Shown piece by piece: positions 1 through 64,000 of a stretch of DNA of 64,000 nt. The DNA is taken from the sequence record OR896820.1. One strand, 5' to 3'. Both the position numbers and the translations under genes were made by a program. Positions within the stretch are counted from its first letter, which is position 1. Each line of letters starts with the position of its first letter. The notes beneath the pieces are model-generated. The model saw only the letters and a list, made by a program, of their open reading frames with translations, was not told the origin of the DNA and made no database searches. The DNA is from Escherchia phage Stokescottia.

Positions 1-630
1 TTAGCAAAAAGATAGTCTTCTGCTTTAACTTCTCGCCAATTGCCTGTGGCTAAATCGCGATGAAATCCTGCATGACCTTGTAGGATTGAGAACACAACAA
101 TACTCCTGTGTTGGAAATGAAATAAGTTTTCTTTAGGACTATTCAGAAAGAATAGAACAACTGTTACTGTCAATTTCTCAACAAATTAATTGCAAATACT
201 GAAGTGGGGTGGCAACTTCCACTTTCACGCTGCGCTGCTGCTTTGCTATACCGCACAAATCCTTGAGGATGGCCGCTAAGCCAGATTTGCTCACCTAATG
301 CTTCATATACTAGCTCATACTAGATGCAATATAACTTACAGAATCACGTCTCGGAGTTTTTCACTCCTCCCGTCTCACTTCACAACCACCTCTATCTAGG
401 TTGCTTCGAGGCCTTACCAGGGTTCCTACGGGACGCAGATCGCTAAGTATTCTATTAACTATTTGTTTAAAAACCAACACGTAACAGTTAAAACAACCCT
501 TAATGGGGCAGCCTAACTGTTCCGTATCGCGGATTGTAAACAAGAAAAATTAGCAAAATCAATTTTTACTAATGTCTCTCATTTATGGGAATATTATACT
601 ATAAAATAATACTCCCTTGCAAATGAAATT

Positions 631-1146
631 TTACTGAATTGATTCCCTACCATATAATTGGCCCCTAAACATCTTGGCCATAGAACATGCAACTTCATAG
701 TTATCATATGTTCCTTTAACTACTCGTTTACGATTAATAGTAAATACTACTTGCCAGTTCTTACTACCAGAAGGGTAAACATGCATTCCTTTCTTATATT
801 TGGTATTTCTTAGATTACCAGTTACTGTCTGATCCCTAAGATTTTCAATACGATCATCGCCTTTTATAGTGTTCTCATGATCTACCAAATCAGGTAAGTA
901 TCCATGATGCATTAAGAAGATAGCTCTGTGTCGGAGCATAGTTCTACTCCCTAGAGAAATACGGTAATAACCATTCCCCGTTGAAACACAACATTCCTTG
1001 CCTGCATTTCTTCCTGTAGTTCTAAATAATTTTCCATCTTCATATCGGAAATTATCTAAAAGTTCTTGTTGTGTGAGCGACATCTTTACCTCCAATACAT
1101 ATATTATTACATAATCCATCCAATTTGTCAATGACAATTTATTCAT
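631..1146 (-). CDS. HNH homing endonuclease (HNH motif plus AP2-like C-terminal DNA-binding region)
   Basis: ORF track; motif LMHHGYLPDLVDHENT...N typical of HNH; C-terminal WQVVF..YDNYEVA resembles AP2 fold; likely true start at 1083 (MSLTQQ). Confidence 0.65.
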   Translation of the reverse strand: MNKLSLTNWMDYVIIYVLEVKMSLTQQELLDNFRYEDGKLFRTTGRNAGKECCVSTGNGYYRISLGSRTMLRHRAIFLMHHGYLPDLVDHENTIKGDDRIENLRDQTVTGNLRNTKYKKGMHVYPSGSKNWQVVFTINRKRVVKGTYDNYEVACSMAKMFRGQLYGRESIQ

Positions 1147-1225
1147 ACTGTCAATTAACTGGAAAGATTAGGTAATAATCCGAGCACTAATAGCCCGGAT
1201 TATAGAGTTCAGCTAATAAAAATCA

Positions 1226-1615
1226 TTAGTCACTTAACCCCGGAACATAGATCCCAACACGGTTTAATTGTTCTTTAGCTTCTTTGAGTATATCTGGAGT
1301 GTACTCCCAAATATCATCTTCCACCTGTAAAAGATGGGGCGAACAACCGTCATCAGGCACACGACATATGGCCAAACCACGTGGATGGAACAAAGAGAAA
1401 TTTAGGGCAACAATTAAACCCATAGCAGACAATTCATTCCAATCCAATTCCCATTCCCCGGCGTATCCAGACAGGAAAATGCCAATGCATGGATCATCTA
1501 TTTGCTGCTCCGGAAAAGTGAAGGAGGCTTGTCTTACCCCCAACCAACGTTGTAGCAGCTTCTCCGCACGTTTCACCAAACTAGGGTCAATCTGACGCCA
1601 ATATACTTGTTCCAT
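1226..1615 (-). CDS. hypothetical protein (paralog of 1625..2053)
   Basis: ORF track; shares ELD.NEL..MGL.ALN..LF.P and C-terminal G.Y.PGL with neighbouring ORF. Confidence 0.5.
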   Translation of the reverse strand: MEQVYWRQIDPSLVKRAEKLLQRWLGVRQASFTFPEQQIDDPCIGIFLSGYAGEWELDWNELSAMGLIVALNFSLFHPRGLAICRVPDDGCSPHLLQVEDDIWEYTPDILKEAKEQLNRVGIYVPGLSD

Positions 1616-1624
1616 CCTGCCTCC

Positions 1625-2053
1625 TTAAGCAGTTAAACCTGGGATCATATACCCGAAACGTCGAAGTTTCTGAATCCCATCATTTACTTCTTCCGGTGAG
1701 TAAGACCAACCATAACGTTCATTAACCTGAAAACCAGGAGATTCACTAGTTTTATAGTTAACAACGAGGCGATGCTTAGCAGGCATAAACAGCTTATAGT
1801 TTAACGCAAAAACTAAGCCCATTTCATCTAACTCTTTCCAGCCGACAATCTCTTCAAGACCCTCCTCTACCTGAACAATTAAACCAATACAGGGGGCCTC
1901 ATCAATATCATCTTTAAAAGCAAAGGAGATTTCGTTATTCTCACACCATATTTTCAAAGAGTTAATAGCCTTATTATACAGGCTAGCTGGGAGAGTACGC
2001 CAAAAGTTAACCAAAATTGGGTTAGCTTCTTTAGAGAATACATTATTAAACAT
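1625..2053 (-). CDS. hypothetical protein (paralog of 1226..1615)
   Basis: ORF track; tandem paralog, same conserved blocks. Confidence 0.5.
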   Translation of the reverse strand: MFNNVFSKEANPILVNFWRTLPASLYNKAINSLKIWCENNEISFAFKDDIDEAPCIGLIVQVEEGLEEIVGWKELDEMGLVFALNYKLFMPAKHRLVVNYKTSESPGFQVNERYGWSYSPEEVNDGIQKLRRFGYMIPGLTA

Positions 2054-2055
2054 AT

Positions 2056-2568
2056 TTACACCTTAAATTGTTGTAGGGCTTTACACATTTCAAGATCTGG
2101 ACTAAATTCTAACATATAGCTAACAGCTTTTAAATCTTGAAGATTTATTCCAGTCCTACCGTTGACTATAACCGTTGGATACTGATACATCATAGCACCC
2201 GCATCGTCAAGCACACACCAATGTTTGAGCCTATGCTTTTCAACGAAGCGAAGAACAGAATTACCCCTAGATAATCCACCCCCGGTAAAATCCGTTGTAC
2301 CAAGAAAACGATCGATAAGGCCTAATCCGGTCATAATCTGAACATTCTCCATCTCATTTCTGACAGAGAACCAAGATGATACTCCAACAATCATTATCGG
2401 GGAAGGACGAATAAAGTCCTGAAAAGCCTTGAGAAGCGGTTTGAAAACCCAGTCACTCCCAAAGAAAATCTTTTCATCATCAGGTGCATGATGGTGGGAG
2501 ATGCTCGAATTGAGCACCCCATCAATGTCTAGAAAAATAATTGGAGTATTACTTATTTCCTGATACAT
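2056..2568 (-). CDS. HAD-superfamily hydrolase/phosphatase-like protein
   Basis: N-terminal FLDIDGVL matches HAD motif I (DxDG[VT]); start overlaps upstream ORF stop. Confidence 0.55.
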   Translation of the reverse strand: MYQEISNTPIIFLDIDGVLNSSISHHHAPDDEKIFFGSDWVFKPLLKAFQDFIRPSPIMIVGVSSWFSVRNEMENVQIMTGLGLIDRFLGTTDFTGGGLSRGNSVLRFVEKHRLKHWCVLDDAGAMMYQYPTVIVNGRTGINLQDLKAVSYMLEFSPDLEMCKALQQFKV

Positions 2569-3364
2569 AAGGTCTATCCCCTAAATGAGCTTCTACACGA
2601 GCAATAAAATCAGGATCACTGAAAGCATCTACCGCACCTTTACTCCAGTAAGGGATACCGCGTTCTTCCAGCTGGTACATCTCACTACGAGTCATACCTT
2701 GATAGCCCGGTTCCACCGCTAGGGCACTATCATAGTAGTTAACAACCATTAGCTTGGCAGCAGTCAAATTAAGAACAGGAAATAATTCCCAGTAGAAATT
2801 AATTACTTGGTTAGAGCAACCAACCACAATGATCATATCTTGACTGGTAATACCATCAAAAATATTGTACATCTCCGCATATGCTGGAGCATGCTCTCCA
2901 AAGAAGATTACATTAGGTTTAACCCATTTATAATCATCTGGATCAATAGAATTGTATCCTACATCAATAATCCGTTTATTGCTACTATTGTAGCTATCAG
3001 CTACAACAACCTCTTTTAAATATCCGTGAATGTGCAGAATGTCACTATGTGAAACGCCAGCACGCTCAATAAGGTCATCAACGTTGGTAGTCAAGTTTAC
3101 TACTTGACCTGGATATTGTTTATACCATTCACCAATACGCAAATGCGCAAGATTGGGTTCAACAGTTTTTAGCTCTTCACGACGCTTGTTGTAAAACATA
3201 TGGGTTTTATGATAAAAATTACCACGAAAGGCATGAATATTACATACTTCTTCTAGATCATAATCATCCCACAGTGCTTTACCACTAGCAGTATCAGTAC
3301 GAAAAGCTCGTACACCACTTTCAACACTCAAACCTGCACCGCTAATAATAATTAATCTACGCAT
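2549..3364 (-). CDS. Sir2-family (sirtuin-like) NAD-dependent protein
   Basis: Motifs ISGAGLSVESGVRAFR, TTNVDDL, HIHG, VVGCS in the canonical Sir2 order. Confidence 0.7.
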   Translation of the reverse strand: MRRLIIISGAGLSVESGVRAFRTDTASGKALWDDYDLEEVCNIHAFRGNFYHKTHMFYNKRREELKTVEPNLAHLRIGEWYKQYPGQVVNLTTNVDDLIERAGVSHSDILHIHGYLKEVVVADSYNSSNKRIIDVGYNSIDPDDYKWVKPNVIFFGEHAPAYAEMYNIFDGITSQDMIIVVGCSNQVINFYWELFPVLNLTAAKLMVVNYYDSALAVEPGYQGMTRSEMYQLEERGIPYWSKGAVDAFSDPDFIARVEAHLGDRPYVSGNK

Positions 3365-3578
3365 TTTTCACCTGTTCTCTGAAGTTTTGCCCAATACTGT
3401 CTAATAGCTCAGCTAATTCTTTATTGCCTTTCTCCATTAAGGTATTAGCAATAACTTCTAGCATAGTAGCGCAGGATTCAACACCATCCTTATAGCCAGT
3501 TTCCCAGTGCTGCATTAATGCGTTTTCCAAAGCGGCGTTTAAACCCTTATCTGGTAGCATCGGCTTCGAGAATGCCAT
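3357..3578 (-). CDS. hypothetical protein
   Basis: ORF track; overlapping start/stop tiling with neighbours. Confidence 0.45.
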   Translation of the reverse strand: MAFSKPMLPDKGLNAALENALMQHWETGYKDGVESCATMLEVIANTLMEKGNKELAELLDSIGQNFREQVKNA

Positions 3579-3750
3579 AAAGTTTCTCCTCTAGTTCCAT
3601 AACACGATTTTCATAAGAGGCACGCAACTTTTCAATTGCCAGCGCACGCACTGTAACCTCATTAGAATTAATAGCTAATTGGGCCAGGTCTTCTGTTTCC
3701 ATACGTCCGTTGTAAATTAAGCGATATTTAAGATGTTTTACGTTTTTCAT
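3547..3750 (-). CDS. hypothetical protein
   Basis: ORF track; tiling with neighbours. Confidence 0.45.
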   Translation of the reverse strand: MKNVKHLKYRLIYNGRMETEDLAQLAINSNEVTVRALAIEKLRASYENRVMELEEKLYGILEADATR

Positions 3751-3959
3751 TCTTGTTCCTCAAACATTTCAATTTCTGCATTAGCAATAGAAAGGGCGGG
3801 CTCAGATAAGCACAATCCCATCCTAGGATCGATCTTCCCTTCGCCAATCCAAGTACTTACTAAACATAATTTAGTTATATCCTCACGGAGAATCGAACCA
3901 TATGCCCCAGAATCCATAATAAAATAGATACGTTCTTTATCTACCTTGTGAACTCTCAT
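3747..3959 (-). CDS. hypothetical protein
   Basis: ORF track; tiling with neighbours. Confidence 0.45.
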   Translation of the reverse strand: MRVHKVDKERIYFIMDSGAYGSILREDITKLCLVSTWIGEGKIDPRMGLCLSEPALSIANAEIEMFEEQE

Positions 3960-4058
3960 AGCTTTCTCCTCTCAAATTTATAAATCAATTATACATAAAT
4001 TTTTGGCTGAAAGCAAATAAAATAAAAGCCAGGTCGACTAGCAACCCGGCTGATTAGC

Positions 4059-5933
4059 TTACTTAGCTCGAATATCCTGATGCTTCACTCTGCCCATCAC
4101 CTCGTGCTGTTTGCCAGGGTTAAATGGACGAGCACCTGGATTTCCAAGATACCCACAAACTCGACGAGTTACTTCAAGAGTTTCGGGGTCATGATTACCA
4201 CAGATAGGGCACTTAAATCCATCTTCGGATGCTATTGTTTCACCTAAGAATCCACATTTACCACAAGAATCCACTGGAGTATTAATACCAAAGTAATGAA
4301 CCTTACTAGCCGCATAATTAATAACCCATTCCAGTGCATCTGGGAATCGTTTCATATCCGGTAGTTCTACATAGGAAATGCACCCACCAGAAGCAATCGG
4401 AGTAAAGTTAGACTCATAATCAAATTTCACGTTAGGAGCAACTTTACGTTCCACATCAAGGTGGTGAGAGTTAGTGTAGTATCCTTTGGACAGAATATCT
4501 TCATGCTCCGGGAAATATTCACGGTCTAGACGACAAAAACGGTCACATAGGGATTCTGATGGTGTAGCATACAGGCTATAGCCTAACTTAGTTTCTTCCT
4601 TCTTCTGATCGACTCTATCCCGCATGTACTGCAATACACGCTGAACAAACTTGATGCAGGTCTCGGACATTGTGTCCACATCTTTGCCAAACATGAACTG
4701 TAGCATTTCATGGCAACCAATATACCCTAGAGATACAGAAGCACGGTTATAGAAATGATCGAATACATATTCATCAGGCTCCAAGCGTAACCCAAAGGCT
4801 CCTGACATATAGAGGATGGGTGCAGCTTTAGCTTGGATGTATTTTAAGCGATCAACTCTCCACTCCAATGCTTTTAACGCTGTATCCACACGTAGCTCAA
4901 GCAAATCAAAGAATAGATCAATATTTCCTTCAGCTTCGATAGCAATTCTAGGCAAGTTTACAGAAACAACACCTAAGTTATTACGACCGGCAGTTTCACC
5001 GTCTTCTGTAGCAGCTAGGAATGAACGGCAGCCCATAGAAACTTTATAGTCTCCAGTAACTTCCACAACCTTATCATAGCTGATATAATCTGGATACATA
5101 CGTTCAGACGTACATTTCATAGCTAACTTCTTGATGTCATAATTAACATCTCCTGGTTTCATGTTAACACCATCACGAAGTACAAATACCAGTTTCGGGA
5201 AGATAGCTGTACGTTTATTGATACCTAAACCATCCATGCGTACTTTCAGTATTGCTTTCTGTACTAGACGTGCTTCCCAAGAAGTTCCTAGACCAAAACC
5301 AAAGGCAATAAAGGGACTCTGACCATTAGAGTTAAACATGGTATTGATTTCATATTCTAAACCCTGACAAGCGTCATAGACTTCTTTTTCAGTCATCTCC
5401 GTAGCCATTACGGATGCTTTGGCTTCATCCTTAGTCCAACGTTTTGCAAACGCATGATTTTTGTCATAGGATTTACGAACATAAGGAGCTAATACTTCAT
5501 CAAGGCGATCTACAGAGGTACCACCATACTGATGGGAGCTAACTTGAGTGATAATCTGAGCAGTAATAGCCGCCGCAGTAGTGATAGAGTTTGGAGTGCT
5601 AATTTCAGCATTACCAACCTTCATACCATTCTTCAACATATCTTCCAGGGCTACCAGACAACAGTTAGTCATGCCTAATGCAGCATAATCAGCATCATGG
5701 AAATGAATATCCCCAATCATATGAGCATTTCGAATCTGAATTGGCATTTCTTCTAGAATTAGATACTTACTCAATTCACCTGCAAGCATATCCCTTTGTG
5801 TAGGGAAACGTTCTGAGGGTTTATTGGCATTATTAAATAACAGTTCTTCATCTGCTGACCCTTCGATAATCTCTTTGCAGTTTCTAATTAATGCCTGCAT
5901 TTCTTTATATTTTAGTTCTTCATTACGATTCAT
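4059..5933 (-). CDS. nrdD: anaerobic ribonucleoside-triphosphate reductase (class III RNR)
   Basis: 624 aa; C-terminal glycyl-radical motif RVCGYLG and Cys-rich zinc ribbon CGKCGF...CPICG. Confidence 0.9.
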   Translation of the reverse strand: MNRNEELKYKEMQALIRNCKEIIEGSADEELLFNNANKPSERFPTQRDMLAGELSKYLILEEMPIQIRNAHMIGDIHFHDADYAALGMTNCCLVALEDMLKNGMKVGNAEISTPNSITTAAAITAQIITQVSSHQYGGTSVDRLDEVLAPYVRKSYDKNHAFAKRWTKDEAKASVMATEMTEKEVYDACQGLEYEINTMFNSNGQSPFIAFGFGLGTSWEARLVQKAILKVRMDGLGINKRTAIFPKLVFVLRDGVNMKPGDVNYDIKKLAMKCTSERMYPDYISYDKVVEVTGDYKVSMGCRSFLAATEDGETAGRNNLGVVSVNLPRIAIEAEGNIDLFFDLLELRVDTALKALEWRVDRLKYIQAKAAPILYMSGAFGLRLEPDEYVFDHFYNRASVSLGYIGCHEMLQFMFGKDVDTMSETCIKFVQRVLQYMRDRVDQKKEETKLGYSLYATPSESLCDRFCRLDREYFPEHEDILSKGYYTNSHHLDVERKVAPNVKFDYESNFTPIASGGCISYVELPDMKRFPDALEWVINYAASKVHYFGINTPVDSCGKCGFLGETIASEDGFKCPICGNHDPETLEVTRRVCGYLGNPGARPFNPGKQHEVMGRVKHQDIRAK

Positions 5934-6183
5934 TATACCCTCCTTCTCTAACTAAGACTACTATTATAACTCATTCGAGGGCGGATGTCAACAATATTTT
6001 ACTATAAAGTTCTGTAACATGATCTGAGTCAAAAAATTTTATTTGCCAACCTCTATTAAAAATTGTATAATCACGCACTCGTGTATGCGATATAAAATGA
6101 TTATCTAGTATCACACATCTCCCGTTAAAAGCAAGCAAATTTTTTATTTAAATGCAATATCATAGGCTTATTTAAAATTGTAG

Positions 6184-6212
6184 TTGCTTTTTACTGTATA
6201 TATTGGTATAAT
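6184..6212 (+). promoter_or_regulatory. sigma70-type early promoter (TTGCTT-N17-TATAAT)
   Basis: -35 6184-6189, -10 6207-6212; member of repeated promoter family. Confidence 0.6.
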
Positions 6213-6285
6213 ATATTTGTAAGTTGATAAACAAGATCTTTTTGTTGATCCTCTGTTAGCGAAGTACACTATAGGAGTGTTATTT

Positions 6286-7038
6286 ATGGGAAAAGCACGT
6301 CAAAAAAGAGAGAACCGCAATGGTTCAAGAAAGCGTGGCAACAAATATGAGAACAACGTAATTCAGGCTGATTTTTCTAATGATTACGCTAATCCAGTTG
6401 CTAAATCCCTAGTAGGTAAAAACCGCGAGCAAAAATCATATATCAATATGATCAAGAACAACACAGTGACTGTGGGTATCGGTGAGCCAGGTACTGGTAA
6501 AACCTTTATTCCGTCCGTTCTTGCAGCTCAGGAACTCGTAGACATTCACTCAGATATTGAGCAGGTGATTCTCGTACGTCCTAATGAACCTCTAGGTAAG
6601 TCTCTTGGTATGCTTCCTGGTGATCTAGCAGAAAAGCTAGAGCCTTGGTTAGAGCCAATAGCTGATGGTATGAAATGGGCCATCGGTGATCATGCCTATA
6701 AGGGATATGTCGAACGTCAGAAAATTAAATTTTTGGCTATCGAACATGCTCGTGGCAGAACTTTCAACAACTCCTATGTAATTGTCGATGAAGCTCAGAA
6801 TATTTCCGTTGAGGCAATGATTTGTCTCCTAACTCGTGTAGGACAAGACTGCCGTTTAATTATCTGCGGAGATATAGCTCAGAAAGACATTAAAGGTGAC
6901 TCAGGTCTAGCACTCCTTATGGAAGTCTATGAGAAATACGAAAATGCCCCATTCTCAATGATCGAATTGATTGATAACGTTCGTTCTGTTGAGTCTAAAG
7001 CATTCTATGATATTTTTAAAGACATGGGGAAGGTGTAA
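6286..7038 (+). CDS. phoH: PhoH-like ATPase
   Basis: Walker A GEPGTGKTF and PhoH-like layout; RBS taggag upstream of ATG at 6286. Confidence 0.85.
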   Translation: MGKARQKRENRNGSRKRGNKYENNVIQADFSNDYANPVAKSLVGKNREQKSYINMIKNNTVTVGIGEPGTGKTFIPSVLAAQELVDIHSDIEQVILVRPNEPLGKSLGMLPGDLAEKLEPWLEPIADGMKWAIGDHAYKGYVERQKIKFLAIEHARGRTFNNSYVIVDEAQNISVEAMICLLTRVGQDCRLIICGDIAQKDIKGDSGLALLMEVYEKYENAPFSMIELIDNVRSVESKAFYDIFKDMGKV

Positions 7039-7039
7039 T

Positions 7040-7282
7040 ATGGGAAACGTCGTTCATCTGAGCCGTAAAACTAAAATACATCGTACTTCACTGAGTGCTG
7101 CTAATATGATTACACGTAAGGAAGGGGAAGAAAGTCCTAAGACAGCCCTAGCGTGGAAAATTGTAACCTCAAATCCAAATAAACCATTCAATTATAACGA
7201 GCTGAGCACCTCCATAGATATTCTATTAAAAGAAGTTGCTAGAGCTAAAGTAATTGAACAAGCTAAAAAGCTAGACTGGTAA
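7040..7282 (+). CDS. hypothetical protein
   Basis: ATG overlaps phoH stop; internal start of ORF 6971..7282. Confidence 0.45.
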   Translation: MGNVVHLSRKTKIHRTSLSAANMITRKEGEESPKTALAWKIVTSNPNKPFNYNELSTSIDILLKEVARAKVIEQAKKLDW

Positions 7283-7402
7283 TATACAGGCCTGGGTATG
7301 AAAATACTCGGGCCTTTTCTATCAGAAAATTTTATTTGCCTAATGACCGATAATAAAGTAGAATATTCCTTAAATCCTGATAACTATAAAAAGGAAAGCC
7401 AA

Positions 7403-9733
7403 ATGAGCCATCGCATTGAAAAAGTAATTAAACGTGACGGTACTGTAGAAGACTTTGCTCCTGAAAAACTCAATGGTTGGGCGGAGTATGGTTGCAAAAC
7501 AGTTGATGTAAGTTGGTCAGCCATTACTATGGCTGCTCAAAAAACTCTGCCTAAAGGGGTTGTAGATTCCGACACTCTGATGGATGCATTAATTAAAGCT
7601 GCTGAAAGTCTTATTAAAGATAATCCAGCATATGATGTGCCAGCAAAGGAGTTACGTCTTGCGCAAATGCGTAAACGCCTTTATGATTCTTTCGAACCAC
7701 CTTCTCTACGCTTCTTCCATGACCATATGGTTAGCGTAGGTGCATGGGAAGACATGAGTGCATGGATTACCGATGAACAATTTGAAGCTCTGAATCAGGT
7801 TATCGACCATGATCGTGATCGTCTTTTTACTAGTGGTGGGCTGAAGCAGTTCTTTGATAAATATTCCCGTCGTAACATAGCCACTGGTGAAATTTATGAA
7901 ACTCCGCAGTTTGCCTACATGGGTATGGCAATGGCGATGCTATCTCAACCTAACTGGACAATTCTAGATGCAATCGACCTCTACAACGCAATGTCACTCC
8001 ACAAAATCAACGTTCCTACGCCGCCATTGGTTGGTCTGCGCTCTAGTGACCGTGGATTTGCTAGTTGCTGCCTCGTGGATTCCACTGACACGTTGGATTC
8101 AATTGACACCGCCGAGCACATCGTCTTCAAAATGGTCGCAGCCAGAGCGGGAATCGGGTATCATCTTGAAAGCCGATCAATTGCTGATCCGGTGCGAAAT
8201 GGGGCATTCCCGCATTCCGGAAAACTGCCATATTATCGACACATTGACCGCTCAGTAAAGGCCAATACTCAGCAAACTCGTGGTGGTTCTGCCACAGTGT
8301 CTTATCCATACTTCGACCCTGAAATCATTCAATTGATGCAGGTTAAGCAACAACGTGCTACAGATGAGAATAAAATCGATAAGATGGATTATTCCCTGAG
8401 CTTTAACAATCTTTTGTTAAAACGTTATCTTAAAAACGAAGATATTACGCTAATGTCATACTTCTATGCTCCAGAAGTTCATGAAGCGTTTTATAGTGAT
8501 GACGAGGCTAAATTTGAAGAAATCTACGTGGCAGCGGAGAAACGTGTGGCATCTCTTACAAAAATCGACCATGAAGGAAAAACAGTTCCTGCAGCTCCTA
8601 AAGTCTCCGCAAAAGAAATCCTAGATACTTGGCTACGTATTCGAATGGAAACAGGACGTATGTACGCTCATCACATCGGGGAATCTAACCGTCACGGTAA
8701 CTTCCTTGATCCGATCCGTATGACAAACCTTTGTGTTGAAATTACTCAGCCTACACGCCCGTTCCATCATATCACGGAACTGTATAAAACAAAAGAACAA
8801 CTCGATCAAATGAAGCCGGAGGATATTGGTGAAGTATCTCTGTGTAACTTAGGTGGTGTTGTACTTGGACGCATGGAATCTCTGGCCGAGTGGGAAAAAA
8901 CCTGCTACATCCTCCTGAAATTCGTTGATACAATTATTGAAATTCAGGATTATCCGTTCCCAACTATGGAATATACTGCTAAGAAACGTCGTAATGTTGG
9001 TATTGGCCTGATGAACGCAGCAGGTGCAATGGCAGCAGAAGGTCTGGCTTATGAAGGTATTGAAGCCCGTAACTGGATTCACCGTGAGGCTGAAAAACTG
9101 TCTTACTTCCTGCATAAAGCCTCTGTACGCCTAGCTAAAGAACAGGGTGCATGTGAGTGGTTTGATCGTACTAAACCATCTAAAGGAATTCTGGTAATCG
9201 ACACGTACAAGAAAACTGTTGATGAACTGGTATCCGTAGGTCTAGAAATGGATTGGGAGTCTCTGCGTGCAGATATTCTGAAATATGGTATGCGTAACTC
9301 TGTTCTGACTGCTCAGATGCCGGGAGAAAGTTCTTCTGTTCTGTTAGGTGTTACTAACTCTATTGAACCGCCTCGTAAGATTGTATCTATCAAAGGTAGT
9401 GCAGTAAATAAAGTAATTGCAATTGCTCCAGGTGCAACCGATTGGGAAACGTTAATGAGCTATAAACTGGCTTATGATGTAGATCGTATCGAGTGGATCA
9501 AGTGGGTAGCAACTATGCAGAAATTCTTCAGTCAGTCTATCAGTACGAATATGTACTATGACTACACCAAGTTTGAGAATGAAATCATTCCTGGCCCAGT
9601 AGTAGTTCGTGATTTCATGACTGCTGTTAAGTATGGGTGGAAAACTTGGTATTATGCTAACTTCAATACCGCAAATGGTGGAGGTGCTGGAGAAGAAGCA
9701 GCCGGTTGTGCATCCGGTGGTTGTACTATTTAA
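7403..9733 (+). CDS. nrdA: ribonucleoside-diphosphate reductase large subunit (class Ia)
   Basis: N-terminal ATP-cone (VIKRDG), catalytic core, C-terminal Cys pair (CASGGC); start at 7403 after RBS aaggaaag. Confidence 0.9.
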   Translation: MSHRIEKVIKRDGTVEDFAPEKLNGWAEYGCKTVDVSWSAITMAAQKTLPKGVVDSDTLMDALIKAAESLIKDNPAYDVPAKELRLAQMRKRLYDSFEPPSLRFFHDHMVSVGAWEDMSAWITDEQFEALNQVIDHDRDRLFTSGGLKQFFDKYSRRNIATGEIYETPQFAYMGMAMAMLSQPNWTILDAIDLYNAMSLHKINVPTPPLVGLRSSDRGFASCCLVDSTDTLDSIDTAEHIVFKMVAARAGIGYHLESRSIADPVRNGAFPHSGKLPYYRHIDRSVKANTQQTRGGSATVSYPYFDPEIIQLMQVKQQRATDENKIDKMDYSLSFNNLLLKRYLKNEDITLMSYFYAPEVHEAFYSDDEAKFEEIYVAAEKRVASLTKIDHEGKTVPAAPKVSAKEILDTWLRIRMETGRMYAHHIGESNRHGNFLDPIRMTNLCVEITQPTRPFHHITELYKTKEQLDQMKPEDIGEVSLCNLGGVVLGRMESLAEWEKTCYILLKFVDTIIEIQDYPFPTMEYTAKKRRNVGIGLMNAAGAMAAEGLAYEGIEARNWIHREAEKLSYFLHKASVRLAKEQGACEWFDRTKPSKGILVIDTYKKTVDELVSVGLEMDWESLRADILKYGMRNSVLTAQMPGESSSVLLGVTNSIEPPRKIVSIKGSAVNKVIAIAPGATDWETLMSYKLAYDVDRIEWIKWVATMQKFFSQSISTNMYYDYTKFENEIIPGPVVVRDFMTAVKYGWKTWYYANFNTANGGGAGEEAAGCASGGCTI

Positions 9734-9742
9734 TAAAAACAA

Positions 9743-9770
9743 GGAGATCTTCGGGTCTCCTTTTTCTTTG
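9743..9770 (+). terminator. rho-independent terminator after nrdA
   Basis: Hairpin GGAGATC-TTCG-GGTCTCC followed by T-run. Confidence 0.65.
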
Positions 9771-9779
9771 AAATTTTAC

Positions 9780-9809
9780 TTGCTAATCGCTACCAGATTT
9801 GCTATAATA
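9780..9809 (+). promoter_or_regulatory. sigma70-type early promoter
   Basis: TTGCTA 9780-9785, TATAAT 9804-9809. Confidence 0.55.
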
Positions 9810-9839
9810 TTCCTGAAATAGTGAGAAAGAGGAAAATCA

Positions 9840-10985
9840 ATGACTACTTTACTAAACCTGAATTGGGATCATACTAACGCTGACCTTTTCCTGGGAGATT
9901 CTCTCGGTATCGCAGATTATGTACGTGTAGCACATCCAGAACTAGAACGTCTGGCACTTCTGCAACGCTCTCAATTTTGGACTGAAACTGAAATCAGTCT
10001 GGAAGCAGATAAGAAACAATGGCCTAATCTCCCGCGTGAAATTCAGGAAATTACACTCCTGAACTTAGCATGGCAGACTCAAACTGATTCCTTTATCAGT
10101 CGTGCTCCTGAAGCAGCTATTATGCCGCTTGTAAGTCGTCCAGAATTGGAAGGTATGCTCAAGCAGTGGAGCTACTTCGAAGATCTGCATAGTCGTGCTT
10201 ATAGTAATATTATTCGTAATGTACTGACTGATCCAGCAGAATTTATTGATTCTGTAACCAAAAACCAGGAAGCATTCGCACGAATCGCTGATTCTGTTGA
10301 GCTATTTGATGAGCTATATCAGTTAGGTCAGTATTTCATCGCAGTACGTGATCATCGTGGTGACAATACATATCCAGAAACTGAGTTCCCTGAAGTTAAA
10401 CGTGAAACTCAGGCTAAACTATTAGACGCTTACTTTGCGATCTATGGTCTGGAAGCAATGCAGTTCTACGCATCCTTTGCATGTACCTTTGCATTAGCAG
10501 AGAACGATATTCTGCAAGGTATTGCTAAAAATCTGCAATTAATCGCTAAAGATGAAGCTCTGCACACTCAGATGTCCAAAGCAATCATCCAGATTATGTT
10601 CCAGCAGTTTGACAAAGATCTGGTGGATGAAGCAGTGGCTAAAGCACCAGCACAGCTCCTGAAAACTCTGAAAACTGAAATTGAATGGGGTCATTTCATC
10701 TTCAAAGGTCGTAGTCTGATTGGCTTGAATGCAGAACTTCTAGAAGAATATCTGTACTTTGTGGGGCGTAATGCATTTATGCACATCGGTGTAGAATGGC
10801 CTAGTCATTTACCAGTAATCACCAAAAACCCTATTCCGTGGATCATGAACTGGTTGGATACCACTTCTTTACAGCCTGCTCCACAAGAAATCCAGATTGG
10901 TGCAGCATATCGTGTAGGTCAGGTAACTGAGACCTCTACTGATACTCTGAAAGATCTGGGTAATGAATTTGGAGATTTCTTATGA
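9840..10985 (+). CDS. nrdB: ribonucleoside-diphosphate reductase small subunit
   Basis: 381 aa; R2-like acidic/His iron-ligand pattern; immediately downstream of nrdA. Confidence 0.85.
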   Translation: MTTLLNLNWDHTNADLFLGDSLGIADYVRVAHPELERLALLQRSQFWTETEISLEADKKQWPNLPREIQEITLLNLAWQTQTDSFISRAPEAAIMPLVSRPELEGMLKQWSYFEDLHSRAYSNIIRNVLTDPAEFIDSVTKNQEAFARIADSVELFDELYQLGQYFIAVRDHRGDNTYPETEFPEVKRETQAKLLDAYFAIYGLEAMQFYASFACTFALAENDILQGIAKNLQLIAKDEALHTQMSKAIIQIMFQQFDKDLVDEAVAKAPAQLLKTLKTEIEWGHFIFKGRSLIGLNAELLEEYLYFVGRNAFMHIGVEWPSHLPVITKNPIPWIMNWLDTTSLQPAPQEIQIGAAYRVGQVTETSTDTLKDLGNEFGDFL

Positions 10986-11515
10986 TTACAGCAATGTATG
11001 CAGTTGGGCCGAATGGGGAGTTCGGCCTCCGCGGTAAACTTCCATGGGGTTCCTTCAAAGAAGAACTAGATGCTTTCTATTCTCAATTGGACGTGTTGAA
11101 TCCAGATAACATCATCATTGGTGCTGGTACTTATTTAGCTCTCCCATACGCCGTTAGGGAACGTATGATTGGAGCTTCCGACCTATTTATTCGTGCTGAT
11201 CGTCCACTGCCAGACGATATTACACATGATATTTACACCCCAATTTCTAAGATCGGGGATACATTGCCTACGTTCTTAAAAGATCAACAGACAGTGGTTT
11301 TAGGTGGTGCAACATTACTGTACGAAATGTATATTCATGGTCATATTGAAAGTGCTTTCGTATCCACAATCTTTAGTAATCAAAAACTAGAGGCAGATGT
11401 ACATCTGGATAATACGATTCTAGATTACAACTATGAATCTACTCGTTTAGTTTACGCAACCGGCGCAAACAGTGATAACAGCCTGCGATTTGTACAGGAA
11501 TTGGTTACTTATTAA
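10982..11515 (+). CDS. dihydrofolate reductase-like protein
   Basis: N-terminal M.AV...G.G..G.LPW resembles DHFR; sits between nrdB and the thyA homolog; start overlaps nrdB stop (ATGA). Confidence 0.6.
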
Positions 11516-12369
11516 TGGATCAGTATATCGAAGTTGGAAAACGTATTCTATCAGAGGGTCAGTGGGTAACGAATCCTAGAACAGGGGTTCGTTGCCTCAC
11601 TATTATTGATGCAGACTTTACTTTTAACGTAGGTGCAGGTGAATTTCCACTTATTACTACTCGTAAGGCGTTTGCAAAACAAGCAATAATGGAAATGATT
11701 GGGTATCTACGTGGGTATGATTCAGCAGCACAATTCCGCGCTATTGGTGTTAACACATGGAATGCTAATGCAAATGAAAACTTAGCTTGGCTAGACAATC
11801 CATACCGTAAAGGTGAGGATGATATGGGACGAGTCTATGGTGTTCAAGGACGTCAGTGGACTAATTCCGATGGTCTTATGTTTGACCAACTAGCCAAGAT
11901 TTATCATAATCTGAAAAATGGCATTGATGATCGTGGGGAAATTCTAACATTCTGGAATCCGGGAGAGTTCTCAAAGGGTTGCTTACGTCCATGTATGCAC
12001 ACTCATCAGTTCTCTATTTTGGGAGATACATTATATCTGAACTCTTTCCAGAGATCTAATGACTTCCTGTTAGGCCAAGTATTTAACATGGTTCAGTGCT
12101 ATACGCTTCTAGCATTAATGGCACAGATTACAGGCCTTAAACCAGGAATTGCACGCCAGAAGATTATCAATCTTCATATCTATGAGGATCAGTATAACGT
12201 TCTTATGGAGCATAAGCAATTCGATCGTGAACCTTTTGCACCTCCTACTCTAGAAATCAATCCAAATATCCGAACTCTGGAGGATGTATTGACCTGGGTA
12301 AATAAGGATGATTTTACTGTTCGTGGTTACAAACACCATCCTGCTATTGCATACCCCTTTACGGTATAA
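11515..12369 (+). CDS. thymidylate synthase homolog (ThyA fold, atypical active-site neighbourhood)
   Basis: RTG near N-terminus, Cys in [15 protein letters not shown] and FNMV blocks align with ThyA; His after the catalytic Cys is replaced and the GGDxH block is not evident. Confidence 0.7.
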
Positions 12370-12372
12370 TAT

Positions 12373-12726
12373 ATGTTTACAATATTATTATTTGTTATAT
12401 TCTTCCTGAAACATTTTATGGCTGATTATCCCCTCCAAACTCCATACATGTTAAGGAAGACTCACAAAATAGGATGGAAACTTCCATTACTAACCCATTC
12501 TCTAGTACATGCTGGACTAACCTTTATAATTCTTACTATGTTCACATCACTAGGAATGGCTATAACTTTAGCTATAATGGAATTAATCCTACACTTTATC
12601 ATAGATTACTGGAAAGCACAACGCTGTAAATACGATATAAGTGATTCCAAGTTTTGGATAGCTTTAGGATTTGATCAGTTACTCCATTACTTAACCTATG
12701 CTCTCATAATCTTGATTATAATTTAA
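12373..12726 (+). CDS. small integral membrane protein
   Basis: Three or four hydrophobic segments. Confidence 0.5.
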   Translation: MFTILLFVIFFLKHFMADYPLQTPYMLRKTHKIGWKLPLLTHSLVHAGLTFIILTMFTSLGMAITLAIMELILHFIIDYWKAQRCKYDISDSKFWIALGFDQLLHYLTYALIILIII

Positions 12727-12733
12727 CTCAAAT

Positions 12734-12756
12734 AGCCCTTCGGGGCTATTATATTT
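12734..12756 (+). terminator. rho-independent terminator
   Basis: AGCCC-TTCG-GGGCT hairpin followed by T-rich tract. Confidence 0.55.
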
Positions 12757-12765
12757 AAATTTCAT

Positions 12766-12794
12766 TTGCTTATTTAGTGAAATTTAAATATAAT
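12766..12794 (+). promoter_or_regulatory. sigma70-type early promoter
   Basis: TTGCTT 12766-12771, TATAAT 12789-12794. Confidence 0.55.
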
Positions 12795-12819
12795 ATATTT
12801 TATAAATTGGAGGTATATA

Positions 12820-13101
12820 ATGATTTCAGCCAAAGAAGCTCAAGAACTCGCAGGATTAACAGAAGTACCCGCATTTCTAAAGTTTATAGAAGAAAAGATT
12901 GTAGAAGCTGCTAAGTCTGGAAATACAGAAGTAATTATTCGAGATAATCCTTACGCTAGGTGGCTATATAATCCTAGAGAAATGCCAGGAGCAGCTAAAT
13001 CAGTACTAAAAACCTTATCGGATAAGGGGTATCATCTCTCACAATACTACCGAGAAGCCGCCTTTGTAGACATGGGTCTTAAAATTAGTTGGGAGGTATA
13101 A
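12820..13101 (+). CDS. hypothetical protein
   Basis: ORF track; RBS ggaggt upstream. Confidence 0.5.
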   Translation: MISAKEAQELAGLTEVPAFLKFIEEKIVEAAKSGNTEVIIRDNPYARWLYNPREMPGAAKSVLKTLSDKGYHLSQYYREAAFVDMGLKISWEV

Positions 13102-13577
13102 TGTCGGTTTTCCACATTTACACAGATGGTGCTTGTAAGTCTAACCCAGGTCCAGGTGCTTGGGGTTTTATTGTCTATGATGATAACGACGATCGTTTAG
13201 GTTCTAAATCTGGTTATAATCCTAAAACTACAAATAATGAGATGGAACTCACAGCTATTGTAGAAGCTCTACGTTGGTCCGTTAAAAAAGATAATAGACC
13301 AATTGCTATCTATACTGACTCTGCTTATTGCAAAAACGGCATGGAAAGTTGGATGTTTTCTTGGCAAAGGAAAGGCTGGAAGAAAGCAGATGGTGAAGTT
13401 CCTCTTAATCTAGAACTTTGGCAGGAAGCATTTAAATTAACACAGCAGTATATCAACTTTCATAATACTAATCCTACCTTTATTAAGGTTAAAGGACATT
13501 CTGGTATTAGTGGTAATGAAGCTGTAGATGCATTGTGTAATACTGTTATTACTGAGCAAGAACTTGCCGAGATGTGA
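13089..13577 (+). CDS. rnhA: ribonuclease HI
   Basis: IYTDGAC...PG.GAWG, TNNEMEL, YTDS, KGHSG..GNE.VD: RNase H catalytic D/E/D/D pattern. Confidence 0.85.
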   Translation: MGGIMSVFHIYTDGACKSNPGPGAWGFIVYDDNDDRLGSKSGYNPKTTNNEMELTAIVEALRWSVKKDNRPIAIYTDSAYCKNGMESWMFSWQRKGWKKADGEVPLNLELWQEAFKLTQQYINFHNTNPTFIKVKGHSGISGNEAVDALCNTVITEQELAEM

Positions 13578-13597
13578 TAAATAAATTAAAAATTTTC

Positions 13598-13626
13598 TTG
13601 CTTAAAGCCCTCTAATTTAGTATAAT
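13598..13626 (+). promoter_or_regulatory. sigma70-type early promoter
   Basis: TTGCTT 13598-13603, TATAAT 13621-13626. Confidence 0.55.
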
Positions 13627-13653
13627 ATTCATATTGAAAGTGAGGAGGGCTTT

Positions 13654-13938
13654 ATGCGGATTTATAACTCAAATTCATTAGGATTTAAACCATTGAGAAA
13701 ACGTGCACAATCACCTCGTCAAATAAGAAAGGCTAATATTGGTGAGCCAGAGACACGACTTCCACCTCCTCCAGAACAACGTTTAGTTTATCTGGACGAA
13801 GAATTAGCGGAATGCGAAAGAAAAGCTCAAGAAGAGATTGAGCGTAAGAAAATGTGTACTGCTCCAGCCTACTCCAAAGGGGCTTATCAGTATATCTATA
13901 CAGCCGAGGAGGCTAAAGATGCGGGGCGTAAAAAATGA
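13654..13938 (+). CDS. hypothetical protein
   Basis: ORF track; RBS gaggag. Confidence 0.5.
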   Translation: MRIYNSNSLGFKPLRKRAQSPRQIRKANIGEPETRLPPPPEQRLVYLDEELAECERKAQEEIERKKMCTAPAYSKGAYQYIYTAEEAKDAGRKK

Positions 13939-14384
13939 AGATTACTGAATTTAAAGGTACTTATAGTTTCTTATCAAACTTTTATTTATCACCAATTACT
14001 TTCGAATATCTAAATGAAATATGGCATGCTGATACTGTAGAACATGCTTTTCAGGCTATGAAATCCGACCAAAAAGATGATGTAGCTCATGTACTGCGCT
14101 CCCTAAATGCAGGAGTTGCCAAACGTAGAGGACGTAAATTAACTCTACGCTCTGACTGGGATAAGGTAAAAGATGATGTAATGCTAGAGCTTTTACGGTT
14201 AAAGTTTGCAATCCCTGATTTGAGAGACAAACTGTTAGCAACAAAAAATGCAACTTTGATCGAAGGAAATACCTGGGGAGATACATATTGGGGTGTTTGC
14301 CGAGGCATTGGGGATAATACTCTAGGTGTTCTTTTGATGCAGGTAAGGTCTGAAATTAAAAGAAGCTTACAGTTAATAAATTAA
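13935..14384 (+). CDS. NADAR (YbiA-like) domain protein
   Basis: FLSNFY and EHAFQA.K motifs typical of the NADAR/DUF1768 family. Confidence 0.7.
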   Translation: MKITEFKGTYSFLSNFYLSPITFEYLNEIWHADTVEHAFQAMKSDQKDDVAHVLRSLNAGVAKRRGRKLTLRSDWDKVKDDVMLELLRLKFAIPDLRDKLLATKNATLIEGNTWGDTYWGVCRGIGDNTLGVLLMQVRSEIKRSLQLIN

Positions 14385-14392
14385 AAATTCAT

Positions 14393-14421
14393 TTGCTAAA
14401 CGCTTCAAATTCTCGTATAAT
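14393..14421 (+). promoter_or_regulatory. sigma70-type early promoter
   Basis: TTGCTA 14393-14398, TATAAT 14416-14421, then ATAAATTGAT. Confidence 0.6.
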
Positions 14422-14459
14422 ATACTTCATAAATTGATAAACAAAAAGGAAAACAAATA

Positions 14460-14975
14460 ATGGCTAAGCAGAAAAACGCAAAAACTCAAGCAGCTCCGGC
14501 AGTTAAAACTTTCCCGCAGACCGAGGCTAATCGCAAAGATCGCCTGGAACGTCACCTGCGTAAGCATCCTACCGATACCCAGGCTGCGCAAGCACTGAAT
14601 AATCCGGCTCCGATTCGTCAGAAGCCTAAAGCTAAAAATGCCACCCGTAAATCCTACAAAATGGTTATGTATGTAGAAAATTACGGCCACAAATCTGTCC
14701 CAGTTTCCCTGAGCTTTAACGCTGGGGCTGAATTGTTCTCTCGTAATGGTATGTCTATGAAAGACTATGAGAAGGCAGTTAACCAGAAGCGTAAACCAAC
14801 AGCAGATGTATTGCGTGATACTCGTGGACAGTTTGGTTCTGTTAAGCCAAATATCTTTGGCGTAGAGTATAGTAAAGATAATGTTCGTGCTCTGTGTTAC
14901 GGTGTAGGCATTAAGTTCACGGGTGATTCTGCTCGTAAATCTGCTAAACCAGCTCGTAAGCGTAAAGCGAAGTAA
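14460..14975 (+). CDS. hypothetical basic protein
   Basis: 171 aa, Lys/Arg-rich termini. Confidence 0.55.
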   Translation: MAKQKNAKTQAAPAVKTFPQTEANRKDRLERHLRKHPTDTQAAQALNNPAPIRQKPKAKNATRKSYKMVMYVENYGHKSVPVSLSFNAGAELFSRNGMSMKDYEKAVNQKRKPTADVLRDTRGQFGSVKPNIFGVEYSKDNVRALCYGVGIKFTGDSARKSAKPARKRKAK

Positions 14976-15039
14976 TAGATAAATAGGGGCGAAAGCCCCT
15001 ACAATCGATTAATTCTCTAACTAATCAAGGATATTTTTT

Positions 15040-15255
15040 ATGTTCTCTAAGAAACCACGTTCTGTTACTGAAATTGTTGCTTCCTTTACCACTATCACTG
15101 ATGAACTTCAAGCTCGTATTGAGGCTGATCAAAAAATCGCAGCTGATATTCAGAAACAGCAGGAAGAACTCGCTTTAAAGTTGGCTGAAACTAACAAGAG
15201 TGAAAAATCTGCCCAAACTATTATGGAAAATATCCTTAAACTGCTGGGCAAGTGA
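15040..15255 (+). CDS. hypothetical protein
   Basis: ORF track. Confidence 0.45.
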   Translation: MFSKKPRSVTEIVASFTTITDELQARIEADQKIAADIQKQQEELALKLAETNKSEKSAQTIMENILKLLGK

Positions 15256-15263
15256 TTTAAATC

Positions 15264-15290
15264 AGGGGGCAAAAGCCCCTCTTATTTGGA
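15264..15290 (+). terminator. putative terminator hairpin
   Basis: AGGGGGC-AAAA-GCCCCT hairpin followed by CTTATTT. Confidence 0.45.
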
Positions 15291-15296
15291 GAAACT

Positions 15297-15518
15297 ATGC
15301 GTAATTTTGTAGCAAAGAATGATTTTAACCGTGCTAGCACCCATAAGTCAGCTAGGGATTATACACGACTTTCTAGTCATGAGGTAATGGATTTAGCAGT
15401 GGATGAGTTAGACTTAGATGACCCCTATATGGAAGAGAACTGGGATGTCAGTGAGGATATGCTTCCTGGTTTTAAAGACCCCAAGAAGTGGGAGTCTATT
15501 AAAGAGACAGCTCTTTAA
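15297..15518 (+). CDS. hypothetical protein
   Basis: ORF track. Confidence 0.45.
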   Translation: MRNFVAKNDFNRASTHKSARDYTRLSSHEVMDLAVDELDLDDPYMEENWDVSEDMLPGFKDPKKWESIKETAL

Positions 15519-15546
15519 TAGTTTTCTACACAATAAAGGATAAGTT

Positions 15547-16248
15547 ATGAAAGTAAAACCATTTGGTATGCTAGATATTGAATCTCTAGGAACTCCAGGA
15601 GATTGTGGTACTACTCATATCGCAATGCCTTCTTTCGCTTTTGTGGCTATGCATGGAATTGATAAAGACCCTGATCTAGTATTTGTTACTTTGGATGTGC
15701 AAGATCAACTTAATTCTGGTGCCAAAGTCACAGCATCTACTCTAGCATTCTGGATGGATCAAGCTAAAAATAGTCCGTCTGCTATCCACATTATGGAAGC
15801 TATGAAGGAACGTAATCCAAAACTGATTGCCTTCCAAAATGGTAAACATCATTGCACTAATAAATTAGGCTCAAACTATGCTGCCTTCTCTATGGCTCAA
15901 AATATTATGGAGTTGGCTCTAGGCGAAAATGCTTTGTATTATGGCAATGGCCCAGAGTTTGATATGACTATCTACTCTGCAAATACGTTCCATGCTGGAA
16001 CCAATGAAGAGGTAGTTCCGTGGAAATTCTGGAATTTGGGCAATGTTCGATCTCTTCGTAATCTCTGGATGCAAGCTGGATACAGTTATAAAGCTCTAGA
16101 GACCGAAGGTATTAGCTGGGCAATAGCTAAAATGGAGAAGATGGACACTATTCGTTATGGGATCTATCCAGTTAAGCACGACCCAGCATTCGATGCCTTA
16201 GTTGAGAGCTATTGTGTTGCAGCTATGATCGAAAAAATGAAAATTTGA
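15547..16248 (+). CDS. DEDDh-type 3'-5' exonuclease
   Basis: Exo I LDIESLG, Exo II NGPEFD, Exo III H-x4-D (KHDPAFD). Confidence 0.65.
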   Translation: MKVKPFGMLDIESLGTPGDCGTTHIAMPSFAFVAMHGIDKDPDLVFVTLDVQDQLNSGAKVTASTLAFWMDQAKNSPSAIHIMEAMKERNPKLIAFQNGKHHCTNKLGSNYAAFSMAQNIMELALGENALYYGNGPEFDMTIYSANTFHAGTNEEVVPWKFWNLGNVRSLRNLWMQAGYSYKALETEGISWAIAKMEKMDTIRYGIYPVKHDPAFDALVESYCVAAMIEKMKI

Positions 16249-16249
16249 T

Positions 16250-16278
16250 TTGCTTCCGGCTCCAAAATTCTGTATAAT
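16250..16278 (+). promoter_or_regulatory. sigma70-type early promoter
   Basis: TTGCTT 16250-16255, TATAAT 16273-16278. Confidence 0.6.
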
Positions 16279-16318
16279 ATATTCATAAATTTGAGAAAAC
16301 AATAAAAGGAAAACAAAT

Positions 16319-16501
16319 ATGCCAGTATCTAAAAATGTTCGTAAAAATGGTAAGAAAGCTACTCGTGATCTGGGTATCCGTCGTATGGCTGAACGTCAAT
16401 CAGGTATCCAGAAAATCTTTAATCTACTAAATCGTGCTAATCCTAAAATTGATAACAGTAACGATACTGTTCTGCGCACTCTGCTGGCAATTGGTCTGTA
16501 A
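16319..16501 (+). CDS. small basic protein
   Basis: ORF track. Confidence 0.45.
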   Translation: MPVSKNVRKNGKKATRDLGIRRMAERQSGIQKIFNLLNRANPKIDNSNDTVLRTLLAIGL

Positions 16502-16554
16502 TAGACCAAATTTAAACAAATTCAAATCTCAAACTTCGTATAAGGAAGCAAATA

Positions 16555-17193
16555 ATGACTACTCGTATTTCTAAAACTCGCGCTCTGGCAACTATCAAAT
16601 CTCTGGAAGCTAAAATCCGTAAAGCTACTGAACAGCAGCTTCTGATTGCTGTTGGTGAAGGTAAGGATAAAAACCAGGTTGTAGTTGGCGCTGCAATCGA
16701 AGTAGCTGATCTGTCTACCCGTATTAAGACTGATTTCCAATCTCTGCTGGATATGATGTCTCAGCGTGATCGTATCAAATCTGCTCTGATTAAGAGCAAT
16801 GCAGAAACAATCGTTGAGATCGGTTCTCGTAAAATGACTGTTGCGGAAGCAATTGAAGCTAAGCGCTCTATGGAGCTTAAAGCTCAACTGCTGGCTAACA
16901 TGCGTAAGCAGTTCCATGCCGCTACGGTTAAATTTAATACGCAGAAAGCACAATTTGATGCTAAATATGAGCGTTTACAGGATAGTATGGCTACTCGCGA
17001 TAAGAAAACTTCCGAAGATGAAGTTAAAATGCAGCTCAACCTGCTGGAACTCAAGAATACTCCATTCTTGATTGACCCGCTGGAACTGGAAAAGCTGATT
17101 AAGCAGCATGACGAGGAATATCAGGACTTTGCAACAAATGTTGACTTTGTTCTGTCCGAGTCTAACGCCTCTACCTTCATTGAAGTAGAGTAA
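16555..17193 (+). CDS. hypothetical protein
   Basis: 212 aa, coiled-coil-like. Confidence 0.5.
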   Translation: MTTRISKTRALATIKSLEAKIRKATEQQLLIAVGEGKDKNQVVVGAAIEVADLSTRIKTDFQSLLDMMSQRDRIKSALIKSNAETIVEIGSRKMTVAEAIEAKRSMELKAQLLANMRKQFHAATVKFNTQKAQFDAKYERLQDSMATRDKKTSEDEVKMQLNLLELKNTPFLIDPLELEKLIKQHDEEYQDFATNVDFVLSESNASTFIEVE

Positions 17194-17576
17194 TAATTTA
17201 AAAGCTAGTAAATCGGTAGACGAAAGCCCAAGCATCTTACCTCGCAGCAGCGGTTGAAATACGAGGTTAAATAAGACCGCTGACCATACTATAAAGTATA
17301 ATCTATTGGAGATTATGTTTATTACACCAGCCTTTTAAGCTGACACGTAAGAACAAAGCGTCGTTGATATTACCGACACAACTTCAAAGATCAACATTTA
17401 AGTATGAAAGCTGAAAAGTTTAAAGAACTCAAACTTCTAAACTTCTAAAGCTAAAAGATGCAAAGTATTCGTTGATGATTCAAACCCTAGATCAAAGGTA
17501 CATGGCTCATAAGATATGGCCTGTGGCGCCTCTAGGCTGTTTATCGGTTTACTAGTTTCACAATTTAAAAATGTAT

Positions 17577-17605
17577 TTGCTAATTTACTAAGTTATCTGT
17601 ATAAT
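17577..17605 (+). promoter_or_regulatory. sigma70-type early promoter
   Basis: TTGCTA 17577-17582, TATAAT 17600-17605. Confidence 0.6.
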
Positions 17606-17635
17606 ATATTTTTAAATTGATGAAACGAGGCTATT

Positions 17636-17953
17636 ATGACTTTTCATATTTTGATTGATGATGTGCGTAATCTTCACGGAATGGACATTATCATTCGAAC
17701 CCCAGAAGCCGCTGTAGAGTTTCTGAATAAAACTGATACCACAGGCCATTTCGTTTATATGGATAATGACTTGGCTGTAGATGGTATGGAGGGTTATCAA
17801 ATTCTTCGTTTACTCTTAGAATTTGGGCAGAGACCAAAGAAAGTGGTACTAGTAACCTCGAACCCAGTAGCTAAGCAAAATATGCGTAATGATTTGCTTG
17901 ACTTAGGGTATAAAGAAAATCCCAATCGTGTTGAATATGATTGGCAGGAGTAA
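17636..17953 (+). CDS. hypothetical protein (possible receiver-like fold)
   Basis: ORF track; ILIDD...D pattern. Confidence 0.45.
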   Translation: MTFHILIDDVRNLHGMDIIIRTPEAAVEFLNKTDTTGHFVYMDNDLAVDGMEGYQILRLLLEFGQRPKKVVLVTSNPVAKQNMRNDLLDLGYKENPNRVEYDWQE

Positions 17954-18408
17954 AAAGAATGAAGGCAGCTTTGCTTTTAGTAGCTGCCCTTACCTTCAGC
18001 TTTAGTAGTCAGGCATCGCACGATGCAAGAGAAATAGATTGCATTGCTAAAAATATCTATTTCGAAAGTCGTGGTGAGGGCATAAAGGGAATGACGGCGA
18101 TTGCACATGTTACTAAAAACCGTGTAAACTCCGGTAAATTCCCAGATTCCTACTGTAAAGTAGTATATCAGTCTAACCAGTTCTCTTGGGTATCTAAGAG
18201 ACCAAAAGTTGATAAAACTGATGAGGCTTGGCAAACCGCTAAGAATTTAGCTAGAGTGATATACTACGTTGATTTACCACAAGATCCTACACATGGAGCA
18301 CTATACTTCCACAGTGGTAAAGATAAACCTTACTGGACAAAGAAGTTTAAGAAAACAACTAAGATTAAGGGACATACGTTTTATAAACCTGTTGTCACTA
18401 AAACTTAA
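17941..18408 (+). CDS. SleB/CwlJ-family cell wall hydrolase, secreted
   Basis: Signal peptide; CIAKNIYFESRGE...HVTKNRV...YCKVVYQ..QFSW...GALYFH. Confidence 0.75.
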   Translation: MAGVKRMKAALLLVAALTFSFSSQASHDAREIDCIAKNIYFESRGEGIKGMTAIAHVTKNRVNSGKFPDSYCKVVYQSNQFSWVSKRPKVDKTDEAWQTAKNLARVIYYVDLPQDPTHGALYFHSGKDKPYWTKKFKKTTKIKGHTFYKPVVTKT

Positions 18409-18416
18409 AAATTTAC

Positions 18417-18445
18417 TTGCTTAAATACTTAAATTTCCGTATAAT
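18417..18445 (+). promoter_or_regulatory. sigma70-type early promoter
   Basis: TTGCTT 18417-18422, TATAAT 18440-18445. Confidence 0.6.
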
Positions 18446-18646
18446 ACTTCCATAAATTAATGAGAGGAAGCGAAATATGAAATCAGTTGTAATTATTGGT
18501 GTTAACACTCGCGGTATTCGTACTACGAAAACTGTTAAAACTTCTAACGTTGCTGAAATCACTACGAACCCTAAAAAGTTTGATTTCGCCAAAGTCTCAG
18601 CAGTTATGACAGAACAATCTTTTAACCAAGCGTTAGGAATGAAATA

Positions 18647-19090
18647 ATGGAAGAGAATATTTTAGATGTTTTGCGTAGAGCTTTGCAGGATTCTAAGTTT
18701 AATGGTTCTGATAAAGAAGTCGCCAAAAGCTATCAGACCATAATTGGGGATCTTCAGCGTATTGATAAAGATTTCATCACTTCTGAACAATTTGTGTCTT
18801 ATCTCAAAGCTCAACTAAAAAGCATTAACCAGATGAAAGCTAAACTTCATGGTCAAGATCTCGATAGTTATAGCCTACAGTCTGCTCAGTATGAATACAT
18901 TCTAAATAAGTGGTTGCAGGAGTATCTGCCCCCTCAGTTATCTGATACTGAGATTCGTAAATACTTTGCAGAATTAGTTAAGCTAAACCCTGGAATTACA
19001 AAGGGTATGCTGATGAAAGCGATTAAGGAAGAATTTCCTGGGCGTTATGATGGTGGTACTGCTGCTCAGATTGCTGGCGAATTTAATTAA
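18647..19090 (+). CDS. GatB/YqeY domain protein
   Basis: C-terminal KGMLMKAIKEEFPGRYDGGTAAQIAGE matches YqeY-like domain. Confidence 0.65.
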   Translation: MEENILDVLRRALQDSKFNGSDKEVAKSYQTIIGDLQRIDKDFITSEQFVSYLKAQLKSINQMKAKLHGQDLDSYSLQSAQYEYILNKWLQEYLPPQLSDTEIRKYFAELVKLNPGITKGMLMKAIKEEFPGRYDGGTAAQIAGEFN

Positions 19091-19098
19091 AAATTCAT

Positions 19099-19127
19099 TT
19101 GCTAAATGCTTATAAATTCTGTATAAT
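19099..19127 (+). promoter_or_regulatory. sigma70-type early promoter driving non-coding region
   Basis: TTGCTA 19099-19104, TATAAT 19122-19127; no ORF downstream. Confidence 0.6.
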
Positions 19128-19140
19128 ATATTCATAAATT

Positions 19141-19545
19141 AGGGAACAGCGAGCCGATTACGCTGAGTGCAGAATCCCAACCGGAGCGCATTGAATAGAG
19201 TCGGTGGGTTAGTTGTAAAACTAGTACACAGGGGGCGGCAATTCCGGTTAGTGGCTAGAACGTGTAAAATGAGGCGTCTGAAACCTCTCCCCTAAACTCT
19301 TCTCTAATTTATAAATAGTGGGGTGTGGAAATCACTTATGTAGTAACACTGCCGTCCTAGTATAATTGGTATTATCAAGCCGTAACTGGTGGAAGATGTA
19401 GGTTCGAATCCTACGGTCGGTAAGAACTGGATAACTGGTGCTTTTAACGTAAAAGCTTCCGAGGTTAGTTGCGCACTGCCTAAACCACGCGGTAGTTGGT
19501 TCCAGACTAACCAACCAGTCTGCTGAATAGTTTTATTACGATTTA
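19141..19545 (+). ncRNA. candidate structured non-coding RNA(s), unassigned
   Basis: Promoter-driven ~400 nt without ORF; contains T-arm-like GTAGGTTCGAATCCTAC and a terminal hairpin GTTGGTT-CCAGACT-AACCAAC followed by T-rich tract. Confidence 0.3.
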
Positions 19546-19924
19546 ACTATGTCCAGGCTAAAGAAGAACTTTAGAAGGTATTCTAGGATAGTGAAGTTCT
19601 TTCTCCATATCGGAGTAGTTTTTCAAGCTATCCACAAAGTGGGAAATGCTGACATGAGAGATGTCACTAATGGTGCACAATAGCACAGGTAATTCGCGAT
19701 AATTCCTGTTGAGTAGCAGCAAAAGGCGGGAAGTCATGACCCCAAGCCTAACCGAGTCCTCAATATACCGCAGGACATAACCACTAAGTCACCCTGACTT
19801 AAACTGGAAAATAATAGACGTTACCGTATTTTGTCTTGAAATACTTAATGAGTGGGACTTATGACTCTCCCGGTATCGTCTGTATTTTTAAGAGTTTTTA
19901 CGAGAGTTCTTAAAAATACTTAAA

Positions 19925-19999
19925 CGGGGTGTAGTCTAAGGGAGAGGCAGGAGTCTTCTAAATTCCTTTATGCAGGTTCGAATCCTGTCACCTCGGCCA
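19925..19999 (+). tRNA. tRNA-Arg (anticodon TCT)
   Basis: Manual cloverleaf: acceptor CGGGGTG/CACCTCG, anticodon loop CTTCTAA, T-loop TTCGAAT, discriminator G, CCA encoded. Confidence 0.75.
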
Positions 20000-20033
20000 A
20001 TTTTATTAACTGTAACTAAAACAAAGGAAATAT

Positions 20034-20981
20034 ATGTTTGCTACTAAAAACACTAAAGAACTGACTTATGAGCAAAAATTAATGCGTAATATCAAACGTT
20101 GGGGTATTGGGGCTGCAGTTGGTTTGGTAGGTTTAGTTCTGGCTCTTAACTCTTACACTGTTGTTCAAGACGGTACTGTTAAAACCCAGACTTTCCTGGG
20201 TAAAGTTGACCCTAGCCCAGTATTACCCGGCTTTCATATTGTAAATCCTTTTGCTTCTTTCGATACTTTTAGTACTAAAGATATTGCTCTAAAATTAGAT
20301 AAACTTCAGGTTCCTAGTCAGGATAAGTTTAAATCCACTGTTGACCTGACTGTTATGTTGCAGTTTGATGGTTCTAAGGCACCGATTAACCGTATTAATG
20401 CAGGTACTCAGGATCAAGCATTAGACAAATATGTAACTGAAAAATTACTGTCTACTATTCGTGAGTTTGGTAAGTCTGTACCTAAAGCACAAGATTTATT
20501 TGATGCTAAAATTCAGGCTCAATTGCAAACTGCAATTCAACAGGAAGTTGAAGAGTATGCACGCCCATATGGTTACACAGTTAAGCAGGTGTTTCTTCAG
20601 GATATTACTTTGCCACCGGTAATCATGGAACAGGTACAGAATACCAAAGTTCGTGAAGAGCAAGTTAATGCTGCGAAAGCTGAGCTTGCTCGTGTTGAAC
20701 AGGAAGCACAGCAAAAAGTTAAACAAGCAGAAGCAGATCGTGAAGCTCGCAATAACCAAGCTATTGCTAATGAACGTGACGCAGATGCTAAACTGTACGC
20801 AGCTAAGAAAGAAGCTGAAGCTAACGCCGCACTGCAACGTACCATTACTCCTGAGATGATTCGTTGGAAACAACTGGAAGTTGAGATGATTCGTGCTCAG
20901 AAATATCAAGGTGGTGTACCTCAGACTGTAGTTGGCACTGGCTATGATGGTCAAATGATCATGGATATGCGTAACAAGTAA
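20034..20981 (+). CDS. SPFH/band-7 (prohibitin/HflC-like) membrane protein
   Basis: N-terminal TM helix, SPFH-like core, long Ala/Glu/Gln-rich coiled coil. Confidence 0.65.
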   Translation: MFATKNTKELTYEQKLMRNIKRWGIGAAVGLVGLVLALNSYTVVQDGTVKTQTFLGKVDPSPVLPGFHIVNPFASFDTFSTKDIALKLDKLQVPSQDKFKSTVDLTVMLQFDGSKAPINRINAGTQDQALDKYVTEKLLSTIREFGKSVPKAQDLFDAKIQAQLQTAIQQEVEEYARPYGYTVKQVFLQDITLPPVIMEQVQNTKVREEQVNAAKAELARVEQEAQQKVKQAEADREARNNQAIANERDADAKLYAAKKEAEANAALQRTITPEMIRWKQLEVEMIRAQKYQGGVPQTVVGTGYDGQMIMDMRNK

Positions 20982-21004
20982 TAGTTACACGTAATCTTCG
21001 AACT

Positions 21005-21040
21005 AAGCCCGCGTTTTCTCCGAGAGCGCGGGCTTTTCTG
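21005..21040. terminator. bidirectional terminator hairpin 1
   Basis: AAGCCCGCG...CGCGGGCTT followed by TTTTCTG; between convergent genes. Confidence 0.6.
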
Positions 21041-21057
21041 TATTTAAGGAAAAAGAA

Positions 21058-21095
21058 AAAGCCCCTTACCTTTCGGCAGGGGCTTTTGTTTTTTG
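21058..21095. terminator. bidirectional terminator hairpin 2
   Basis: A-run, GCCCCT...AGGGGC, then T-run. Confidence 0.65.
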
Positions 21096-21301
21096 GTTTA
21101 GAACCACACTCTCGGTGTACAGCAACCACCTATATGGGAGGCCAACCTTGACTGAAAATCTACTCTAGGGGGCAGGATAAGAGTAGGCTTAAAGGCAAAC
21201 GGATTGAACGCCGGTATTTGCGTAAACATTGCTGGAGAGCAACAACGTGCTACAGGCATTGGGCAGCACGAAACAGATTTTCTGCAACACATAATTCCTC
21301 C

Positions 21302-21718
21302 TTAGGAGTTATTACCACCATTTTGAGCTTTTGCAACTTGGCTTTGGCAGAAGCTATTAAACTTACCCATAAGTGATACAAGCTGCTTCCCGTCCTCTGT
21401 CTTTGCGAAGTCTTCGAAAAGGGCTAGTACTGCCTGTCCTTCCGCAGAAACCTGCGGTTGTTGGGTTTGTTGCTGAACTTGCTGCTGCGGCATCTGTTGC
21501 TGCATTTGTTGAGGCATTTGCGACTGCCCGCTCATTTGCTGCATCATTTGCATAGGACTCACACTTCCAGGGTTTTGCTGGAGTTGTTGCTGCATCTGTT
21601 GCGCTTCTGCTAAACGCTGTTGCAACTGTTGTAAGTAGGGGTTATCCAGACCCGGCATGGGCTGCTGGGAGCCCATACTTTGATTAAGTCCGTTATTTAC
21701 AAAACCATATTTACTCAT
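21302..21718 (-). CDS. Gln/Met-rich low-complexity protein
   Basis: 138 aa with QQLQQ/MQQQ repeats; clean start with RBS. Confidence 0.55.
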   Translation of the reverse strand: MSKYGFVNNGLNQSMGSQQPMPGLDNPYLQQLQQRLAEAQQMQQQLQQNPGSVSPMQMMQQMSGQSQMPQQMQQQMPQQQVQQQTQQPQVSAEGQAVLALFEDFAKTEDGKQLVSLMGKFNSFCQSQVAKAQNGGNNS

Positions 21719-21739
21719 AATGGGCTCCTCCCCTTAATA

Positions 21740-22732
21740 TTAAGCCGGCAGTTTAGCCTGCAGACCAGCCAGAGTCTGAGTGATAGCACCAAGACTTAAA
21801 GCGATTTGATTAATTACCTGACCGTTAGCACCGCTACCCGCAGCGATTGCTTCACGTAGGCGACATGCATCTAACTCATCCTGGATACGCGCAGTAGTTA
21901 CACCAGCGATCGCAGTCTGAAGCTCACAGCAGCACTCAGCAAGCTGGCGTTCGATAGAGTTCTGGTTAGCACACATCTGAGCCTGAACAGCGGCAAACTG
22001 GTTATTAGTTTGTAAAGTCTGCTGGAAAGCGATCTGTGCAGAATCAAACTTATCTTGTGCACGAGCTATCTGGTTAGCTGCGAAAGATTGATCAATCTGG
22101 CGAGAAAGATCGAACTGACCCTGAATAACGTTGCGAGTTTCCTGGCAGATCTGATTAGACAGATTAGCACCTGTACCATAGATCGTAGTTAGTACAGACT
22201 GAGTATCACGGCTCTGGTTTTGGGATGTCTGGCTAAAACCATTGTTAACTGCGCTTAAAACAGCTCCAGTACCCTGGTTAGCTTCTGTACGAGTAGTGTT
22301 AATAGCTGCTAGAATACTAGCGGTATCTTGGTTCTGAAGTACTGCATCAACTGCGGTACCTTCACCAACTATACCACGTCCACCGAATCCACCGAAACCA
22401 CCGAATCCGCCTGTTAATAGAGCACCGATTAGGATAGCTCCGAATAGTCCCATACCTTCACCACCGAAAGCGCCTGCGTTTGCTGGGTAACCACCCATTA
22501 GGCCAGGGAAGCCACTAGTGAATACGTTTACTGGTTCTTGCATTTTACGTTTTCCATATTTATGACAATACTCATCATCGTCATCTTCTTCATCATCTTC
22601 ATCGTGTTCACGATGTTTCTCTTCGTAGGCTCTGACCTTCTCCCACTTTTTCTTATCTGATTCCTCGTGACGGTGCAGTTCTGCTGCAACGCTAGCGACG
22701 GTCTCAGGACTCTTAGCTACTTCTTCTGTCAT
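21740..22732 (-). CDS. Gly/Gln/Ala-rich low-complexity protein with acidic N-terminus and Cys cluster
   Basis: Start at 22732 (MTEEV) after RBS AGGAGGTG; DEDDEEDDDDE stretch, GGFGGFGGFGG repeats, CCCELQ. Confidence 0.55.
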   Translation of the reverse strand: MTEEVAKSPETVASVAAELHRHEESDKKKWEKVRAYEEKHREHDEDDEEDDDDEYCHKYGKRKMQEPVNVFTSGFPGLMGGYPANAGAFGGEGMGLFGAILIGALLTGGFGGFGGFGGRGIVGEGTAVDAVLQNQDTASILAAINTTRTEANQGTGAVLSAVNNGFSQTSQNQSRDTQSVLTTIYGTGANLSNQICQETRNVIQGQFDLSRQIDQSFAANQIARAQDKFDSAQIAFQQTLQTNNQFAAVQAQMCANQNSIERQLAECCCELQTAIAGVTTARIQDELDACRLREAIAAGSGANGQVINQIALSLGAITQTLAGLQAKLPA

Positions 22733-22939
22733 TTTTTGACACCTCCTAGTATATAGAAAATGTGTGTCTCTTTGATCACTCATCCATAACATATACTTTA
22801 CACTACCCCAGCGAAAATGTCAAGGGGTCTTTAAAAATTGCCCCTGGATTTTTAGTGGGGTCACAAATTTTGGTCCTCACCACTTATCTGCTACCCTTAA
22901 GTGCCCTATGATTTTCCTCTAAAAAGTTAAAAAATTTGA

Positions 22940-22968
22940 TTGCTTGAATGCTAAATTCTCTGTATAAT
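22940..22968 (+). promoter_or_regulatory. sigma70-type early promoter
   Basis: TTGCTT 22940-22945, TATAAT 22963-22968. Confidence 0.6.
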
Positions 22969-22995
22969 ATATCTATAAATTTGAGAGAGGAACCA

Positions 22996-23517
22996 AATAT
23001 GAATGTTGATGAGCTAACACAGCACCTCTTATCTAGAGGATTTGATACAGATAAATATCATTGCTGGTTAAGTCCGGAAGGGTGGCTAACAGTCCCGTTG
23101 TATGATTTCTCTGGAATGTTGAGGGGCTATCAAACTTATAATCCTTCTGCTCCAAAAGGTCATGGTAAGTGCCCCTTTGAAGCTAAATACTTTACTTATT
23201 CTACTACACAGTGTGTATGGGGACTAGAAACTCTCAATGGGGATGAAAAAGTAGTATTGATTGCTGAATCTGTATTTAAGGCAGTTGCATTACATAATGC
23301 TGGTTATCCAGCCCTAGCAATGTTAGGTTCTTCTCCAGGAAAAGCGTTATTAAAGCAACTGAAATTACTACCCTTTAAATTGGTAGCTGTCGGGGATAAT
23401 GATCCTGCGGGTGAAAAATTTGCTAGAAAATTAAACGGCTTTGTTTCTCCCGTAGATGTGGATGAGATGTCTACCGAAAACTTGAAAAATTTTCTTGCTA
23501 TGAAGCTAAATTTCTAA
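22996..23517 (+). CDS. hypothetical protein (possible Toprim-like fold)
   Basis: Start at 22996 after promoter/RBS; VVLIAES....VGDNDPAG resembles Toprim E...DxD. Confidence 0.45.
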   Translation, partial: NMNVDELTQHLLSRGFDTDKYHCWLSPEGWLTVPLYDFSGMLRGYQTYNPSAPKGHGKCPFEAKYFTYSTTQCVWGLETLNGDEKVVLIAESVFKAVALHNAGYPALAMLGSSPGKALLKQLKLLPFKLVAVGDNDPAGEKFARKLNGFVSPVDVDEMSTENLKNFLAMKLNF

Positions 23518-23523
23518 TATAAT
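23495..23523 (+). promoter_or_regulatory. sigma70-type promoter inside the 3' end of the upstream CDS, driving tRNAs
   Basis: TTGCTA 23495-23500, TATAAT 23518-23523. Confidence 0.5.
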
Positions 23524-23538
23524 ATATCTTATAAATTC

Positions 23539-23627
23539 GGAAGAATAGCATAACGGTATTGCAGCAGATTGCTAATCTGTCGGTTTGAAATATAGCCTTG
23601 TGGGTTCGATTCCCACTTCTTCCGCCA
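23539..23627 (+). tRNA. tRNA-Ser (anticodon GCT), long variable arm
   Basis: Acceptor GGAAGAA/TTCTTCC, loop TTGCTAA, long variable arm, discriminator G, CCA. Confidence 0.75.
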
Positions 23628-23632
23628 AATTT

Positions 23633-23710
23633 GGTTCTCAAGCTCATATGGTATGAGCACCCGGCTCATAACCGGAAGGTACGTAGGTTCGAATCCTCGG
23701 GGAGCCACCA
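23633..23710 (+). tRNA. tRNA with CAT anticodon (Met or Ile-lysidine type)
   Basis: Acceptor GGTTCTC/GGGAGCC, loop CTCATAA; T-stem only 3 clean pairs; discriminator A, CCA. Confidence 0.55.
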
Positions 23711-23728
23711 ATTAAATAGAGGTCACAA

Positions 23729-23917
23729 ATGGATCTATATATAGTTTATGTTGTGTTTATTCAAGATAGAGAATACCCGGATGAATATAAAAAAGGATAT
23801 AGGTTAGCCAGAGCTACATCTGAAGCCCAAGCTATGGATAAAGTGGCGGATTATATGATTACGGTAGAAAACGTACACTATATCGACTACCTTGAAGCCT
23901 CAAAAGTAATTGACTAA
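23729..23917 (+). CDS. hypothetical protein
   Basis: ORF track. Confidence 0.45.
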   Translation: MDLYIVYVVFIQDREYPDEYKKGYRLARATSEAQAMDKVADYMITVENVHYIDYLEASKVID

Positions 23918-23926
23918 GGAGACTAT

Positions 23927-24112
23927 ATGTCTAAGTTTCAAGAACTCAAGCAAGAGCTAGAAGAATGTGCCTGCCCTGAGTGTAGGGGAATTGGTGAAAG
24001 TTCTGATGCAGAAGCAGGAGATACTTTTTGCAATATCTGGGTTTGCCCAAATTGCAAGGGTACAGGTATTAATCCTAACTGCGGTATTTCCCTAGATATT
24101 GAACGAGGATAA
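23927..24112 (+). CDS. Cys-rich small protein (possible zinc ribbon)
   Basis: CPEC...CPNC pattern. Confidence 0.45.
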   Translation: MSKFQELKQELEECACPECRGIGESSDAEAGDTFCNIWVCPNCKGTGINPNCGISLDIERG

Positions 24113-24213
24113 TACCTGTGAAACTAAAAGATTATTATATTGGTTGGTTTGTAGGACTAGTAGTAGGATTTTCACTAGGCTATAATATGTATCAACTAAT
24201 AAACTGATTACAC

Positions 24214-24290
24214 GGGGGTGTAATCGAATTGGCATAGGTACTGGACTTAAAATTCAGGTTTTGTGGGTTCGAATCCCACCACCACTACCA
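24214..24290 (+). tRNA. tRNA-Leu (anticodon TAA), type-I-like scaffold
   Basis: Acceptor GGGGGTG/CACCACT (one mismatch), 3-bp D-stem with 11-nt loop GAATTGGCATA, loop CTTAAAA, discriminator A, CCA; paralog of 28714..28790 with covarying pair 12:24. Confidence 0.6.
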
Positions 24291-24465
24291 AATTAAGGAA
24301 ATAAGATGTATAGACATCCACCTCCGCCAACACGTCGTTCTAGAGAAGTTATTCTCATGGAATTGACTAAAAACTTCAAGGCAACCCTTGAAGATAGAGA
24401 TCTAGGCACGGATGAAGACATTGATTTTATTTGTAGACTATTAAAGATGAAACTGGAGAAACAAC

Positions 24466-24672
24466 ATGGCTAATCCTGAAATTACCGCACAACGTTTCAT
24501 GCTTAAAGGTATGATTGCTGAGGCGGGTATAACTCAAGAGGTTGCAGATTTTCATAAGCAATTTCTTGATATTATAACTCTAGCTAAAGAGACTGGAGAA
24601 AAAGAGCACGGAGCAGCAATTATGGCTATATCTCTTATTAGTCTAGACTTGGCTGAAGAATCTGGAGTTTAG
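24466..24672 (+). CDS. hypothetical protein
   Basis: ORF track. Confidence 0.45.
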   Translation: MANPEITAQRFMLKGMIAEAGITQEVADFHKQFLDIITLAKETGEKEHGAAIMAISLISLDLAEESGV

Positions 24673-24702
24673 CTCCTCCAAACAGAATTTTTAAAAATGT
24701 AC

Positions 24703-24732
24703 TTGCCTTTTGCTTTAAATTTCTGGTATAAT
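24703..24732 (+). promoter_or_regulatory. sigma70-type early promoter
   Basis: TTGCCT 24703-24708, TATAAT 24727-24732. Confidence 0.5.
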
Positions 24733-24762
24733 AATTATATAAATTGATGAAGGAGTTAACTA

Positions 24763-25038
24763 ATGCAAAATCGTGTTATAGCTGCTGGTATTGAAAGTGC
24801 AATCTGTAAATCCTGGGAAGGCTGGGAAGGTGAGATTGAATGGCTTTATTTCTACGATGTAGAACTTCTGCCGGAAATTAAAGCTAAATGTATTGAAGCT
24901 GGCATGGCTCCAGATGCAAAAGCTGATATTGATATTTCAATGTCTGAACTTAAAGGTCGTGTAATCACTGTTAGTGATGAGGGCGAAGAAGTTTTTGAAC
25001 TTCCGTTCTCCTTAACTGTCACTCCTAAGTTCGACTAA
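24763..25038 (+). CDS. hypothetical protein
   Basis: ORF track. Confidence 0.5.
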   Translation: MQNRVIAAGIESAICKSWEGWEGEIEWLYFYDVELLPEIKAKCIEAGMAPDAKADIDISMSELKGRVITVSDEGEEVFELPFSLTVTPKFD

Positions 25039-25074
25039 CTAATACAGCATTGGGCAAGTTCTTTAAAATTTGAC

Positions 25075-25103
25075 TTGCCCAATACTATAAAACTTGATAT
25101 AAT
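25075..25103 (+). promoter_or_regulatory. sigma70-type promoter upstream of tRNA block
   Basis: TTGCCC 25075-25080, TATAAT 25098-25103. Confidence 0.5.
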
Positions 25104-25169
25104 ATTTATCTAATTTGGAAACATATTTAAAAGTGTTTAAATGAGAATTTTTTGAATACTTCTAAATAT

Positions 25170-25257
25170 GGGGAAATATTCTGTAAGTGGTAGCAGAGCT
25201 GACTGTAAATCAGTTGTCATTGCGACTCGGGTGGTTCGACTCCATCTTTCCCCACCA
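25170..25257 (+). tRNA. tRNA-Tyr (anticodon GTA), long variable arm
   Basis: Acceptor GGGGAAA/TTTCCCC, loop CTGTAAA, discriminator A, CCA. Confidence 0.75.
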
Positions 25258-25264
25258 ATTTAAT

Positions 25265-25339
25265 GCACCTATCGTCTAGCGGTTAGGACACCACTCTTTC
25301 ACAGTGGGAACACGAGTTCGATCCTCGTTGGGTGTGCCA
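25265..25339 (+). tRNA. tRNA-Glu (anticodon TTC)
   Basis: Acceptor GCACCTA/TGGGTGT, loop CTTTCAC, discriminator G, CCA. Confidence 0.75.
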
Positions 25340-25348
25340 ATTAATAAT

Positions 25349-25419
25349 TGGGGTACGCATAGGTTGCAAATGGGCCTCCAAAACCCATGAAAAGGTTTCG
25401 AATACCTTTACCCCTGCCA
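25349..25419 (+). tRNA. tRNA-Trp-like (anticodon CCA), compact D-arm
   Basis: 71 nt; T-arm AAGGT-TTCGAAT-ACCTT, CCA-containing anticodon loop (7 or 9 nt depending on register), 1:72 mismatch, discriminator G, CCA. Confidence 0.45.
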
Positions 25420-25425
25420 AAATTT

Positions 25426-25500
25426 GCACCTTTAGCTGAGATGGATTAGCGCTTGCCTGAAGAGCTTGAGAGGTTCGTTCGATACGAACAGGGTGCACCA
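25426..25500 (+). tRNA. tRNA-Phe-like (anticodon GAA)
   Basis: Acceptor GCACCTT/AGGGTGC, loop CTGAAGA, two U-U mismatches in anticodon stem, discriminator A, CCA. Confidence 0.5.
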
Positions 25501-25782
25501 AATTGAAGGAGCTGCTGATGCATCCTGAAAACTTCTTTATTTACTGCGCGGATAAGTCGCTGAAACGTAGAATTAACAAAGTCTATCATTATCGTGCTAG
25601 TCAACAGCCTTATGTATATGCTTTTGACGGTGATCACATTCCCCTAGAACAATTATCTTGTGATTACATGATATTGAAGAACTTTGACGAGACGAAGATC
25701 TCAAGCGTTCATAATCGACAGAATCCATTAACGTGGAAATATAAGAAGAAAAAGAAAGGCATCAAATTCTTAAAAAATGTAG

Positions 25783-25811
25783 TTGCTTAGTTTCCAAAAG
25801 TTCTGTATAAT
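25783..25811 (+). promoter_or_regulatory. sigma70-type early promoter
   Basis: TTGCTT 25783-25788, TATAAT 25806-25811. Confidence 0.6.
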
Positions 25812-25840
25812 AATTACATAAATTGAACTGGAGAAGCAAC

Positions 25841-26065
25841 ATGACAGAACAAGAATTGAATGAACGTAAGCTGGTAATGCTTCGCTTACTAAATATTTTC
25901 TCTGGTATGGACGGTGGAATTGACTTTGTTCTTCTACGTTCTTTCGTAGAAGAAGCCGAAGGCGAATCTATCACTAAAATCCTTAAACACATGGGATTAC
26001 TTTTAGATGCTGCTAATGTGGCTACTGAATATAAACTAGAAGATCTACCGGAGCGTGTTAAATGA
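25841..26065 (+). CDS. hypothetical protein
   Basis: ATG at 25841 after promoter; ORF track 25823..26065. Confidence 0.5.
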   Translation: MTEQELNERKLVMLRLLNIFSGMDGGIDFVLLRSFVEEAEGESITKILKHMGLLLDAANVATEYKLEDLPERVK

Positions 26066-26253
26066 AACGATTAGTTAGATTTAAGTGTTGTGGTTCTGAA
26101 CATACTTTCACACATCTTCGTGAATTTAAAATGTGTGATTGTGGTAAATCAGGCTATGACTCAGGAGATGGGTTCTACACCCGTACTCTAGGGAACTTCA
26201 ATGATCTAGAATTTGAAGATCTCGAAAAACAAGATAAATCGACCGTTGGCTGA
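26062..26253 (+). CDS. Cys-rich small protein
   Basis: CCGSEH...CDCG; 3' end overlaps tRNA-Cys by 14 nt. Confidence 0.45.
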   Translation: MKRLVRFKCCGSEHTFTHLREFKMCDCGKSGYDSGDGFYTRTLGNFNDLEFEDLEKQDKSTVG

Positions 26254-26315
26254 ATGGCTTAGGCGAAGGATTGCAAATCCTTTTTATGTGAGTTCAAATC
26301 TCATGCGGTCGTCCA
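26240..26315 (+). tRNA. tRNA-Cys (anticodon GCA)
   Basis: Acceptor CGACCGT/GCGGTCG, loop TTGCAAA, discriminator T, CCA. Confidence 0.75.
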
Positions 26316-26467
26316 ATTTGCTGAAAGAATTGTTAAATCAATTCAGGCACGCGTAGGAACACTGTCTCCGTAATTGAAAGATGGGGCACGGTTTGGAGAG
26401 GTATGCCGCTACACGCTACGGTGCTAACTCCGTCTAGGTGAAAATCCTAGTCAGCAATGTAAATTTA

Positions 26468-26550
26468 GGGTCGTTAGCCAAGCGGTTTGGCGGCGGATTG
26501 TTAATCCGTGTCGAAAGACAACGTAGGTTCGAATCCTACACGGCCCGCCA
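26468..26550 (+). tRNA. tRNA-Asn (anticodon GTT) with 13-nt variable arm
   Basis: Acceptor GGGTCGT/ACGGCCC, D-stem GCCA/TGGC, loop TTGTTAA, variable stem-loop GTC-GAAA-GAC, discriminator G, CCA. Confidence 0.6.
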
Positions 26551-26652
26551 AATTCTGTGTAGAGTTAAGTAAACCGGTAGCCAATCAGCTATCATTGCTG
26601 ACATCGAATTCAGCCACAGATACCATTTTCATTAATAACTGAGGAAACAAGC

Positions 26653-26838
26653 ATGTCCAAGAATGTAATTGCACAGTTAGAAGTTCATCGTGATAGCACT
26701 ATCAACAATATTGAAGTTGAGAAGAAATACATCGAAGAACTTAAACATGATATACTAGTAAGTCTTAATCGTCTTAATGTACGAAAAGAGTTTCTTAAAG
26801 AACTTAATGCAGCTATTGAAAAACTCAAAGCTGAGTAA
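26653..26838 (+). CDS. hypothetical protein
   Basis: ORF track; coiled-coil-like. Confidence 0.45.
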   Translation: MSKNVIAQLEVHRDSTINNIEVEKKYIEELKHDILVSLNRLNVRKEFLKELNAAIEKLKAE

Positions 26839-26847
26839 ATGAATTAT

Positions 26848-26924
26848 GCGACCGGGGCTGGCTTGGTAATGGTACTCCCCTGTCACGGGAGGGAATGTGG
26901 GTTCAAATCCCATCGGTCGCGCCA
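26848..26924 (+). tRNA. tRNA-Asp (anticodon GTC)
   Basis: Acceptor GCGACCG/CGGTCGC, loop CTGTCAC, discriminator G, CCA. Confidence 0.75.
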
Positions 26925-26950
26925 AACTAAACTAGCACGAGAAAAATGCT

Positions 26951-27298
26951 ATGATTAATGCTAAAGAAGAATTGTTACTTGCCCTAAAGAATACTAATTC
27001 TGAAGTTAAGTGTATTAAGATAGAATTCGGTTATTATGGGGACAAAGAAGTTTGGGTATTACCCGTAGGTTATACAGAAAAAGATATTGAAGATTTTCTA
27101 AATAATCTAGACTTTAAATATGATTCTGGTTTCGGTGGACAATTGCTTTATGGTAACGTATGGTTTACTGATGGAACTTGGTTAGAACGTGGTGAATATG
27201 ATGGTTCTGAATGGTGGGAGTATAAGACTACACCAGCAATCCCTGAGGAATGCCGAACAATTAATGGTGAGGTAGATAATACTTTACGGTTAAACTAA
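26951..27298 (+). CDS. hypothetical protein
   Basis: ORF track. Confidence 0.5.
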   Translation: MINAKEELLLALKNTNSEVKCIKIEFGYYGDKEVWVLPVGYTEKDIEDFLNNLDFKYDSGFGGQLLYGNVWFTDGTWLERGEYDGSEWWEYKTTPAIPEECRTINGEVDNTLRLN

Positions 27299-27420
27299 TA
27301 AAATTTCAGTGCAGAACACGGAGCTAGCAATTCGGAAGTGCTGACTCATGATAAGCTGCCTATGTACTTGCGAAGCGGTCGTGTCCAAGACTCGGACTCT
27401 TGCACTGAAAACAATCAAAC

Positions 27421-27540
27421 ATTCTAGCGTGGTTGATGGGGAAACCAGCTTGGCGAGGGCAGAAGCTCGTTCGATTCGAGTGAAAGAATGGTTCTCGTAA
27501 GTCCGCACAAGTGATAACAGGTTCGAGTCCTGTCTAGAAT
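27421..27540 (+). ncRNA. tRNA-like element with ~45-nt internal insertion (no encoded CCA)
   Basis: Perfect 7-bp acceptor ATTCTAG/CTAGAAT, D-arm TGGT...ACCA, T-arm ACAGG-TTCGAGT-CCTGT, 120 nt with internal hairpins. Confidence 0.35.
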
Positions 27541-27690
27541 GACACTATAAAGTTTACTTATTATGTAGGTTCCGGTAGATCGGCGGGTCTATTCTGGCAT
27601 TTAAGAGAGGTCTCGCAAACTTCTTTGTCAGCCGTGGGGTTGGTAGCCTCCAGGCGGCCTACACAATAAGTAAATTTATTAAAAATTCAT

Positions 27691-27719
27691 TTGCTATTCT
27701 GCTTAATTCTCTGTATAAT
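27691..27719 (+). promoter_or_regulatory. sigma70-type early promoter
   Basis: TTGCTA 27691-27696, TATAAT 27714-27719. Confidence 0.6.
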
Positions 27720-27904
27720 ATATTTTATAAAGTGAAGAGAAGGAAAGCAAAATGAAACACAAGATAGCTCAAGTTTTTATGGCATTATGGTGTATGCCAA
27801 TAGCTGTAACAGCTTTTAATCTAGATACTTTTACTATAGAAGAAAAATATATCGGATTAGTTAGCGGCTTTAGTATACTTGGCTTATCTTTGTTGTGGTT
27901 GAAG

Positions 27905-27982
27905 AAATAATATTCTCCGTGTAGCTCAGTTTGGCCAGAGCGTTTCGTTTGGGGCGATAGGGTCGGGGGTTCAAATCCTCCC
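27905..27982 (+). tRNA. tRNA-Pro (anticodon TGG)
   Basis: Acceptor CTCCGTG/CACGGAG, D-stem GCTC/GAGC, loop TTTGGGG, discriminator A, CCA. Confidence 0.7.
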
Positions 27983-27988
27983 ACGGAG

Positions 27989-28066
27989 ACCAAACAATTG
28001 CGGGTTAGATCTCTGGTAGAGATCGCTAGTCTCATAAGCTAGAAAGAGGTAGGTTCGATTCCTGCA
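27989..28066 (+). tRNA. tRNA with CAT anticodon (Met or Ile-lysidine type)
   Basis: Acceptor TGCGGGT/ACCCGCT (1:72 U-U), D-stem ATCT/AGAT, loop CTCATAA, discriminator T, CCA. Confidence 0.55.
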
Positions 28067-28265
28067 CCCGCTTCCATTTTAATAGGGGATTTCGAAATGA
28101 AAGTATTTCGATTAGTAGTAAGTGACAAACGTTTAGGTAAGAATACCTCAAAATCATTACTTGCTCATTATGGTAAAAATTGGGATGAAGTAATGGTAGA
28201 GTTTAATACTAATCACCCTTACTTGAAAGTTCACTCTATTAAAGAAGTATACAATGGTTACTAAT

Positions 28266-28344
28266 AGATCGCTAGCTCAATAGGTTTAGTAGCATCCGAC
28301 TTTTAATCGGAAGGTTCTGGGTTCGAGTCCCAGGCGATCTACCA
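28266..28344 (+). tRNA. tRNA-Lys (anticodon TTT)
   Basis: Acceptor AGATCGC/GCGATCT, loop CTTTTAA, discriminator A, CCA. Confidence 0.75.
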
Positions 28345-28363
28345 ATTTCAAGAAAAAACGCAG

Positions 28364-28392
28364 TTGCTTGATGCTTAATTTCTTGTTATAAT
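28364..28392 (+). promoter_or_regulatory. sigma70-type promoter driving leader RNA and tRNA block
   Basis: TTGCTT 28364-28369, TATAAT 28387-28392. Confidence 0.6.
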
Positions 28393-28629
28393 ATTTATAT
28401 AAATTGATGAGGAGAAATCCTCATCATAGTTCACTAAGGTATTAGCTCGACCTAGGACTGGCTGCCAAAAAGCACGATCCCCATGATTCGGGAGAAGTTC
28501 TAGATTGGTCCACTAGATTCAGCGGCAACTGAATAGTGTATTGGGTTTGCGAGATGACGCAGTTCCTTCCGCTCGAAGCGAAGGTGCTGTAGTTACGCCG
28601 AGCTAATAGCCTTAGTAAACTAAAGAATT

Positions 28630-28708
28630 TGGGGAATGGGTCTGCATGGAGTGGACACCTCGCTTGCACCGAGGACATCAGAACGGTTCGATTCCGTTAT
28701 TCTCCACC
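28630..28708 (+). tRNA. tRNA-Ala (anticodon TGC)
   Basis: Acceptor GGGGAAT/ATTCTCC with G3-U70, loop CTTGCAC, discriminator A, CCA. Confidence 0.7.
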
Positions 28709-28713
28709 AAATA

Positions 28714-28790
28714 CGCGTGATTGATGGAATTGGCATACATACCGTCCTTAGAAGTCGGGTTTTGAGGGTTCGAATCCCTTGTCACGCACC
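28714..28790 (+). tRNA. tRNA-Leu (anticodon TAG), type-I-like scaffold
   Basis: Acceptor GCGTGAT/GTCACGC, same scaffold as 24214..24290, loop CTTAGAA, discriminator A, CCA. Confidence 0.6.
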
Positions 28791-28902
28791 AAATTTGATG
28801 GTCAGAGTAAATTAAACCTACTATCTCGGTTGAGCTGTTTTAATGGGTTCGAATCCCAGCGAGGCGTAACTGCCTGGTGTGATAGAGGCATCATCTTATT
28901 AT
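28791..28902 (+). ncRNA. unassigned RNA element with T-arm-like hairpin
   Basis: ATGGG-TTCGAAT-CCCA motif with no pairing acceptor stem or CCA; adjacent hairpin AGGC-GTAACT-GCCT. Confidence 0.25.
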
Positions 28903-28993
28903 TGGAAGAGCAAATCGAATTGGCGACGAAAACCGCTTGGAAAGTGGCTGACTGGTAAAACGGCTTGAGAGTTCAAATCTCTCCTCTTCCGCC
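28903..28993 (+). tRNA. tRNA-Ser (anticodon GGA), long variable arm
   Basis: Acceptor GGAAGAG/CTCTTCC, loop TTGGAAA, 19-nt variable arm, discriminator G, CCA. Confidence 0.7.
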
Positions 28994-29013
28994 AAACACT
29001 TGAGGTAATAATA

Positions 29014-29361
29014 ATGCTAGCAAAAGATAAAGCTCTAGAGTTTTTAGCATCTTTAGATGAAGATAAGATTATAGATGCTGCTGAAAAAGCTGGAATGCCA
29101 GATTTAACATATCTGGAACGTGCTATTATTGCTCGTGATAAACTACAGAAAGAGTTTGCTATTGCTCAGGAGGAGTTTTATACTCGCTATAACGCTCTTA
29201 CTAAGCAAATTGAAAATGAGTGTTCTCATACTTGGGGAGTAACAGAAAACCTAGGTAATGATCACGATGGCTGGTCTAAAGTAAAAATTACCTACTACCA
29301 TCGTAGGACTTGTAAAATTTGTGGAAAAGTAGAAAACTTCACTAGTACGAGTGACTATTAG
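29014..29361 (+). CDS. hypothetical protein with C-terminal Cys pair
   Basis: ORF track; CSH...CKICG. Confidence 0.5.
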   Translation: MLAKDKALEFLASLDEDKIIDAAEKAGMPDLTYLERAIIARDKLQKEFAIAQEEFYTRYNALTKQIENECSHTWGVTENLGNDHDGWSKVKITYYHRRTCKICGKVENFTSTSDY

Positions 29362-29374
29362 TATAATAAATACT

Positions 29375-29464
29375 AGAAGATAGGACGTAGTGGTACGTAA
29401 CTGGTCTTGAAAACTAGCCCGCTGTAGTGATACGGTGATGGTTCGACTCCATTATCTTCTGCCA
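29375..29464 (+). tRNA. tRNA-Ser (anticodon TGA), long variable arm
   Basis: Acceptor AGAAGAT/ATCTTCT, loop CTTGAAA, long variable arm, discriminator G, CCA. Confidence 0.75.
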
Positions 29465-29665
29465 ATTAACTATAAGGAAATCTTATGAGCAAAACAGTTA
29501 CTGTAACAATGAAGGATGGTAAAAAATTTAAAGCATGTCTTCATGAAACAGATAAGGGATGGATGGCTTATTTGCCACACCTAGATTCCACCAGGTACGG
29601 AATGACCCAACGTGAAGCTATTGTTGATGCTTTAAATGAGGCTTCTGCTGGTTTATAAAAATTCT

Positions 29666-29796
29666 TGAAGTATGCCGGAATTGGTAGACGGGGCTGCCTA
29701 AAAGGTTTATAGAGAACATCCACTCTCTACAACATACCTCATAAAGCGGCTGAGATAAATGGTCTATCTCGTGAAGGTTCAAGTCCTTCTGCTTCT
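29666..29796 (+). ncRNA. tRNA-like element with ~40-nt insertion in the anticodon region (no encoded CCA)
   Basis: Acceptor TGAAGTA/TGCTTCT (6 pairs), D-arm CCG-GAATTGGTAGA-CGG, helix GCTGC/GCGGC enclosing 48 nt, hairpin GAGATA-AATGGTC-TATCTC, T-arm GAAGG-TTCAAGT-CCTTC. Confidence 0.35.
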
Positions 29797-30026
29797 TGAT
29801 ACATCTATGGCTCAAAGTGTAACGGTGCTATTTGATGCTCTTAGTAAGACTTCCCCGACATGCGTTCGGGAGTAAGCTGCTAAGGCTAGAGTAGAAGAGT
29901 TTCTGAGAGCCGCCACAATTGAAAATTCGTACTCGTCTTGAGCTGCGTGCAATAGGAGATAACTTGATTAGTATTCTAGAACATGCTAATTGAGGAAGGT
30001 TTCGCTAACCCTGCGAGTTTTCAATT

Positions 30027-30103
30027 GTGGCTATATCATAATTGGTTAATGATCCTGATTGTGAATCAGGCCTATGTGGATTCGAGTTCCACTAGCCACC
30101 CCA
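30027..30103 (+). tRNA. tRNA-His (anticodon GTG)
   Basis: Acceptor GTGGCTA/TAGCCAC, loop TTGTGAA, discriminator C, CCA; the 5' acceptor strand can also pair with 29910-29923. Confidence 0.7.
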
Positions 30104-30128
30104 AATTAACTTAAATAGGAAATAATAT

Positions 30129-30329
30129 ATGGCTGATTTCTGCAAACAATGCTCCATTGATATGTGGGGCAGAGATACTGGTGATCTTTCTGGTTTGATT
30201 ACAGAAGCCGAAGTTAAAGAAGGCTACGGTGCTGTTGTAATCTGTGAAGGTTGTGGTGTTATTCGTGTAGATCATGAAGGCAAACGTCTAGAAGAACCAG
30301 AACCAATAGCCACGGTTCCTGTAGAGTAA
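30129..30329 (+). CDS. Cys-rich small protein
   Basis: CKQC...CEGC pattern. Confidence 0.5.
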   Translation: MADFCKQCSIDMWGRDTGDLSGLITEAEVKEGYGAVVICEGCGVIRVDHEGKRLEEPEPIATVPVE

Positions 30330-30337
30330 AGAATTAT

Positions 30338-30413
30338 TGGAGTGTAGATCAATTGGCAGATCGTCGGCCTCTGACTTCGAAGGTTCCTGGTTCGATCCCA
30401 GGCACTCCAGCCA
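30338..30413 (+). tRNA. tRNA-Gln (anticodon CTG)
   Basis: Acceptor TGGAGTG/CACTCCA with U1-A72, D-stem GATC/GATC, loop CTCTGAC, discriminator G, CCA. Confidence 0.6.
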
Positions 30414-30419
30414 AATAAT

Positions 30420-30495
30420 TGGAGAGTAGTGTAACGGTTAGCACAACGGCCTTTGACTCCGTTAATGGTAGGTTCGATTCCTCCTTCTCCAGCCA
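30420..30495 (+). tRNA. tRNA-Gln (anticodon TTG)
   Basis: Acceptor TGGAGAG/TTCTCCA with U1-A72, loop CTTTGAC, discriminator G, CCA. Confidence 0.6.
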
Positions 30496-30503
30496 AACAA
30501 TAA

Positions 30504-30579
30504 GCGGTTAAGCACACGGGTTGTGTCGCAGGCCTTCCAAGCCTCGCTGAGTAGGGTTCGATTCCCTCTAGCCGCTCCA
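30504..30579 (+). tRNA. tRNA-Gly (anticodon TCC)
   Basis: Acceptor GCGGTTA/TAGCCGC, loop CTTCCAA, discriminator T, CCA. Confidence 0.65.
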
Positions 30580-30595
30580 ACTTTAAGGAAACGTT

Positions 30596-30817
30596 ATGCA
30601 CGTTTTTGAGTTTCGTAATAAAAGTACCGATAAACGAGTTATTGTTATTGGAGAAACATACCGAGCATATGAACAAACTGACGGCTCTGTTATCCTGAAT
30701 GATGAGAAAGGGGGTTTTAGCTTTTATCCCAAAGAAACTTACGAAGAATTTCGTACAAAGTTTCTTCTACCAGACTGGCTAGAAGTAGCGCAGCAACGAG
30801 AACCCGAAGATGGCTGA
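30596..30817 (+). CDS. hypothetical protein
   Basis: ORF track. Confidence 0.5.
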   Translation: MHVFEFRNKSTDKRVIVIGETYRAYEQTDGSVILNDEKGGFSFYPKETYEEFRTKFLLPDWLEVAQQREPEDG

Positions 30818-30982
30818 TAACCTAAAAGTCAAGATCGATAAACAAAAGAAACGTGTAGAAGTAGAGATTGGTGAAGAACGTGTAGCCTTCACCTTTGAAT
30901 TTCTACAACAAATGGCAATGACAGTCATGACTGATAAGTCTCCTGTTATTGAAAAAGAAATCCCGTTGAAATAACGGGTTCT

Positions 30983-31069
30983 GCTGGGTTGGCAGAATGG
31001 TTGAATGCACCTGATTTGTAATCAGGAGGAGTAATCCCATTGCAGGTTCGAATCCTGTGCCCAGCACCA
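30983..31069 (+). tRNA. tRNA-Thr (anticodon TGT) with 15-nt variable region
   Basis: Acceptor GCTGGGT/GCCCAGC, 3-bp D-stem with 11-nt loop, anticodon stem CCTGA/TCAGG, loop TTTGTAA, discriminator A, CCA. Confidence 0.6.
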
Positions 31070-31251
31070 ATTTAAGGACTAGTATGTTTAAACTGTTAGT
31101 AGTTATCTGGTATAGTCAATCAAATAGAGCGAATACCTCCCACGTTATAGACTTTAATACTAAAAATGAAGCTGAAAAAGCATATGCTAATTTAATAGAA
31201 CGTAATAAAGAATCTCGTAGTATAGTTTATGAAGTGACTAAACTTTATTAA
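31057..31251 (+). CDS. hypothetical protein
   Basis: ORF track; 5' end overlaps tRNA-Thr, so the true start is probably downstream. Confidence 0.4.
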   Translation: MPSTNLRTSMFKLLVVIWYSQSNRANTSHVIDFNTKNEAEKAYANLIERNKESRSIVYEVTKLY

Positions 31252-31259
31252 AAATTCAT

Positions 31260-31288
31260 TTGCTTTCTCTCTTATTTCTTGTTATAAT
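31260..31288 (+). promoter_or_regulatory. sigma70-type early promoter
   Basis: TTGCTT 31260-31265, TATAAT 31283-31288. Confidence 0.6.
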
Positions 31289-31318
31289 ACTTGTATAAAT
31301 TAATGAGAGGGAAACCAA

Positions 31319-31612
31319 ATGAAACGTTATCTTTCTGTTATGTTCCAAACTGGTGGTCAACGCTATACCTATGAATTTCCATCTTCTTGGAAAATCAAAG
31401 AAGGTGATCAAGTAGTTGTACTAACACCGCGTGATGGGTACAAGGTAGTAACGGTTAAGCAAGTCTTTCCAAAAGATTATACACCATCTAAGTCTATTAA
31501 TTATAAGATGATTCATGGTGTAGTTCGTCAAGTACCCCGAGTGGACATCGAGGTCAAAGTAGATAAAGATGGTAAACTTAAATATACCTCTTGCTTAGAA
31601 GAGTTGCTATAA
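31319..31612 (+). CDS. hypothetical protein
   Basis: ORF track. Confidence 0.5.
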   Translation: MKRYLSVMFQTGGQRYTYEFPSSWKIKEGDQVVVLTPRDGYKVVTVKQVFPKDYTPSKSINYKMIHGVVRQVPRVDIEVKVDKDGKLKYTSCLEELL

Positions 31613-31818
31613 TGAGGATTACTTTTACAGAAAAGATCATGAGTAATGGTGTTATGATCATTACTGCATGGGATGGTAATCAGTGGTGTAGTGTTTCAGG
31701 TATTAAGCCTGAAGAACAAACACTAGAAAATATCTCAAAGATTAAGCGAAGAATGGCAGAACGTGCACGACTTCCAGGTGCACCTAGAAATGGCAAACGT
31801 TCTGCAATTAAATGTTAA
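31591..31818 (+). CDS. hypothetical protein
   Basis: ORF track. Confidence 0.45.
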   Translation: MLRRVAIMRITFTEKIMSNGVMIITAWDGNQWCSVSGIKPEEQTLENISKIKRRMAERARLPGAPRNGKRSAIKC

Positions 31819-31819
31819 T

Positions 31820-31896
31820 GCTTCGGTAGCTTAGCGATCTAAAGCACTCGGCTGATAACCGAGAGATCGGGGGTTTAAATCCCTCCCGGAGTACCA
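31820..31896 (+). tRNA. tRNA-Ile (anticodon GAT)
   Basis: Acceptor GCTTCGG/CCGGAGT, D-stem GCTT/AAGC, loop CTGATAA, T-loop TTTAAAT, discriminator A, CCA. Confidence 0.7.
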
Positions 31897-31992
31897 AATT
31901 TAGGAATTAAGACTATGCGTCCAGGAAAGTTTAAAAAAGCTAATTGGTCTAAAGAGTATAAAGAATACTTACTTAGTCTAGTAAAACATAAC

Positions 31993-32068
31993 AGTTAGTT
32001 GGCAGAGTGGTTATGCACCTCCTTCATACGGAGCGACTACAGTGGTTCAAATCCACTACTAACTACCA
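31993..32068 (+). tRNA. tRNA with CAT anticodon (Met or Ile-lysidine type)
   Basis: Acceptor AGTTAGT/ACTAACT, loop TTCATAC, T-arm AGTGG-TTCAAAT-CCACT, discriminator A, CCA. Confidence 0.6.
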
Positions 32069-32105
32069 TTAAAATAGCTAGAGATAGCTAAATTTAGGAG
32101 CAGCT

Positions 32106-32300
32106 ATGTTAACAATTAAAATAATGTCAGCCAAGAATGGGGAACAGATTCACACAGGCAAAAGTGTAAGCTTTAATCCTAGAAATAAAAGATTGGCTAT
32201 AGTTAGAGTAGACCAAGCCATCTTTTTAAAAGAAGATGAAGTAGCATATGTCATGAACCAAACTGGTAAGACAGTTTCCGTATACTATGGAAAAGTATAA
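32106..32300 (+). CDS. hypothetical protein
   Basis: ORF track. Confidence 0.45.
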   Translation: MLTIKIMSAKNGEQIHTGKSVSFNPRNKRLAIVRVDQAIFLKEDEVAYVMNQTGKTVSVYYGKV

Positions 32301-32342
32301 AGAATAAAGAGCTGAGCCAAATTCTAACATCGGGGAGATCTA

Positions 32343-32711
32343 ATGAAAGCATATCAAAATCTTAAATCTGGCGTAATTAACCTTGTTCATGAAAATCAGA
32401 TTATTCAGCTATACTCCGACAACGGTGAACTTAAACAGAAAGTTCTAGTTGAAGATCTAGAAGGTATCACACCACAATTCGATCCTGAAGCCTTCCGTGA
32501 AGTTAAGGTGGAAGTCGCACCTCAAATCGAAGGTGGTCAGCACCTAAATGTCAATGTGTTAAGTCGTGATCAGCTTTTGGATGCACAGAAACACCCTGAA
32601 AAATACCCTCAATTAACTATCCGTGTATCTGGCTACGCTGTTCGATTTAACGCGCTGACTCGTGAACAACAGAACGACGTTATTAGTCGTACATTTACTC
32701 AGGCGATGTAA
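32343..32711 (+). CDS. grcA: autonomous glycyl radical cofactor (YfiD/GrcA-like)
   Basis: C-terminal [11 protein letters not shown]...[33 protein letters not shown] closely matches the GrcA glycyl-radical domain. Confidence 0.85.
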
Positions 32712-32792
32712 TGGGGTTTGGATACGATTTCTCCCAGCTACGCAAGGTAGTCGAGCAAACTCCATTTATCTCCCAAGTTTTAGGAGAAATGT

Positions 32793-33107
32793 GTGGATCG
32801 AGCATTGAGACGCCATCACCGGCAACGTGTGAAGAACAACCGCAAGAAGTATTGGACAGTCTTCCCACATGAAGAAAGCCCTAAGCGGTTAGGTATTATC
32901 ACTACTACTCCTTGCATCTGTTCTTGTTGGATGTGTGGGAACCCTCGCAAATATTATAAGAATAGTAAAGCAGGCATGAAAATCTCGGAGATTAGGAAAA
33001 TGGAAGCAATGATTATGGGCATCTCAAATGATGAATTTGATGGCTTTGTAGGATTCGGAGAAGGAATCAGCTCAGGCTGTTTCGAAGATGAACGCCCCGA
33101 TCTGTAA
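32793..33107 (+). CDS. hypothetical protein
   Basis: ORF track. Confidence 0.4.
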   Translation: MDRALRRHHRQRVKNNRKKYWTVFPHEESPKRLGIITTTPCICSCWMCGNPRKYYKNSKAGMKISEIRKMEAMIMGISNDEFDGFVGFGEGISSGCFEDERPDL

Positions 33108-33116
33108 TTAATAACA

Positions 33117-33151
33117 AACCCCAGCTATTGAATAAGTAGTCTGGGGTTTTT
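33117..33151 (+). terminator. rho-independent terminator
   Basis: AACCCCAG...CTGGGGTT hairpin followed by T-run. Confidence 0.65.
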
Positions 33152-33228
33152 CTGTATACAGGAAAATAGTTTATGTATAATAAAATTCATCCACATTAGG
33201 TTAATTTAAAAGACTTAATGGAGGTAAT

Positions 33229-33576
33229 ATGAGCCGTACTTATCGTAGACAATCTGGTGATCAGTGGTGGAAATCTAAAGAACAATTCTCTCAAGAATAT
33301 TCTTTCCTCAAAGAAAATGGCTACTGGATTCGCGTTATTTATGCCAAATCCTGGGACGACATCAAAAAAGAAATGAAGGAAGCAACCATTCGTAATGAGA
33401 AAAAGGATGGTTATAACTGGAATTCTATTAGTAAGAATGTTAAGTGGCATTCTAATAAAATGGTTCGTCAAGGGAATCGTCAAGAACTCCACCGCGTGAT
33501 GAAAGATCCAGAAAATTATGACTATAATCGCGATCATGACATGCGTAAGCGTGGATTATGGTGGTGCTATGACTAA
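33229..33576 (+). CDS. hypothetical protein
   Basis: ORF track; RBS ggaggt. Confidence 0.5.
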   Translation: MSRTYRRQSGDQWWKSKEQFSQEYSFLKENGYWIRVIYAKSWDDIKKEMKEATIRNEKKDGYNWNSISKNVKWHSNKMVRQGNRQELHRVMKDPENYDYNRDHDMRKRGLWWCYD

Positions 33577-33593
33577 ATTCTGAAATAATTCAT

Positions 33594-33622
33594 TTGCTAA
33601 ACCTCTCTTTTCTTGCTATAAT
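33594..33622 (+). promoter_or_regulatory. sigma70-type early promoter
   Basis: TTGCTA 33594-33599, TATAAT 33617-33622. Confidence 0.6.
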
Positions 33623-33652
33623 ATGTTTATAAATTGATGAGAGAGGTTTGAA

Positions 33653-33934
33653 ATGAAAACTCGTCTAGACTGTGCTGTTCATGTTCTTGAACATGATGTT
33701 GCGGGAACCTGTATGTCTTACCACGAAGCAGGTCGTTTAATTAAAGAACGTGTGGCAGATGTGTGCGGATTGAAGATTACTGCTGAGGAAGCTGATGATC
33801 TTTTAGGCCAAGCACTGGAGAAAACCGAAATGTTTCTCTGCGATTCTTGTTCTTGGTGGTGTGAAGCTCACGAACGTTCTTTCAACGATTATGATGTATG
33901 TCGTGATTGTAGTGGGGAGGATGAAGATGAGTAA
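33653..33934 (+). CDS. Cys-rich small protein
   Basis: CDSCSWWC and CRDCSG motifs. Confidence 0.5.
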   Translation: MKTRLDCAVHVLEHDVAGTCMSYHEAGRLIKERVADVCGLKITAEEADDLLGQALEKTEMFLCDSCSWWCEAHERSFNDYDVCRDCSGEDEDE

Positions 33935-34226
33935 GCTTATTATTGCACTGATGATCTCCGCAGTTAGTTTCGGTTCTCTGGCATCTACCAAAGTTTCTAT
34001 GAAAAATGGTAATGTTAAAGTCCAACAGAACGGCATTATTACCGAGTATGGTAAAGTTCGTGATGTTAAGGAACGTAATGGTAAAGTAGAAATATATACT
34101 AATAAAAACTTCTCTACTCCAGCCGTTACTATTAGCAAACGCGGTGAAATAACCACTCAACGTACTAATAGTTCTGATTCTTTTACTTGTCGTTATGATT
34201 GCGACTTTGAAGGTGAAGATGAATAA
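33927..34226 (+). CDS. secreted/periplasmic small protein
   Basis: ATGA overlap with upstream stop; signal-peptide-like N-terminus. Confidence 0.5.
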   Translation: MSKLIIALMISAVSFGSLASTKVSMKNGNVKVQQNGIITEYGKVRDVKERNGKVEIYTNKNFSTPAVTISKRGEITTQRTNSSDSFTCRYDCDFEGEDE

Positions 34227-34638
34227 TTTAGACCCTAGAATTAAATTTGCAATTACAGAAATCCAAGATCAAATTGATGAGGACTTCACTGTTTGGTCAA
34301 GGTCTGGTAATGGAGAATATTGCCAGCTTTATAGCATGAAAATGGGTATCTCAATTGAGCTTAATATCAACTCTGAAGGTAGAGTAGAAGCCCAACCCAT
34401 GTTCAGTGTTCCAGGCTTCTCTGGATTTGTTGCAGGTATAAAATTGTGTCTACCAAATAACCATCTTCATCGAGTTATTTGTCAGCTAGTGACTATTAAG
34501 CATTTCTTGCCAGAAGGTAACATTAATGACTACTACCATGAAGTTGTAGCAGCTCATATGATGAAAGAACGCAAACGTCGGAGAGAAGAACGTGAAAAGA
34601 CTAAACATCAACAGCACAGTGCAGATTCCAGCAACTAA
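34195..34638 (+). CDS. hypothetical protein
   Basis: ORF track. Confidence 0.5.
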   Translation: MIATLKVKMNNLDPRIKFAITEIQDQIDEDFTVWSRSGNGEYCQLYSMKMGISIELNINSEGRVEAQPMFSVPGFSGFVAGIKLCLPNNHLHRVICQLVTIKHFLPEGNINDYYHEVVAAHMMKERKRRREEREKTKHQQHSADSSN

Positions 34639-34888
34639 GGATGTTTTAACATTCCTACGTAGTGAGAATACCCAATTTTGGCATGACTATATTCAGGAAA
34701 ATAAAAATAATCCAGGTATAGTTGCTTTTGCCAAGAAACGTATCGAAGAATATAAAGATCCAGAGATTAAAGATGGGATGATCACAATGCAATTGTGGGT
34801 AGCCATGAATACGTTTGGACCCACTATGAGTCTAGGAGTTACTCCACTGTTTACTAATATTCTAATTAATGAAAAGGATCTGAAATGA
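34592..34888 (+). CDS. hypothetical protein
   Basis: ORF track. Confidence 0.45.
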   Translation: MKRLNINSTVQIPATKDVLTFLRSENTQFWHDYIQENKNNPGIVAFAKKRIEEYKDPEIKDGMITMQLWVAMNTFGPTMSLGVTPLFTNILINEKDLK

Positions 34889-35169
34889 TTGTTTCTCCGT
34901 TTGCTCTTTGGTTCGTCATTGGGTCTGTGGTTGCTATTTACAGCTTGGTTGATGATCTGTATATTTCTAAGAATAAAGATGTAATATTATACGTTATACG
35001 TAAAACTCGACCGTTAGATCTGCCACCTCTTGATGATAAAACATTACTCAGATGTGCTAGATCTGTGATATTTATTGTGGATATTCTTCTAGGCCCAACA
35101 TCTGTGTTTTTCTTTTATAGAAAAACTCGTAATATGAAAAAATTTAAAGCTGAAATGCAGAATACTTAA
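34885..35169 (+). CDS. membrane protein
   Basis: Two hydrophobic segments. Confidence 0.45.
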   Translation: MIVSPFALWFVIGSVVAIYSLVDDLYISKNKDVILYVIRKTRPLDLPPLDDKTLLRCARSVIFIVDILLGPTSVFFFYRKTRNMKKFKAEMQNT

Positions 35170-35243
35170 AGAACTCGCGTAGGACCGAGTTGCGTCACCT
35201 GCAACTGTTACGGATAAGGGAGTCGTGCCCCTTAGTGCGGTAA

Positions 35244-35624
35244 GTGGTGAGGTGGCTGCTAGCCCTAACTGGAGATAATATGACTATATTACTAATTCTT
35301 GTTACAACTTGGTTTTTAATCGGTGCTGGATATGCGATAGCTATTATTAGACATTTGGACGAATATTCTGCTGAATGGTTTATTAAGTATCTACGTATTG
35401 ATGATCAAGAACAGAAGTTTAAAGATGAAAAGCAGAAAAAAGCAGTAAATAATATGACAGCCAAAGAATGCTTGTTCTACATGCGTATTGTAGGGTTCTT
35501 TGGACTATTAGTTGCTGGCCCAATTGGTTCTACCATTGCTCCGTATAAAGAAACAGTTGCTGACATCAAATTGTGGAGAAATGCAGGGGTACTGCGTAAA
35601 GCTAGAGAAACTAATATTACATAA
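35244..35624 (+). CDS. membrane protein
   Basis: Hydrophobic N- and C-terminal segments. Confidence 0.45.
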   Translation: MVRWLLALTGDNMTILLILVTTWFLIGAGYAIAIIRHLDEYSAEWFIKYLRIDDQEQKFKDEKQKKAVNNMTAKECLFYMRIVGFFGLLVAGPIGSTIAPYKETVADIKLWRNAGVLRKARETNIT

Positions 35625-35718
35625 GATTGATACTAAATCAACTTACTAGCAAAAGCAAATAATGACAAAGCCCAGCTTGCACTTTTGCGACTGGGCTATT
35701 TTTATAATAAAATTTTAG

Positions 35719-35747
35719 TTGCTTAGATGCCCAAACTTTTGTATAAT
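35719..35747 (+). promoter_or_regulatory. sigma70-type early promoter
   Basis: TTGCTT 35719-35724, TATAAT 35742-35747. Confidence 0.6.
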
Positions 35748-35778
35748 ATGTTTATAGATTGAGGCAAGAGGATTAAAT

Positions 35779-36477
35779 ATGAGGATTATTTCTAAGTTCG
35801 CCGATGTGTATGATTTGCAGAACAGTTTGTTCGACCCAGATCGTGTGTGGGAACGTAAAACTGAGGAGTTACTGGTTAAAGTAACCGATGATGCAGAAAA
35901 GAACATTGTGCATACTCGCCAGGTATTTCGTGATGGTTCGCTATCTTTCCGTGGTGATTTCGAATACTTCGTAAACCCCCTATTTGTTGCAGGTGAAGTT
36001 TACTGGTTACACGAGCTGTACTGCTGGCATCCAGCATTTAGCTTCAAAACGTTTAATCTCGACACTATGTTTGATAAAATGGAAGAGATGGGATTACATG
36101 CTCGCTCTTACTTAATGGATAAGAGTCGTGGAGATGTTCGTGAAACAATGCGTGATCTACTAGCTGAAGCAAAACCTAAAGCAGAACGTATCTTATCCGA
36201 ACTGCGTGTACCGATTGCATATGTGAAAGGTATTAAAAAGAACGATAACGATGATGTTCGTAACTTCGTAATTCAGACTAACATTCGTTTCCATCAGTCC
36301 GGTATTCCGTGGCAGGAAATTGAAAGCAACTTATACCGTTTACACCAAGTTCTCGAACAGTATATCTTCGGTGTACTAGGAACTGGTGAGCCTGATATGA
36401 TTAAAGTATCAGATAAAGACAGGTTAGCAGCGCATGGATTTGATACAAAAACTTCTTTCAGGAATATGGCGCGGTAA
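35779..36477 (+). CDS. hypothetical protein
   Basis: 232 aa; ORF track. Confidence 0.55.
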   Translation: MRIISKFADVYDLQNSLFDPDRVWERKTEELLVKVTDDAEKNIVHTRQVFRDGSLSFRGDFEYFVNPLFVAGEVYWLHELYCWHPAFSFKTFNLDTMFDKMEEMGLHARSYLMDKSRGDVRETMRDLLAEAKPKAERILSELRVPIAYVKGIKKNDNDDVRNFVIQTNIRFHQSGIPWQEIESNLYRLHQVLEQYIFGVLGTGEPDMIKVSDKDRLAAHGFDTKTSFRNMAR

Positions 36478-36883
36478 GTGGTATATCCTGGGAGCAGGTC
36501 TAGCGATAGGCATCGGGTTCGGTGCTTATCACCTAATAAATAAAGTGGAGACTTTGGCAGGAGATCTTGCGGTAGCTACTAAAAAGATCTCTTCTCTAGA
36601 GACTTCCCTTAACAAGGTGAAAGCTGAGAGTGAACTTCGTGAGACTCGTATGAATCAGTATTTCACAATGAATAATGTTTCCCAAGCAGATCTAGATAAG
36701 AAAATTAGTCAGCTTGATAAAGCACTTAGTCGTCAAGACATTATAGCTGCAAAGCCTAGATTGGTAACATTAATTGCTAAAAAGCAGAGTAAGGAGTTCG
36801 AGGAAAGATTAGCATGTTTAACTGGAAACTTGGAATACTGCTCGCAGCCGCAATCACAATCACAGGCTGTGCACAAGAAATAA
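36434..36883 (+). CDS. membrane-anchored coiled-coil protein (possible i-spanin)
   Basis: N-terminal TM helix then coiled coil; overlaps downstream lipoprotein gene. Confidence 0.4.
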   Translation: MDLIQKLLSGIWRGKWYILGAGLAIGIGFGAYHLINKVETLAGDLAVATKKISSLETSLNKVKAESELRETRMNQYFTMNNVSQADLDKKISQLDKALSRQDIIAAKPRLVTLIAKKQSKEFEERLACLTGNLEYCSQPQSQSQAVHKK

Positions 36884-37167
36884 AGACAGAATCTACACAT
36901 GAGCTACCAACAGCTCATGTAGACTGGCCCAAAGGACTTCAACCTTGTAGCTTTGACTTTAAGTTTGAAAAGAAATTAGCTACAAATGGAGAAGATGGCG
37001 TAGTAGTTGTTGTACCATATAAAGACTGGAATATGTTGGCAAAATGCCGTGAGGCAGAATATTCCTATATTTCACGACTGACTGGTATGGTTTGCTTCTA
37101 TCGCCAAGATTTACAAGAAAAACGTTGCTTAGTTTACTATCCACCAATTAACAATAGGAAAGATTAA
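36814..37167 (+). CDS. lipoprotein (possible o-spanin)
   Basis: Signal peptide with lipobox ITGC; overlapping arrangement with upstream TM protein. Confidence 0.4.
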   Translation: MFNWKLGILLAAAITITGCAQEIKTESTHELPTAHVDWPKGLQPCSFDFKFEKKLATNGEDGVVVVVPYKDWNMLAKCREAEYSYISRLTGMVCFYRQDLQEKRCLVYYPPINNRKD

Positions 37168-37919
37168 TGTCAGTATTAGTCGGTTTACATGGTGAAGCTG
37201 GTTCGGGAAAAGATACTGTTGCAAAATTAATTATCGATTGGTGTAATGACACGTATCCAACGTGTTTACCCCGTCGTTACAGTTTTGCTAAGCCCGTTTA
37301 TGAACTTGCATCCGTAATCCTCGGTGTAACTCCAGAGTTTCTAGGAGAGCGCAGGGGAAAAGAGGTTGACCAATGGTTTACAGTCACACAATCTCAATTG
37401 GAGCGAGCCAGAGATGTGTGGTTTAAGTACGGTATCGATAAGTTTGAAGACTTCTCGTACGTTTGGCCTATTTTTGAGGAAAAATATCTTAATCCTCAAC
37501 AACTTATCTCAGAGAATAAAGAAGACGGACTTTATAGTTTATTTATTTCTCCGAGAAAAATGTTACAGCTCGTAGGGACAGAGCTAGGAAGGCAGCTGGT
37601 GCATGAACGCATTTGGCTCATAATTCTGGAGCAATCCATCGCTAAAGACGACCCAGATGTCGCCGTAATAACAGATGTTAGATTCCCCAATGAAGGAGAG
37701 CTACTCAGAGAAACAAACCATTTAGATATGGATTCTTTGATAGTAAATGTAGTACCCGCTGAGCAGAAGTTCACTATTAAATCAGATCATCCATCTGAAA
37801 GTGGTATTCCTGCAAAATATATTACTCACGAATTAGTTAATAAATTCGATGGTATCAATAACCTTAAACTAGAAGTTTATAACTTCTGTGACTTAGAGCT
37901 AGAACCACTAGTTGGATAA
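37167..37919 (+). CDS. deoxynucleoside monophosphate kinase
   Basis: P-loop LHGEAGSGKDT at N-terminus; 250 aa. Confidence 0.65.
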   Translation: MSVLVGLHGEAGSGKDTVAKLIIDWCNDTYPTCLPRRYSFAKPVYELASVILGVTPEFLGERRGKEVDQWFTVTQSQLERARDVWFKYGIDKFEDFSYVWPIFEEKYLNPQQLISENKEDGLYSLFISPRKMLQLVGTELGRQLVHERIWLIILEQSIAKDDPDVAVITDVRFPNEGELLRETNHLDMDSLIVNVVPAEQKFTIKSDHPSESGIPAKYITHELVNKFDGINNLKLEVYNFCDLELEPLVG

Positions 37920-37931
37920 TCAAGGATCGCT

Positions 37932-38531
37932 ATGACTAATAAAAAAGAAGAAAAGACTAACCTGTTTCACTCCATTCGCCAATCTAACGAGTATACCTTT
38001 TTCTTTGATGAAGAATTAGGGCCGCCGGATGAATACCGTGATTTATCAATGGTACTTATGCAGGCAAATGAGGACGACGAAATTAATTTGATGATTAATG
38101 GCCCGGGTGGTTATGTTGATACTGCTGCACAGTTATCTAACTTAATTGCTAATTGCCGTGGAACAGTTATAGGACATCTGATTGGTCCTAGTGCTTCTGC
38201 TTACTGCACAATTTTCCTATCCTGTCATGGATGGGTAGTACATCCACATGCTACGCTAATGGGACACACGTTCTCTGGCGGGTTCTGTGAGAAAGGTCAA
38301 GAAATCAAGAAAGCCTATGAATCTTACAACAAGTTCGTAGAAGATATGATGCTAGATGTCTACTATCCATTCTTCTCAATAGATGAAATCGACGAGATGG
38401 TAAAAGACAACAAAAATATCTATCTAGATAGCAAAGAAATCCATAAGCGTATTGAAATCTTGGCAAAATATCGATCTGAGCAATATAATAAAGCCCAGTT
38501 ACCTCAATTCGAGGAGCACAACGAAGAGTAA
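37932..38531 (+). CDS. ClpP-like serine protease
   Basis: INGPGGYV and GPSASAY blocks resemble ClpP motifs. Confidence 0.5.
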   Translation: MTNKKEEKTNLFHSIRQSNEYTFFFDEELGPPDEYRDLSMVLMQANEDDEINLMINGPGGYVDTAAQLSNLIANCRGTVIGHLIGPSASAYCTIFLSCHGWVVHPHATLMGHTFSGGFCEKGQEIKKAYESYNKFVEDMMLDVYYPFFSIDEIDEMVKDNKNIYLDSKEIHKRIEILAKYRSEQYNKAQLPQFEEHNEE

Positions 38532-38540
38532 GTAGTTTTA

Positions 38541-38573
38541 AGCCAGGGTTTAACGACCCTGGCTTTTCTTTTA
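38541..38573 (+). terminator. rho-independent terminator
   Basis: AGCCAGGGT...ACCCTGGCT hairpin followed by T-run. Confidence 0.7.
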
Positions 38574-38634
38574 TCTAAAATTCTTCTTGACAACGACAAA
38601 ATTTTATGCTCCAGAAGTGATCTTTAAAAACACA

Positions 38635-38663
38635 TTGTAATTTTCCTCCAAAATTAGTATAAT
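38635..38663 (+). promoter_or_regulatory. sigma70-type promoter
   Basis: TTGTAA 38635-38640, TATAAT 38658-38663. Confidence 0.45.
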
Positions 38664-38687
38664 GGTACTGGTTAGAGGAGGTTACAA

Positions 38688-39344
38688 TTGGAAAAGTTCT
38701 TACAATTATTAACGGTACTGCTCCAAGAAGCGAAAGATCCAGCATCGCTTCTTAAACGTCTGCTAACTATCTTAGTTGCTGTCATTATTTTCTTATTTGT
38801 TAGTAATACTAGCGAGGTGATGTCATTCTTAAAGACTTTCTCCACGTCTGCGGTTCTACAGGATGTTCAAACTCAAAGGATAGATAACTTTCCTAATGTA
38901 GCTAGAGAGAAGAGCATGGTACTCTTTTCTCAAACGGGTGCGGATGCTGTTTTTGTCGTCAAGTATAAACCCGATGCCATTAATGATTATTCTAACATTA
39001 TTGCATGGGAAAGCAATGCGCAATTAGATAGGGCTGACTTGGCCGATAAAGCGGTAAATAAAACGTCTGAGCTATATAGACGTCACTTGGAAGGCTTTAA
39101 CTACGCATCGGATTTAAGTGTAAAAGTAAATAAATACATGGGGTTAAATATACCTGCGTTTAAGAACGTTACTTTTAATTACATATACACTTGTCCGTAT
39201 TTCAATCTAAACAATATCTATGCTGGATATATTGGTATTGCTTGGAAAGATAATCCTGTAGATGCAGCCGATTCTGAGAAATTTAACGAGTATTTAACAA
39301 AGCTCTGTTCCCCACAACAGAGATCTTTAGGTAGATCAATATGA
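38688..39344 (+). CDS. putative holin (membrane protein upstream of endolysin)
   Basis: N-terminal TM segment; start of the endolysin gene overlaps its stop. Confidence 0.45.
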   Translation: MEKFLQLLTVLLQEAKDPASLLKRLLTILVAVIIFLFVSNTSEVMSFLKTFSTSAVLQDVQTQRIDNFPNVAREKSMVLFSQTGADAVFVVKYKPDAINDYSNIIAWESNAQLDRADLADKAVNKTSELYRRHLEGFNYASDLSVKVNKYMGLNIPAFKNVTFNYIYTCPYFNLNNIYAGYIGIAWKDNPVDAADSEKFNEYLTKLCSPQQRSLGRSI

Positions 39345-39754
39345 GTTTTAAATTTGGTAAAAATAGCGAAAAACAATTAGCTACCGTTAAGCCAGAGCTA
39401 CAAAAAGTAGCTCGTAGAGCTTTAGAATTATCTCCGTATGATTTCACGATCGTACAGGGTATTCGTACAGTAGCACAAAGTGCCCAGAATATTGCTAATG
39501 GTACTTCATTTTTAAAAGATCCTAGTAAAAGCAAGCATATTACTGGGGATGCCCTTGATTTTGCTCCATACATTAATGGCAAAATTGATTGGAATGATTT
39601 AGAAGCATTTTGGGCAGTTAAAAAGGCTTTTGAACAAGCTGGTAAAGAACTGGGCATTAAACTTCGCTTTGGTGCTGATTGGAATGCTTCGGGAGATTAT
39701 CACGATGAAATAAAACGTGGTACCTATGATGGCGGTCATGTCGAACTAGTTTAA
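39341..39754 (+). CDS. endolysin, L-alanyl-D-glutamate peptidase (peptidase M15)
   Basis: 137 aa; H-x-x-G-x-A-x-D (SKHITGDALDF) and C-terminal GGHVE zinc-ligand pattern. Confidence 0.75.
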   Translation: MSFKFGKNSEKQLATVKPELQKVARRALELSPYDFTIVQGIRTVAQSAQNIANGTSFLKDPSKSKHITGDALDFAPYINGKIDWNDLEAFWAVKKAFEQAGKELGIKLRFGADWNASGDYHDEIKRGTYDGGHVELV

Positions 39755-39764
39755 TTAATAACTG

Positions 39765-39788
39765 AGGCGGGAATATTCCCGCCTTTTT
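39765..39788 (+). terminator. rho-independent terminator
   Basis: AGGCGGGA-ATAT-TCCCGCCT followed by T-run. Confidence 0.7.
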
Positions 39789-39831
39789 AGGCAAAGGGGG
39801 CTTTAATAATTTTTGAAGATAGGAGAAAGCC

Positions 39832-40221
39832 ATGTTTGCAGAACTATTCACTATGATGCTGCTAGGTATCTGGAAAATAAGTCTAGTAGTATTCGTTTTA
39901 ATGATAGTCTTTACTATCCTTGCATTAACTACCCGAAATAGCTTATTAATAAAGGTTATTCACGGACTAGAGTATATAATTATGGGTTCATTCGGCGTTT
40001 GTAAATGCAATTGCCATAGAGATACGAAATATTGTTGGTTATGGATGGAACTAGAGAATCCTATATCCATAGCTTTGGCTGTTTCATTCGGTATGATTCT
40101 TATGGCCCTTACTCTAGCATTAATACCTTTGATGTTAGCTGGGGGAGTTACAGCGTATTTCACCCCTTTTCTCCCCGATACTTATGTACTCAATTTACCC
40201 AATAACTATGTATCTAGTTAG
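39832..40221 (+). CDS. integral membrane protein
   Basis: Multiple hydrophobic helices. Confidence 0.5.
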   Translation: MFAELFTMMLLGIWKISLVVFVLMIVFTILALTTRNSLLIKVIHGLEYIIMGSFGVCKCNCHRDTKYCWLWMELENPISIALAVSFGMILMALTLALIPLMLAGGVTAYFTPFLPDTYVLNLPNNYVSS

Positions 40222-40263
40222 GAAAAGATTTATACATGTAGTAGATTAAGATAAAAAAGTAGT

Positions 40264-40292
40264 TGACTTTTAGTCCTAGTTATTATATAATA
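40264..40292 (+). promoter_or_regulatory. sigma70-type early promoter
   Basis: TTGACT 40264-40269, TATAAT 40287-40292. Confidence 0.55.
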
Positions 40293-40324
40293 TATACATA
40301 AATTAGTTAAGAGAGGTATATATT

Positions 40325-40756
40325 ATGTCTGATCGTTTCTATACTCAAATGGCGGAACATTTTCGTATACCACATTACGAGCTAAACATTGCACTCCGTG
40401 ATCATGACTCTCCTGAGTACAAAAAGCTCGAAAAGAAAGCGGAAAAATCTATTGATACAAAGGTAGGTGCATCTATGTCTAAGGGCAAAAAGTTAACTCG
40501 TCTTGATCTTAATAAAATTTTAACTGAACTTTTGGGTACTGATATTGAAGGTGCTAAATTACCACTTCTTGTACTAGAGACTATGATTAAAAAGGTCAAA
40601 AATAAAGAGTATAAAAAGGTAGAAGTCCCAGAAGGCAGATTAAAAGCTCCTTATCAGGAAGCATTAACCGAGTGTTTGGGTGTAAATCTTGATCTAAGCA
40701 CTGCAACCGTAAAAACTATGAGAAACTTCTTAGAGGCCATTAATAACTATGAGTAA
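40325..40756 (+). CDS. hypothetical protein
   Basis: ORF track. Confidence 0.5.
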   Translation: MSDRFYTQMAEHFRIPHYELNIALRDHDSPEYKKLEKKAEKSIDTKVGASMSKGKKLTRLDLNKILTELLGTDIEGAKLPLLVLETMIKKVKNKEYKKVEVPEGRLKAPYQEALTECLGVNLDLSTATVKTMRNFLEAINNYE

Positions 40757-41039
40757 ATTAGTATATCTATTGAAAGGTTCCACTTGCAATCCTTGCAAAA
40801 TGTTTGAGCCAGTATTTGATAAAGTAGTCAATGACTATAATTTGGAAATCCATAAAGAGACTGATAATACAGAATTAATGCAGAAATTTGGTGTGCGCCA
40901 AGTTCCTGTAGTAGTTCTGGCGGATCGCTTACCTAATGGTCGAGTAGAAGCTAATCATATTCTGATTGGACGTCAGCTTCGTAAAGAAACTATGCACGAA
41001 GCTATTAAAAATTTCCTGGATGATAATCCAGAGGACTAA
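40749..41039 (+). CDS. thioredoxin/glutaredoxin-like protein
   Basis: CxxC redox motif (CNPC) near N-terminus; 96 aa. Confidence 0.6.
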   Translation: MSKLVYLLKGSTCNPCKMFEPVFDKVVNDYNLEIHKETDNTELMQKFGVRQVPVVVLADRLPNGRVEANHILIGRQLRKETMHEAIKNFLDDNPED

Positions 41040-41045
41040 TAAACA

Positions 41046-41078
41046 AAGCCTGATCTTAGCTGATCAGGCTTTTATTTT
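41046..41078 (+). terminator. rho-independent terminator
   Basis: AAGCCTGATC...GATCAGGCTT hairpin followed by T-run. Confidence 0.7.
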
Positions 41079-41080
41079 AC

Positions 41081-41109
41081 TTGCTTTTTGCTAAAAATTT
41101 TGGTATAAT
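41081..41109 (+). promoter_or_regulatory. sigma70-type early promoter
   Basis: TTGCTT 41081-41086, TATAAT 41104-41109. Confidence 0.6.
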
Positions 41110-41218
41110 ACTTATATAAATTGATGAGAGACATTAATATGATTATGTCACATATCTTTGTATGGATTTTAGTCATATTAATGGCTTTCTTTGTCCTTCA
41201 AGAAATAGGAGTATTACG

Positions 41219-41596
41219 ATGAACTATGCATATCTTATTATTAATAATAATGTAGTTTGTGGTACTCGCGCCGTTGAGATGGGTATTACAGAAGAAAAGT
41301 ATAAGTCACTTCCAGAAAAGGAACAACAATATTATGTTGAAGAAGCTGCTTGGGAATATGCTGATGTTTATCCCGAACAACGTGAAGATCGCATTACTAT
41401 TGTTGTTTCTTTGGGGTTGGTTGGCTGTGATACCGAAGTTGATACAGACCTAGAGACTTTAGAAGAATGGGGAGAATTAGACATTTTAGCTAAAAACTCT
41501 TTAATCCGTGAGGCTTTTTGGGAAGCAGTTGACTGCCATGTTGTCTTTGAGCCTAACGATGAGGAAGCTGAGAAGCATACTAATCACTGGAGATAA
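41219..41596 (+). CDS. acidic hypothetical protein
   Basis: ATG at 41219 inside ORF 41162..41596. Confidence 0.5.
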   Translation: MNYAYLIINNNVVCGTRAVEMGITEEKYKSLPEKEQQYYVEEAAWEYADVYPEQREDRITIVVSLGLVGCDTEVDTDLETLEEWGELDILAKNSLIREAFWEAVDCHVVFEPNDEEAEKHTNHWR

Positions 41597-41600
41597 TTAA

Positions 41601-41846
41601 ATGTTAGCAGAACAAGCAAAACGTTTAACCAGAATAAATAGAGCTGCACTTCTTAAGAGCAGAAAGAAATCATATAAGTATGTTAAAAAGAGAATAGTTT
41701 CTTCTGTGGAGATTGGGGGTTCTTTTGTACAGTTTAATCGTGATGAAATTAGTTATGAAGCTATAAAAGCCCTCTATAAAGAGGGTTATACTCTCCAACT
41801 ATCTAATGATTATGGCACAACTATTTTAACTGTTATTTGGGAATAA
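41601..41846 (+). CDS. hypothetical protein
   Basis: ORF track. Confidence 0.45.
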   Translation: MLAEQAKRLTRINRAALLKSRKKSYKYVKKRIVSSVEIGGSFVQFNRDEISYEAIKALYKEGYTLQLSNDYGTTILTVIWE

Positions 41847-41848
41847 TT

Positions 41849-42712
41849 ATGAAAAAAGAATTTAATGTACATAAAACTCTAGTAGTGCCTGATGACGCCA
41901 ACTTATTTTTCGTTGGTGATATTCATGGATGCAATGATTTGCTAGAAGATGCGTTGAAATTAGCGGGGTATAATGGCAAAAAAGATTGCTTAGTATGTGT
42001 TGGTGACTTAATTGACCGAGGCACACAAAACCTACAAGTTTTAGCCAAATTCCTGTATAATCCACATTTTATCAGTGTCCGTGGTAATCATGACCAATTT
42101 ATGATTGCAGGAGATTGGGCTAATTGGATGTATAACGGTGGTATGTGGGCTATGGATGAGCTGGATGCAGACACCATTAAAAATATTGCCGAAGATATGG
42201 CTGAAAAAATGCCAGTATTCCTAACTGTTAGACATCGTGGTAAGAAGTATGGTGTTGTTCACGGTGGCGTACCTTTTACGTACAAAGAATGTGGTAATGA
42301 AGTAGAAACCCCCATATGGGATAATCTTATTGCACAAGTAGAAGCAGCTAAGGAAGACCCACATGACCATCCTGGATACCATATTGAACCATATTTATGG
42401 GATCGAGATGTAATCCAAGAAATAGGCTTCTACTTGTCCAAAAATGGTGAAGAACACCCGTATTTCCAGCGTTACGCAGGATTTAAAGAAAAATACACGG
42501 TAGAAGTACCAGAAGTTAAAGGTGTAGATTTCGTGTTTCACGGACATACTGGAGTTCCTTACCCACTTCTTTATAAAAACCGTGTTTATCTGGATACTGG
42601 CGGTGTTTTCAACGGGCAGTTGACGGTTGCGCAAGTTAATGATGAAACGGGTAAAATCACCACATTTACTACACTCCGGGAAGATAGCTGTGGTGTACAG
42701 AGGGTTCTTTAA
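41849..42712 (+). CDS. Ser/Thr protein phosphatase-like metallophosphoesterase
   Basis: GDIHG, GDLIDRG, GNHD and HGH blocks of calcineurin-like phosphoesterases. Confidence 0.7.
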   Translation: MKKEFNVHKTLVVPDDANLFFVGDIHGCNDLLEDALKLAGYNGKKDCLVCVGDLIDRGTQNLQVLAKFLYNPHFISVRGNHDQFMIAGDWANWMYNGGMWAMDELDADTIKNIAEDMAEKMPVFLTVRHRGKKYGVVHGGVPFTYKECGNEVETPIWDNLIAQVEAAKEDPHDHPGYHIEPYLWDRDVIQEIGFYLSKNGEEHPYFQRYAGFKEKYTVEVPEVKGVDFVFHGHTGVPYPLLYKNRVYLDTGGVFNGQLTVAQVNDETGKITTFTTLREDSCGVQRVL

Positions 42713-43233
42713 TGAAAGTTCGCTTTTGGAGTGATCTCCACTTGGGGCATGCAAATATTACTAAATTCAGACCAATCTTCTCTACTATGGAAGAGCATGA
42801 CGAATTTATTATGGATACTATTACATCCGTGAAAGATAAGCGTACAGTATTCTATATTTTAGGAGACGCATTTGTATCTAGAAATGGTTTGGAGAAGTTC
42901 GAAAAACTCTTTGGCAATGTTAGAACTACGTTAGTTTTGGGAAACCACGACTTAGAACGAGAAGGATTATCTTTCAAAGACTTAATAGGGATTGTAGATA
43001 ATGTACAATCACTAGTTAAGTATAAAAACTTCTGGCTTTCCCATGCTCCAATACACCATGGGGAGCTGAGAGGTAAGAAGAACTTACATGGGCATACTCA
43101 CTTTGAGCTAATGGGGGATCCTCGTTATATTAACGTTTGTGTCGAGTATGCAAAATCACCAGTACGTCTGGAAGACATCATGAGTGGTAAGTATATCTCA
43201 CATGATAAAACTAGCTGGATGTTAAATGTCTGA
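42712..43233 (+). CDS. metallophosphoesterase
   Basis: SDLHLGH, GDAF, LGNHD, HGHTH motifs. Confidence 0.6.
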   Translation: MKVRFWSDLHLGHANITKFRPIFSTMEEHDEFIMDTITSVKDKRTVFYILGDAFVSRNGLEKFEKLFGNVRTTLVLGNHDLEREGLSFKDLIGIVDNVQSLVKYKNFWLSHAPIHHGELRGKKNLHGHTHFELMGDPRYINVCVEYAKSPVRLEDIMSGKYISHDKTSWMLNV

Positions 43234-43341
43234 GTATATAGCTGAGGCTATTATTAAACGAATCATACAAGCGATAGCAATACTTACAATCATTTGTATT
43301 GCTATTGGCACAGGATTAGGCATTTTAATTAAAAGTTTTAT

Positions 43342-43370
43342 TTGCTAAAATGCTTAAGTTTCTGTATAAT
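43342..43370 (+). promoter_or_regulatory. sigma70-type early promoter
   Basis: TTGCTA 43342-43347, TATAAT 43365-43370. Confidence 0.6.
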
Positions 43371-43400
43371 TACTTTATAAATTGATGAGAAGGAATCAAA

Positions 43401-43832
43401 ATGAACAAAGTTGATAAAGCTCTAGTTTTCGCAGCAGCAGATAAGTTTGAACAAGTTAAGGCAACTTTCCGAACCTTGTTCCAGTCTTACGTTCAAGATA
43501 AGTCTAATCCTATCTCTGAACGTTTGATGGTCTGGGAGTGTCATGCTTGCAATGCCCTATTAATTGCGGATTATCGTAGTGATATAGATAAAGATCTGTG
43601 CGAAATTCTTATCGCTGAGGAGGCAGAACGTTATCAGTTAATCTCTTTCCAAGATTTGGCGGAGCATATCATTCCTGATGATCTTTGGGATAAATACTAT
43701 GGTGATCCTGAAGATGAAGGAATGACTCCAGAAGCCTGTATTGAGCTAATCTGCAAAAATCATCCTGAAATTGCAGAGAAATTTGAAAAAGTTTTTGCTT
43801 CTGAGTTCTCCGGAGTTGTTAACGATTGGTAA
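43401..43832 (+). CDS. hypothetical protein
   Basis: ORF track. Confidence 0.5.
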   Translation: MNKVDKALVFAAADKFEQVKATFRTLFQSYVQDKSNPISERLMVWECHACNALLIADYRSDIDKDLCEILIAEEAERYQLISFQDLAEHIIPDDLWDKYYGDPEDEGMTPEACIELICKNHPEIAEKFEKVFASEFSGVVNDW

Positions 43833-43850
43833 GTAATTAAAAAAATTCAG

Positions 43851-43879
43851 TTGCTTTAAGCCTTAAAATTCTGTATAAT
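43851..43879 (+). promoter_or_regulatory. sigma70-type early promoter
   Basis: TTGCTT 43851-43856, TATAAT 43874-43879. Confidence 0.6.
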
Positions 43880-43911
43880 AAGTTCATAAATTAATGAGAG
43901 AGGAAATTCTA

Positions 43912-44163
43912 ATGGAAAACATGACTAAAAACGAAATGGCTAACGTTCTGGCAATTCTCCTCGACATGCAGGGTTTTGAGGGTCAGCTCATGAAGATGTC
44001 TATTCCGGCGATGAAAAAGATGTATGATTCTCTGAATAAGAATGCTATGGCGTTCAACCTTGCAAAACAGGAAGCACGTTTTGCTAAAGAGCATCAAGCG
44101 ACTGCCGAACGTCGTGCAGCATCTTTTGAGCGTGAAGTTAAGCAACTGAAAGGTAAGAAATAA
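43912..44163 (+). CDS. hypothetical protein
   Basis: ATG at 43912 after promoter. Confidence 0.5.
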   Translation: MENMTKNEMANVLAILLDMQGFEGQLMKMSIPAMKKMYDSLNKNAMAFNLAKQEARFAKEHQATAERRAASFEREVKQLKGKK

Positions 44164-44326
44164 TGGAAAGGGTATCAATTTCAATACTGTCATTCCTTAT
44201 AGGAATACTAATATATAATATAGTTGCTCTTAATGTACACTTAACTGAGGTAGACAAATCTCTCCATGAGTTAAATGTAGAAATGTGTAAATTAGTCCCG
44301 GATAACGAAAAATGTAGGGGTATTTA

Positions 44327-44608
44327 ATGTTAATTGAAATTCTTATTGGATTGTTAGTGCTTATGACACTAGCAGCGATTGGCGGGGTTATTGGTATTGT
44401 AAGCATGCGAAAAAATATAGAGAGTATGCTTACTACTAATAGTGGACTTCACTGCCGCTTAATAGAACAAGAACAAGATATTGAGCTAGCACAAAGACGT
44501 TCAGATATTCTAAAAGAAAAACTAAACAATATTGAAGCAATAGCTGGGAATACAAAATTACCTAATAAAGTAATGCGTGCACAGATAATTACGGAGATTA
44601 AAAAATGA
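44327..44608 (+). CDS. membrane-anchored protein
   Basis: N-terminal TM helix. Confidence 0.45.
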   Translation: MLIEILIGLLVLMTLAAIGGVIGIVSMRKNIESMLTTNSGLHCRLIEQEQDIELAQRRSDILKEKLNNIEAIAGNTKLPNKVMRAQIITEIKK

Positions 44609-44850
44609 TGATGTTTATTCTAGCGTTTTATCTAATTGTGGTTGGTGTACTGGTTACTAAGTATCACACATGGGCACCAAAGAATGTTGTTAAGGTAGCT
44701 TTATTTGTTATTCCAGTTCCACTTATTATCTTTTCTATGCTACTGGTGATGTTAGTTGGTAAAGTAACAAAAACCGATATTAAACGTATTGCTGATGAAT
44801 TGCAACAGTCTTGTGATATGGTAGAGGATATTCTTAAAGATGAAGCTTAA
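44605..44850 (+). CDS. membrane protein
   Basis: Two hydrophobic segments. Confidence 0.45.
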   Translation: MMMFILAFYLIVVGVLVTKYHTWAPKNVVKVALFVIPVPLIIFSMLLVMLVGKVTKTDIKRIADELQQSCDMVEDILKDEA

Positions 44851-45166
44851 TTTTAATGAATTAAATACCTTACATGAGATATTACAGTTTGTGAATAATA
44901 ATATTAGTATTCCAGATGATACATTAGAAGTTCTCATGTTAATCGAGAAAAAGGTAGGGATTGAAATTGAGGATTCCTGGAAACCACTTTCTGTATTAAC
45001 ACCTCTTAATATGAAAGTGATAGTTAAAAATATCGATACTGGTGAAGAATGTAAGATGATTCGTAAAGAACTAGCGGATAGTTATTCACCAAAGTCTGTA
45101 GTAATGTATCATAATGACACACCTAAGATCCTACAGACAGCTAATTACGTATGGCGTCTCCCATGA
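44840..45166 (+). CDS. hypothetical protein
   Basis: ORF track. Confidence 0.45.
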   Translation: MKLNFNELNTLHEILQFVNNNISIPDDTLEVLMLIEKKVGIEIEDSWKPLSVLTPLNMKVIVKNIDTGEECKMIRKELADSYSPKSVVMYHNDTPKILQTANYVWRLP

Positions 45167-45265
45167 TTGATTTAGTACCAATTACTGCGGGGCTAGTAGC
45201 ACTATTAGTGCTTGCAGTTTTTATTATTGTGGAGCAGGCCAAAGTAATAAGGAGACTTAAAAACA

Positions 45266-45466
45266 ATGATAAAACGTCTTGTTTATCAGGCACCAAAGAT
45301 TGTAACTGAGTATTTTGTATTACTGCCTCAGATTGTATTTCTAACAGCATTATTTAATATACTTTTTCGACATCTAGGAATAACGGAAAATATCTTCTAC
45401 ACTTCTGGACTACTTCCTTTTATGTACGAAGGCATCATCGTGGCAATTAACGGAGTTCGTAAATGA
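45266..45466 (+). CDS. membrane protein
   Basis: ORF track. Confidence 0.4.
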   Translation: MIKRLVYQAPKIVTEYFVLLPQIVFLTALFNILFRHLGITENIFYTSGLLPFMYEGIIVAINGVRK

Positions 45467-45924
45467 CAGCACTACAACAACTACAGAATTACTGGTTTGA
45501 TAACCAATTTAACGATCTCTTCATCCAGTTGTTTGTCGAAACGAACGGACGCTTCAACTACCGATTCTTTAATAAGTTTCACGAAACAAAATTCTCGCAT
45601 ACAGAAATTAACGCAGCGATCCAAGACCTAACTGGTTCTAAAGTAGTTCAATATCGTGAAGTAGACTTTACACCAGATTGTTTTGGGTTTGAATTGTTTA
45701 AGAAAGCATATAAATTTGGTAAGTTTGAGGATGCTCGTCAATGGGTTCATGATTTCTGGTACAACACTGATATTGTTCCTAGTCGTGTACTGATTCTTAA
45801 CTGGATTGCTAAACAACATCCACCTAAAGCTCAATCGTCCTTCTTACCAACTGACACAGGAAACCTCTACCATGACAGAAAAGAAAAATCCATTGCTGGA
45901 GCAGATGAAGGAATGGGAGAGTAA
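45463..45924 (+). CDS. hypothetical protein
   Basis: ORF track. Confidence 0.5.
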   Translation: MTALQQLQNYWFDNQFNDLFIQLFVETNGRFNYRFFNKFHETKFSHTEINAAIQDLTGSKVVQYREVDFTPDCFGFELFKKAYKFGKFEDARQWVHDFWYNTDIVPSRVLILNWIAKQHPPKAQSSFLPTDTGNLYHDRKEKSIAGADEGMGE

Positions 45925-46243
45925 TATTGAATCTGGTCTAGTAGACGGAGAAGATATTGTTAACTCCATGTTAGAAGTAACAATAGATAATATTGATCCC
46001 ATCTTAGCTAGTGAAACCTCAGATCTTATAGGACTTTCTATTGCGTTCGATTCTTTGGCTAAATTAGCTTTAGATGATGAAGAGATAACCAAAGAAGATC
46101 TCGCCTCAGCTATGAATATGGCTATTAACGCTTACATTGGCAAACGTACCGATGAACTCGACAAACAAATCAAAAAGCGTGATACAACGTTAAATCTTAT
46201 GGAAACGGCCACTATGTTAAGAAGTGGTAAACAACTTCATTAA
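45872..46243 (+). CDS. hypothetical protein
   Basis: ATG at 45872 within ORF 45806..46243 (which begins at a TTG). Confidence 0.45.
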   Translation: MTEKKNPLLEQMKEWESNIESGLVDGEDIVNSMLEVTIDNIDPILASETSDLIGLSIAFDSLAKLALDDEEITKEDLASAMNMAINAYIGKRTDELDKQIKKRDTTLNLMETATMLRSGKQLH

Positions 46244-46249
46244 TTCTAG

Positions 46250-46283
46250 AGGCCAGGGCTTAATTGTTCTGGCCTTTTGTGTT
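46250..46283 (+). terminator. rho-independent terminator
   Basis: AGGCCAG...CTGGCCT hairpin followed by TTTT. Confidence 0.6.
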
Positions 46284-46495
46284 TCAAGGAATATAATATG
46301 AAAGCACTAGATAATTACTTAAAGGCTAAATATAGTCCTACAGAAGATCAATCTGCTGTAACTTGTGAAATAAGTCGAAATAATACAGTACGATTGGCTC
46401 AAAAAGGCGGAGGAACATCTGCCAGTATTATTTGGCTATCAGAAGAACAAGCAAAAGACTTGTACCATAAACTAGACAAGTTATTTAACAAGTAG
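46277..46495 (+). CDS. hypothetical protein
   Basis: ORF track. Confidence 0.45.
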   Translation: MCFKEYNMKALDNYLKAKYSPTEDQSAVTCEISRNNTVRLAQKGGGTSASIIWLSEEQAKDLYHKLDKLFNK

Positions 46496-46496
46496 T

Positions 46497-46943
46497 ATGA
46501 GAGAAAAAGTAAATGAATTACTAATCGAGGAAGCTAATAACTTCCCAATAAATAGGTTTGTCAAATCGGATGGATCTATTAATAGAACTAAGATTAAGCA
46601 GCTACATCCCGACTTTCAGCAAGAAGCACTAAATCTTATATTTATCAAGAAAGCTGTTGCAGTTCATGGAGCTTTCTTTGGGTATGAGCGTGTAAATTAT
46701 AAAACAATGCAACAGCAAGTCGAGATCTATTGTCCAGATCATGAAGGGTATTATTGGCAAACTGCTAGATCTCATTTAGAAGGGCATGGTTGTCGACTGT
46801 GTGCACACAAGGTTGTGCAGCGTGTCACGGATTATGGAACTTATACCGTACCAGCATGTTATCATAAATTTGTAATTGACGATAATCATATAGTTTGGTA
46901 TAATAAGTTTTCAAAGTTAAGAATGGAGATAAATAGTGAGTAG
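46497..46943 (+). CDS. hypothetical protein
   Basis: ORF track. Confidence 0.5.
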   Translation: MREKVNELLIEEANNFPINRFVKSDGSINRTKIKQLHPDFQQEALNLIFIKKAVAVHGAFFGYERVNYKTMQQQVEIYCPDHEGYYWQTARSHLEGHGCRLCAHKVVQRVTDYGTYTVPACYHKFVIDDNHIVWYNKFSKLRMEINSE

Positions 46944-47226
46944 CTATATTATATGGTCAAACCCATTAGCAGCACTTAGTAACAAACTATTTAAAACAAC
47001 GTGGGGCTATAATGAAATAGACTTAGGCAGTCGCCCCGTACCAAATACATGCTCACTAGTCCCAGATCTGTATAAAGTAATAATAAATGATGTAGAGTAT
47101 TTAGTTGACGAATTTGACAGAAGGTATATACTAGAGTGCATTTACGATAACAACACATCAATGAATGAACTGATAGATCATGCCCAAATGTGTGATAAAA
47201 GCTGGATGTTAATATGGAAATCATAG
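46936..47226 (+). CDS. hypothetical protein
   Basis: ORF track. Confidence 0.45.
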   Translation: MSSYIIWSNPLAALSNKLFKTTWGYNEIDLGSRPVPNTCSLVPDLYKVIINDVEYLVDEFDRRYILECIYDNNTSMNELIDHAQMCDKSWMLIWKS

Positions 47227-47447
47227 CAATTATTTTAGTAGTTATGTTATTCATCGTAGTACTTGTATCTTTTGCTATTATGCGTAGAGCTAGAGAACTA
47301 GCAGAAGATCTAATAAAATTACGTGGTGAGGTAGCGGGTCTCAAACTACAACGTGAAGCTCTCAAGCTATTCGTAGCTCAAGGTAGTGTAGAGCATACAG
47401 CGGAAGACTTCATCGTATATCTTAAACGTTACATGGGAGTTAAATAA
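47214..47447 (+). CDS. membrane protein
   Basis: N-terminal TM helix. Confidence 0.45.
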   Translation: MEIIAIILVVMLFIVVLVSFAIMRRARELAEDLIKLRGEVAGLKLQREALKLFVAQGSVEHTAEDFIVYLKRYMGVK

Positions 47448-47632
47448 TGGAAACACTTTTTCTTTTAATGCTCGTAGGTTCTCTGTTACTAATACTAGCA
47501 CTTCTACTAATCTGCAACATTCTTAATAATAAGAATCTAGAGCTAAAGTGGGAGAATCAAATCCTTAACCGTGAACTTAAACAATATAACATTGCAGCCC
47601 ATAAACTGTTAGACAAACTGGAGAATATATAA
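47447..47632 (+). CDS. membrane protein
   Basis: N-terminal TM helix. Confidence 0.45.
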   Translation: METLFLLMLVGSLLLILALLLICNILNNKNLELKWENQILNRELKQYNIAAHKLLDKLENI

Positions 47633-48246
47633 TGTTTACACAACAACCTATTCAAGTAGTACCGGATCATGAACTGAATACGTGGGATTATAGCTTTAAA
47701 GATTTAACCGCTACTGTACAATTTAAGTCTATGAAGCTAACATTTGCACACAATGACCTTAGAGCATGTAAAGATCTTGAGGATAAGCTCGAAGATGCTC
47801 GTAAGATTTTTGGCAAGGCTCGCATCCCAGCTGATAATCTAATTAACGCATTAATCGATGCAGGGTACAAACTTGTGAAGACTGAGGTGAACCGCCCTAG
47901 TACTCCAGTGACTATTAGAGATCCGTGGCAGTCCGGGACAATCTCAATGCTGAATAACTCCGATAAAAGATTAATGTCGGATATGCACAATGTTCCTTGT
48001 GGGGGTGTGGTAAGTAGTACGCAGTCATATAAGTTTGTGGAAGATTACGGCCCTTCTGTACAGTTGAAACATACTCAAGAAGCTTTTGAATCTGATATGC
48101 GAAGCGTAGCACCTGCGGATGCTGGAGTTTCTAGGAGTTCTGTTTGTACTATTCATTTTAATAATCCTAATAAACATGGAAGTTTAGAAGATGCTATTAT
48201 GGAGGCGTTGGGAGCTGCTATTAATGAAGATAAGAGGGGTAATTAA
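47632..48246 (+). CDS. hypothetical protein
   Basis: ORF track. Confidence 0.5.
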   Translation: MFTQQPIQVVPDHELNTWDYSFKDLTATVQFKSMKLTFAHNDLRACKDLEDKLEDARKIFGKARIPADNLINALIDAGYKLVKTEVNRPSTPVTIRDPWQSGTISMLNNSDKRLMSDMHNVPCGGVVSSTQSYKFVEDYGPSVQLKHTQEAFESDMRSVAPADAGVSRSSVCTIHFNNPNKHGSLEDAIMEALGAAINEDKRGN

Positions 48247-49136
48247 TGGGATTTTATAGTAATAGAAAACCAAAAGGTGTAACTGGTAAATTCGCAGTTG
48301 AAGAAAGACCTTTTCCACCAGTCGATGTAGAGAAACTACGTAAACTTCTAGAAATGCTAGAAGGTTGCCATGAACGTTGTTATTCTGAACTCTCTTTAAA
48401 TGAAAAACGTGTTGTTGAGATGTTCTGTATTCGTTCAGCTAGAACAGCTAAAGGTACTTCTCCAAAAGATGAAGTAAAAGAATACAGAGTTCTAGTGATG
48501 CATGCTTGGGCACAACGTTTTGCAGTTCATTCGCTTCAGGAATGGTTTAATCTTCCTGCATATAAAGATTTCCATGTTTACGAAGATGAAGTTATGAATT
48601 ATAATGAGTTATATGGTTTGTCCTTCAAAAAGACAGGCTCACCGATGCATGATGCACTCAATTCATTCCCTGATCATTACCTTCCAGTTCGTGAATACAG
48701 AGATCGTGAAGGAAATAAACCCTGCTTCACTATTTGGAATAAGTCTAAGACGATATCTGATCTAGATAATTATTGGTTCCGCACAAAAGAAGGATTCCTA
48801 GGAACAGAACCTTTACCTAAGGATCTCAAACCTATCCTTCCTCCTGCGAAACCTAAGCATGAAGTAACGATTGCTATTAATAGAATAATTCTAGGAGCAG
48901 ATGATCTTACTAAACAAATCGCCGCAGTTATCGCAGTTCTGTTTGATGGTACAAATTCTTCTACACGTTATGAGAAGCTAACGGATAACAAATTGCAGAT
49001 ACCTAACGAGTTGTATGAGAGTTCGTGCAAGATCTATGATAACTTTAGTAAAGTAGATTACCCCGTGAGATCCATCAAAGAACTCATGGAGTATGCGGAG
49101 ATGGGGATGAAAGGAAATCTCATGTTCGATGAATAA
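48246..49136 (+). CDS. hypothetical protein
   Basis: 296 aa; last plus-strand gene before the repeat region. Confidence 0.5.
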   Translation: MGFYSNRKPKGVTGKFAVEERPFPPVDVEKLRKLLEMLEGCHERCYSELSLNEKRVVEMFCIRSARTAKGTSPKDEVKEYRVLVMHAWAQRFAVHSLQEWFNLPAYKDFHVYEDEVMNYNELYGLSFKKTGSPMHDALNSFPDHYLPVREYRDREGNKPCFTIWNKSKTISDLDNYWFRTKEGFLGTEPLPKDLKPILPPAKPKHEVTIAINRIILGADDLTKQIAAVIAVLFDGTNSSTRYEKLTDNKLQIPNELYESSCKIYDNFSKVDYPVRSIKELMEYAEMGMKGNLMFDE

Positions 49137-49143
49137 ACTCTAC

Positions 49144-49172
49144 TTGACGTTATGATTTCTGCATGTTATAAT
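49144..49172 (+). promoter_or_regulatory. sigma70-type promoter reading into the repeat region
   Basis: TTGACG 49144-49149, TATAAT 49167-49172. Confidence 0.45.
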
Positions 49173-49508
49173 AACTCTATGAAATAACATAGAATAAAGA
49201 GATCCACCCGGATACGGATGGTGGATGGGAAACTTCTATTTCCCCCGTAGCTTGTCGGAGGGCTAGGGAAATCTTAAGAAGTTTTGTACCATCTCACGCA
49301 ATTCGTATCCCAGGGGTGGAGCATCTCTTCCAATCTTTGGGGATCTTATACTTAAATTAAAGGTAAAACTTTTGACCACATAATTTACATTTAAGATGAT
49401 ACACCGGTTGCCGCCATTCTTCCTAGGATGGCACAACACTTTCTAGTAGACTCCTAAGTTTCTAGGAATAGTTGAACACTAACTCTAGAGTTTACACTAA
49501 ACTTTAAA

Positions 49509-50230
49509 TCGGATTTGCACATGTTCTAGGGCAGTTTTTCACCTACTATAAATACCCTAGGCCGGTTTTCCTATACAGGGCGGTTATTTCTAGGAGACAT
49601 TTTTTGAAAACACATTTCCAGAAATTACTGTCGGATTTGCACATTGTGTTTCTAGAAATTTATGGTCGGATTTGCACAATTGCCTAAGTTTTCATGGACA
49701 CATAATCTCCTGAAAATGGCAGCATTATTTCGGGCCGAAGGCCCATGATTGCCTGAGTTTTTAGAGCCACAGAAATTTTCACTTGTCAAGCTATTTTGCC
49801 CCATTTTGCTAATAAAATTTTACTTTATCTCGCCCCAAGCCCAATTAACCCAAATTATCTCAACTCTTCCCCAAAAACGCAGCAAATCAGGTGCCCCGCA
49901 CCAAATATGCTGCCCCTCTAGCTTCTCCCTCTATTTTCTCTCGCTCTCTCATCTTCTCCCCAAACTCACACAATCACACGCCCTCTCATCGAAGTCACAA
50001 AAATCTTGTCGGATTCGCACATCTTAATCCTAGAAAAACCATGTCGGATTTGCACATACCCCACAGGATTCGAACGCAGTTCGAGATTGCTGGAGTTTTT
50101 GGGAAAATTCATTGTCGGATTTGCACACTATAAAAATTTTTCGGGTCGGATTTGCACACTACCAAAAATTGTCGGATTCGCACATACACGCCCGCACGTA
50201 ACACCCGTGGAGCAATGTCGGATTTGCACA
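49509..50230 (+). repeat. array of nine direct repeats GTCGGATT(T/C)GCACA with irregular spacing
   Basis: Copies at 49509, 49630, 49665, 50008, 50043, 50114, 50145, 50171, 50217; all same orientation. Confidence 0.85.
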
Positions 50231-50233
50231 AAA

Positions 50234-50255
50234 GCGCAGGGCAATTGCCCTGCGC
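50234..50255. repeat. perfect 22-bp palindrome GCGCAGGGCAATTGCCCTGCGC
   Basis: Read directly; immediately follows the last direct repeat. Confidence 0.85.
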
Positions 50256-50470
50256 TAAATACGAATGATAATAAGAATCATTCTCATTTAAAAAGCGGAA
50301 TGAGAATGATAATAATTCGCATTTAGAAAGTGAAACGAGAATCAATCTCATTTAAAAAGTGAAATGATTCTCGTTTAAAAAGCGGAATGAAAATTATTCA
50401 GGAAGTGAAACGATTCTCATTTAGAAAGTGAAATACAAATGAGAATGATTCGCATTTAAGAACGGAAGTG
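50256..50470 (+). repeat. degenerate tandem repeats (~25-30 bp unit, TC[TG]CATTTA[AG]AAAG[CT]G[AG]AA[CT]GA)
   Basis: About seven imperfect units read directly. Confidence 0.75.
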
Positions 50471-50600
50471 AGAAACACTGTTATTTAAGTTATCCACAGA
50501 CTTATTAACAGCACGATTTGACTTGACAAAATTCTAGCCATTTTGAAGCGTTATCAACAGACTTATCCACAACTTATCCTACTGTATAAATATACAGTAT
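50471..50600. repeat. left copy of ~130-bp imperfect inverted repeat with DnaA-box-like motifs and a LexA-box-like palindrome
   Basis: Aligns with the reverse complement of 54490-54620; contains TTATCCACA at 50490 and 50563 and CTGTATAAATATACAG at 50582. Confidence 0.75.
50582..50597. promoter_or_regulatory. LexA-box-like palindrome CTGT-N8-ACAG (also contains TATAAATA)
   Basis: ACTGTATAAATATACAGTA matches the gammaproteobacterial SOS-box consensus TACTGTATATATATACAGTA at 18 of 20 positions. Confidence 0.5.
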
Positions 50601-50965
50601 TCCTACGCAGTGAATAATTCTAATATAGCGTTAAAACGCTCTCAAACGCATTCTAACGCGTTTAATTTTGTTGGGGATACTAAAACAAGGGCAAAATTGG
50701 AGGAGGCTTGAAAATTAGTTAGCCCGCTAACGATCACACAAGGCGACACGTAACACCCTAACCATTAGCAGGCTAACCATCGCGGACGCGGTCAAATGAG
50801 AATGATTATCCTTTGAAAATTGGGGGCACTTCCTGATAGTTGCGCCCCGTGATTATTATAGTAGTGGGCAACCGTTACGCTTTGCCCACTCCCGCCACTC
50901 ATCTTGATGCCTAGACTTGCGACGGCGTACTAAAAACCGCTTGTACCAGTGATTAAACCATCGTT

Positions 50966-51169
50966 TCATAAATCCTCCTCCGGTAGTCGATGCGTGATCT
51001 TCTCCTCTTCCCTGTAGGAGTCTGCCAAATGCTGATAATAACCATCGTGATCATAAATCACTTTATCATACTCGCCACGCTCGACCGCTTGCCGGTTCTC
51101 CGGCGTATCGGGCACGTAAAAAACATCAACCATTGTACTGATTTTGGTTACAACAATTTTATTGCTCAT
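50966..51169 (-). CDS. hypothetical protein
   Basis: ORF track; last gene of the minus-strand cassette. Confidence 0.45.
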   Translation of the reverse strand: MSNKIVVTKISTMVDVFYVPDTPENRQAVERGEYDKVIYDHDGYYQHLADSYREEEKITHRLPEEDL

Positions 51170-51221
51170 AATAACGCTCCGTTACTATATAATCTCATTG
51201 CAATACACCAAAATTATATAG

Positions 51222-51437
51222 TTACTCATATTCTAGCTCGAAAATATCCTCACCATATAATTTGATTAAATCAATTAAATAAAACGCTGTGCCAGTATTA
51301 TTATTTCTTCTTATAAATCTATGATGAGCGTCTTTAAATACATTGAATACATCCCCTATTTTACCTACTCCCCATAAATCCTGTGTTAATTTTACCCGTT
51401 TAACCTTTAGCAACATATTCCAAGTAATTTCACTCAT
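51222..51437 (-). CDS. hypothetical protein
   Basis: ORF track; ATGA overlap with upstream gene. Confidence 0.45.
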   Translation of the reverse strand: MSEITWNMLLKVKRVKLTQDLWGVGKIGDVFNVFKDAHHRFIRRNNNTGTAFYLIDLIKLYGEDIFELEYE

Positions 51438-51778
51438 TGCGCCACCTTTCGAAACGCTGTTTCAATACTATCCGCAGTGGATTGAATATACGCGCCTTTC
51501 ATTATCAGGCGCTCAGTGCATACTTTGCGGAAAATATTAATAAAATCATCTTCATTTTCTGCAATTAATGCTTCACCCATAACTTGAACGTCACAAGATG
51601 CAAAAGTTAAAAATTGAAATGCTAGTTCACGGGCAACGACCGCATTGATTTTATAATGCGCCTTGCCCTCATAAATATTAATAACGCCCTTATAAGCTGG
51701 TGAAAGCTGATTCAAATAGTTTGCTAATAATGCTGGGCGGCAATTAGCAACAAAACGATTGCCCTCATAAATAACCAT
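51434..51778 (-). CDS. hypothetical protein
   Basis: Start at 51778 (MVIYEG). Confidence 0.5.
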   Translation of the reverse strand: MVIYEGNRFVANCRPALLANYLNQLSPAYKGVINIYEGKAHYKINAVVARELAFQFLTFASCDVQVMGEALIAENEDDFINIFRKVCTERLIMKGAYIQSTADSIETAFRKVAQ

Positions 51779-51901
51779 TTGACAGCCTCCCAATTAGATA
51801 GCCAGATAATAACATAAAGATCCCCAACGAAATGGGGTCATTTTTGAATAAGGTGGCGGTAAAACCGCCAACCATTGCAAGGGCAATAACGATAACGCTT
51901 T

Positions 51902-52114
51902 TCATAGTACCCCACGAAACGCAGCGTAAAAGGTGGCAAAGTGTTTAACCGTTTCAGCGATCACGTTGCCGCGCTTATCAAATTTTTTCTCGGTAACACG
52001 AAAGGCATTTTTGTTACGTGCTACATATTCGATTTTACAATCTTCCCGCTCGAACGTGTTAACATCCACCAGCTTAAAGCCTTTCGAACGTGCAAGAGAA
52101 ACGTTGCGGATCAT
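51902..52114 (-). CDS. hypothetical protein
   Basis: ORF track. Confidence 0.45.
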   Translation of the reverse strand: MIRNVSLARSKGFKLVDVNTFEREDCKIEYVARNKNAFRVTEKKFDKRGNVIAETVKHFATFYAAFRGVL

Positions 52115-52116
52115 TT

Positions 52117-52299
52117 TTATTCTCCTTTACTAGTCATGCAGCCCAGCAGATAAGAAAATACAGCAATGCCAGCACCAATAGTAACCATTGGTTTTGTATT
52201 TACTAGACCGCAGTAGGAATCCTGAATACCATAAGCGGTGGCGAAAAGAGTCAAAATAGCGCCCAAGATACCCGCCAGAATAGCTCGAAAAATAACCAT
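52117..52299 (-). CDS. small membrane protein
   Basis: Two hydrophobic helices. Confidence 0.45.
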   Translation of the reverse strand: MVIFRAILAGILGAILTLFATAYGIQDSYCGLVNTKPMVTIGAGIAVFSYLLGCMTSKGE

Positions 52300-52348
52300 T
52301 TGTAATACTCCCCTAGTTAGTGGGGCGAAAGTAACGCCCCGTTATTAA

Positions 52349-52579
52349 TTACATTAAAACAATTTTTGCCGCTTGTTTTTTGGTACAGTGTTCCGCTTTC
52401 AGGGTATCCAGCAAAAAGCCAGCCGTTTGCTGATCGATTTTATCGGCGTTGTATAGTTCTTGGATGGTGTTATAAGTTTTAGCAATGCCGAACTCCTGCA
52501 CCATGTCATGAATGATGACGCGGTTAGACACCCAGCCTTGAGCGGTAAACAGATGACTAGCAGAAGAATAAGCAACCAT
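52349..52579 (-). CDS. hypothetical protein
   Basis: Start at 52579 after RBS GGAGG. Confidence 0.5.
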   Translation of the reverse strand: MVAYSSASHLFTAQGWVSNRVIIHDMVQEFGIAKTYNTIQELYNADKIDQQTAGFLLDTLKAEHCTKKQAAKIVLM

Positions 52580-52684
52580 TTTAAGCCTCCAAATTTTTGG
52601 GAAAATTTTCAATCCACCGTTTTGGTGTAAAGGCATTATAACAAAAAAGGCCGCCATAAAAGGCGACCTTTACAAAACTTTACA

Positions 52685-53179
52685 CTAAACTACCTGTAAG
52701 GATTCAACATTGAAACATCGTTTCAGTTCGTCATGCAAGATAGCATATTCATCCCATCGGGTACTATCAGGAATATAAACAAGCTGTTTTAATCGGTTTG
52801 CGTATATTACCGCTTTATTGCCAATTATTTCCGCGCCACCATGTTTAATAATTAATTTCATGACGGAATTAATAGGATCGCCGCCGTTTACATATGCGCC
52901 GGATTTACTCAATTGATAATGATAAAGGCTTGCATATACGTTTTCATTTTCATACCATTCGCCCGATTCCTCGTCTTCGTAACCATCGCTACCAAAACGA
53001 GAAGCGTTATCAATAGCCATTTCATGAGCGAAAGCGTCCAGATCACAACCAGCGGGAACAAAGTGTTCCTCCGTCCAACCTTCCCCGCAATAGCCAGTAT
53101 GACAATCGACCAAAATGATCATATCATGTTTTGCCGTGCTCACTTCTCCCAGTGAGAAGCCATATTTTTCTTCTGACAT
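52685..53179 (-). CDS. acidic hypothetical protein
   Basis: Start at 53179 after RBS AGGAGG; Cys/His cluster VDCHTGYCGEGW. Confidence 0.55.
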   Translation of the reverse strand: MSEEKYGFSLGEVSTAKHDMIILVDCHTGYCGEGWTEEHFVPAGCDLDAFAHEMAIDNASRFGSDGYEDEESGEWYENENVYASLYHYQLSKSGAYVNGGDPINSVMKLIIKHGGAEIIGNKAVIYANRLKQLVYIPDSTRWDEYAILHDELKRCFNVESLQVV

Positions 53180-53243
53180 AATTAGCCTCCTATTAATTAA
53201 CAAGGGAATAGTAAAGCGGGGAAACAATCCCCGCTAAATATTA

Positions 53244-54230
53244 TTACTCGCTTTCGGTGTTAGTAGTAAAAGTAGAAATATCAATACCTTTCACCATTTC
53301 ATCAATCATTTCAGCAATATTGAAACTCTGTACCATTTCCAACATTGCCGCTTCCATTGCCGCCCCTGCTACCGCTTTCGCCTTTTGGTTAGTCGGGGCG
53401 TACTGGTCAACCGCTACACTCAGCAGGTTAGCGATCACTACACGACCAATCGGCGTATCAATATAACCTTTAATCATAAACGGTGCTTTTTTAGCCGCTA
53501 CTTTCGTGATTTGAGTTAGTGCAATTTTACCCGCTTCCAGTTTTGCAGCGTTTACAACAGCGGATTTATTAGCGGCAACGATGTTAGCAATCTTGGTCAT
53601 GGTGTTTTTTCCTTTGTTTTCAGTAGTTTGAGTGTTAGAATTTACAGCCTGATTTTCAACGTAAATACTTTCTTCTCTTTCGAAAGAGAATCCCGCACTT
53701 TCGACGTCGCCATCATATACATACGGGTATAATTCCGAGGGTAACAAAAAATTACCGTCGCCATCAAAAGCCATTATAGCGGTATATTGAGATCCGTCAT
53801 TATCCGGCTTATACCATCCAGCAGGTAAATACTTCCAGATAACATCTAAAAATCCCTCAATGCTAGAAAGTCCATTTATCAGATCAAGTCCAATAAGCTC
53901 AAAACCATTTATATTAAATGATTGACGGCCTGAATTGCTATGATACGCAACAATATTATTACCCTGCGCAACAATAAAATCGGTATCCGGCCCCGCTCCC
54001 CTGCCTGTAAAGATATGGCAATCCCGATTATATAAAACTAGCGTTGCCCCTTGCTTATATAACGGTAGAAAACTATCCATATCATAGGCGTCATACTCAT
54101 CAAAAAAGTTTTGATGAATAGTTTCAACCTTGTTAATAAAATGTTTAATGCTGGTTGACTTGCTACCGTCCAGCAGGTTGCGCAATGCACCTTTTAAAAC
54201 GGTGGCATTATCAGGTTTAAAAAGCCTCAT
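53244..54230 (-). CDS. hypothetical protein (first gene of cassette)
   Basis: Start at 54230 after RBS GAGGGAGG; ~330 aa with globular N-terminal half and Ala/Lys-rich helical C-terminal half. Confidence 0.55.
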   Translation of the reverse strand: MRLFKPDNATVLKGALRNLLDGSKSTSIKHFINKVETIHQNFFDEYDAYDMDSFLPLYKQGATLVLYNRDCHIFTGRGAGPDTDFIVAQGNNIVAYHSNSGRQSFNINGFELIGLDLINGLSSIEGFLDVIWKYLPAGWYKPDNDGSQYTAIMAFDGDGNFLLPSELYPYVYDGDVESAGFSFEREESIYVENQAVNSNTQTTENKGKNTMTKIANIVAANKSAVVNAAKLEAGKIALTQITKVAAKKAPFMIKGYIDTPIGRVVIANLLSVAVDQYAPTNQKAKAVAGAAMEAAMLEMVQSFNIAEMIDEMVKGIDISTFTTNTESE

Positions 54231-54489
54231 TTGTTCGGCCTCCCTCGTTAATCGGTGAGTGAATGATATAGATATTTGTTCACTAGGGGCAAGAAAAAAG
54301 AAAATGTTTTTTATTCCTTGCCTAGCGCCTAATTTTATGCTAACCGCGCAGCGGTGTAGTAAAGAGCAAAACACGGTGAAGCCACCAGGCCGACGCATTG
54401 AGGCTTTGCTTTAATATTACCTTGCAGCGTTTAGCTCGTTAGAATGCGATTTAGGCCGCTTAAAATTGATTGCAGTCGTTAACACTACC

Positions 54490-54620
54490 TTTTTACCCTG
54501 TATATTTATACAGTAGAATAACCTGTGGATAAGTCTGTGCAAAAGTCCTTATATCGCCGCCTATCGTGTCAAATCTTTTTGTGCTGTGGATAACATTGTG
54601 GATAACTTAAATGATAGTGG
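54490..54620. repeat. right copy of ~130-bp imperfect inverted repeat
   Basis: Reverse complement aligns with 50471-50600; DnaA-box-like 9-mers at 54524, 54585, 54597 and palindrome CTGTATATTTATACAG at 54498. Confidence 0.75.
54498..54513. promoter_or_regulatory. LexA-box-like palindrome upstream of the minus-strand cassette
   Basis: CTGTATATTTATACAGTA; on the minus strand reads CTGTATAAATATACAG about 285 bp upstream of the cassette start. Confidence 0.5.
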
Positions 54621-54639
54621 TTCTCACTTAGGCCGATGG

Positions 54640-54880
54640 TTTCTTATAGTTATTATTTACTGTAGTTATTATTTATTATAATTATTATTTCTCATTAATT
54701 TATATGTATATTATATATTATGTAATAGTTAGTTGGCTAATGAGATTTTCCGTGATTAATAGTCTGCTAATAATTTAATCCGTTACAATCCACCAGCATG
54801 ATTATCATCCTAGCAATTATTAGTCTGCTATTCTTCCAATACACACTAGCAAATAAAAGTCAATTAATTTATTTCATAAA
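54640..54880. other. strongly AT-rich block (possible DNA-unwinding element)
   Basis: Runs of TTATT/ATTAT with almost no G or C; flanked by DnaA-box-like motifs. Confidence 0.5.
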
Positions 54881-54886
54881 ATAAGT

Positions 54887-54923
54887 AGTTATCCACTGGA
54901 AAATAAAAGTCAAGTGGATAACT
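54887..54923. promoter_or_regulatory. palindromic pair of DnaA-box-like motifs (GTTATCCAC-N18-GTGGATAAC)
   Basis: Read directly; operator-like inverted repeat. Confidence 0.55.
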
Positions 54924-55368
54924 AGGAAAATTTCATTTTTGCTTTTGGGGATAAGTTATCAACAAGGCTAGAATGCGCCTAAAACGCTCCAGAACGCAAT
55001 AAAGTTTTTAGCCATCCCATCATAAGGGGATAGGCCGTTTATCGCTACCACGAGCTTTTTAGATTTTGTCAAGTAGGGCAAAGCAAATATAAATGAAAAA
55101 ATTACTTGCCTATCTGCTCTGTTTTGTGGTATTCGCGCGCCCGTTTCTTTTAATTTTAGGCCGTCGCCGGACGTGGTGCGGTGAATTTTGTCTTTACGTT
55201 TCTTTACAAAAATAGGGTTGCGCCATTTTCGGGAATCCCCTATTATTTATCACGTAGGGCGGCAATGACGAACTACACGGCGGGAAGTTTACCGCCGCGC
55301 TCTTTAAAAATTGGGTACATCTTAAAGCCTATCGGCGGTAAACTTATTCATTATAAGGAATCGACGAT

Positions 55369-55572
55369 ATGAAACAAACTTTATTGATCACTGGCAAGCC
55401 TAGCAAGGCACTAGATAGCAAAACAAAAAATTTGTTGACAGTAGCGCAAAGATCGGTAAAATATCGATTCACGCAGTACAAGAAAGGTCGCCAGCAAGGT
55501 TTAGAAATGATCTGGCGAAATATTATGATTGACCTGAAAGAAAATCATAAAAAATCTCAAAAAATTGTTTGA
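55369..55572 (+). CDS. small basic protein
   Basis: ORF track; RBS aggaa. Confidence 0.4.
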   Translation: MKQTLLITGKPSKALDSKTKNLLTVAQRSVKYRFTQYKKGRQQGLEMIWRNIMIDLKENHKKSQKIV

Positions 55573-55800
55573 CACCCTAGCCGATAGGCTTTAAGATGTA
55601 CCCAGTTCGACAAGAGCGATAACTTGATAAAATTTGACGGTCGGCACTTACCATAATGTGTCCCGCCCCCTAACTGGGATATAGCGGCCTACGTGGAGTT
55701 CTTTAAATTGATTATATTGGCGAGCGGATTGTTACTTATTACCTGCTACTTTCTAGCAGGTAATGCGGAACAATCCCCTAAATAACTTGGAGTTTATACT

Positions 55801-56052
55801 ATGCAAAACGTTATTACCGCGCCTAAAATTGGTCAATCCGTCTTCATTCCTTTCGTTACTAAAACGGATGAATTAACCGGAAAAGCCGAACGTATTAAAG
55901 GCGCGGCGCTTATGCCGTTTGATACAATCGACGCGGTATACGCTGAAACGGAACGTAGTAACAACGGCAAACCCGTTTTTAGCGTTCGCGTTAAATCCGG
56001 CGACGTTGTAAAGGTTGTTCAACGTAACGAAAAATGGGAAGCTGTTTTATAA
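55801..56052 (+). CDS. hypothetical protein
   Basis: ORF track; conserved upstream motif and GGAG RBS. Confidence 0.5.
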   Translation: MQNVITAPKIGQSVFIPFVTKTDELTGKAERIKGAALMPFDTIDAVYAETERSNNGKPVFSVRVKSGDVVKVVQRNEKWEAVL

Positions 56053-56150
56053 TCTAGTGTTAACTTTATATCCCCCTTATTTCAGGGGGATATAACGATT
56101 AACATTAAGTTAATCTAATCCCTTAAATTAAACAAACAGGAGTTTATATC

Positions 56151-56558
56151 ATGACTAACGCTAAAACCGCAAAATTTGCATGGAATGAAGAAAACACTCA
56201 AAAAGCTGTTTCCATGTATCAGCAATTAATCAACGAAAACGGTTTAGATTTTGCAAATAGCGACGGCCTGAAAGAGATTGCAAAAGCAGTAGGCGCGGCC
56301 TCCCCCGTATCCGTTCGGTCAAAATTGACCAGTGCAAAAGCCTATCAAAAAAGCGACAAGCCGCGCAAAGTTGGCGGCGGTAGTTCAATCCGCAAGGCTC
56401 ACTATGTGCGCGTTATTGCAAAACACGCTATCGATTCCGGCATTATCAAAGACGCCGACGATCTGGCAAGCCTTGAAAGTGCAAAATTGGAAACACTGGA
56501 CGCTGTAGCGCAATTGTTAGGCGTTGCCGATGAAGTGAAACAGGCCGCAGGGGAATAA
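56151..56558 (+). CDS. pre-early-type small protein (A2-like by size and position)
   Basis: 135 aa directly upstream of the A1-like gene; assignment by synteny and size only. Confidence 0.4.
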   Translation: MTNAKTAKFAWNEENTQKAVSMYQQLINENGLDFANSDGLKEIAKAVGAASPVSVRSKLTSAKAYQKSDKPRKVGGGSSIRKAHYVRVIAKHAIDSGIIKDADDLASLESAKLETLDAVAQLLGVADEVKQAAGE

Positions 56559-56648
56559 TAGTTATATCTTGCCCCCTTCTAGTGAGGGGGCAATAATATA
56601 ACTGTTTAGCGATAGTTATTTTCTTCCCTTAAATCAGGAGTTTTAAAA

Positions 56649-56846
56649 ATGATTTTCTTTCCTACTGAATCCTTAATTCTAGGCTTGTTTATTATGGCGG
56701 CCTCGTTATTGTTCGCTTATTTTCAAAATGATTTAGATTCGTATTATTTTAAACGCAAATCTAAATTGGCAAAGCGTTTAGGTCTGATTTGTTTTATTGC
56801 CGCCGTTGCTTGTGGTGTTAGTTCTAGCCTAGTGCCTTTAAATTAA
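56649..56846 (+). CDS. small membrane protein
   Basis: Two hydrophobic helices. Confidence 0.45.
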   Translation: MIFFPTESLILGLFIMAASLLFAYFQNDLDSYYFKRKSKLAKRLGLICFIAAVACGVSSSLVPLN

Positions 56847-56937
56847 TGTTGCAAATTATAACGCCTATTATTGGAGGCGTTATATTTGGCAATATTGCCA
56901 AAATTGAATTTAATCCCTTTAATGGAGTTTTATTACT

Positions 56938-58608
56938 ATGATTATTTCCGCAGAAAAACAAACCGTTATCCTGAAAATGGCCGCTGATTTCAATTTCTAC
57001 GGTAAACGCCTGCGCGCCACTAAATTGGAAGTTTGTGACGATATTTCGAAAGCGGTATACGATACTACTAAACACTCCACCACTATCTGCGACTGGCTGG
57101 AAGCAAATAAACCAGCGAAACCGAAAGCGGCAAAAGTAGCAAAAGCCATTAAAAACGATGAGCGCCCCGAAGCGGCTGGGATTGTTTCTAGTACCGTGGA
57201 ACAGTGGGAAGTAAAACAAGGTAAACGTTTTATTATTACGTCGATTCAAAATAATACTTTCCCGCATAAAAACTTTTTAGCCGCGCTGGAGCAATATGCT
57301 AAATTTATCGGCGCTGATTTGCTTGTTTCTAAGTATATTTATAATAAAAACGGATTCCAAAATGGGGAAGGTGCTGATGGGATCAAATATGATCCCGCTT
57401 TCGATAAATATATTTGCAGCAAAAACGTGTTTTTAAATAACCGCCGTTTCGCTTTCATGGCTGAAATTAATGTTTTGCCAACCGCAGATTATCCGCTTTC
57501 TGGATTTGCAGAAACTGCAACGGCTTTAAATATCGAGGGTCTGGCAATTGGTCACGCTAAAATCACCGCCGAAAGCGTGCCAGCTTTAAAAGGTGAAGTA
57601 GTGCGCCGTATGTATTCAACCGGAACGGCAACGCTCAAAAACTACATTCAGCAGAAAGCAGGACAGAAAGCGGAAGCACTTCATAATTTTGGCGCGCTTA
57701 TTGTTGAGTTCGACGACGACGGGGAGTTTTTTGTTCGCCAGCTTGAAACAATGGACGAAAGCGGCATGTTTTACGATTTGAATATTTGCGCCACTCCTTC
57801 GGGATGTTTTGAAACGTCGGGGCATGTTTTAGGCTTGCAGTATGGCGATATTCATGCAGAAAAACTAGATGAGGCTTGCGCTCAAGCGTCTTGGGGTCAT
57901 GGTGATACTTATGGGCTTGTGGATATTCTCAAACCGAAATATCAGTTTGTACATGATGTGCATGATTTTACATCCCGCAATCATCATAACCGCGCTTCTG
58001 GTGTATTCCTAGCGAAACAGTACGCCGCCGGACGTGATAAGGTTATTGATGATCTTATCGATACGGGGCGCGTGCTGGAATCAATGGAGCGTGATTTTTC
58101 TCAAACAATCATTGTTGAATCAAATCACGATTTGGCGTTATCCCGTTGGCTGGATGATCGAAATGCTAACATCAAAGACGATCCAGCAAACGCCGAACTA
58201 TATCACAGCCTAAACGCTGCAATCTATGCGGCTATTGCAAAGCAGGACGATACTTTCAACGTGCTAGATTATGCCTTGCGTAAGGTAGCAGGTTGTGAAT
58301 TTAACGCCATTTTCCTGACCACTGACCAATCGTTTAAAATTGCAGGCATTGAATGCGGCGTACACGGTCACAACGGCATAAACGGCAGCCGTGGCAATCC
58401 TAAGCAGTTTAAGAAATTGGGCAAGTTAAACACTGGTCATACTCATACGGCAAGCATTTACGGCGGCGTATATACCGCTGGCGTAGCAGGTAGTCTGGAT
58501 ATGGGTTACAACGTTGGCGCGTCAAGCTGGACGCAAACCCATTTAATTACATACGCAAACGGTCAGCGCACTTTGATTGACTTTAAGAATGGTAAATTCT
58601 TTGCGTAA
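56938..58608 (+). CDS. A1: A1-like pre-early protein with C-terminal metallophosphoesterase domain
   Basis: 556 aa; C-terminal half has GDIHAE, HDVHD, SNHD, GVHGHNG, TGHTHT blocks in calcineurin-like order; size matches what I recall for T5 A1. Confidence 0.55.
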   Translation: MIISAEKQTVILKMAADFNFYGKRLRATKLEVCDDISKAVYDTTKHSTTICDWLEANKPAKPKAAKVAKAIKNDERPEAAGIVSSTVEQWEVKQGKRFIITSIQNNTFPHKNFLAALEQYAKFIGADLLVSKYIYNKNGFQNGEGADGIKYDPAFDKYICSKNVFLNNRRFAFMAEINVLPTADYPLSGFAETATALNIEGLAIGHAKITAESVPALKGEVVRRMYSTGTATLKNYIQQKAGQKAEALHNFGALIVEFDDDGEFFVRQLETMDESGMFYDLNICATPSGCFETSGHVLGLQYGDIHAEKLDEACAQASWGHGDTYGLVDILKPKYQFVHDVHDFTSRNHHNRASGVFLAKQYAAGRDKVIDDLIDTGRVLESMERDFSQTIIVESNHDLALSRWLDDRNANIKDDPANAELYHSLNAAIYAAIAKQDDTFNVLDYALRKVAGCEFNAIFLTTDQSFKIAGIECGVHGHNGINGSRGNPKQFKKLGKLNTGHTHTASIYGGVYTAGVAGSLDMGYNVGASSWTQTHLITYANGQRTLIDFKNGKFFA

Positions 58609-58664
58609 TTAAATTATTACCCTAGCGGCTTGAAATATAGCCGCTATTACAGGAGCTAAATTAA

Positions 58665-58943
58665 ATGGCTATTAAAATTAATCTTCCCAACGTTAAAAAC
58701 ACCGCCGATACATGGTCGATTGATACTATATTGCGCGGCACTGTATACCGCAATTTAAAAGATAATAATTGTTATATTTATCAAAATGAATTAAACGGCC
58801 ACACTTATATAATTGAGTCCGATGGTTTTTGTTCTTTTGAGACTGATTATGAAGCGAAAGATCATATACAGGCAAATGATATTCCTGACGTATGGAAAGA
58901 AACAAATCTCGCTTTTGTTGTAAGTCTTGAAGCTAACAAATAA
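58665..58943 (+). CDS. hypothetical protein
   Basis: ORF track. Confidence 0.45.
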   Translation: MAIKINLPNVKNTADTWSIDTILRGTVYRNLKDNNCYIYQNELNGHTYIIESDGFCSFETDYEAKDHIQANDIPDVWKETNLAFVVSLEANK

Positions 58944-58981
58944 ATTAAATCCCTTATTAAATTAATTGGAGTTTTATAAAT

Positions 58982-59374
58982 ATGAAAAAGCAAAATATTC
59001 CTTTCGATCGCGCTCAATCCTCAATTGTTCTGGTTTATTCTAATGGCGAGCGTTATCACGTCGAGGCAGGGCACGTTATTGATGAATTATTAGACTTCAA
59101 TGACGCTTTACAGGTTACTACCTTTGCCTATACGCAAGGCCGCGCAAGTAGTTACATTAAGGCCGCAGGTGTTTATGTTGATACGGTGAAACAAGAAACG
59201 ATTATCATCGACGCCGTAAAATCCGGCCTTGCCTTTGCAGTTGTCGCGCCTTGCCCCGCTTGCCTCGATGATCACCTAGCGAGCGCAAAGGTATATACCT
59301 GCGCGGGTATTCGTTCCCATGTATCCGGCGAAGATATTAGTTTTATTGCTGATGCATTGGCTTATGGTCTTTAA
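58982..59374 (+). CDS. hypothetical protein
   Basis: ORF track. Confidence 0.5.
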   Translation: MKKQNIPFDRAQSSIVLVYSNGERYHVEAGHVIDELLDFNDALQVTTFAYTQGRASSYIKAAGVYVDTVKQETIIIDAVKSGLAFAVVAPCPACLDDHLASAKVYTCAGIRSHVSGEDISFIADALAYGL

Positions 59375-59453
59375 TAGTTGATTTATTATTGCCCGCTGAT
59401 AAATAGCGGGCAATGCTGAATTAATCTAATCCCTTTAATGGAGAACGTAACAA

Positions 59454-60188
59454 ATGAATAAAGCTATTATTAATTCTTTCCGTAATTTCCCGCATATTTC
59501 CCGCGTCATGATTTGGGATTTAGACGGCACTATCATTAATTCTTTCCATCGTGTAGCGCCTTGCTTTGATAGTGAGGGCAATTTAGATTTAAATAAGTAT
59601 AAAAATGAAGCCTGCAAACATCATTTAATAATGCAAGATACTTTATTGCCATTGGTTGAATATATGCGCCAGTGCATGAATGACGCAAATACTTTAAACA
59701 TTATTTGCACCGCTCGATTGATGAGCAAGTCGGATTACTATTTCTTGCGCAAACAAGGATTGCGAGGGCGTGGAAATAGCAATATCCGCGTGTTTTCCCG
59801 CGATACACTGCACAAATATTTTGAGGCTGATAAAGTTAGCGAAATATACCACAGCAAAGACGCAGTTTATAAATCTTATTACTTTGAGCTATTTAAACAG
59901 CTATATCCGAATGCTGATTTTACAATGATTGACGATCATAAAGGCGTGCTATCAGCGGCGGCATCATACGGGTTTAAAACGCTGGACGCGCAAGCCGTTA
60001 ACGATATTCTATCAATCGGCGTGGCATTGATAGGTGAAACCTTTATCGATGAATCTCTCGACGATGATAATGATTATCAGTTCCTAGCTGATCGCTTGAA
60101 ATTATGTTGGGAAAGTATGACCGAAGAAGAACGCGCAGAATATAGTTGCAGCCCGCAACAATATATTGAGAAATTAAAAGTTGCGTAA
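59454..60188 (+). CDS. dmp: HAD-family phosphatase (5'-deoxyribonucleotidase Dmp-like)
   Basis: N-terminal MIWDLDGTIINS matches HAD motif I; 244 aa in a pre-early-like context; symbol by analogy only. Confidence 0.45.
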   Translation: MNKAIINSFRNFPHISRVMIWDLDGTIINSFHRVAPCFDSEGNLDLNKYKNEACKHHLIMQDTLLPLVEYMRQCMNDANTLNIICTARLMSKSDYYFLRKQGLRGRGNSNIRVFSRDTLHKYFEADKVSEIYHSKDAVYKSYYFELFKQLYPNADFTMIDDHKGVLSAAASYGFKTLDAQAVNDILSIGVALIGETFIDESLDDDNDYQFLADRLKLCWESMTEEERAEYSCSPQQYIEKLKVA

Positions 60189-60201
60189 TAATTAAAGTTG
60201 A

Positions 60202-60239
60202 AATAGTCACGGTGTGTAACGATAACATGCCGTGACTAT
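60202..60239. terminator. palindromic hairpin between convergent genes
   Basis: ATAGTCACGG...CCGTGACTAT inverted repeat. Confidence 0.5.
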
Positions 60240-60345
60240 TAGCTTGCTAAGTACCGGGCGGTAATGAGACTCATTCTCATCTGGGAGGCCACTGGACACA
60301 CCTCCATGTGTAATCTTATGAAATTTGGCAAAAGTCAAATTAGCG

Positions 60346-60561
60346 CTATTTACGGGCTGACTGCCTGAGAATGGACTGCCATAGATGGTCAGTCTTAACA
60401 AGATTATTGATGTACTCAATAGCTTCACCAAATCTCATAAATCCTTCTGGAATTTCCGAAGACTTAGGAAAAACTTGTAGCATCCCTTGGGTGATACCCA
60501 TCTTTTCAAGTTCTTCTTGAGTTATCTCAAACTCCCCGAAAAACCGCCCGAATTCTTTCAT
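60346..60561 (-). CDS. hypothetical protein
   Basis: Start at 60561 (MKEFGRFF). Confidence 0.4.
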   Translation of the reverse strand: MKEFGRFFGEFEITQEELEKMGITQGMLQVFPKSSEIPEGFMRFGEAIEYINNLVKTDHLWQSILRQSARK

Positions 60562-60803
60562 GAGCTTCTCCTGTCTACTGGCTTGTCTCCTGATTCTGAC
60601 ATACGAAATCTCTTCCGCGACGCCCGAGATCCATCCGACCACTCCCGTTCAAACTCCGCACGTTTCTCGTCAAACTTCCGCTCCCTTTCCGCAATCTCCC
60701 GCGACACTTCCGCAATATATTTACGATGCTTGTTGATTGCCGCAGTCGTCCCGAAAACTCCCGCGAGTATCCCGATAATAAAAGCAATTATAATACTAAA
60801 CAT
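60558..60803 (-). CDS. membrane-anchored basic protein
   Basis: N-terminal TM helix then Arg/Glu-rich tail. Confidence 0.45.
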   Translation of the reverse strand: MFSIIIAFIIGILAGVFGTTAAINKHRKYIAEVSREIAERERKFDEKRAEFEREWSDGSRASRKRFRMSESGDKPVDRRSS

Positions 60804-60990
60804 CTAATTCCCTCTCAATTTGCAGAATACGGGTGCTATCACAACGTTGCAGTAGTACTAGCTTTTCTAGAGCAACCTGTTGTTGTTTTACCTGGGCTTC
60901 TAGAGTTTTTAGGCGGAGATACACGATACGAGAGACAATGAGGATTACCCAGACTAATATTACTATTAGTGTAACTGTCACTTCCACCAT
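60796..60990 (-). CDS. membrane-anchored coiled-coil protein
   Basis: N-terminal TM helix then coiled coil. Confidence 0.45.
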   Translation of the reverse strand: MVEVTVTLIVILVWVILIVSRIVYLRLKTLEAQVKQQQVALEKLVLLQRCDSTRILQIERELDV

Positions 60991-61398
60991 TTACGCTTCT
61001 CCAATAGTAAGGTTTCAATTCTAGCTAAGTGATTATCTAAAATACACTGCCCAATAATCACAATCCCTAGTAGCGCAATAATTACCCATTCCATTAAATC
61101 CACCCCGCCATAGCTGCTAGCCAAAAACCTACGAAAATAAAGAATAAGATAGTTCCGAATCCGAAACTATTTACCCAGCTATCATATACCTCTCCACGTC
61201 TGCTCTTTCTTTTATTTGACATATCTTTCATGCTCCAGTAAATATGATATTTTAAAATATTTTATAGTTTGTGCATAACCAACCATGCTCGTGACTTCCT
61301 AGAGGGCTTTTCACTTTCTTGCATAGTGTTTTCTGCCAATATACCATCCAAAAAATAAAAAATTTAGTTTACTTGGATGTCTTTTTGTTTTATACTAA

Positions 61399-61665
61399 TT
61401 ACAAGTAATTAGATTGTTCTAGTTTAAATTTACAATCACCATATTTAAGATCAAACTGACTGAGATCCCACCACCCAAACTTAGTACGGAGCTGTACTAC
61501 TGGAAAGCGATCTCCCTTAATACGAACTTTTTGAACCTTGAGGCCGTAATGTTCTTCTCCCGCACCACCAAAAGATTTTACAAATCCCGTACAAAATGGT
61601 TTAGGAGCAGGTGCACAACCAGATAACATAACTGCGGCAACTAGTGCAATCACAAACTTTTTCAT
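61399..61665 (-). CDS. llp: small lipoprotein (Llp-like lytic-conversion/superinfection-exclusion candidate)
   Basis: Signal peptide with lipobox LSGC; 88 aa; divergent from the adjacent receptor-binding gene. Confidence 0.5.
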   Translation of the reverse strand: MKKFVIALVAAVMLSGCAPAPKPFCTGFVKSFGGAGEEHYGLKVQKVRIKGDRFPVVQLRTKFGWWDLSQFDLKYGDCKFKLEQSNYL

Positions 61666-61750
61666 ATTTATCTCTCCATTTCTAATTTATGAATCTATTA
61701 TAGCAAAATAGAGGGATGAAAGCAAATACATTTTTATAATAGGAGATTAT

Positions 61751-63508
61751 ATGGGTTTTTTCGCTGGAAAATATAGCGATGGTAAGACCGTACTATCTTT
61801 AAATACTGAATCTGGTGGTGACATTAATCGTCACTATAGTCCAAATAATAATAGTATTTTTCATAGTGATATGCCATTTGTCCTAGTTGATGGTACCTAT
61901 GAGGCTCCATTAGGCAATGCTGGAAATGGGTTTTTTGTATGTCAGATGCCCTCTGACATAATAAATATTAAATCTAATGACCCAGGTAGAGTTATACTAA
62001 CTGCTATTGAGATTAATGGTACTCATAGGGCTTTTCTTAACGGTACTCAGAGTAAGGTGGGTCAAACTATAGTTGCTACTCAGGCAGACCCTTTTAGGTC
62101 TTTTGCTAGTGTTTCCCAGACCAGTGGATTTGCCTTTGGTAATAGCCTGGCATCTGGTACATATAACTATAACCCATCTATAGGTCATGAAGAATCTATT
62201 TCTAGGAATGGTACTGGGGGAACCACCCTACATAGTACTTATCACGGTATAGTTAGGCCAGGTGGAGGAGCTCCCGTAGGGGTTACTGTTGCAGAAGCTT
62301 TTTCACAGCTGGGTTTTCCTACTAATAGTAGTACAGTACCTATAGATGGTAATAATCCATACTACTGGGATCCAGGATGGATGTCTCCTTTAGGGTCAGC
62401 ACACAGAGGACACGATTGGTTCTATGTTTGTAACTCCAATATACGTGGGTATGGTGGGGTAAGACAAGGTCTTCCTGGCAATGTAAATACTATGTACCAC
62501 GATGGGGGTAACAGATTTGTTTGTAGGGGTTCTACAACTAATTTAGCTAATCAATCTGGTAATGCTACAATATTACAGGATTGGTATAACATAACTCCTA
62601 CTAAGGTTATTTGGTATGTACTTAATCTGAGATATTCTAATGGTAATATGGGTATCTCTGGTAATCCTTTTACTGGTTCAGATATTCTTATCTCTCCCTC
62701 TAACTTCATAATTAAAGGAGTAAGTCTTCCTAATACTGGATATAAGTTTATTAACCAGAATGCTTTCGGTAACTTAGGCTATAGGCCAGATATGGAATAC
62801 GTCGGAAATAACGCAGCGTACACTGGAGCCTTCGGGGATACCACTGCAAGGTGTGAACTTGTAGGCTCTAGTAATGGAAGTTTATGGTCTCCTGTAGACT
62901 ATGGAGGGGCTAAGTCTCAAATTAGTATTTACAAATTCGGAGCGGGTAAGCAATGGTACGTAAACTCAAGTAATAATACTATTGGTAATGAACATGGTGT
63001 TGTTTGGGGGCCTTCTTCAGTTCCTCTGAGACTTTTTAGTGGAAATGTTGGTAGTTCTTACATGGGGGATGATATTACCCCTTACTACCCAGGAACTGGA
63101 GATAGATATGTGGCTTTATCTACTATTGGACTAGGTATTCCAGGAGGTAATGCTACTGTTATTCTTACTACTGAAGTTATATCTGGTAATCTTAATTGTG
63201 CTGGTGTTCCAGCTAATACATGGAATAATGGTGTATTTCAGGTGCAAGGTAGAAGGGCTTATAGTTATAGTAATGGAGATGCAGTATTCCACCAGATTTT
63301 AACATTACCTGTAGGTTACTTAGTACCATTTCATACTACATCTGCATTTAGATATACACCTAATAACGCACTGAGTAGAAATAGTTTCATATATACAGTT
63401 AAAAATCTAGGAAATGGAAATGTAGAGTTAGGGGTAGTTATGCACGTAAGTTTAGGTAGTGCAGTTTTCCTACCTAGATTAAGAGTAACAGTTCAACGCC
63501 TTACCTAA
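61751..63508 (+). CDS. putative receptor-binding tail protein
   Basis: 585 aa, Gly/Asn/Ser/Thr-rich with no catalytic motifs; paired with the divergent lipoprotein gene. Confidence 0.5.
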
Positions 63509-63518
63509 AGGAGGAAAT

Positions 63519-64000
63519 ATGGCAAATGATGTATTAGTACCGGATCTTATGTCCCCTGAAGGGATGGATGTAATTGAAGCTTATTTACAGTGTGGCAGTG
63601 ATGTGCCTTCTGCCGCACGTAGTCTTGGGATGTCCGAAATTGCTTTTCGAGATATTATGAATCGTAGTGAAGTTAAGAACTACTTAAACGATATTTTTAT
63701 GGAGAGTGGTTTCCGTAACAGAGATCGTTTATTTGGTGTTCTAGATGAAGTTATCAAGCGTAAACTAGAGGAACTAGAAGAGACCGGCATGGGTTCTGAC
63801 CAAGATATTATGGATATTCTCTGGAAGGCACATAAAATGAAAATGGAAGAGATGAAGATGATGGTAGAATTGGAGAAAGTGAAGGCAGCAGCCCGTACTC
63901 CAGCTAACCAGACCAACATCCAGAATAATATTATTGCTGGAGCTGGGGATCAAAACTACATGGACTTAATTACTTCCCTAGCTACTGGAGGTAAGAAGTA
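63519..64000 (+). CDS. HTH-containing protein, possible terminase small subunit (3' end beyond window)
   Basis: Open to window end; N-terminal helix-turn-helix-like [17 protein letters not shown] then coiled coil. Confidence 0.35.

Follow-up and report, generated by a model that had tools for sequence, protein, structure and literature searches.

Gene content and orientation of the window

The window, a 64,000-nucleotide stretch of the phage Stokescottia record OR896820.1, derives from a Tequintavirus (T5-like phage) and is oriented opposite to the T5 map. Its nearest relative is Salmonella phage L6jm at 98% identity, and the best matches in the phage collection, which come from different phages, have 98% identity over the repeat region and 97% over the early region. 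We identified the genes with PHROGs, Pfam and tblastn against T5 proteins. Pfam gave no match for terS, the receptor-binding protein (RBP), dmp, A1 or A2, so these assignments depend on PHROGs and on direct comparison with the T5 proteins. Read from position 64000 down, the gene series is colinear with T5: terS, RBP, lipoprotein, T5.159-162, dmp, A1, A2, T5.011-017, and T5.018 onward (Table 1). The block of T5.159-162 homologues is the unique late-side DNA adjoining the repeat, and the early region beyond the T5.018 homologue contains 21 tRNAs, the nrd genes and T5 early promoters.

A first-pass annotation had proposed the order of a terminase-like gene, RBP, lipoprotein, Dmp, A1, A2 and a DnaA-box region, and our gene assignments confirmed it. 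Its placing of this order on the reverse strand holds for the map order, which is indeed reversed, but not for the coding strand, as terS, RBP, dmp, A1 and A2 are all encoded on the plus strand.

At the other end of this series, the terL ATG starts one nucleotide past the end of the window, and the last base of the terS stop codon is the A of that ATG. The records of five other phages (Lindwurm, SESL, Baret, PMBT29 and MET_P1_179_112) stop at the same base before the terL ATG. That the window stops exactly here suggests that the record was re-oriented to begin at terL, and, as this stop coincides with the start of terL, the end of the window would also be the end of the record.

Table 1 Features of the Stokescottia window, with window coordinates
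Feature	Position	Strand	Evidence and remarks
terS (terminase small subunit)	63519-64001, last base outside window	+	phrog_3802, E 6.5e-91; 100% aa identity to T5.156
Receptor-binding tail protein, non-FhuA type	61751-63508	+	phrog_4815; 29% identity to T5 pb5, 66% to BF23 RBP
Receptor-blocking lipoprotein, Cor type	61399-61665	-	phrog_1119, LPAM_1 lipobox
T5.159-T5.162 homologues, small membrane proteins	60603-61222	-	comparison with T5 proteins
Predicted left virion end	60297/60298	-	LTR starts and RTR junctions of T5, L6jm, MM-1, K37, SIA3lw; genome predicted to begin (T)GTCCAGTGGCC...
T5-type long terminal repeat, single copy	49764-60298 (~10,535 bp, 40.3% GC)	.	alignment to T5 and four two-copy relatives
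dmp, deoxynucleoside-5'-monophosphatase	59454-60188	+	94% aa identity to T5.001; phrog_415
A1 DNA transfer protein	56938-58608	+	95% aa identity to T5.004; phrog_1745
A2 DNA-binding protein	56151-56558	+	100% aa identity to T5.006; phrog_1725
T5.009, T5.008, T5.007 homologues	55265-56046	+	T5 protein comparison; DUF7177
Partner arm, IRC-spacer-IRD equivalent	54498-54629	.	four DnaA boxes
T5.011-T5.017 homologues, second pre-early block	50966-54230	-	tblastn 83-100% aa identity; first is Pfam DUF7566
T5 iss region equivalent	49834-50983	.	coordinate transfer from AY543070 misc_feature 9140-10149
Inverted-repeat arm, IRD'-spacer-IRC' equivalent	50466-50597	.	four DnaA/DnaA* boxes in two pairs, 3 bp apart within a pair
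Perfect 24-nt palindrome AGCGCAGGGCAATTGCCCTGCGCT	50233-50256	.	at T5 major single-strand nick site (7.9%)
DRD direct repeats TCGGATTTGCACA, nine copies	49509-50230	+	six inside the repeat, three outside
Predicted right virion end	49764	-	...GTGAAAATTTCTGTGGCTC; end nucleotide common to T5, L6jm, MM-1, SIA3lw
T5.018 homologue, first early gene outside repeat	48246-49136	+	PHROGs/T5 comparison

A single repeat copy with both unique junctions

The virion DNA of T5-like phages is linear, and the ~10 kb at its two ends form identical direct repeats. For the repeat boundaries we took as references five phages whose records hold two copies: T5 (AY543070), L6jm, MM-1, SIA3lw and Kenya-K37. In AY543070 the LTR spans 1-10219 and the RTR 111532-121750; in the alignment, LTR position 1 falls at window position 60298 and position 10219 at 49764. 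The L6jm repeat (10,386 bp, its two copies 100% identical) maps to 60297..49764, the repeat edges of MM-1 and SIA3lw coincide with 49764 and 60297/8, and those of K37 lie within 15-29 nt. The segment so delimited corresponds to first-step-transfer (FST) DNA, and dmp, A1 and A2 stand at its left end, colinear with T5, as the T5-type FST gene set.

Junction alignments found the late/TR and TR/early flanks of both T5 and L6jm around one window copy; in L6jm, the LTR with its early flank and the late flank with its RTR align to one and the same window segment. A repeat search across the 64-kb window (seed 14, minimum 60 nt) detected no second or partial repeat copy, returning only T5 early-promoter families and a 132-nt inverted repeat. 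The late/pre-early and pre-early/early junctions are each native to T5 virion DNA, in the RTR and the LTR, respectively. What is diagnostic is the presence of both on one copy: in relatives with mapped termini they lie at opposite genome ends, and here they flank a single copy.

At the right cut, the surrounding 60 nt are identical in the window, T5 and L6jm, and the context is also kept in Shivani and phiR2-01. The left boundary is identical to that of L6jm and has (T)GTCCA-TG in common with T5, from which the window's left-end sequence is otherwise only moderately conserved. Given this moderate conservation and the 15-29 nt offset of the K37 edges, the exact end bases in Table 1 are predictions.

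Three T5-like annotations needed separate treatment. The 80-bp conflict over the T5 LTR end (10139 in AY587007, 10219 in AY543070) proved to be a numbering offset caused by an internal sequence difference, with DRD copy 7 at 10225 versus 10305; both records put the LTR end at the same base. AY692264, a T5 record from the st0 deletion mutant, was excluded for boundaries, as its annotated LTR ends at 9749, the nick position. The left end of phiR2-01 was excluded for the left boundary, being annotated ~80 nt further in than in the other records.

The injection-stop region and the DRD array

In T5, the FST DNA enters the cell first and expresses dmp, A1 and A2, and transfer then pauses at the injection-stop region (iss). 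In the window we take the entry end to be 60298 and the pause to occur at the iss, about 49.8-51.0 kb, with its DnaA-box inverted repeats. The two inverted arms are 132 nt long and 75% complementary. Their DnaA-box clusters lie at 54524-54605 and 50490-50571, and the direct repeats come after the latter. These two clusters contain every one of the five exact TTATCCACA boxes of the 64-kb window. The window has the features of a T5-type FST region in this respect, with a large untranslated iss at the right end of the repeat, both arms, eight DnaA/DnaA* boxes and nine DRD. The layout of inverted arms and eight DnaA/DnaA* boxes, with pairs 3 bp apart, has been described for T5 (bioRxiv 10.1101/866236) and is also annotated in AY587007. 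Davison's estimate of the FST shear point, 9618, transfers to ~50367, and the T5 nick 9748/9749 to 50233/50234. The first-pass annotation had expected the physical ends and the injection-stop locus in or near 49-60 kb, and both the predicted ends and the iss equivalent lie within that bracket.

The T5.011-017 homologues, situated between the two DnaA-box clusters, are pre-early genes within the repeat, and the true early genes start only left of 49764. In T5, T5p010 is annotated as '37 kD pre-early protein' and T5p017 as '33.8 kDa early protein'. The earlier expectation that early genes follow the repeat/DnaA-box region therefore stands for the genes left of 49764, but not for those between the clusters.

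The DRD array comprises nine copies, against 0.05 expected by chance; window-wide there are 10 matches, including an outlier at 47977, and T5 likewise has nine annotated copies. The copies form two clusters on either side of the cut, which falls within a DRD-free gap of ~340 nt. Their distances to the cut (-466, -420, -394, -363, -292 and -257 on one side; +86, +121 and about +250 on the other) are equal in T5, L6jm, phiR2-01 and the window, and in Shivani for the five nearest copies. In SPP1, pacL and pacR boxes flank pacC, an arrangement that the DRD clusters around the cut recall. It is conceivable, though doubtful, that the 13-mer array serves as a packaging recognition site positioning the right-hand terminase cut, and is not, or not only, part of the iss. 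The literature we searched assigns no function to the DRD, and a search for T5 terminase recognition sites gave nothing relevant.

The window as a probable collapsed assembly

One copy bearing both unique junctions is impossible in virion DNA and hence points to an assembly collapse that yields the layout of a concatemer junction. We conclude that the window very probably represents the final 64 kb of a Tequintavirus record that has been collapsed and circularised and runs in reverse to the T5 map, with the merged copy at 49764-60298. That late and early regions are joined through one terminal repeat copy had been suggested in the first-pass annotation, and the edges of the five two-copy phages support it. 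We infer that Stokescottia virions carry two repeat copies. Reads from the two would be indistinguishable to an assembler, which would therefore merge them as one; the merged copy would then join the right-hand unique end (T5.159-162, lipoprotein, RBP, terS) to the left-hand unique end (T5.018 onward). In replicative circles and concatemers, which have a single repeat for each genome unit, this layout is physically real. We presume that terminase cuts at 60297/8 and 49764 and that the repeat is duplicated in packaging.

Consistent with this reading, among the best 40 megablast matches six two-copy records of 116-119 kb end at query 625/654, which is window 49764/49793, while the records of 98-113 kb continue through these positions. 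The A1 gene occurs at 569 places in 489 records, so that ~16% of the records hold two copies. Collapse of T5-like terminal repeats is already known; it is the usual assembler outcome and is explicitly described in the literature. In relatives, twofold coverage of the repeat with read starts piling up at its boundaries is on record, the doubled coverage being attributed to two DTRs that overlap once the assembly is circular (PMC10783031), the 106,623-bp SPAdes contig of SIA3lw became a deposited record of 116,541 bp, with a repeat of 9,916 bp per end, after PhageTerm (PMC12752171), and the mishandling of T5 repeats by assemblers has been pointed out (bioRxiv 10.1101/866236).

If the sequence instead reproduced a molecule that really exists, a replicative circle or concatemer junction from, for example, infected-cell or metagenomic DNA, its layout would be identical. 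In electron micrographs, T5 circles have the length of the genome less one terminal repeat, and packaging starts from concatemers (bioRxiv 10.1101/866236). We nevertheless consider this origin improbable, since phage records are nearly always built from virion DNA and the apparent start at the terL ATG suggests that a circularised contig was re-oriented bioinformatically. The repeat boundaries and the virion ends would be the same for such a molecule as for a collapsed assembly.

Very unlikely is a Stokescottia genome without a long terminal repeat, packaged by a headful or circularly permuted mechanism, for which the single-copy layout would be the true genome. A terminase tree and submolar restriction bands led to this conclusion for phiLLS, a 107-kb T5-like phage (PMC5519627). 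Against it, the window's terS is 100% identical to that of T5, the window and T5 agree at all 60 nt around the right cut, and the DRD copies keep their distances from this cut. Moreover, L6jm, the nearest relative at 98% identity, has two copies in its deposited record, and the K37 ends were established by PhageTerm, coverage and PFGE. We give just as little credence to a mis-join with a second repeat copy elsewhere in the source record: although Davison reports dmp/A1/A2 misplaced by assembly errors in some GenBank T5-like records (bioRxiv 10.1101/866236), the window copy has the native sequence at its two junctions, base for base, about 79 other records traverse the whole region with the order unchanged, and a record that begins with terL, which the end of the window suggests, leaves no room for a terminal copy.

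Read as a collapsed assembly, the record understates the virion genome by ~10.5 kb and ~17 genes and makes its physical ends invisible. The collapsed form can mislead, as the published packaging mode of phiLLS illustrates (PMC5519627). Our analysis contributes the predicted ends (49764 and 60297/8), at which the record could be re-linearised, the FST/iss region and a corrected temporal class for the repeat genes; its value is practical, not conceptual, and it reveals no new biological system.

Comparison with known systems

The T5 LTR/FST has the same order as the window (dmp-T5.002-T5.003-A1-T5.005-A2-T5.007-009, T5.011-017, iss), and the two repeats share 85% nucleotide identity over 10.3 kb, an identical right-end context, the DnaA-box inverted repeats, nine DRD and the nick-site palindrome. 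Unlike T5, the window has only one copy, with both unique flanks attached, and lacks the hegG HNH endonuclease and a T5.016 homologue. It also has an extra gene of ~550 nt after T5.011, found in L6jm, Shivani and SIA3lw as well, and an insertion of ~20 nt just inside the left end.

L6jm (MN956514, 118,452 bp) is closer, with 99.6% repeat identity, the same left end GTCCAGTGGCC and, in the late flank beside the junction, the same 257-nt insertion. It differs in having the virion form with two copies and in lacking 120 nt found in the window at 50859-50978, and its early region beside the repeat is only 88-97% identical to the window. The records of Lindwurm (OK143207), SESL (PQ041310), Baret (OR896834) and phB7 (OQ680479) have, like the window, one repeat copy bridging late and early regions; several of this type end at the window's end base, although their identity to the window is only 90-94%.

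In T7 concatemers, one repeat copy lies between units, is needed by both daughters and is therefore duplicated at packaging. The T7-type junction resembles our reading of the window, with a single repeat copy between genome units. In contrast, the T7 repeat is ~160-200 bp long and non-coding, whereas the T5-type repeat, at ~10 kb, carries its own gene class and an injection stop signal.

A single terminal-repeat copy carries both native junctions

In T5-type virion DNA, the junction of late genes with the terminal repeat (TR) is confined to the right repeat copy (RTR), and that of the TR with early genes to the left copy (LTR). In the window, one repeat copy carries the late-TR and TR-early flanks together, and a repeat search of the whole 64-kb window found no second copy. 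Both junctions around one copy, with no other copy in the window, thus point to a collapsed layout. The first-pass annotation had proposed a collapsed terminal repeat from the late, pre-early and early gene order at 49140-64000, and this interpretation is supported, as both native junctions flank one copy and relatives with two copies share the boundaries. The feature is the T5 terminal repeat in its usual collapsed representation, and as such is already known.

Salmonella phage L6jm is deposited with two repeat copies of 10,386 bp each, 100% identical; the left copy with its early flank aligns onto the same single window segment, 60297..49764, as the right copy with its late flank. The boundaries of the annotated T5 repeats (AY543070; LTR 1-10219, RTR 111532-121750) transfer by pairwise alignment to window 60298 and 49764. 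The annotated repeats of MM-1 and SIA3lw give identical window boundaries, and those of Kenya-K37 lie 15-29 nt inside them. An 80-bp end discrepancy between AY587007 (10139) and AY543070 (10219) proved to be a numbering offset, the end itself being unchanged. In the multiple alignment, the late-side junction runs from native unique sequence ...ACATGGAGGTGT into GTCCAGTGGCC, which is the L6jm left end, and the early-side junction reads ...GTGAAAATTTCTGTGGCTC followed by TAAAAACTCAGGCAATCATGGGCC. The latter is the LTR-early junction of T5 and L6jm, identical over 60 nt, and the right-end context is the same in Shivani and Epseptimavirus phiR2-01. A mis-join with the second repeat copy lying elsewhere is unlikely, as each junction matches the native one at every base. 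On homology, 60298 and 49764 are predicted to be the exact end bases in this phage.

Directly outside the left repeat boundary, a 257-nt segment (60346-60603) shared with L6jm alone encodes a 71-aa ORF (L6jm ORF159) and takes the place of the C-terminus of the T5.162 homologue.

Related records and published precedents

A megablast search of 50,697 phage records with 49140-64000 as the query returned 534 matching records, nearly all from T5-like phages of Salmonella, Escherichia and Klebsiella, with L6jm (Tequintavirus) as the top match (94% of the query covered, 98% identity). Among the matches listed, six records of 116-119 kb contain the region twice and themselves terminate at query position 625/654, which corresponds to window 49764/49793; in the listed records of 98-113 kb, the alignment continues uninterrupted past these positions. 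The A1 gene as query found only 569 places in 489 records, so about five-sixths of the related records are single-copy.

The A common to the stop codon of terS and the ATG of terL lies 1 nt beyond the window end (63998-64000), and among the megablast matches listed the Lindwurm, SESL, Baret, PMBT29 and MET_P1_179_112 records finish at exactly the window's last base. A window end beside the terL ATG, where five related records also end, suggests a record start re-oriented to terL; the source record is probably a circularised contig treated in this way. If the sequenced molecule was a true concatemer or circle, which we consider very improbable, the layout would appear the same and the boundaries would be unaffected.

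A region of >twofold coverage was reported for each T5-like genome and attributed to two direct terminal repeats overlapping in the circular assembly, as confirmed by PhageTerm and PFGE (PMC10783031). The SIA3lw SPAdes contig of 106,623 bp was re-organised by PhageTerm (PMC12752171), and SIA3lw was deposited as 116,541 bp, with an annotated repeat of 9,916 bp at the record end. Large terminal repeats trouble assembly software, and circles observed under the electron microscope amount to the genome minus one repeat (Davison, bioRxiv 10.1101/866236). Headful packaging by a phage truly lacking a terminal repeat, a conclusion published for one collapsed T5-like genome, phiLLS (PMC5519627), is contradicted here on three counts: terS matches its T5 counterpart exactly, so does the cut-site context, and ends have been mapped in relatives.

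Gene order and temporal classes

PHROGs and Pfam searches, together with tblastn run directly with T5 proteins, confirmed the identity of every gene named in the first-pass annotation, and the window genes, read right to left, are colinear with the T5 map. The order described there for the reverse strand holds, but the strand does not, most of the named genes being encoded on the + strand. A second correction concerns the genes flanked by the DnaA clusters, which fall within the repeat and are of the pre-early class. In the T5 annotation, T5p010 carries the label '37 kD pre-early protein', and T5p017, the equivalent of T5.018, is listed as an early protein.

Features of the window and their supporting matches
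Feature	Position	Strand	Basis or remark
terS	63519-64001	+	T5.156, 100% aa identity
Receptor-binding tail protein	61751-63508	+	phrog_4815
Cor-type lipoprotein	61399-61665	-	phrog_1119, lipobox
T5.159-162 homologues	60603-61222	-	tblastn
dmp	59454-60188	+	94% aa identity
A1	56938-58608	+	95% aa identity
A2	56151-56558	+	100% aa identity
T5.011-017 homologues	50966-54230	-	83-100% aa identity
DRD 13-mers, nine copies	49509-50230		TCGGATTTGCACA
T5.018 homologue	48246-49136	+	tblastn, phrog_8583
T5 early promoter unit, ~67 nt, >20 copies	6171-43907	+	TTGCT at -35, TATAAT at -10, conserved downstream ATAAATTGATGAGAGG
tRNA cluster, 21 genes	19925-32068	+	typical of T5 early region

The injection stop region and the DRD array

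The T5-type terminal repeat is the first-step-transfer (FST) DNA. If T5 biology maps onto the window, its entry into the cell would begin from the end at 60298, the repeat would express dmp, A1, A2 and the remaining pre-early genes, and transfer would then pause at the injection stop signal (iss). Coordinate transfer from T5 places the iss-equivalent region at ~49834-50983, the estimated FST shear point at ~50367 and the major 7.9% nick at 50233/50234, at the perfect palindrome AGCGCAGGGCAATTGCCCTGCGCT. The 64-kb window contains five exact DnaA boxes (TTATCCACA), all confined to two clusters (50490-50571 and 54524-54605), which are the arms of a 132-nt inverted repeat. The arms measure 131/132 nt and contain eight DnaA or DnaA* boxes in total, four per arm, in pairs 3 bp apart. 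With these arms and nine copies of the direct repeat DRD, the window conserves the T5-like architecture described by Davison (bioRxiv 10.1101/866236).

The DRD copies extend past the repeat boundary into unique DNA, at -466, -420, -394, -363, -292, -257, +86, +121 and ~+250 from the right repeat end. All these distances are kept in T5, L6jm, phiR2-01 and the window, and the five nearest copies also in Shivani; the right-hand cut falls within a DRD-free gap of ~340 nt. The literature we found assigns no function to DRD repeats; speculatively, the array may serve in terminase recognition.

Differences from T5 and close relatives

The receptor module of T5 is of FhuA type, whereas that of the window (61399-63508) is not. 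The 585-aa receptor-binding protein is 96% identical to that of DaisyDussoix, 66% to the BF23 protein, a BtuB binder, and 29% to T5 pb5; tblastn found no match between the Cor-type lipoprotein and T5 Llp. In T5, the HNH endonuclease gene hegG separates repeat regions 1 and 2; the gene is absent at window 54656-54867, and is missing from most T5-like phages (Davison, bioRxiv 10.1101/866236). Compared with T5, the window has an extra ORF of ~165-180 aa after the T5.011 homologue (52688-53240), also found in L6jm, Shivani and SIA3lw, and a different small ORF at 51222-51437, where T5.016 would sit. L6jm, otherwise the closest relative and 99.6% identical in the remainder of the repeat, has a deletion of 120 nt (window 50859-50978) that are present in the window and T5.

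The T5 early region occupies the leftmost 49 kb of the window and encodes ribonucleotide reductases and thymidylate synthase; its >20 early promoter units are equivalent to the classic strong promoters of T5. The closest relatives vary along the window: the early region (1-49763) is nearest to YJin-2024a and HMD-7 (97%), the repeat and late side (49764-64000) to L6jm (98%). This difference in best matches indicates mosaicism.

What the first reader, a model, noticed from the sequence alone, without database searches (positions are those of the whole stretch)
49509..50255. Nine GTCGGATT(T/C)GCACA direct repeats ending in a perfect 22-bp palindrome
A ~750-bp non-coding stretch carries nine same-orientation copies of a 14-bp motif at irregular spacing, followed by GCGCAGGGCAATTGCCCTGCGC. 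This looks like an iteron or multi-site protein-binding array, as at plasmid/phage origins, partition sites or DNA-injection pause signals. ORF-track ORFs here (49749..50351) look like repeat artefacts. Its position between early genes and the pre-early-like module fits an injection-stop or terminal-repeat boundary, but that is inference.
Basis: partly seen in the sequence, partly recalled or inferred. Interest (0 to 1): 0.7.

Follow-up and report, generated by a model that had tools for sequence, protein, structure and literature searches.

The report
T5 terminal-repeat boundary repeats (DRD/palJ)
The nine repeats and the palindrome are real, but they are the already-annotated "direct repeat D" copies and "palindrome J" of the injection-stop / terminal-repeat-end region of T5-like phages, a conserved non-coding element whose function has never been tested.

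Summary
Observation confirmed: 8 exact and 1 near-exact same-strand copies of GTCGGATTYGCACA lie at 49508-50230, followed by a perfect 22-bp palindrome at 50234-50255. Both are far beyond chance.

The window is a T5-like phage (Demerecviridae). The array matches, copy for copy, "direct repeat D" 1-9 of the T5 GenBank record AY587007.1. The palindrome is the "palindrome J" homologue, which in T5 carries the mapped 7.9% single-strand nick (CCCTGCGC). The region is Davison's "Repeat Region 3", the published injection-stop region. It is non-coding and lies between convergent pre-early and early genes.

New here: in every genome checked, across three subfamilies, the array forms two same-strand clusters that bracket the right-hand terminal-repeat boundary. 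T5, BF23 and L6jm share an identical boundary site, which places it at 49763|49764 in the window. The palindrome's symmetry is kept by compensating changes.

No paper I could read assigns DRD a function. My best inference (about 0.4) is a multi-site protein-binding platform for forming or packaging that genome end. The main rival (about 0.3) is A2 binding to restart DNA transfer.

Novelty: already known. Interest: low to moderate.

The parts
47976..47989 (+). DRD copy 10 homologue (GTCGGATATGCACA, 1 mismatch), inside the ORF019 homologue 47632-48246.
   Evidence: T5 annotates 'direct repeat D copy 10' at 12073 inside ORF019. A copy recurs about 1.7-2.1 kb from the array in many loci.
49508..49521 (+). 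DRD copy 9 (ATCGGATTTGCACA). Outer cluster, outside the terminal repeat.
   Evidence: The T5 copy 9 has the same G-to-A first base.
49630..49643 (+). DRD copy 8. Outer cluster.
49665..49678 (+). DRD copy 7. Outer cluster; its end lies 86 bp before the predicted terminal-repeat boundary.
   Evidence: The same 86-bp distance is seen in T5, BF23 and L6jm.
49732..49744 (.). Hairpin GGGCC-GAA-GGCCC, just outside the terminal repeat. It lies within the most conserved block of the region (49722-49820).
   Evidence: 0.97-1.00 column conservation. IME260 has a different hairpin, CACGGTGTGTCACCGTG, at the same place.
49763..49764 (.). Predicted right-hand terminal-repeat boundary, which is the physical genome end in the right repeat: ...CTGAGTTTTTA | GAGCCACAGAAATTTTCAC. 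The repeat runs 49764-60298.
   Evidence: Homology to the identical boundary in T5, BF23 and L6jm. The other boundary, 60298|60299, comes from the T5 right-repeat junction. Not measured for this phage itself.
49764..50007 (+). C-rich, G-poor tract (G 9%) that fills the repeat-internal part of the gap between the two DRD clusters.
   Evidence: The same compositional property is seen in IME260 and in the 122-kb contig.
50008..50021 (+). DRD copy 6. Inner cluster, inside the terminal repeat.
50043..50056 (+). DRD copy 5. In relatives it sits in one of two positions 10 bp apart (71+35 or 81+25).
50114..50127 (+). DRD copy 4.
50145..50158 (+). DRD copy 3.
50171..50184 (+). DRD copy 2.
50217..50230 (+). 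DRD copy 1.
50234..50255 (.). Perfect 22-bp palindrome, the homologue of T5 palindrome J. On the minus strand it folds as a 10-bp GC stem followed by UUUUGUG, which is terminator-like.
   Evidence: compensating substitutions in relatives.: -24.4 kcal/mol, z = -5.
50231..50241 (-). CCCTGCGCTTT, the homologue of T5 'major single-stranded nick 1, 7.9%'.
   Evidence: The extended motif CCCTGCGCTYT occurs only here and at 37346-37356 (minus strand), which matches T5 nick 2.
50264..50480 (.). A/T-rich repeats and palindromes of the GAGAATGATTCTCATTTAAAAAG type, equivalent to T5 DRC / palE-I. The T5 shear point, calculated at about 9618, falls in the equivalent stretch.
   Evidence: D1, D4, I1-I4.
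50489..50598 (.). Two pairs of DnaA boxes, each pair 3 bp apart: TTATCCACA 50490-98 with TTATTAACA 50502-10, and TTATCAACA 50551-59 with TTATCCACA 50563-71. Also the palindrome CTGTATAAATATACAG at 50582-97. Equivalent to T5 IRC'-spacer-IRD' and palD, which is Davison's iss candidate.
   Evidence: (D11). The same layout is present in Vibrio phage Gary.

Best explanation
SHOWN. This is the right-hand end of the long terminal repeat of a T5-like phage. The nine repeats are T5 'direct repeat D' (DRD) copies 1-9. The palindrome is the palJ homologue and carries the conserved nick-site motif.

INFERRED. DRD is an asymmetric binding site for one sequence-specific DNA-binding protein. Its extended form is AAA-N4-T-GTCGGATTYGCACA. 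The sites are arranged in two same-orientation clusters that bracket a precisely conserved DNA end.

MOST LIKELY ROLE. The array is the recognition platform on which the end-forming machinery, terminase with an accessory or small subunit, assembles on concatemeric DNA. That machinery would cut at ...TTTTTA|GAGCCACAG and start packaging. It would work in the way lambda cosB R-sites or SPP1 pacL/pacR flank their cut sites.

DIRECTION. T5 injects its left end first, so the right end, meaning this boundary, should be the end that is packaged first.

THE PALINDROME. It is a separate unit: a hairpin and terminator that closes the pre-early operon running towards it and also holds the 7.9% nick site.

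CONFIDENCE BY STEP. Identity with T5 DRD/palJ about 0.98. Protein-binding array about 0.8. Terminus or packaging role about 0.4.
For: Identity with T5:
- The motif is identical and the copies correspond one for one, with matching spacings.

Architecture:
- All copies are on one strand in 49 of 49 multi-copy loci, with conserved spacings.
- The core TCGNATTYGCAC persists in Sugarlandvirus, in a 122-kb divergent contig, and in a Vibrio phage of another subfamily whose Dmp is only about 39% identical.
- An A-tract at positions -7 to -5, outside the positions I selected on, is conserved at 70-77%.

Boundary bracketing:
- The annotated or deduced repeat end falls between the two clusters in T5, BF23, L6jm, Stitch, Kenya-K18, saus132, chee24, IME260, the 122-kb contig and Gary.
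- The site is identical in T5, BF23 and L6jm. BF23's ends were determined with PhageTerm.
- The 100 bp around the boundary is the most conserved part of the region, at 0.97-1.00.

Not a transcription-control or coding region:
- The flanking genes converge on it, there is no strong promoter in the array, and there is no coding signal or Rfam match.

Outer copies:
- Copies 7-9 lie outside the repeat, so a role confined to the first-step-transfer DNA cannot explain them.
Against: - No experiment links DRD to any protein or process.
- No T5 pac or cos site has been defined in the literature I could search.
- The inner cluster extends 470 bp from the cut, and a tenth copy lies about 1.8 kb away inside a gene. 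Both are further than classical terminase sites.
- The inner cluster directly follows the nick and the mapped shear point, so a role in DNA transfer fits equally well.
- Several deposited boundaries differ in position within the gap (Kenya-K18, saus132, chee24).
- The method used to determine Gary's ends is unknown.
- Packaging direction is inferred from the general 'last in, first out' rule, not shown for T5.
- Within close relatives the DRD columns are only slightly more conserved than the spacers (0.92 against 0.86).
Confidence: 0.4

Rival explanations
1. DRD copies are the binding sites, or cleavage guides, of the essential pre-early DNA-binding protein A2, alone or together with A1. After the pause, A2 made from the first-step DNA loads on the array that lies immediately beyond the stall point. 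It then pulls or releases the DNA so that second-step transfer starts. A variant of this is Davison's model, in which A1/A2 cleave to the right of iss in both repeats.
For: - The array begins 4-50 bp beyond the nick and the calculated shear point (T5 9618 and 9661-9668, against DRD1 at 9672).
- A2 is essential, binds DNA, and its target and mechanism are unknown as of 2026.
- A2 and DRD are both conserved across the family, including in Vibrio phage Gary (A2 42% identical; DRD).
- The single orientation suits a polar entry process.
- Copies 1-6 are present in both repeats, as Davison's cleavage model requires.
Against: - Sequence specificity of A2 has not been shown.
- The A2 model is confident (pLDDT 85) but has no significant structural match, only weak Myb/HTH-like hints.
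- This reading does not explain why the repeat boundary is bracketed so consistently, or why the boundary block is the most conserved part.
- A 750-bp array cannot by itself drive entry of 110 kb.
Confidence: 0.3
2. The DRD array is itself part of the injection stop signal. A host envelope protein or a virion protein bound to the repeats arrests the DNA at about 8%.
For: - It lies within the published iss region.
- The first-step length is known only approximately, so the stall could lie within the array.
Against: [quoted passage not shown]
- Three to four copies lie outside the repeat, beyond any plausible stall position.
- DNA inside the tail tube cannot be reached by host proteins.
Confidence: 0.1
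3. The region is an iteron-type replication origin. DRD copies are the iterons for a phage initiator, next to DnaA boxes and A/T-rich repeats.
For: It looks like an origin: same-strand repeats, two pairs of DnaA boxes and A/T-rich repeats within 1.1 kb.
Against: - Spacing is irregular (26-343 bp) rather than tandem and phased.
- No initiator-like gene is adjacent.
- Davison cites mapping of T5 origins near the genome centre, and the replication genes are not expressed during the first step.
- DRD is not a DnaA box. ATTTGCACA has 1-2 mismatches to TTWTNCACA, and its last base is C in Gary.
Confidence: 0.1

Closest known systems
Bacteriophage T5 'direct repeat D' copies 1-10, 'palindrome J' and 'major nick 1 (7.9%)' in the left terminal repeat. 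Annotated in GenBank AY587007.1; the region is called Repeat Region 3 or the iss region by Davison (bioRxiv 10.1101/866236).
   Same: - Identical 14-bp motif.
- Same number and order of copies, and nearly the same spacings.
- Same flanking elements (DRC repeats, paired DnaA boxes, early ORF018/019).
- Same boundary sequence.
- Same nick motif.
   Different: - The window's palindrome is a perfect 22-mer, whereas T5's palJ is an imperfect 17-mer.
- DRD5 is shifted by 10 bp (71+35 instead of 81+25).
- DRD10 has one mismatch.
- The window holds a single collapsed copy of the repeat.
Terminase recognition sites that flank a cut site: lambda cosB R-sites, and SPP1 pacL/pacR around pacC. Cited from established knowledge, not tested here.
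   Same: Several short same-sense protein-binding repeats on both sides of a precisely placed DNA end, lying in a non-coding stretch.
   Different: - No binding protein is known.
- The clusters are further from the cut (86 and 245 bp) and more spread out.
- T5 makes 10-kb direct terminal repeats, so a second, different cut site at 60298|60299 has no DRD copies nearby.
Arrays of short repeats next to the T7 terminal repetition at the concatemer junction. Recalled from Dunn and Studier 1983, from memory and not checked here.
   Same: Short repeat arrays adjoin the boundary of a direct terminal repeat. A hairpin lies next to the boundary.
   Different: - Unrelated sequence.
- The T7 repeat is 160 bp.
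- The function of those arrays is also unsettled.
Plasmid or phage iteron origins, and parC-type centromeres.
   Same: Same-orientation repeats in two clusters, with DnaA boxes nearby.
   Different: - Irregular spacing.
- No adjacent Rep or Par genes.
- Located at a genome end.

Membership tests
T5 (Demerecviridae) DRD / palJ / Repeat Region 3 | Motif TGTGCRAATCCGAC(A) in about nine same-strand copies. | tested here: met
   identical motif, 9 copies plus 1.
T5 (Demerecviridae) DRD / palJ / Repeat Region 3 | Lies in the large untranslated stretch between the rightmost pre-early ORFs and the first early ORFs, spanning the end of the left terminal repeat. | tested here: met
T5 (Demerecviridae) DRD / palJ / Repeat Region 3 | Element order: DnaA-box inverted repeats, DRC repeats, palJ with nick, DRD1-6, repeat end, DRD7-9. 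| tested here: met
T5 (Demerecviridae) DRD / palJ / Repeat Region 3 | A physical single-strand nick at CCCTGCGC within palJ. | not testable with these tools
   The motif is present on the homologous strand. The nick itself requires virion DNA.
T5 (Demerecviridae) DRD / palJ / Repeat Region 3 | DNA transfer pauses here (two-step injection). | not testable with these tools
   Only the homology of A1, A2 and the region is shown.
Terminase recognition (pac/cos-type) site | Lies at the position where the mature genome end is made. | tested here: met
   By homology to determined ends in T5, BF23 and L6jm. Not measured for this phage.
Terminase recognition (pac/cos-type) site | Bound by the small terminase or an accessory protein, and required for packaging. 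| not testable with these tools
   No binding or packaging data exist in the searched literature.
Iteron-type replication origin | Tandem, regularly phased iterons. | tested here: not met
   Spacings are 26, 31, 35, 46, 71, 122 and 343 bp. Helical phases are mixed.
Iteron-type replication origin | An adjacent initiator gene. | tested here: inconclusive
   The neighbouring ORFs belong to families of unknown function.
DnaA-box cluster | 9-mer matching TT(A/T)TNCACA. | tested here: not met
   For DRD: ATTTGCACA and ATTCGCACA have 1-2 mismatches, and Gary has ...GCACC. True DnaA boxes lie 260-340 bp further on, at 50490-50571.
Rho-independent terminator (palindrome only) | GC-rich stem-loop followed by a U-tract. 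| tested here: met
   Minus strand: 10-bp stem, AAUU loop, UUUUGUG, -24.4 kcal/mol. The stem covaries in relatives. The simple consensus scan did not list it. Termination itself is untested.

The most novel reading that the evidence does not exclude
The DRD array is the missing cis-element of one of two unsolved T5 processes. Either it is the first defined recognition site for terminase on a phage with long direct terminal repeats, or it is the specific target of the essential protein A2 that restarts DNA transfer after the pause. The family-wide bracketing of the repeat boundary, which I did not find stated in the papers I could read, would then be the key to how these phages set their genome end next to their injection stop.
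Probability: 0.35. Interest if true: 0.6.

Novelty: already known. Interest (0 to 1): 0.3.

Why it matters
T5's two-step DNA injection has had no mechanism for more than fifty years. How phages with 10-kb direct terminal repeats define their ends is also unknown. This array lies exactly where both processes happen, and it is one of the most deeply conserved non-coding elements of the family. Mutating it in phages that can now be engineered, or testing it against A2 and terminase, would be a direct way into both questions. As a sequence feature, though, it adds nothing new: it was sequenced in 1987 and annotated in 2005.

Tried and rejected
- Rfam scan of 48800-51200: one sub-threshold chance hit.
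- PHROG and Pfam on the internal ORFs: no matches.
- Promoter scan: no strong promoter inside the array.
- DRD as a DnaA box: rejected.
- DRD as the nickase recognition site: rejected. T5 nicks 2 and 3 share CCCTGCGCTYT but have no DRD nearby.
- Conservation footprint among 20 Markadamsvirinae: only weakly discriminating, because the whole region is conserved.
- Shared motif at the two repeat boundaries (GAGCCACAG against GAGGCCACTGG): too weak, and not conserved in T5.
- A2 structure prediction and Foldseek: confident model, but no significant match.
- PDB sequence search for A2: nothing.
- Davison's 2015 review and the preprint's supplements are not held.
- No T5 packaging-site literature found.
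- The 2026 deletion mutants stop short of the region.

Full report
1. THE OBSERVATION

- GTCGGATTYGCACA has eight exact + strand copies between 49630 and 50230.
- A ninth copy at 49508 has A in place of the first G.
- With up to two mismatches the window holds 11 matches against 0.48 expected, and none of 100 shuffles reached that number.
- Start-to-start spacings are 122, 35, 343, 35, 71, 31, 26 and 46 bp.
- The 22-bp palindrome at 50234-50255 is perfect and unique. It extends to 24 bp.
- A tenth, 1-mismatch copy lies at 47976 inside ORF 47632-48246.

2. WHAT THE WINDOW IS

The region matches hundreds of T5-like phages (Demerecviridae) at 74-95% identity. In records that begin at the physical left end, the match lies 7-10 kb from that end.

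Gene context:
- Upstream, + strand genes end at 49136. These are the homologues of T5 early ORF019 and ORF018.
- Downstream, minus strand small genes run towards the region.
- Further on are the homologues of A2 (56151-56558), A1 (56938-58608) and dmp (59454-60188).
- The 1.8-kb gap therefore lies between convergent transcription units. It has no strong promoter in the array, no Rfam match, and no PHROG family for its ORFs.
- The four larger internal ORFs are intact in only 1-7 of 19 relatives. A 50-aa ORF in the near-invariant boundary block is the only exception.

3. IT IS ALREADY DESCRIBED

The T5 GenBank record AY587007.1 annotates the following:
- 'direct repeat D' copies 1-9 at 9672-10409, and copy 10 at 12073.
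- 'palindrome J' at 9650-9666.
- 'major single-stranded nick 1, 7.9%' at 9661-9668.
- The end of the left terminal repeat at 10139.

The copies correspond one for one:
- Window 50217 is DRD1, and so on down to 49508, which is DRD9.
- Window 47976 is DRD10.

Davison's preprint calls this stretch 'Repeat Region 3'.
- He states that the order of elements is conserved in T5-like phages.
- He attributes the injection stop signal to the DnaA-box inverted repeats and the DRE repeats, which lie to the left of a calculated shear point at about 9618.
- He gives DRD no function.

[quoted passage not shown] Its engineered deletions stop at gene 017, so the region has never been tested.

4. COMPARATIVE ANATOMY

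An exact-motif scan of IMG/VR found multi-copy arrays only on contigs of about 95-123 kb.

Architecture across loci:
- In 49 of 49 loci with at least three copies, all copies share one strand.
- The spacing pattern is 46/26/31, then 81+25 or 71+35, then about 343, then 35, then about 122-137. A further copy lies about 1.7-2.1 kb away.

The unbiased flanks show a conserved A-tract at positions -7 to -5 and a T at position 0. This gives the extended site AAA-N4-T-GTCGGATTYGCACA.

The motif survives where the surrounding sequence no longer aligns:
- Klebsiella phage IME260, a Sugarlandvirus, has 11 copies.
- A divergent 122-kb contig has 8 copies.
- Vibrio phage Gary (Ermolyevavirinae, Dmp about 39% identical) has ATCGNATTYGCACC copies. 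These are followed by a GCGCAGG element, short tandem repeats and paired TTATCCACA boxes, in the same order as the window.

Within close relatives the whole region is constrained. DRD columns average 0.92 conservation and the other columns 0.86.

5. THE ARRAY BRACKETS THE TERMINAL-REPEAT BOUNDARY

- T5, BF23 (PhageTerm-determined) and L6jm share an identical boundary...CTGTGG(A/C)TC | TAAAAACTCAGGCAATCA. It lies 86 bp before DRD7 and about 245 bp after DRD6.
- Stitch differs by 5 bp and IME260 by 20 bp.
- Kenya-K18, saus132 and chee24 are annotated at other positions, but still within the same gap.
- In the 122-kb contig the repeat end follows a block homologous to T5's (GGGGGCAAAA..TTGACAA.TGAAAA..|(T)AAAAAC). 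It is 365 bp after the start of the last inner copy and 246 bp before the outer cluster.
- In Gary, DRD-like copies lie at -279, -141 and -50, and at +7 to +220, relative to the repeat start.

In the window the boundary maps to 49763|49764. The other boundary maps to 60298|60299, which gives a single collapsed repeat of 10,535 bp.

The block 49722-49820 holds a GGGCCGAAGGCCC hairpin and the boundary. It is the most conserved part of the region, at 0.97-1.00. The repeat-internal part of the gap is a C-rich tract with only 9% G.

6. THE PALINDROME IS A SEPARATE UNIT

Nick site:
- T5's three annotated nick sites in the stretches I fetched all read CCCTGCGCT(Y)T.
- In the window that extended motif occurs exactly twice, both times on the minus strand. 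One is at 50231-50241, in the DRD-proximal arm of the palindrome.
- The other is at 37346-37356. Its flanks are nearly identical to those of T5 nick 2.

Dyad symmetry:
- In relatives the nick-side arm is nearly invariant.
- The far arm changes with compensating substitutions (GCAGAGCAATTGCTCTGC; GGGGGGCAATTGCCCCC), or the loop lengthens while the stem is kept.
- The symmetry is therefore under selection.

Terminator-like fold:
- As minus strand RNA it forms a 10-bp GC stem followed by UUUUGUG (-24.4 kcal/mol, z = -5).
- This resembles an intrinsic terminator for the pre-early operon that runs towards it.

7. MECHANISM

Shown:
- Identity with T5 DRD and palJ.
- The region is non-coding.
- The motif is deeply conserved.
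- All copies are on one strand.
- The array brackets the boundary.

Inferred: DRD is a binding site for one protein.

My preferred role, at about 0.4, is a recognition platform for forming this genome end and starting packaging.
- The clusters flank a precisely conserved cut.
- The outer copies lie outside the repeat.
- The end that is injected last should be the end that is packaged first.

The main rival, at about 0.3, is that A2, or A1 with A2, binds the array to restart transfer.
- The array begins immediately beyond the nick and the shear point.
- A2 is an essential DNA-binding protein with no known target.
- The A2 model is confident (pLDDT 85) and all-helical, but it has no significant structural match.

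An origin-iteron reading and a stop-signal reading are each about 0.1. DRD is not a DnaA box.

8. VERDICT

The element is already known and named, and its function is open.

Noticed in passing
window 37346-37356 (minus strand): CCCTGCGCTCT lies here, with flanks nearly identical to T5 'major nick 2, 18.3%' inside the dnk gene. The extended nick motif CCCTGCGCTYT occurs only twice in 64 kb, both times on the strand homologous to T5's nicked strand.
   Followed up: partly
window 50248-50255 (+) and 53962-53969 (+): Two further CCCTGCGC 8-mers lie on the opposite strand, one of them in the far arm of the perfect palindrome. They lack the TYT extension. If the nickase read only the 8-mer, the perfect palindrome would be nicked on both strands.
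   Followed up: partly
window 49764-50007: A 244-bp C-rich, G-poor tract (G 9%) forms the extreme end of the terminal repeat. The 3'-ending strand at the right genome end would therefore be purine- and G-rich. The same property appears in IME260 and in a divergent 122-kb contig, even though the sequences differ.
   Followed up: partly
window 49732-49744: The invariant hairpin GGGCC-GAA-GGCCC lies 19 bp outside the repeat boundary and has no adjacent U-tract. IME260 has a different hairpin (CACGGTGTGTCACCGTG) at the same place. This suggests the structure rather than the sequence is conserved, which is reminiscent of hairpin intermediates proposed for T7 end formation (from memory).
   Followed up: partly
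window 49679-49693 and 49748-49762: The sequence just before the repeat boundary (ATTGCCTGAGTTTTT) is repeated 69 bp upstream, directly after DRD7 (ATTGCCTAAGTTTTC).
   Followed up: no
window 50043 (DRD5); loci L002-L101: DRD5 occupies one of two positions exactly 10 bp apart in different phages (spacings 71+35 or 81+25, always summing to 106). That is one helical turn, which hints at a constraint on helical phase.
   Followed up: partly
window 50267-50320, 50792-50816, 60060-60084: The A/T-rich DRC-type repeats resemble the E. coli Fur box: 16/19 and 15/19 matches to GATAATGATAATCATTATC at 50267 and 50302, with GAGAAT-N-ATTCTC cores. The Fur consensus is recalled from memory. This may only reflect A/T-rich symmetry.
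   Followed up: partly
window 47976-47989 in ORF 47632-48246: A DRD copy sits inside the coding sequence of the ORF019 homologue (phrog_5271, function unknown). It recurs at about 1.7-2.1 kb from the array in many relatives. I did not test whether it is kept by the protein sequence or for its own sake.
   Followed up: partly
window 49764-60298: The window contains one collapsed copy of a roughly 10.5-kb terminal repeat joined on both sides to unique sequence. The source assembly is therefore circularised or permuted rather than starting at a physical end.
   Followed up: yes
window 49652-49804 (minus strand): A 50-aa ORF crossing the repeat boundary stays open in 14 of 19 relatives. It has no PHROG family, and the open frame is most simply explained by the near-invariance of this block.
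   Followed up: partly

What the first reader, a model, noticed from the sequence alone, without database searches (positions are those of the whole stretch)
50256..50470. Degenerate tandem repeats adjacent to the iteron array
About seven imperfect ~25-30-bp units (TC[TG]CATTTA[AG]AAAG[CT]G[AG]AA[CT]GA) sit directly between the palindrome and the left inverted repeat. Together with the direct repeats and DnaA-box-like motifs this gives three distinct repeat classes within 1.1 kb, a density typical of origins or packaging/injection signals rather than coding DNA.
Basis: seen in the sequence. Interest (0 to 1): 0.55.

Follow-up and report, generated by a model that had tools for sequence, protein, structure and literature searches.

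The report
Fur-box array in T5-like injection-stop region
The degenerate tandem repeats are real and correspond to the already catalogued repeats of the phage T5 'injection stop signal', but each unit matches the binding site of the host iron regulator Fur, which gives a testable host-protein candidate for how T5-like phages pause DNA injection.

Summary
The window comes from a T5-like phage (Demerecviridae) and runs in reverse orientation to T5. The finding at 50256-50470 is a real, non-coding tandem array. It is the homologue of T5 'direct repeat C copies 1-4 / palindromes E-I'. These lie inside the annotated injection stop signal (iss), near the inner end of the long terminal repeat. The array sits between the nick-bearing palindrome J and the DnaA-box inverted repeat. 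As an element it is therefore already described, though its function is called unknown.

I learned a 19-bp matrix de novo from 14 E. coli K-12 Fur-regulated promoters. Its seven best hits in the 64-kb window all fall here: six in the array and one at 50795. They score 18.3-22.2 bits, against a median of 16 bits for real Fur boxes. Shuffles of the region give 0.009 hits, and 49 kb of other phage DNA gives none.

The same arrays occur in T5, Klebsiella, Yersinia, Pectobacterium and one Vibrio T5-like phage. They also occur in unrelated Phapecoctavirus and Certrevirus phages, with unrelated spacers. Serratia phage Slocum lacks them.

Best reading: an array of host Fur-binding sites that is not visibly at a promoter, next to DnaA boxes, where first-step transfer ends. 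Fur binding and any role in the injection stop are inferred, not shown. No paper I could search links Fur to T5.

The parts
50256..50470 (.). Whole degenerate tandem array. It is the homologue of T5 'direct repeat C copies 1-4' and palindromes E-I. GC content is 29%.
   Evidence: TRF; pattern search; T5 annotation; blastn to T5; stops in all six frames.
50264..50288 (.). Two overlapping Fur-box-like 19-mers offset by 6 bp: 50264-50282 (20.0 bits) and 50270-50288 (20.5 bits). The classical consensus matches 16/19 at 50267-50285.
   Evidence: Scan with the matrix learned from E. coli Fur promoters; consensus search.
50299..50323 (.). Two overlapping Fur-box-like 19-mers offset by 6 bp: 50299-50317 (18.3 bits) and 50305-50323 (22.1 bits).
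50334..50352 (.). Fur-box-like 19-mer AACGAGAATCAATCTCATT (18.9 bits).
50355..50430 (.). Three short 23-bp units that carry truncated, half-length Fur-like motifs (e.g. AATGATTCTCGTT, AACGATTCTCATT). The best full-length score is 8.3 bits. This is the part whose copy number varies among close relatives.
   Evidence: Sequence; alignment of 19 relatives with gaps at 50343-50390.
50432..50456 (.). Fur-box-like 19-mers 50438-50456 AATGAGAATGATTCGCATT (22.2 bits, the best in the window) and 50432-50450 (11.3 bits).
50795..50813 (.). Isolated Fur-box-like site AATGAGAATGATTATCCTT (18.7 bits), on the far side of the DnaA-box inverted repeat, next to the end of the pre-early operon. Spc35, DT57C, BSP22A and phiR201 have it (18.8-24.2 bits). 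T5 does not.
50233..50256 (.). Perfect palindrome AGCGCAGGGCAATTGCCCTGCGCT, the homologue of T5 palindrome J, which carries the major 7.9% single-strand nick. On the minus strand it reads as a hairpin followed by TTTTGTG.
   Evidence: I8; T5 annotations.
49509..50231 (+). Nine copies of the iteron TCGGATT(T/C)GCACA (T5 'direct repeat D'). They straddle the inner boundary of the terminal repeat.
   Evidence: D5.
50466..50600 (.). Inverted repeat IRD'-spacer-IRC' with paired DnaA boxes: TTATCCACA at 50490 and 50563, TTATCAACA at 50551, and TTATTAACA just after the 50490 box (about 50502).
   Evidence: Davison 10.1101/866236.
49764..49777 (.). Approximate inner end of the long terminal repeat. 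The array lies about 480-700 bp inside the repeat, so a virion genome carries it twice.
   Evidence: Mapped from T5 LTR end 10219 and Spc35 TR end.
54524..54628 (.). Second inverted copy of the DnaA-box cluster (T5 'Repeat Region 2'), with an abutting weaker Fur-like site at 54610-54628 (15.1 bits).

Best explanation
The repeats are an array of binding sites for the host ferric uptake regulator Fur. There are five or six full 19-bp Fur boxes, often as pairs overlapping by 6 bp, plus three truncated units. The array lies inside the conserved non-coding 'injection stop signal' region at the inner end of the terminal repeat of a T5-like phage.

Proposed mechanism (inferred, not shown): the left end of the genome enters the cell first. 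When this stretch reaches the cytoplasm, pre-existing iron-loaded Fur dimers occupy and oligomerise over about 200 bp. This happens directly beside the four DnaA boxes, and a further Fur site sits on their other side. The result would be a host-protein/DNA complex at the point where first-step transfer ends. That complex would hold or mark the DNA end, and could also block RNA polymerase reading out of the pre-early operon, until the phage proteins A1 and A2 allow second-step transfer. Occupancy would depend on host iron status.

What is shown: the sequence identity of the sites, their statistical support, their position and their conservation. What is inferred: that Fur binds them. What is speculative: any role in the injection stop.
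For: 1. A palindromic 19-bp matrix was learned de novo (300 random starts) from 14 E. coli K-12 Fur-regulated promoter regions, without any phage sequence. It converged on AATGATAATCATTATCATT, which is the classical Fur box shifted by 3 nt.
2. Leave-one-out scores of the real promoters have a median of 16.05 bits and a range of 3.3-20.4. The seven best hits in the 64-kb window score 18.3-22.2 bits and all lie at 50264-50456 or at 50795.
3. Controls: 5000 dinucleotide shuffles of the region give a mean of 0.009 hits at 14 bits or more, and never more than 1, against 6 observed. Window 1-49000 has no hit at 12 bits or more. In 68.8 kb of E. coli DNA outside the training promoters there is no hit at 14 bits or more.
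4. Hits occur at 6-bp offsets and unit lengths differ by 6 bp. This matches the hexamer register of extended Fur operators (established knowledge of the Fur box).
5. The same clusters (up to 24-25 bits) occur in T5, Spc35, DT57C, BSP22A, Klebsiella phage Sealy, Yersinia phiR201, Pectobacterium My1 and Vibrio PG07. They also occur in every one of the 39 IMG/VR loci with A1 at 65% identity or more that cover the region. Many distinct site variants differ only at the degenerate positions.
6. In Vibrio PG07, and in the unrelated Phapecoctavirus anhysbys and Certrevirus PBES02, the spacers are unrelated in sequence but the 19-mers keep the host consensus. This points to a host protein.
7. The flanking genes converge on this region, so the sites are not obviously operators of a flanking gene.
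8. The calculated first-step shear point of T5 (about 9618 in AY587007; Davison) falls inside a 21.2-bit site at 9612-9630.
9. The stop needs no phage protein synthesis and does not occur with FhuA proteoliposomes. Davison states that the host protein responsible is unsolved.
Against: No binding experiment exists, so everything rests on sequence.

Fur is not known to be needed for T5 growth. The genome-wide loss-of-function screens described in Mutalik 2020 name fhuA, and fur appears in that text only in connection with fhuA repression.

Serratia phage Slocum keeps the DnaA boxes and iterons but has no Fur array. Vibrio phage D138 has a single site. Fourteen distant A1-bearing metagenomic loci have none. 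The array is therefore not universal among phages with A1/A2.

Phapecoctavirus and Certrevirus are not known to inject in two steps, which argues for a more general role than an injection stop.

A protein bound to DNA already inside the cell does not by itself explain how further entry is halted.

Among close relatives the whole non-coding region is 85-99% conserved, so sites are not more conserved than spacers at that distance.
Confidence: 0.6

Rival explanations
1. The 19-mers are sites for a phage-encoded DNA-binding protein, for example A2, which is needed with A1 for second-step transfer. Their resemblance to the Fur box would then be mimicry or coincidence.
For: A2 is annotated as a DNA-binding protein of unknown specificity, is encoded in the same terminal repeat, and acts on this step. 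The spacers within one phage are also repeated, which could reflect a longer recognition unit.
Against: A2 shows no significant similarity to E. coli Fur (E = 0.28). It has no Pfam family and no solved relative. tblastn finds A2 homologues only in 105-128-kb Demerecviridae, not in the roughly 150-kb Phapecoctavirus and Certrevirus phages that carry the same arrays. The motif equals the host consensus to within the variation seen in real Fur sites.
Confidence: 0.12
2. The boxes are ordinary Fur operators of one or more promoters inside the array. These would drive an iron-regulated non-coding RNA on the minus strand that ends at the palindrome J hairpin, which is followed by TTTTGTG.
For: Promoter-like hexamer pairs occur on the minus strand at 50420-50393, 50334-50306 and 50292-50265. 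Palindrome J reads as a terminator-like hairpin on that strand. Weak sub-threshold Rfam sRNA hits lie on the minus strand and end at about 50230.
Against: All promoter matches are only 9/12, and Fur boxes contain -10-like hexamers by their nature. The Rfam hits are far below gathering scores (25.9 against 100 bits). The nearest candidate start site would give a transcript of little more than the hairpin. No transcript data are available.
Confidence: 0.1
3. The array is the AT-rich unwinding or architectural part of an iteron-type replication origin or of the packaging/terminase recognition region at the terminal-repeat boundary. Fur would then be at most an accessory bending factor.
For: Iterons (nine copies), paired DnaA boxes and a 29-30% GC stretch lie together within 1.1 kb. 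The iterons straddle the repeat boundary where terminase must cut. In the right-hand repeat copy the array lies about 0.5-0.7 kb from the genome end. Serratia phage Slocum replaces the array with a different AT-rich repeat.
Against: AT-richness does not explain the matrix scores (shuffle controls). T5 origins were mapped near the genome centre according to Davison. No initiator gene is evident next to the region; the flanking ORFs I scanned have no informative Pfam family.
Confidence: 0.1
4. The array is a Fur decoy. Replicated phage genomes, each with two arrays, would titrate Fur and de-repress iron uptake to feed phage iron enzymes.
For: There are many high-affinity-looking sites per genome, present twice. 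Arrays also occur in other virulent phage families.
Against: T5 degrades host DNA during the pre-early phase, so de-repressing host genes would have no template. A single infecting genome offers only about 10 sites. From my own knowledge, a cell holds several thousand Fur molecules.
Confidence: 0.06

Closest known systems
Phage T5 injection stop signal region ('Repeat Region 3'): direct repeat C copies 1-4 and palindromes E-I of AY587007, flanked by palindrome J / the 7.9% nick, direct repeat D, and IRD'-spacer-IRC'
   Same: The sequence is homologous (about 84% over 1.4 kb). The order of elements is the same, as is the position near the inner end of the long terminal repeat, and both are non-coding.
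   Different: The number and length of units differ: 35/29/23-bp units here, and a different set in T5. This phage has an extra isolated site at 50795 that T5 lacks. The T5 literature I could read treats these repeats as of unknown function and discusses only DnaA boxes.
Fur boxes and extended Fur operators of Enterobacteria (e.g. fhuA, ryhB, fecI, fepA-fes, fhuF promoters; the aerobactin promoter as the classical long operator, from my own knowledge)
   Same: They share the same 19-bp palindromic motif, with scores equal to or above those of real sites. Both show overlapping sites in 6-bp register.
   Different: This array is not visibly placed over the promoter of a flanking gene, because the genes converge on it. 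It has six or more sites spread over 200 bp at 29-35-bp spacing. It sits in a virulent phage's terminal repeat next to DnaA boxes.
Iteron-type origins with DnaA boxes (plasmid P1 oriR and pSC101-like; from my own knowledge)
   Same: The combination of iterons, DnaA boxes and an AT-rich repeat stretch is the same.
   Different: No adjacent initiator gene was identified. T5 origins are reported elsewhere. Fur boxes are not a known component of such origins.
Fur boxes carried by temperate phages at cargo-gene promoters (sitABCD of lambdoid prophages, PMC6969025)
   Same: Both are phage-borne Fur recognition sequences.
   Different: Those are single operators at the promoter of a cargo operon. This is a multi-site array in a non-coding cis-acting region of virulent phages.

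Membership tests
T5 iss region repeats (direct repeat C / palindromes E-I) | Sequence homology and same order of flanking elements as in T5 | tested here: met
   blastn aligns T5 9317-10659 with window 50691-49339 at 83.9%. The order terminator, DnaA-box inverted repeat, array, palindrome J, iterons is shared.
T5 iss region repeats (direct repeat C / palindromes E-I) | Located inside the long terminal repeat, close to its inner boundary | tested here: met
   The boundary maps to about 49764-49777 by homology to the T5 and Spc35 annotations. This is by homology only; the termini of this phage were not determined.
T5 iss region repeats (direct repeat C / palindromes E-I) | Non-coding | tested here: met
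   At least 3 stops in every frame; no PHROG match for the overlapping ORFs.
T5 iss region repeats (direct repeat C / palindromes E-I) | Cis-acting arrest of DNA transfer at about 8% of the genome | not testable with these tools
   This needs blender/shear or qPCR assays of first-step transfer.
Fur box / Fur operator | Match to the Fur recognition sequence at the level of experimentally established sites | tested here: met
   Scores are 18.3-22.2 bits against a median of 16.05 for 14 real promoters (leave-one-out). Shuffles give 0.009 hits against 6 observed.
Fur box / Fur operator | Hexamer-repeat organisation (adjacent or overlapping sites in 6-bp register) | tested here: met
   Site pairs 50264/50270, 50299/50305 and 50432/50438. 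Unit spacings are 23/29/35 bp.
Fur box / Fur operator | Metal-dependent binding of Fur | not testable with these tools
   This needs EMSA/footprinting, a Fur titration assay, or ChIP.
Fur box / Fur operator | Overlaps the promoter of a gene it represses | tested here: inconclusive
   The flanking genes converge on the region. Only weak 9/12 promoter-like matches lie inside the array.
Iteron-type replication origin | Iterons, DnaA boxes and an AT-rich stretch together | tested here: met
Iteron-type replication origin | Adjacent initiator gene and demonstrated initiation | tested here: inconclusive
   Only one of the two ORFs bordering the non-coding region (48246..49136) was scanned, and it has no Pfam family; the ORF on the other side (50966..51169) was not scanned. 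The literature places T5 origins near the genome centre. Initiation is not testable here.

The most novel reading that the evidence does not exclude
Host Fur, acting together with DnaA on adjacent boxes, is the long-sought host factor that arrests or holds T5-like DNA at the end of first-step transfer. The two-step injection would then be coupled to the iron status of the host. More generally, arrays of Fur boxes would be a recurrent host-factor module in the cis-acting non-coding regions of several families of virulent enterobacterial phages.
Probability: 0.17. Interest if true: 0.85.

Novelty: new variant of a known kind. Interest (0 to 1): 0.66.

Why it matters
Two-step DNA injection by T5 has been known since the 1960s. 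The cis-acting stop region was sequenced in 1987. As recently as 2020 and 2026 it is still described only as 'rich in repeats and palindromes', with the responsible host protein 'unsolved'.

Recognising the central repeats as near-consensus Fur boxes turns an opaque repeat catalogue into a concrete hypothesis that is cheap to test. The tests are Fur EMSA, a Fur titration assay, and first-step transfer in fur or iron-starved hosts. The reading also links phages that enter through iron-regulated receptors to the host iron sensor. It further points to similar arrays in unrelated phage families. If Fur does not bind, the finding reverts to an already catalogued repeat.

Tried and rejected
1. Matching to the classical consensus alone gave only a moderate cluster, so I replaced it with a matrix learned from real E. 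coli promoters.
2. I looked for stronger conservation of sites than of spacers in an alignment of 19 close relatives. This was uninformative, because the whole non-coding region is 85-99% conserved and only the 23-bp units vary in number.
3. Information content around sites picked by the matrix is biased by that selection, so I did not use it as evidence.
4. A2 as a Fur-like protein: no similarity to Fur, no Pfam family, no relative in the PDB.
5. Known RNA families: only sub-threshold chance-level hits.
6. Coding potential of ORFs 50006..50326 and 50109..50351: rejected.
7. Distant A1-bearing metagenomic loci L060-L073: no Fur-like sites. Their hosts are unknown, and it is not established that those loci contain an iss region.
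8. Literature searches linking Fur with T5, iss or Demerecviridae found nothing. The 2015 Davison review could not be fetched. Wang 2005 and Heusterspreute 1987 are outside the library's coverage and I did not try to fetch them. An older mention therefore cannot be fully excluded.
9. The Fur-decoy idea was downgraded because T5 destroys the host chromosome early.

Full report
**What the window is.** Megablast of 49400-50900 finds 455 phage records. Almost all are T5-like Salmonella and Escherichia phages, and the best is Salmonella phage SE11 at 95%. blastn against T5 NC_005859 shows the window is collinear with the T5 left terminal repeat but in reverse orientation. T5 105-5419 aligns with window 60207-54859, and T5 9317-10659 aligns with window 50691-49339. 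The T5 record annotates 9140-10149 as 'injection stop signal (iss)', with a major single-chain interruption at 9748/9749.

The AY587007 record of T5 names the individual elements:
- direct repeat C copies 1-4 and palindromes E, F, G, H and I at 9468-9637;
- palindrome J (9650-9666) with 'major nick 1, 7.9%';
- nine copies of direct repeat D;
- inverted repeats D' and C'.

The finding at 50256-50470 is the homologue of the direct repeat C / palindrome E-I block. The neighbouring palindrome (50233-50256) is palindrome J. The 'iterons' are direct repeat D. The 'DnaA-box-like motifs' are the IRD'-spacer-IRC' element. The inner end of the terminal repeat maps to about 49764-49777. The array is therefore inside the repeat and present twice per virion genome.

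**The observation.** It is confirmed. TRF finds two adjoining arrays, of period 35 (score 97) and period 23 (score 94). Spacings are 35, 29, 23, 23, 23 and 35 bp. The stretch is closed in all six reading frames. The overlapping mechanical ORFs have no PHROG family. Flanking genes converge on the 1.8-kb non-coding region.

**What the units are.** Reading the units, I noticed AATGAGAATGATT...CATT-type palindromes that resemble the Fur box GATAATGATAATCATTATC. To test this without using phage sequence, I fetched 14 Fur-regulated promoter regions of E. coli K-12 MG1655. These were fepA-fes, fepD-entS, fepB-entC, fhuA, fur, fiu, fhuE, tonB, cirA, exbB, ryhB, fecI, fecA and fhuF. I then ran a random-start, palindromic, one-site-per-sequence motif search (300 starts). 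It converged on AATGATAATCATTATCATT, which is the classical Fur box shifted by three bases.

In leave-one-out scoring, the real promoters reach a median of 16.05 bits (range 3.3-20.4). Scanning the 64-kb window, the seven best hits are:
- 50438 (22.2 bits)
- 50305 (22.1)
- 50270 (20.5)
- 50264 (20.0)
- 50334 (18.9)
- 50795 (18.7)
- 50299 (18.3)

Six of these are inside the finding. The seventh lies 340 bp away, on the other side of the DnaA-box inverted repeat.

The controls are clean. In 5000 dinucleotide-preserving shuffles of the 215-bp region, the mean is 0.009 hits at 14 bits or more, and never more than one, against six observed. Window positions 1-49000 contain no hit at 12 bits or more. 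In 68.8 kb of E. coli DNA outside the training promoters there is no hit at 14 bits or more. Hits come in pairs offset by 6 bp, and unit lengths differ by 6 bp. This is the hexamer register expected of extended Fur operators (established knowledge of the Fur box). The three 23-bp units (50355-50430) carry truncated motifs only.

**Comparative evidence.** The same matrix finds clusters of 18-24-bit sites at the equivalent place in the following phages:
- T5 (9552-9715 of NC_005859, best 24.2 bits)
- Spc35, DT57C and BSP22A
- Klebsiella phage Sealy
- Yersinia phage phiR201
- Pectobacterium phages My1 and DU_PP_V
- Vibrio phage PG07

Each array was never matched in 2000 shuffles. Of 40 IMG/VR loci recovered with the A1 protein at 65% identity or more, every locus that covers the region has 3-8 hits at 14 bits or more within 400 bp. 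The only exception is one whose stored DNA does not reach the array. Dozens of distinct site sequences occur, and they differ mainly at the degenerate positions of the motif.

In Vibrio phage PG07 the iterons are different (TAGAATCCGCACTCACA) and the spacers cannot be aligned. The Fur-like 19-mers and the TTATCCACA boxes nevertheless keep the host consensus.

Arrays of three or four near-consensus boxes at 29-bp spacing also occur in long non-coding regions of the unrelated Phapecoctavirus anhysbys and Certrevirus PBES02. tblastn does not find phage protein A2 in such phages. This pattern is what one expects of sites read by a conserved host protein.

There are exceptions. Serratia phage Slocum keeps the DnaA boxes and T5-type iterons but has a different AT-rich repeat in place of the array. 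Vibrio phage D138 has a single site. Fourteen distant A1-bearing metagenomic loci have none. Among close relatives the whole region is so conserved that sites and spacers cannot be told apart.

**What is known.** Davison's comparative study (bioRxiv 10.1101/866236) describes this 'Repeat Region 3' in 25 phages and emphasises the eight DnaA boxes. It proposes membrane-bound DnaA as the brake. [quoted passage not shown] The word Fur does not occur in that paper.

The paper also states several facts about the stop. The stop occurs without protein synthesis. Complete injection occurs with FhuA proteoliposomes. The host protein responsible is 'unsolved'. The calculated shear point is about 9618. 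In AY587007 coordinates that point falls inside a 21.2-bit Fur-like site at 9612-9630.

[quoted passage not shown] Full-text searches combining Fur terms with T5, T5-like, Tequintavirus or Demerecviridae returned nothing relevant. I could not read the 2015 review, Wang 2005 or Heusterspreute 1987 (the 2015 review could not be fetched; I did not try to fetch the other two).

Mutalik et al. 2020 report that overexpressing feoB or ydiE protects BL21 from T5 and CEV2. They attribute this to Fur-Fe repression of fhuA. Their loss-of-function screens name fhuA, not fur. Fur is therefore unlikely to be essential for growth on laboratory strains.

**Most likely mechanism.** I take as well supported (about 0.75) that these are functional Fur-binding sites. 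From established knowledge, Fur binds such boxes as dimers when metal-loaded and can spread along hexamer arrays.

The sites lie in a convergent intergenic region. They sit beside paired DnaA boxes and bracket them, and they coincide with the end of the first-step DNA. The best-fitting role is therefore architectural. A Fur/DnaA nucleoprotein complex would assemble on the last part of the first-step DNA from pre-existing host proteins. It would hold or mark that end, and could also block RNA polymerase leaving the pre-early operon, until A1/A2 act.

This functional step is inference (about 0.3). It faces three objections: there is no known fur phenotype, Slocum lacks the array, and there is no physical explanation for how a cytoplasmic complex halts entry. 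The rivals are a phage-protein site, an iron-regulated small RNA ending at palindrome J, the AT-rich element of an origin or packaging site, and a Fur decoy. Each is listed with its evidence.

**Verdict.** The repeats are real and non-coding. As an element they are already catalogued in T5. What appears to be new is that the catalogued repeats are near-consensus Fur boxes, used in an unusual non-promoter context. That makes an old open question directly testable.

Noticed in passing
window 49144-49172 (+): Near-consensus sigma-70 promoter-like site TTGACG-17-TATAAT with an extended -10 TG. It lies immediately after ORF 48246..49136 and points into the 1.8-kb non-coding iss region, with no ORF downstream. 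T5 has TTGACA-17-TATCAT at the homologous place.
   Followed up: partly
window 60263-60281 and 60063-60081: The Fur-like site AATGAGACTCATTCTCATC (15.5 bits) lies about 17 nt inside the presumed left genome terminus (GGAGGCCACTGGACA ends at 60298, compare the T5 end ...GGAGGCAGTGGACA). The same 19-mer occurs 19 times among the 40 related loci but not in T5. A second site (14.2 bits) lies inside the dmp gene.
   Followed up: partly
window 50900-64000 versus 1-49000: The terminal-repeat/pre-early part of the window has 8 further Fur-matrix hits at 12 bits or more (e.g. 54610, 56727, 52996). The other 49 kb has none. The first-step DNA as a whole is enriched in Fur-like sites.
   Followed up: no
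window 50490-50571 and 54524-54605: All five perfect TTATCCACA DnaA boxes of the 64-kb window lie in two mutually inverted clusters (T5 Repeat Regions 3 and 2). The second is abutted by a 15.1-bit Fur-like site at 54610-54628.
   Followed up: partly
L074 2501-2583 (Escherichia phage anhysbys) and L075 2463-2577 (Cronobacter phage PBES02): Unrelated ~150-kb phages (Phapecoctavirus, Certrevirus) carry arrays of 3-4 near-consensus Fur boxes at 29-bp spacing in long non-coding regions that also hold other direct repeats. A conserved GC-rich element follows the array in both.
   Followed up: partly
L076 11680-12530 (Serratia phage Slocum) and L077 (Vibrio phage D138): Slocum keeps the DnaA boxes and T5-type iterons but has a different AT-rich repeat (AATAACGTAAGGTGAYTAATGATT) where the Fur array should be. 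D138 has only one Fur-like site near its DnaA boxes.
   Followed up: partly
window 49800-50000: A strongly strand-biased, G-poor and C-rich stretch (GC skew down to -0.65) lies between the two groups of iterons, just inside the terminal-repeat boundary. It is unexplained.
   Followed up: no
window 50233-50256 (-): Palindrome J read on the minus strand is a GC-rich hairpin followed by TTTTGTG. That is terminator-like for transcription coming from the pre-early operon through the array. The scan tool did not list it.
   Followed up: no
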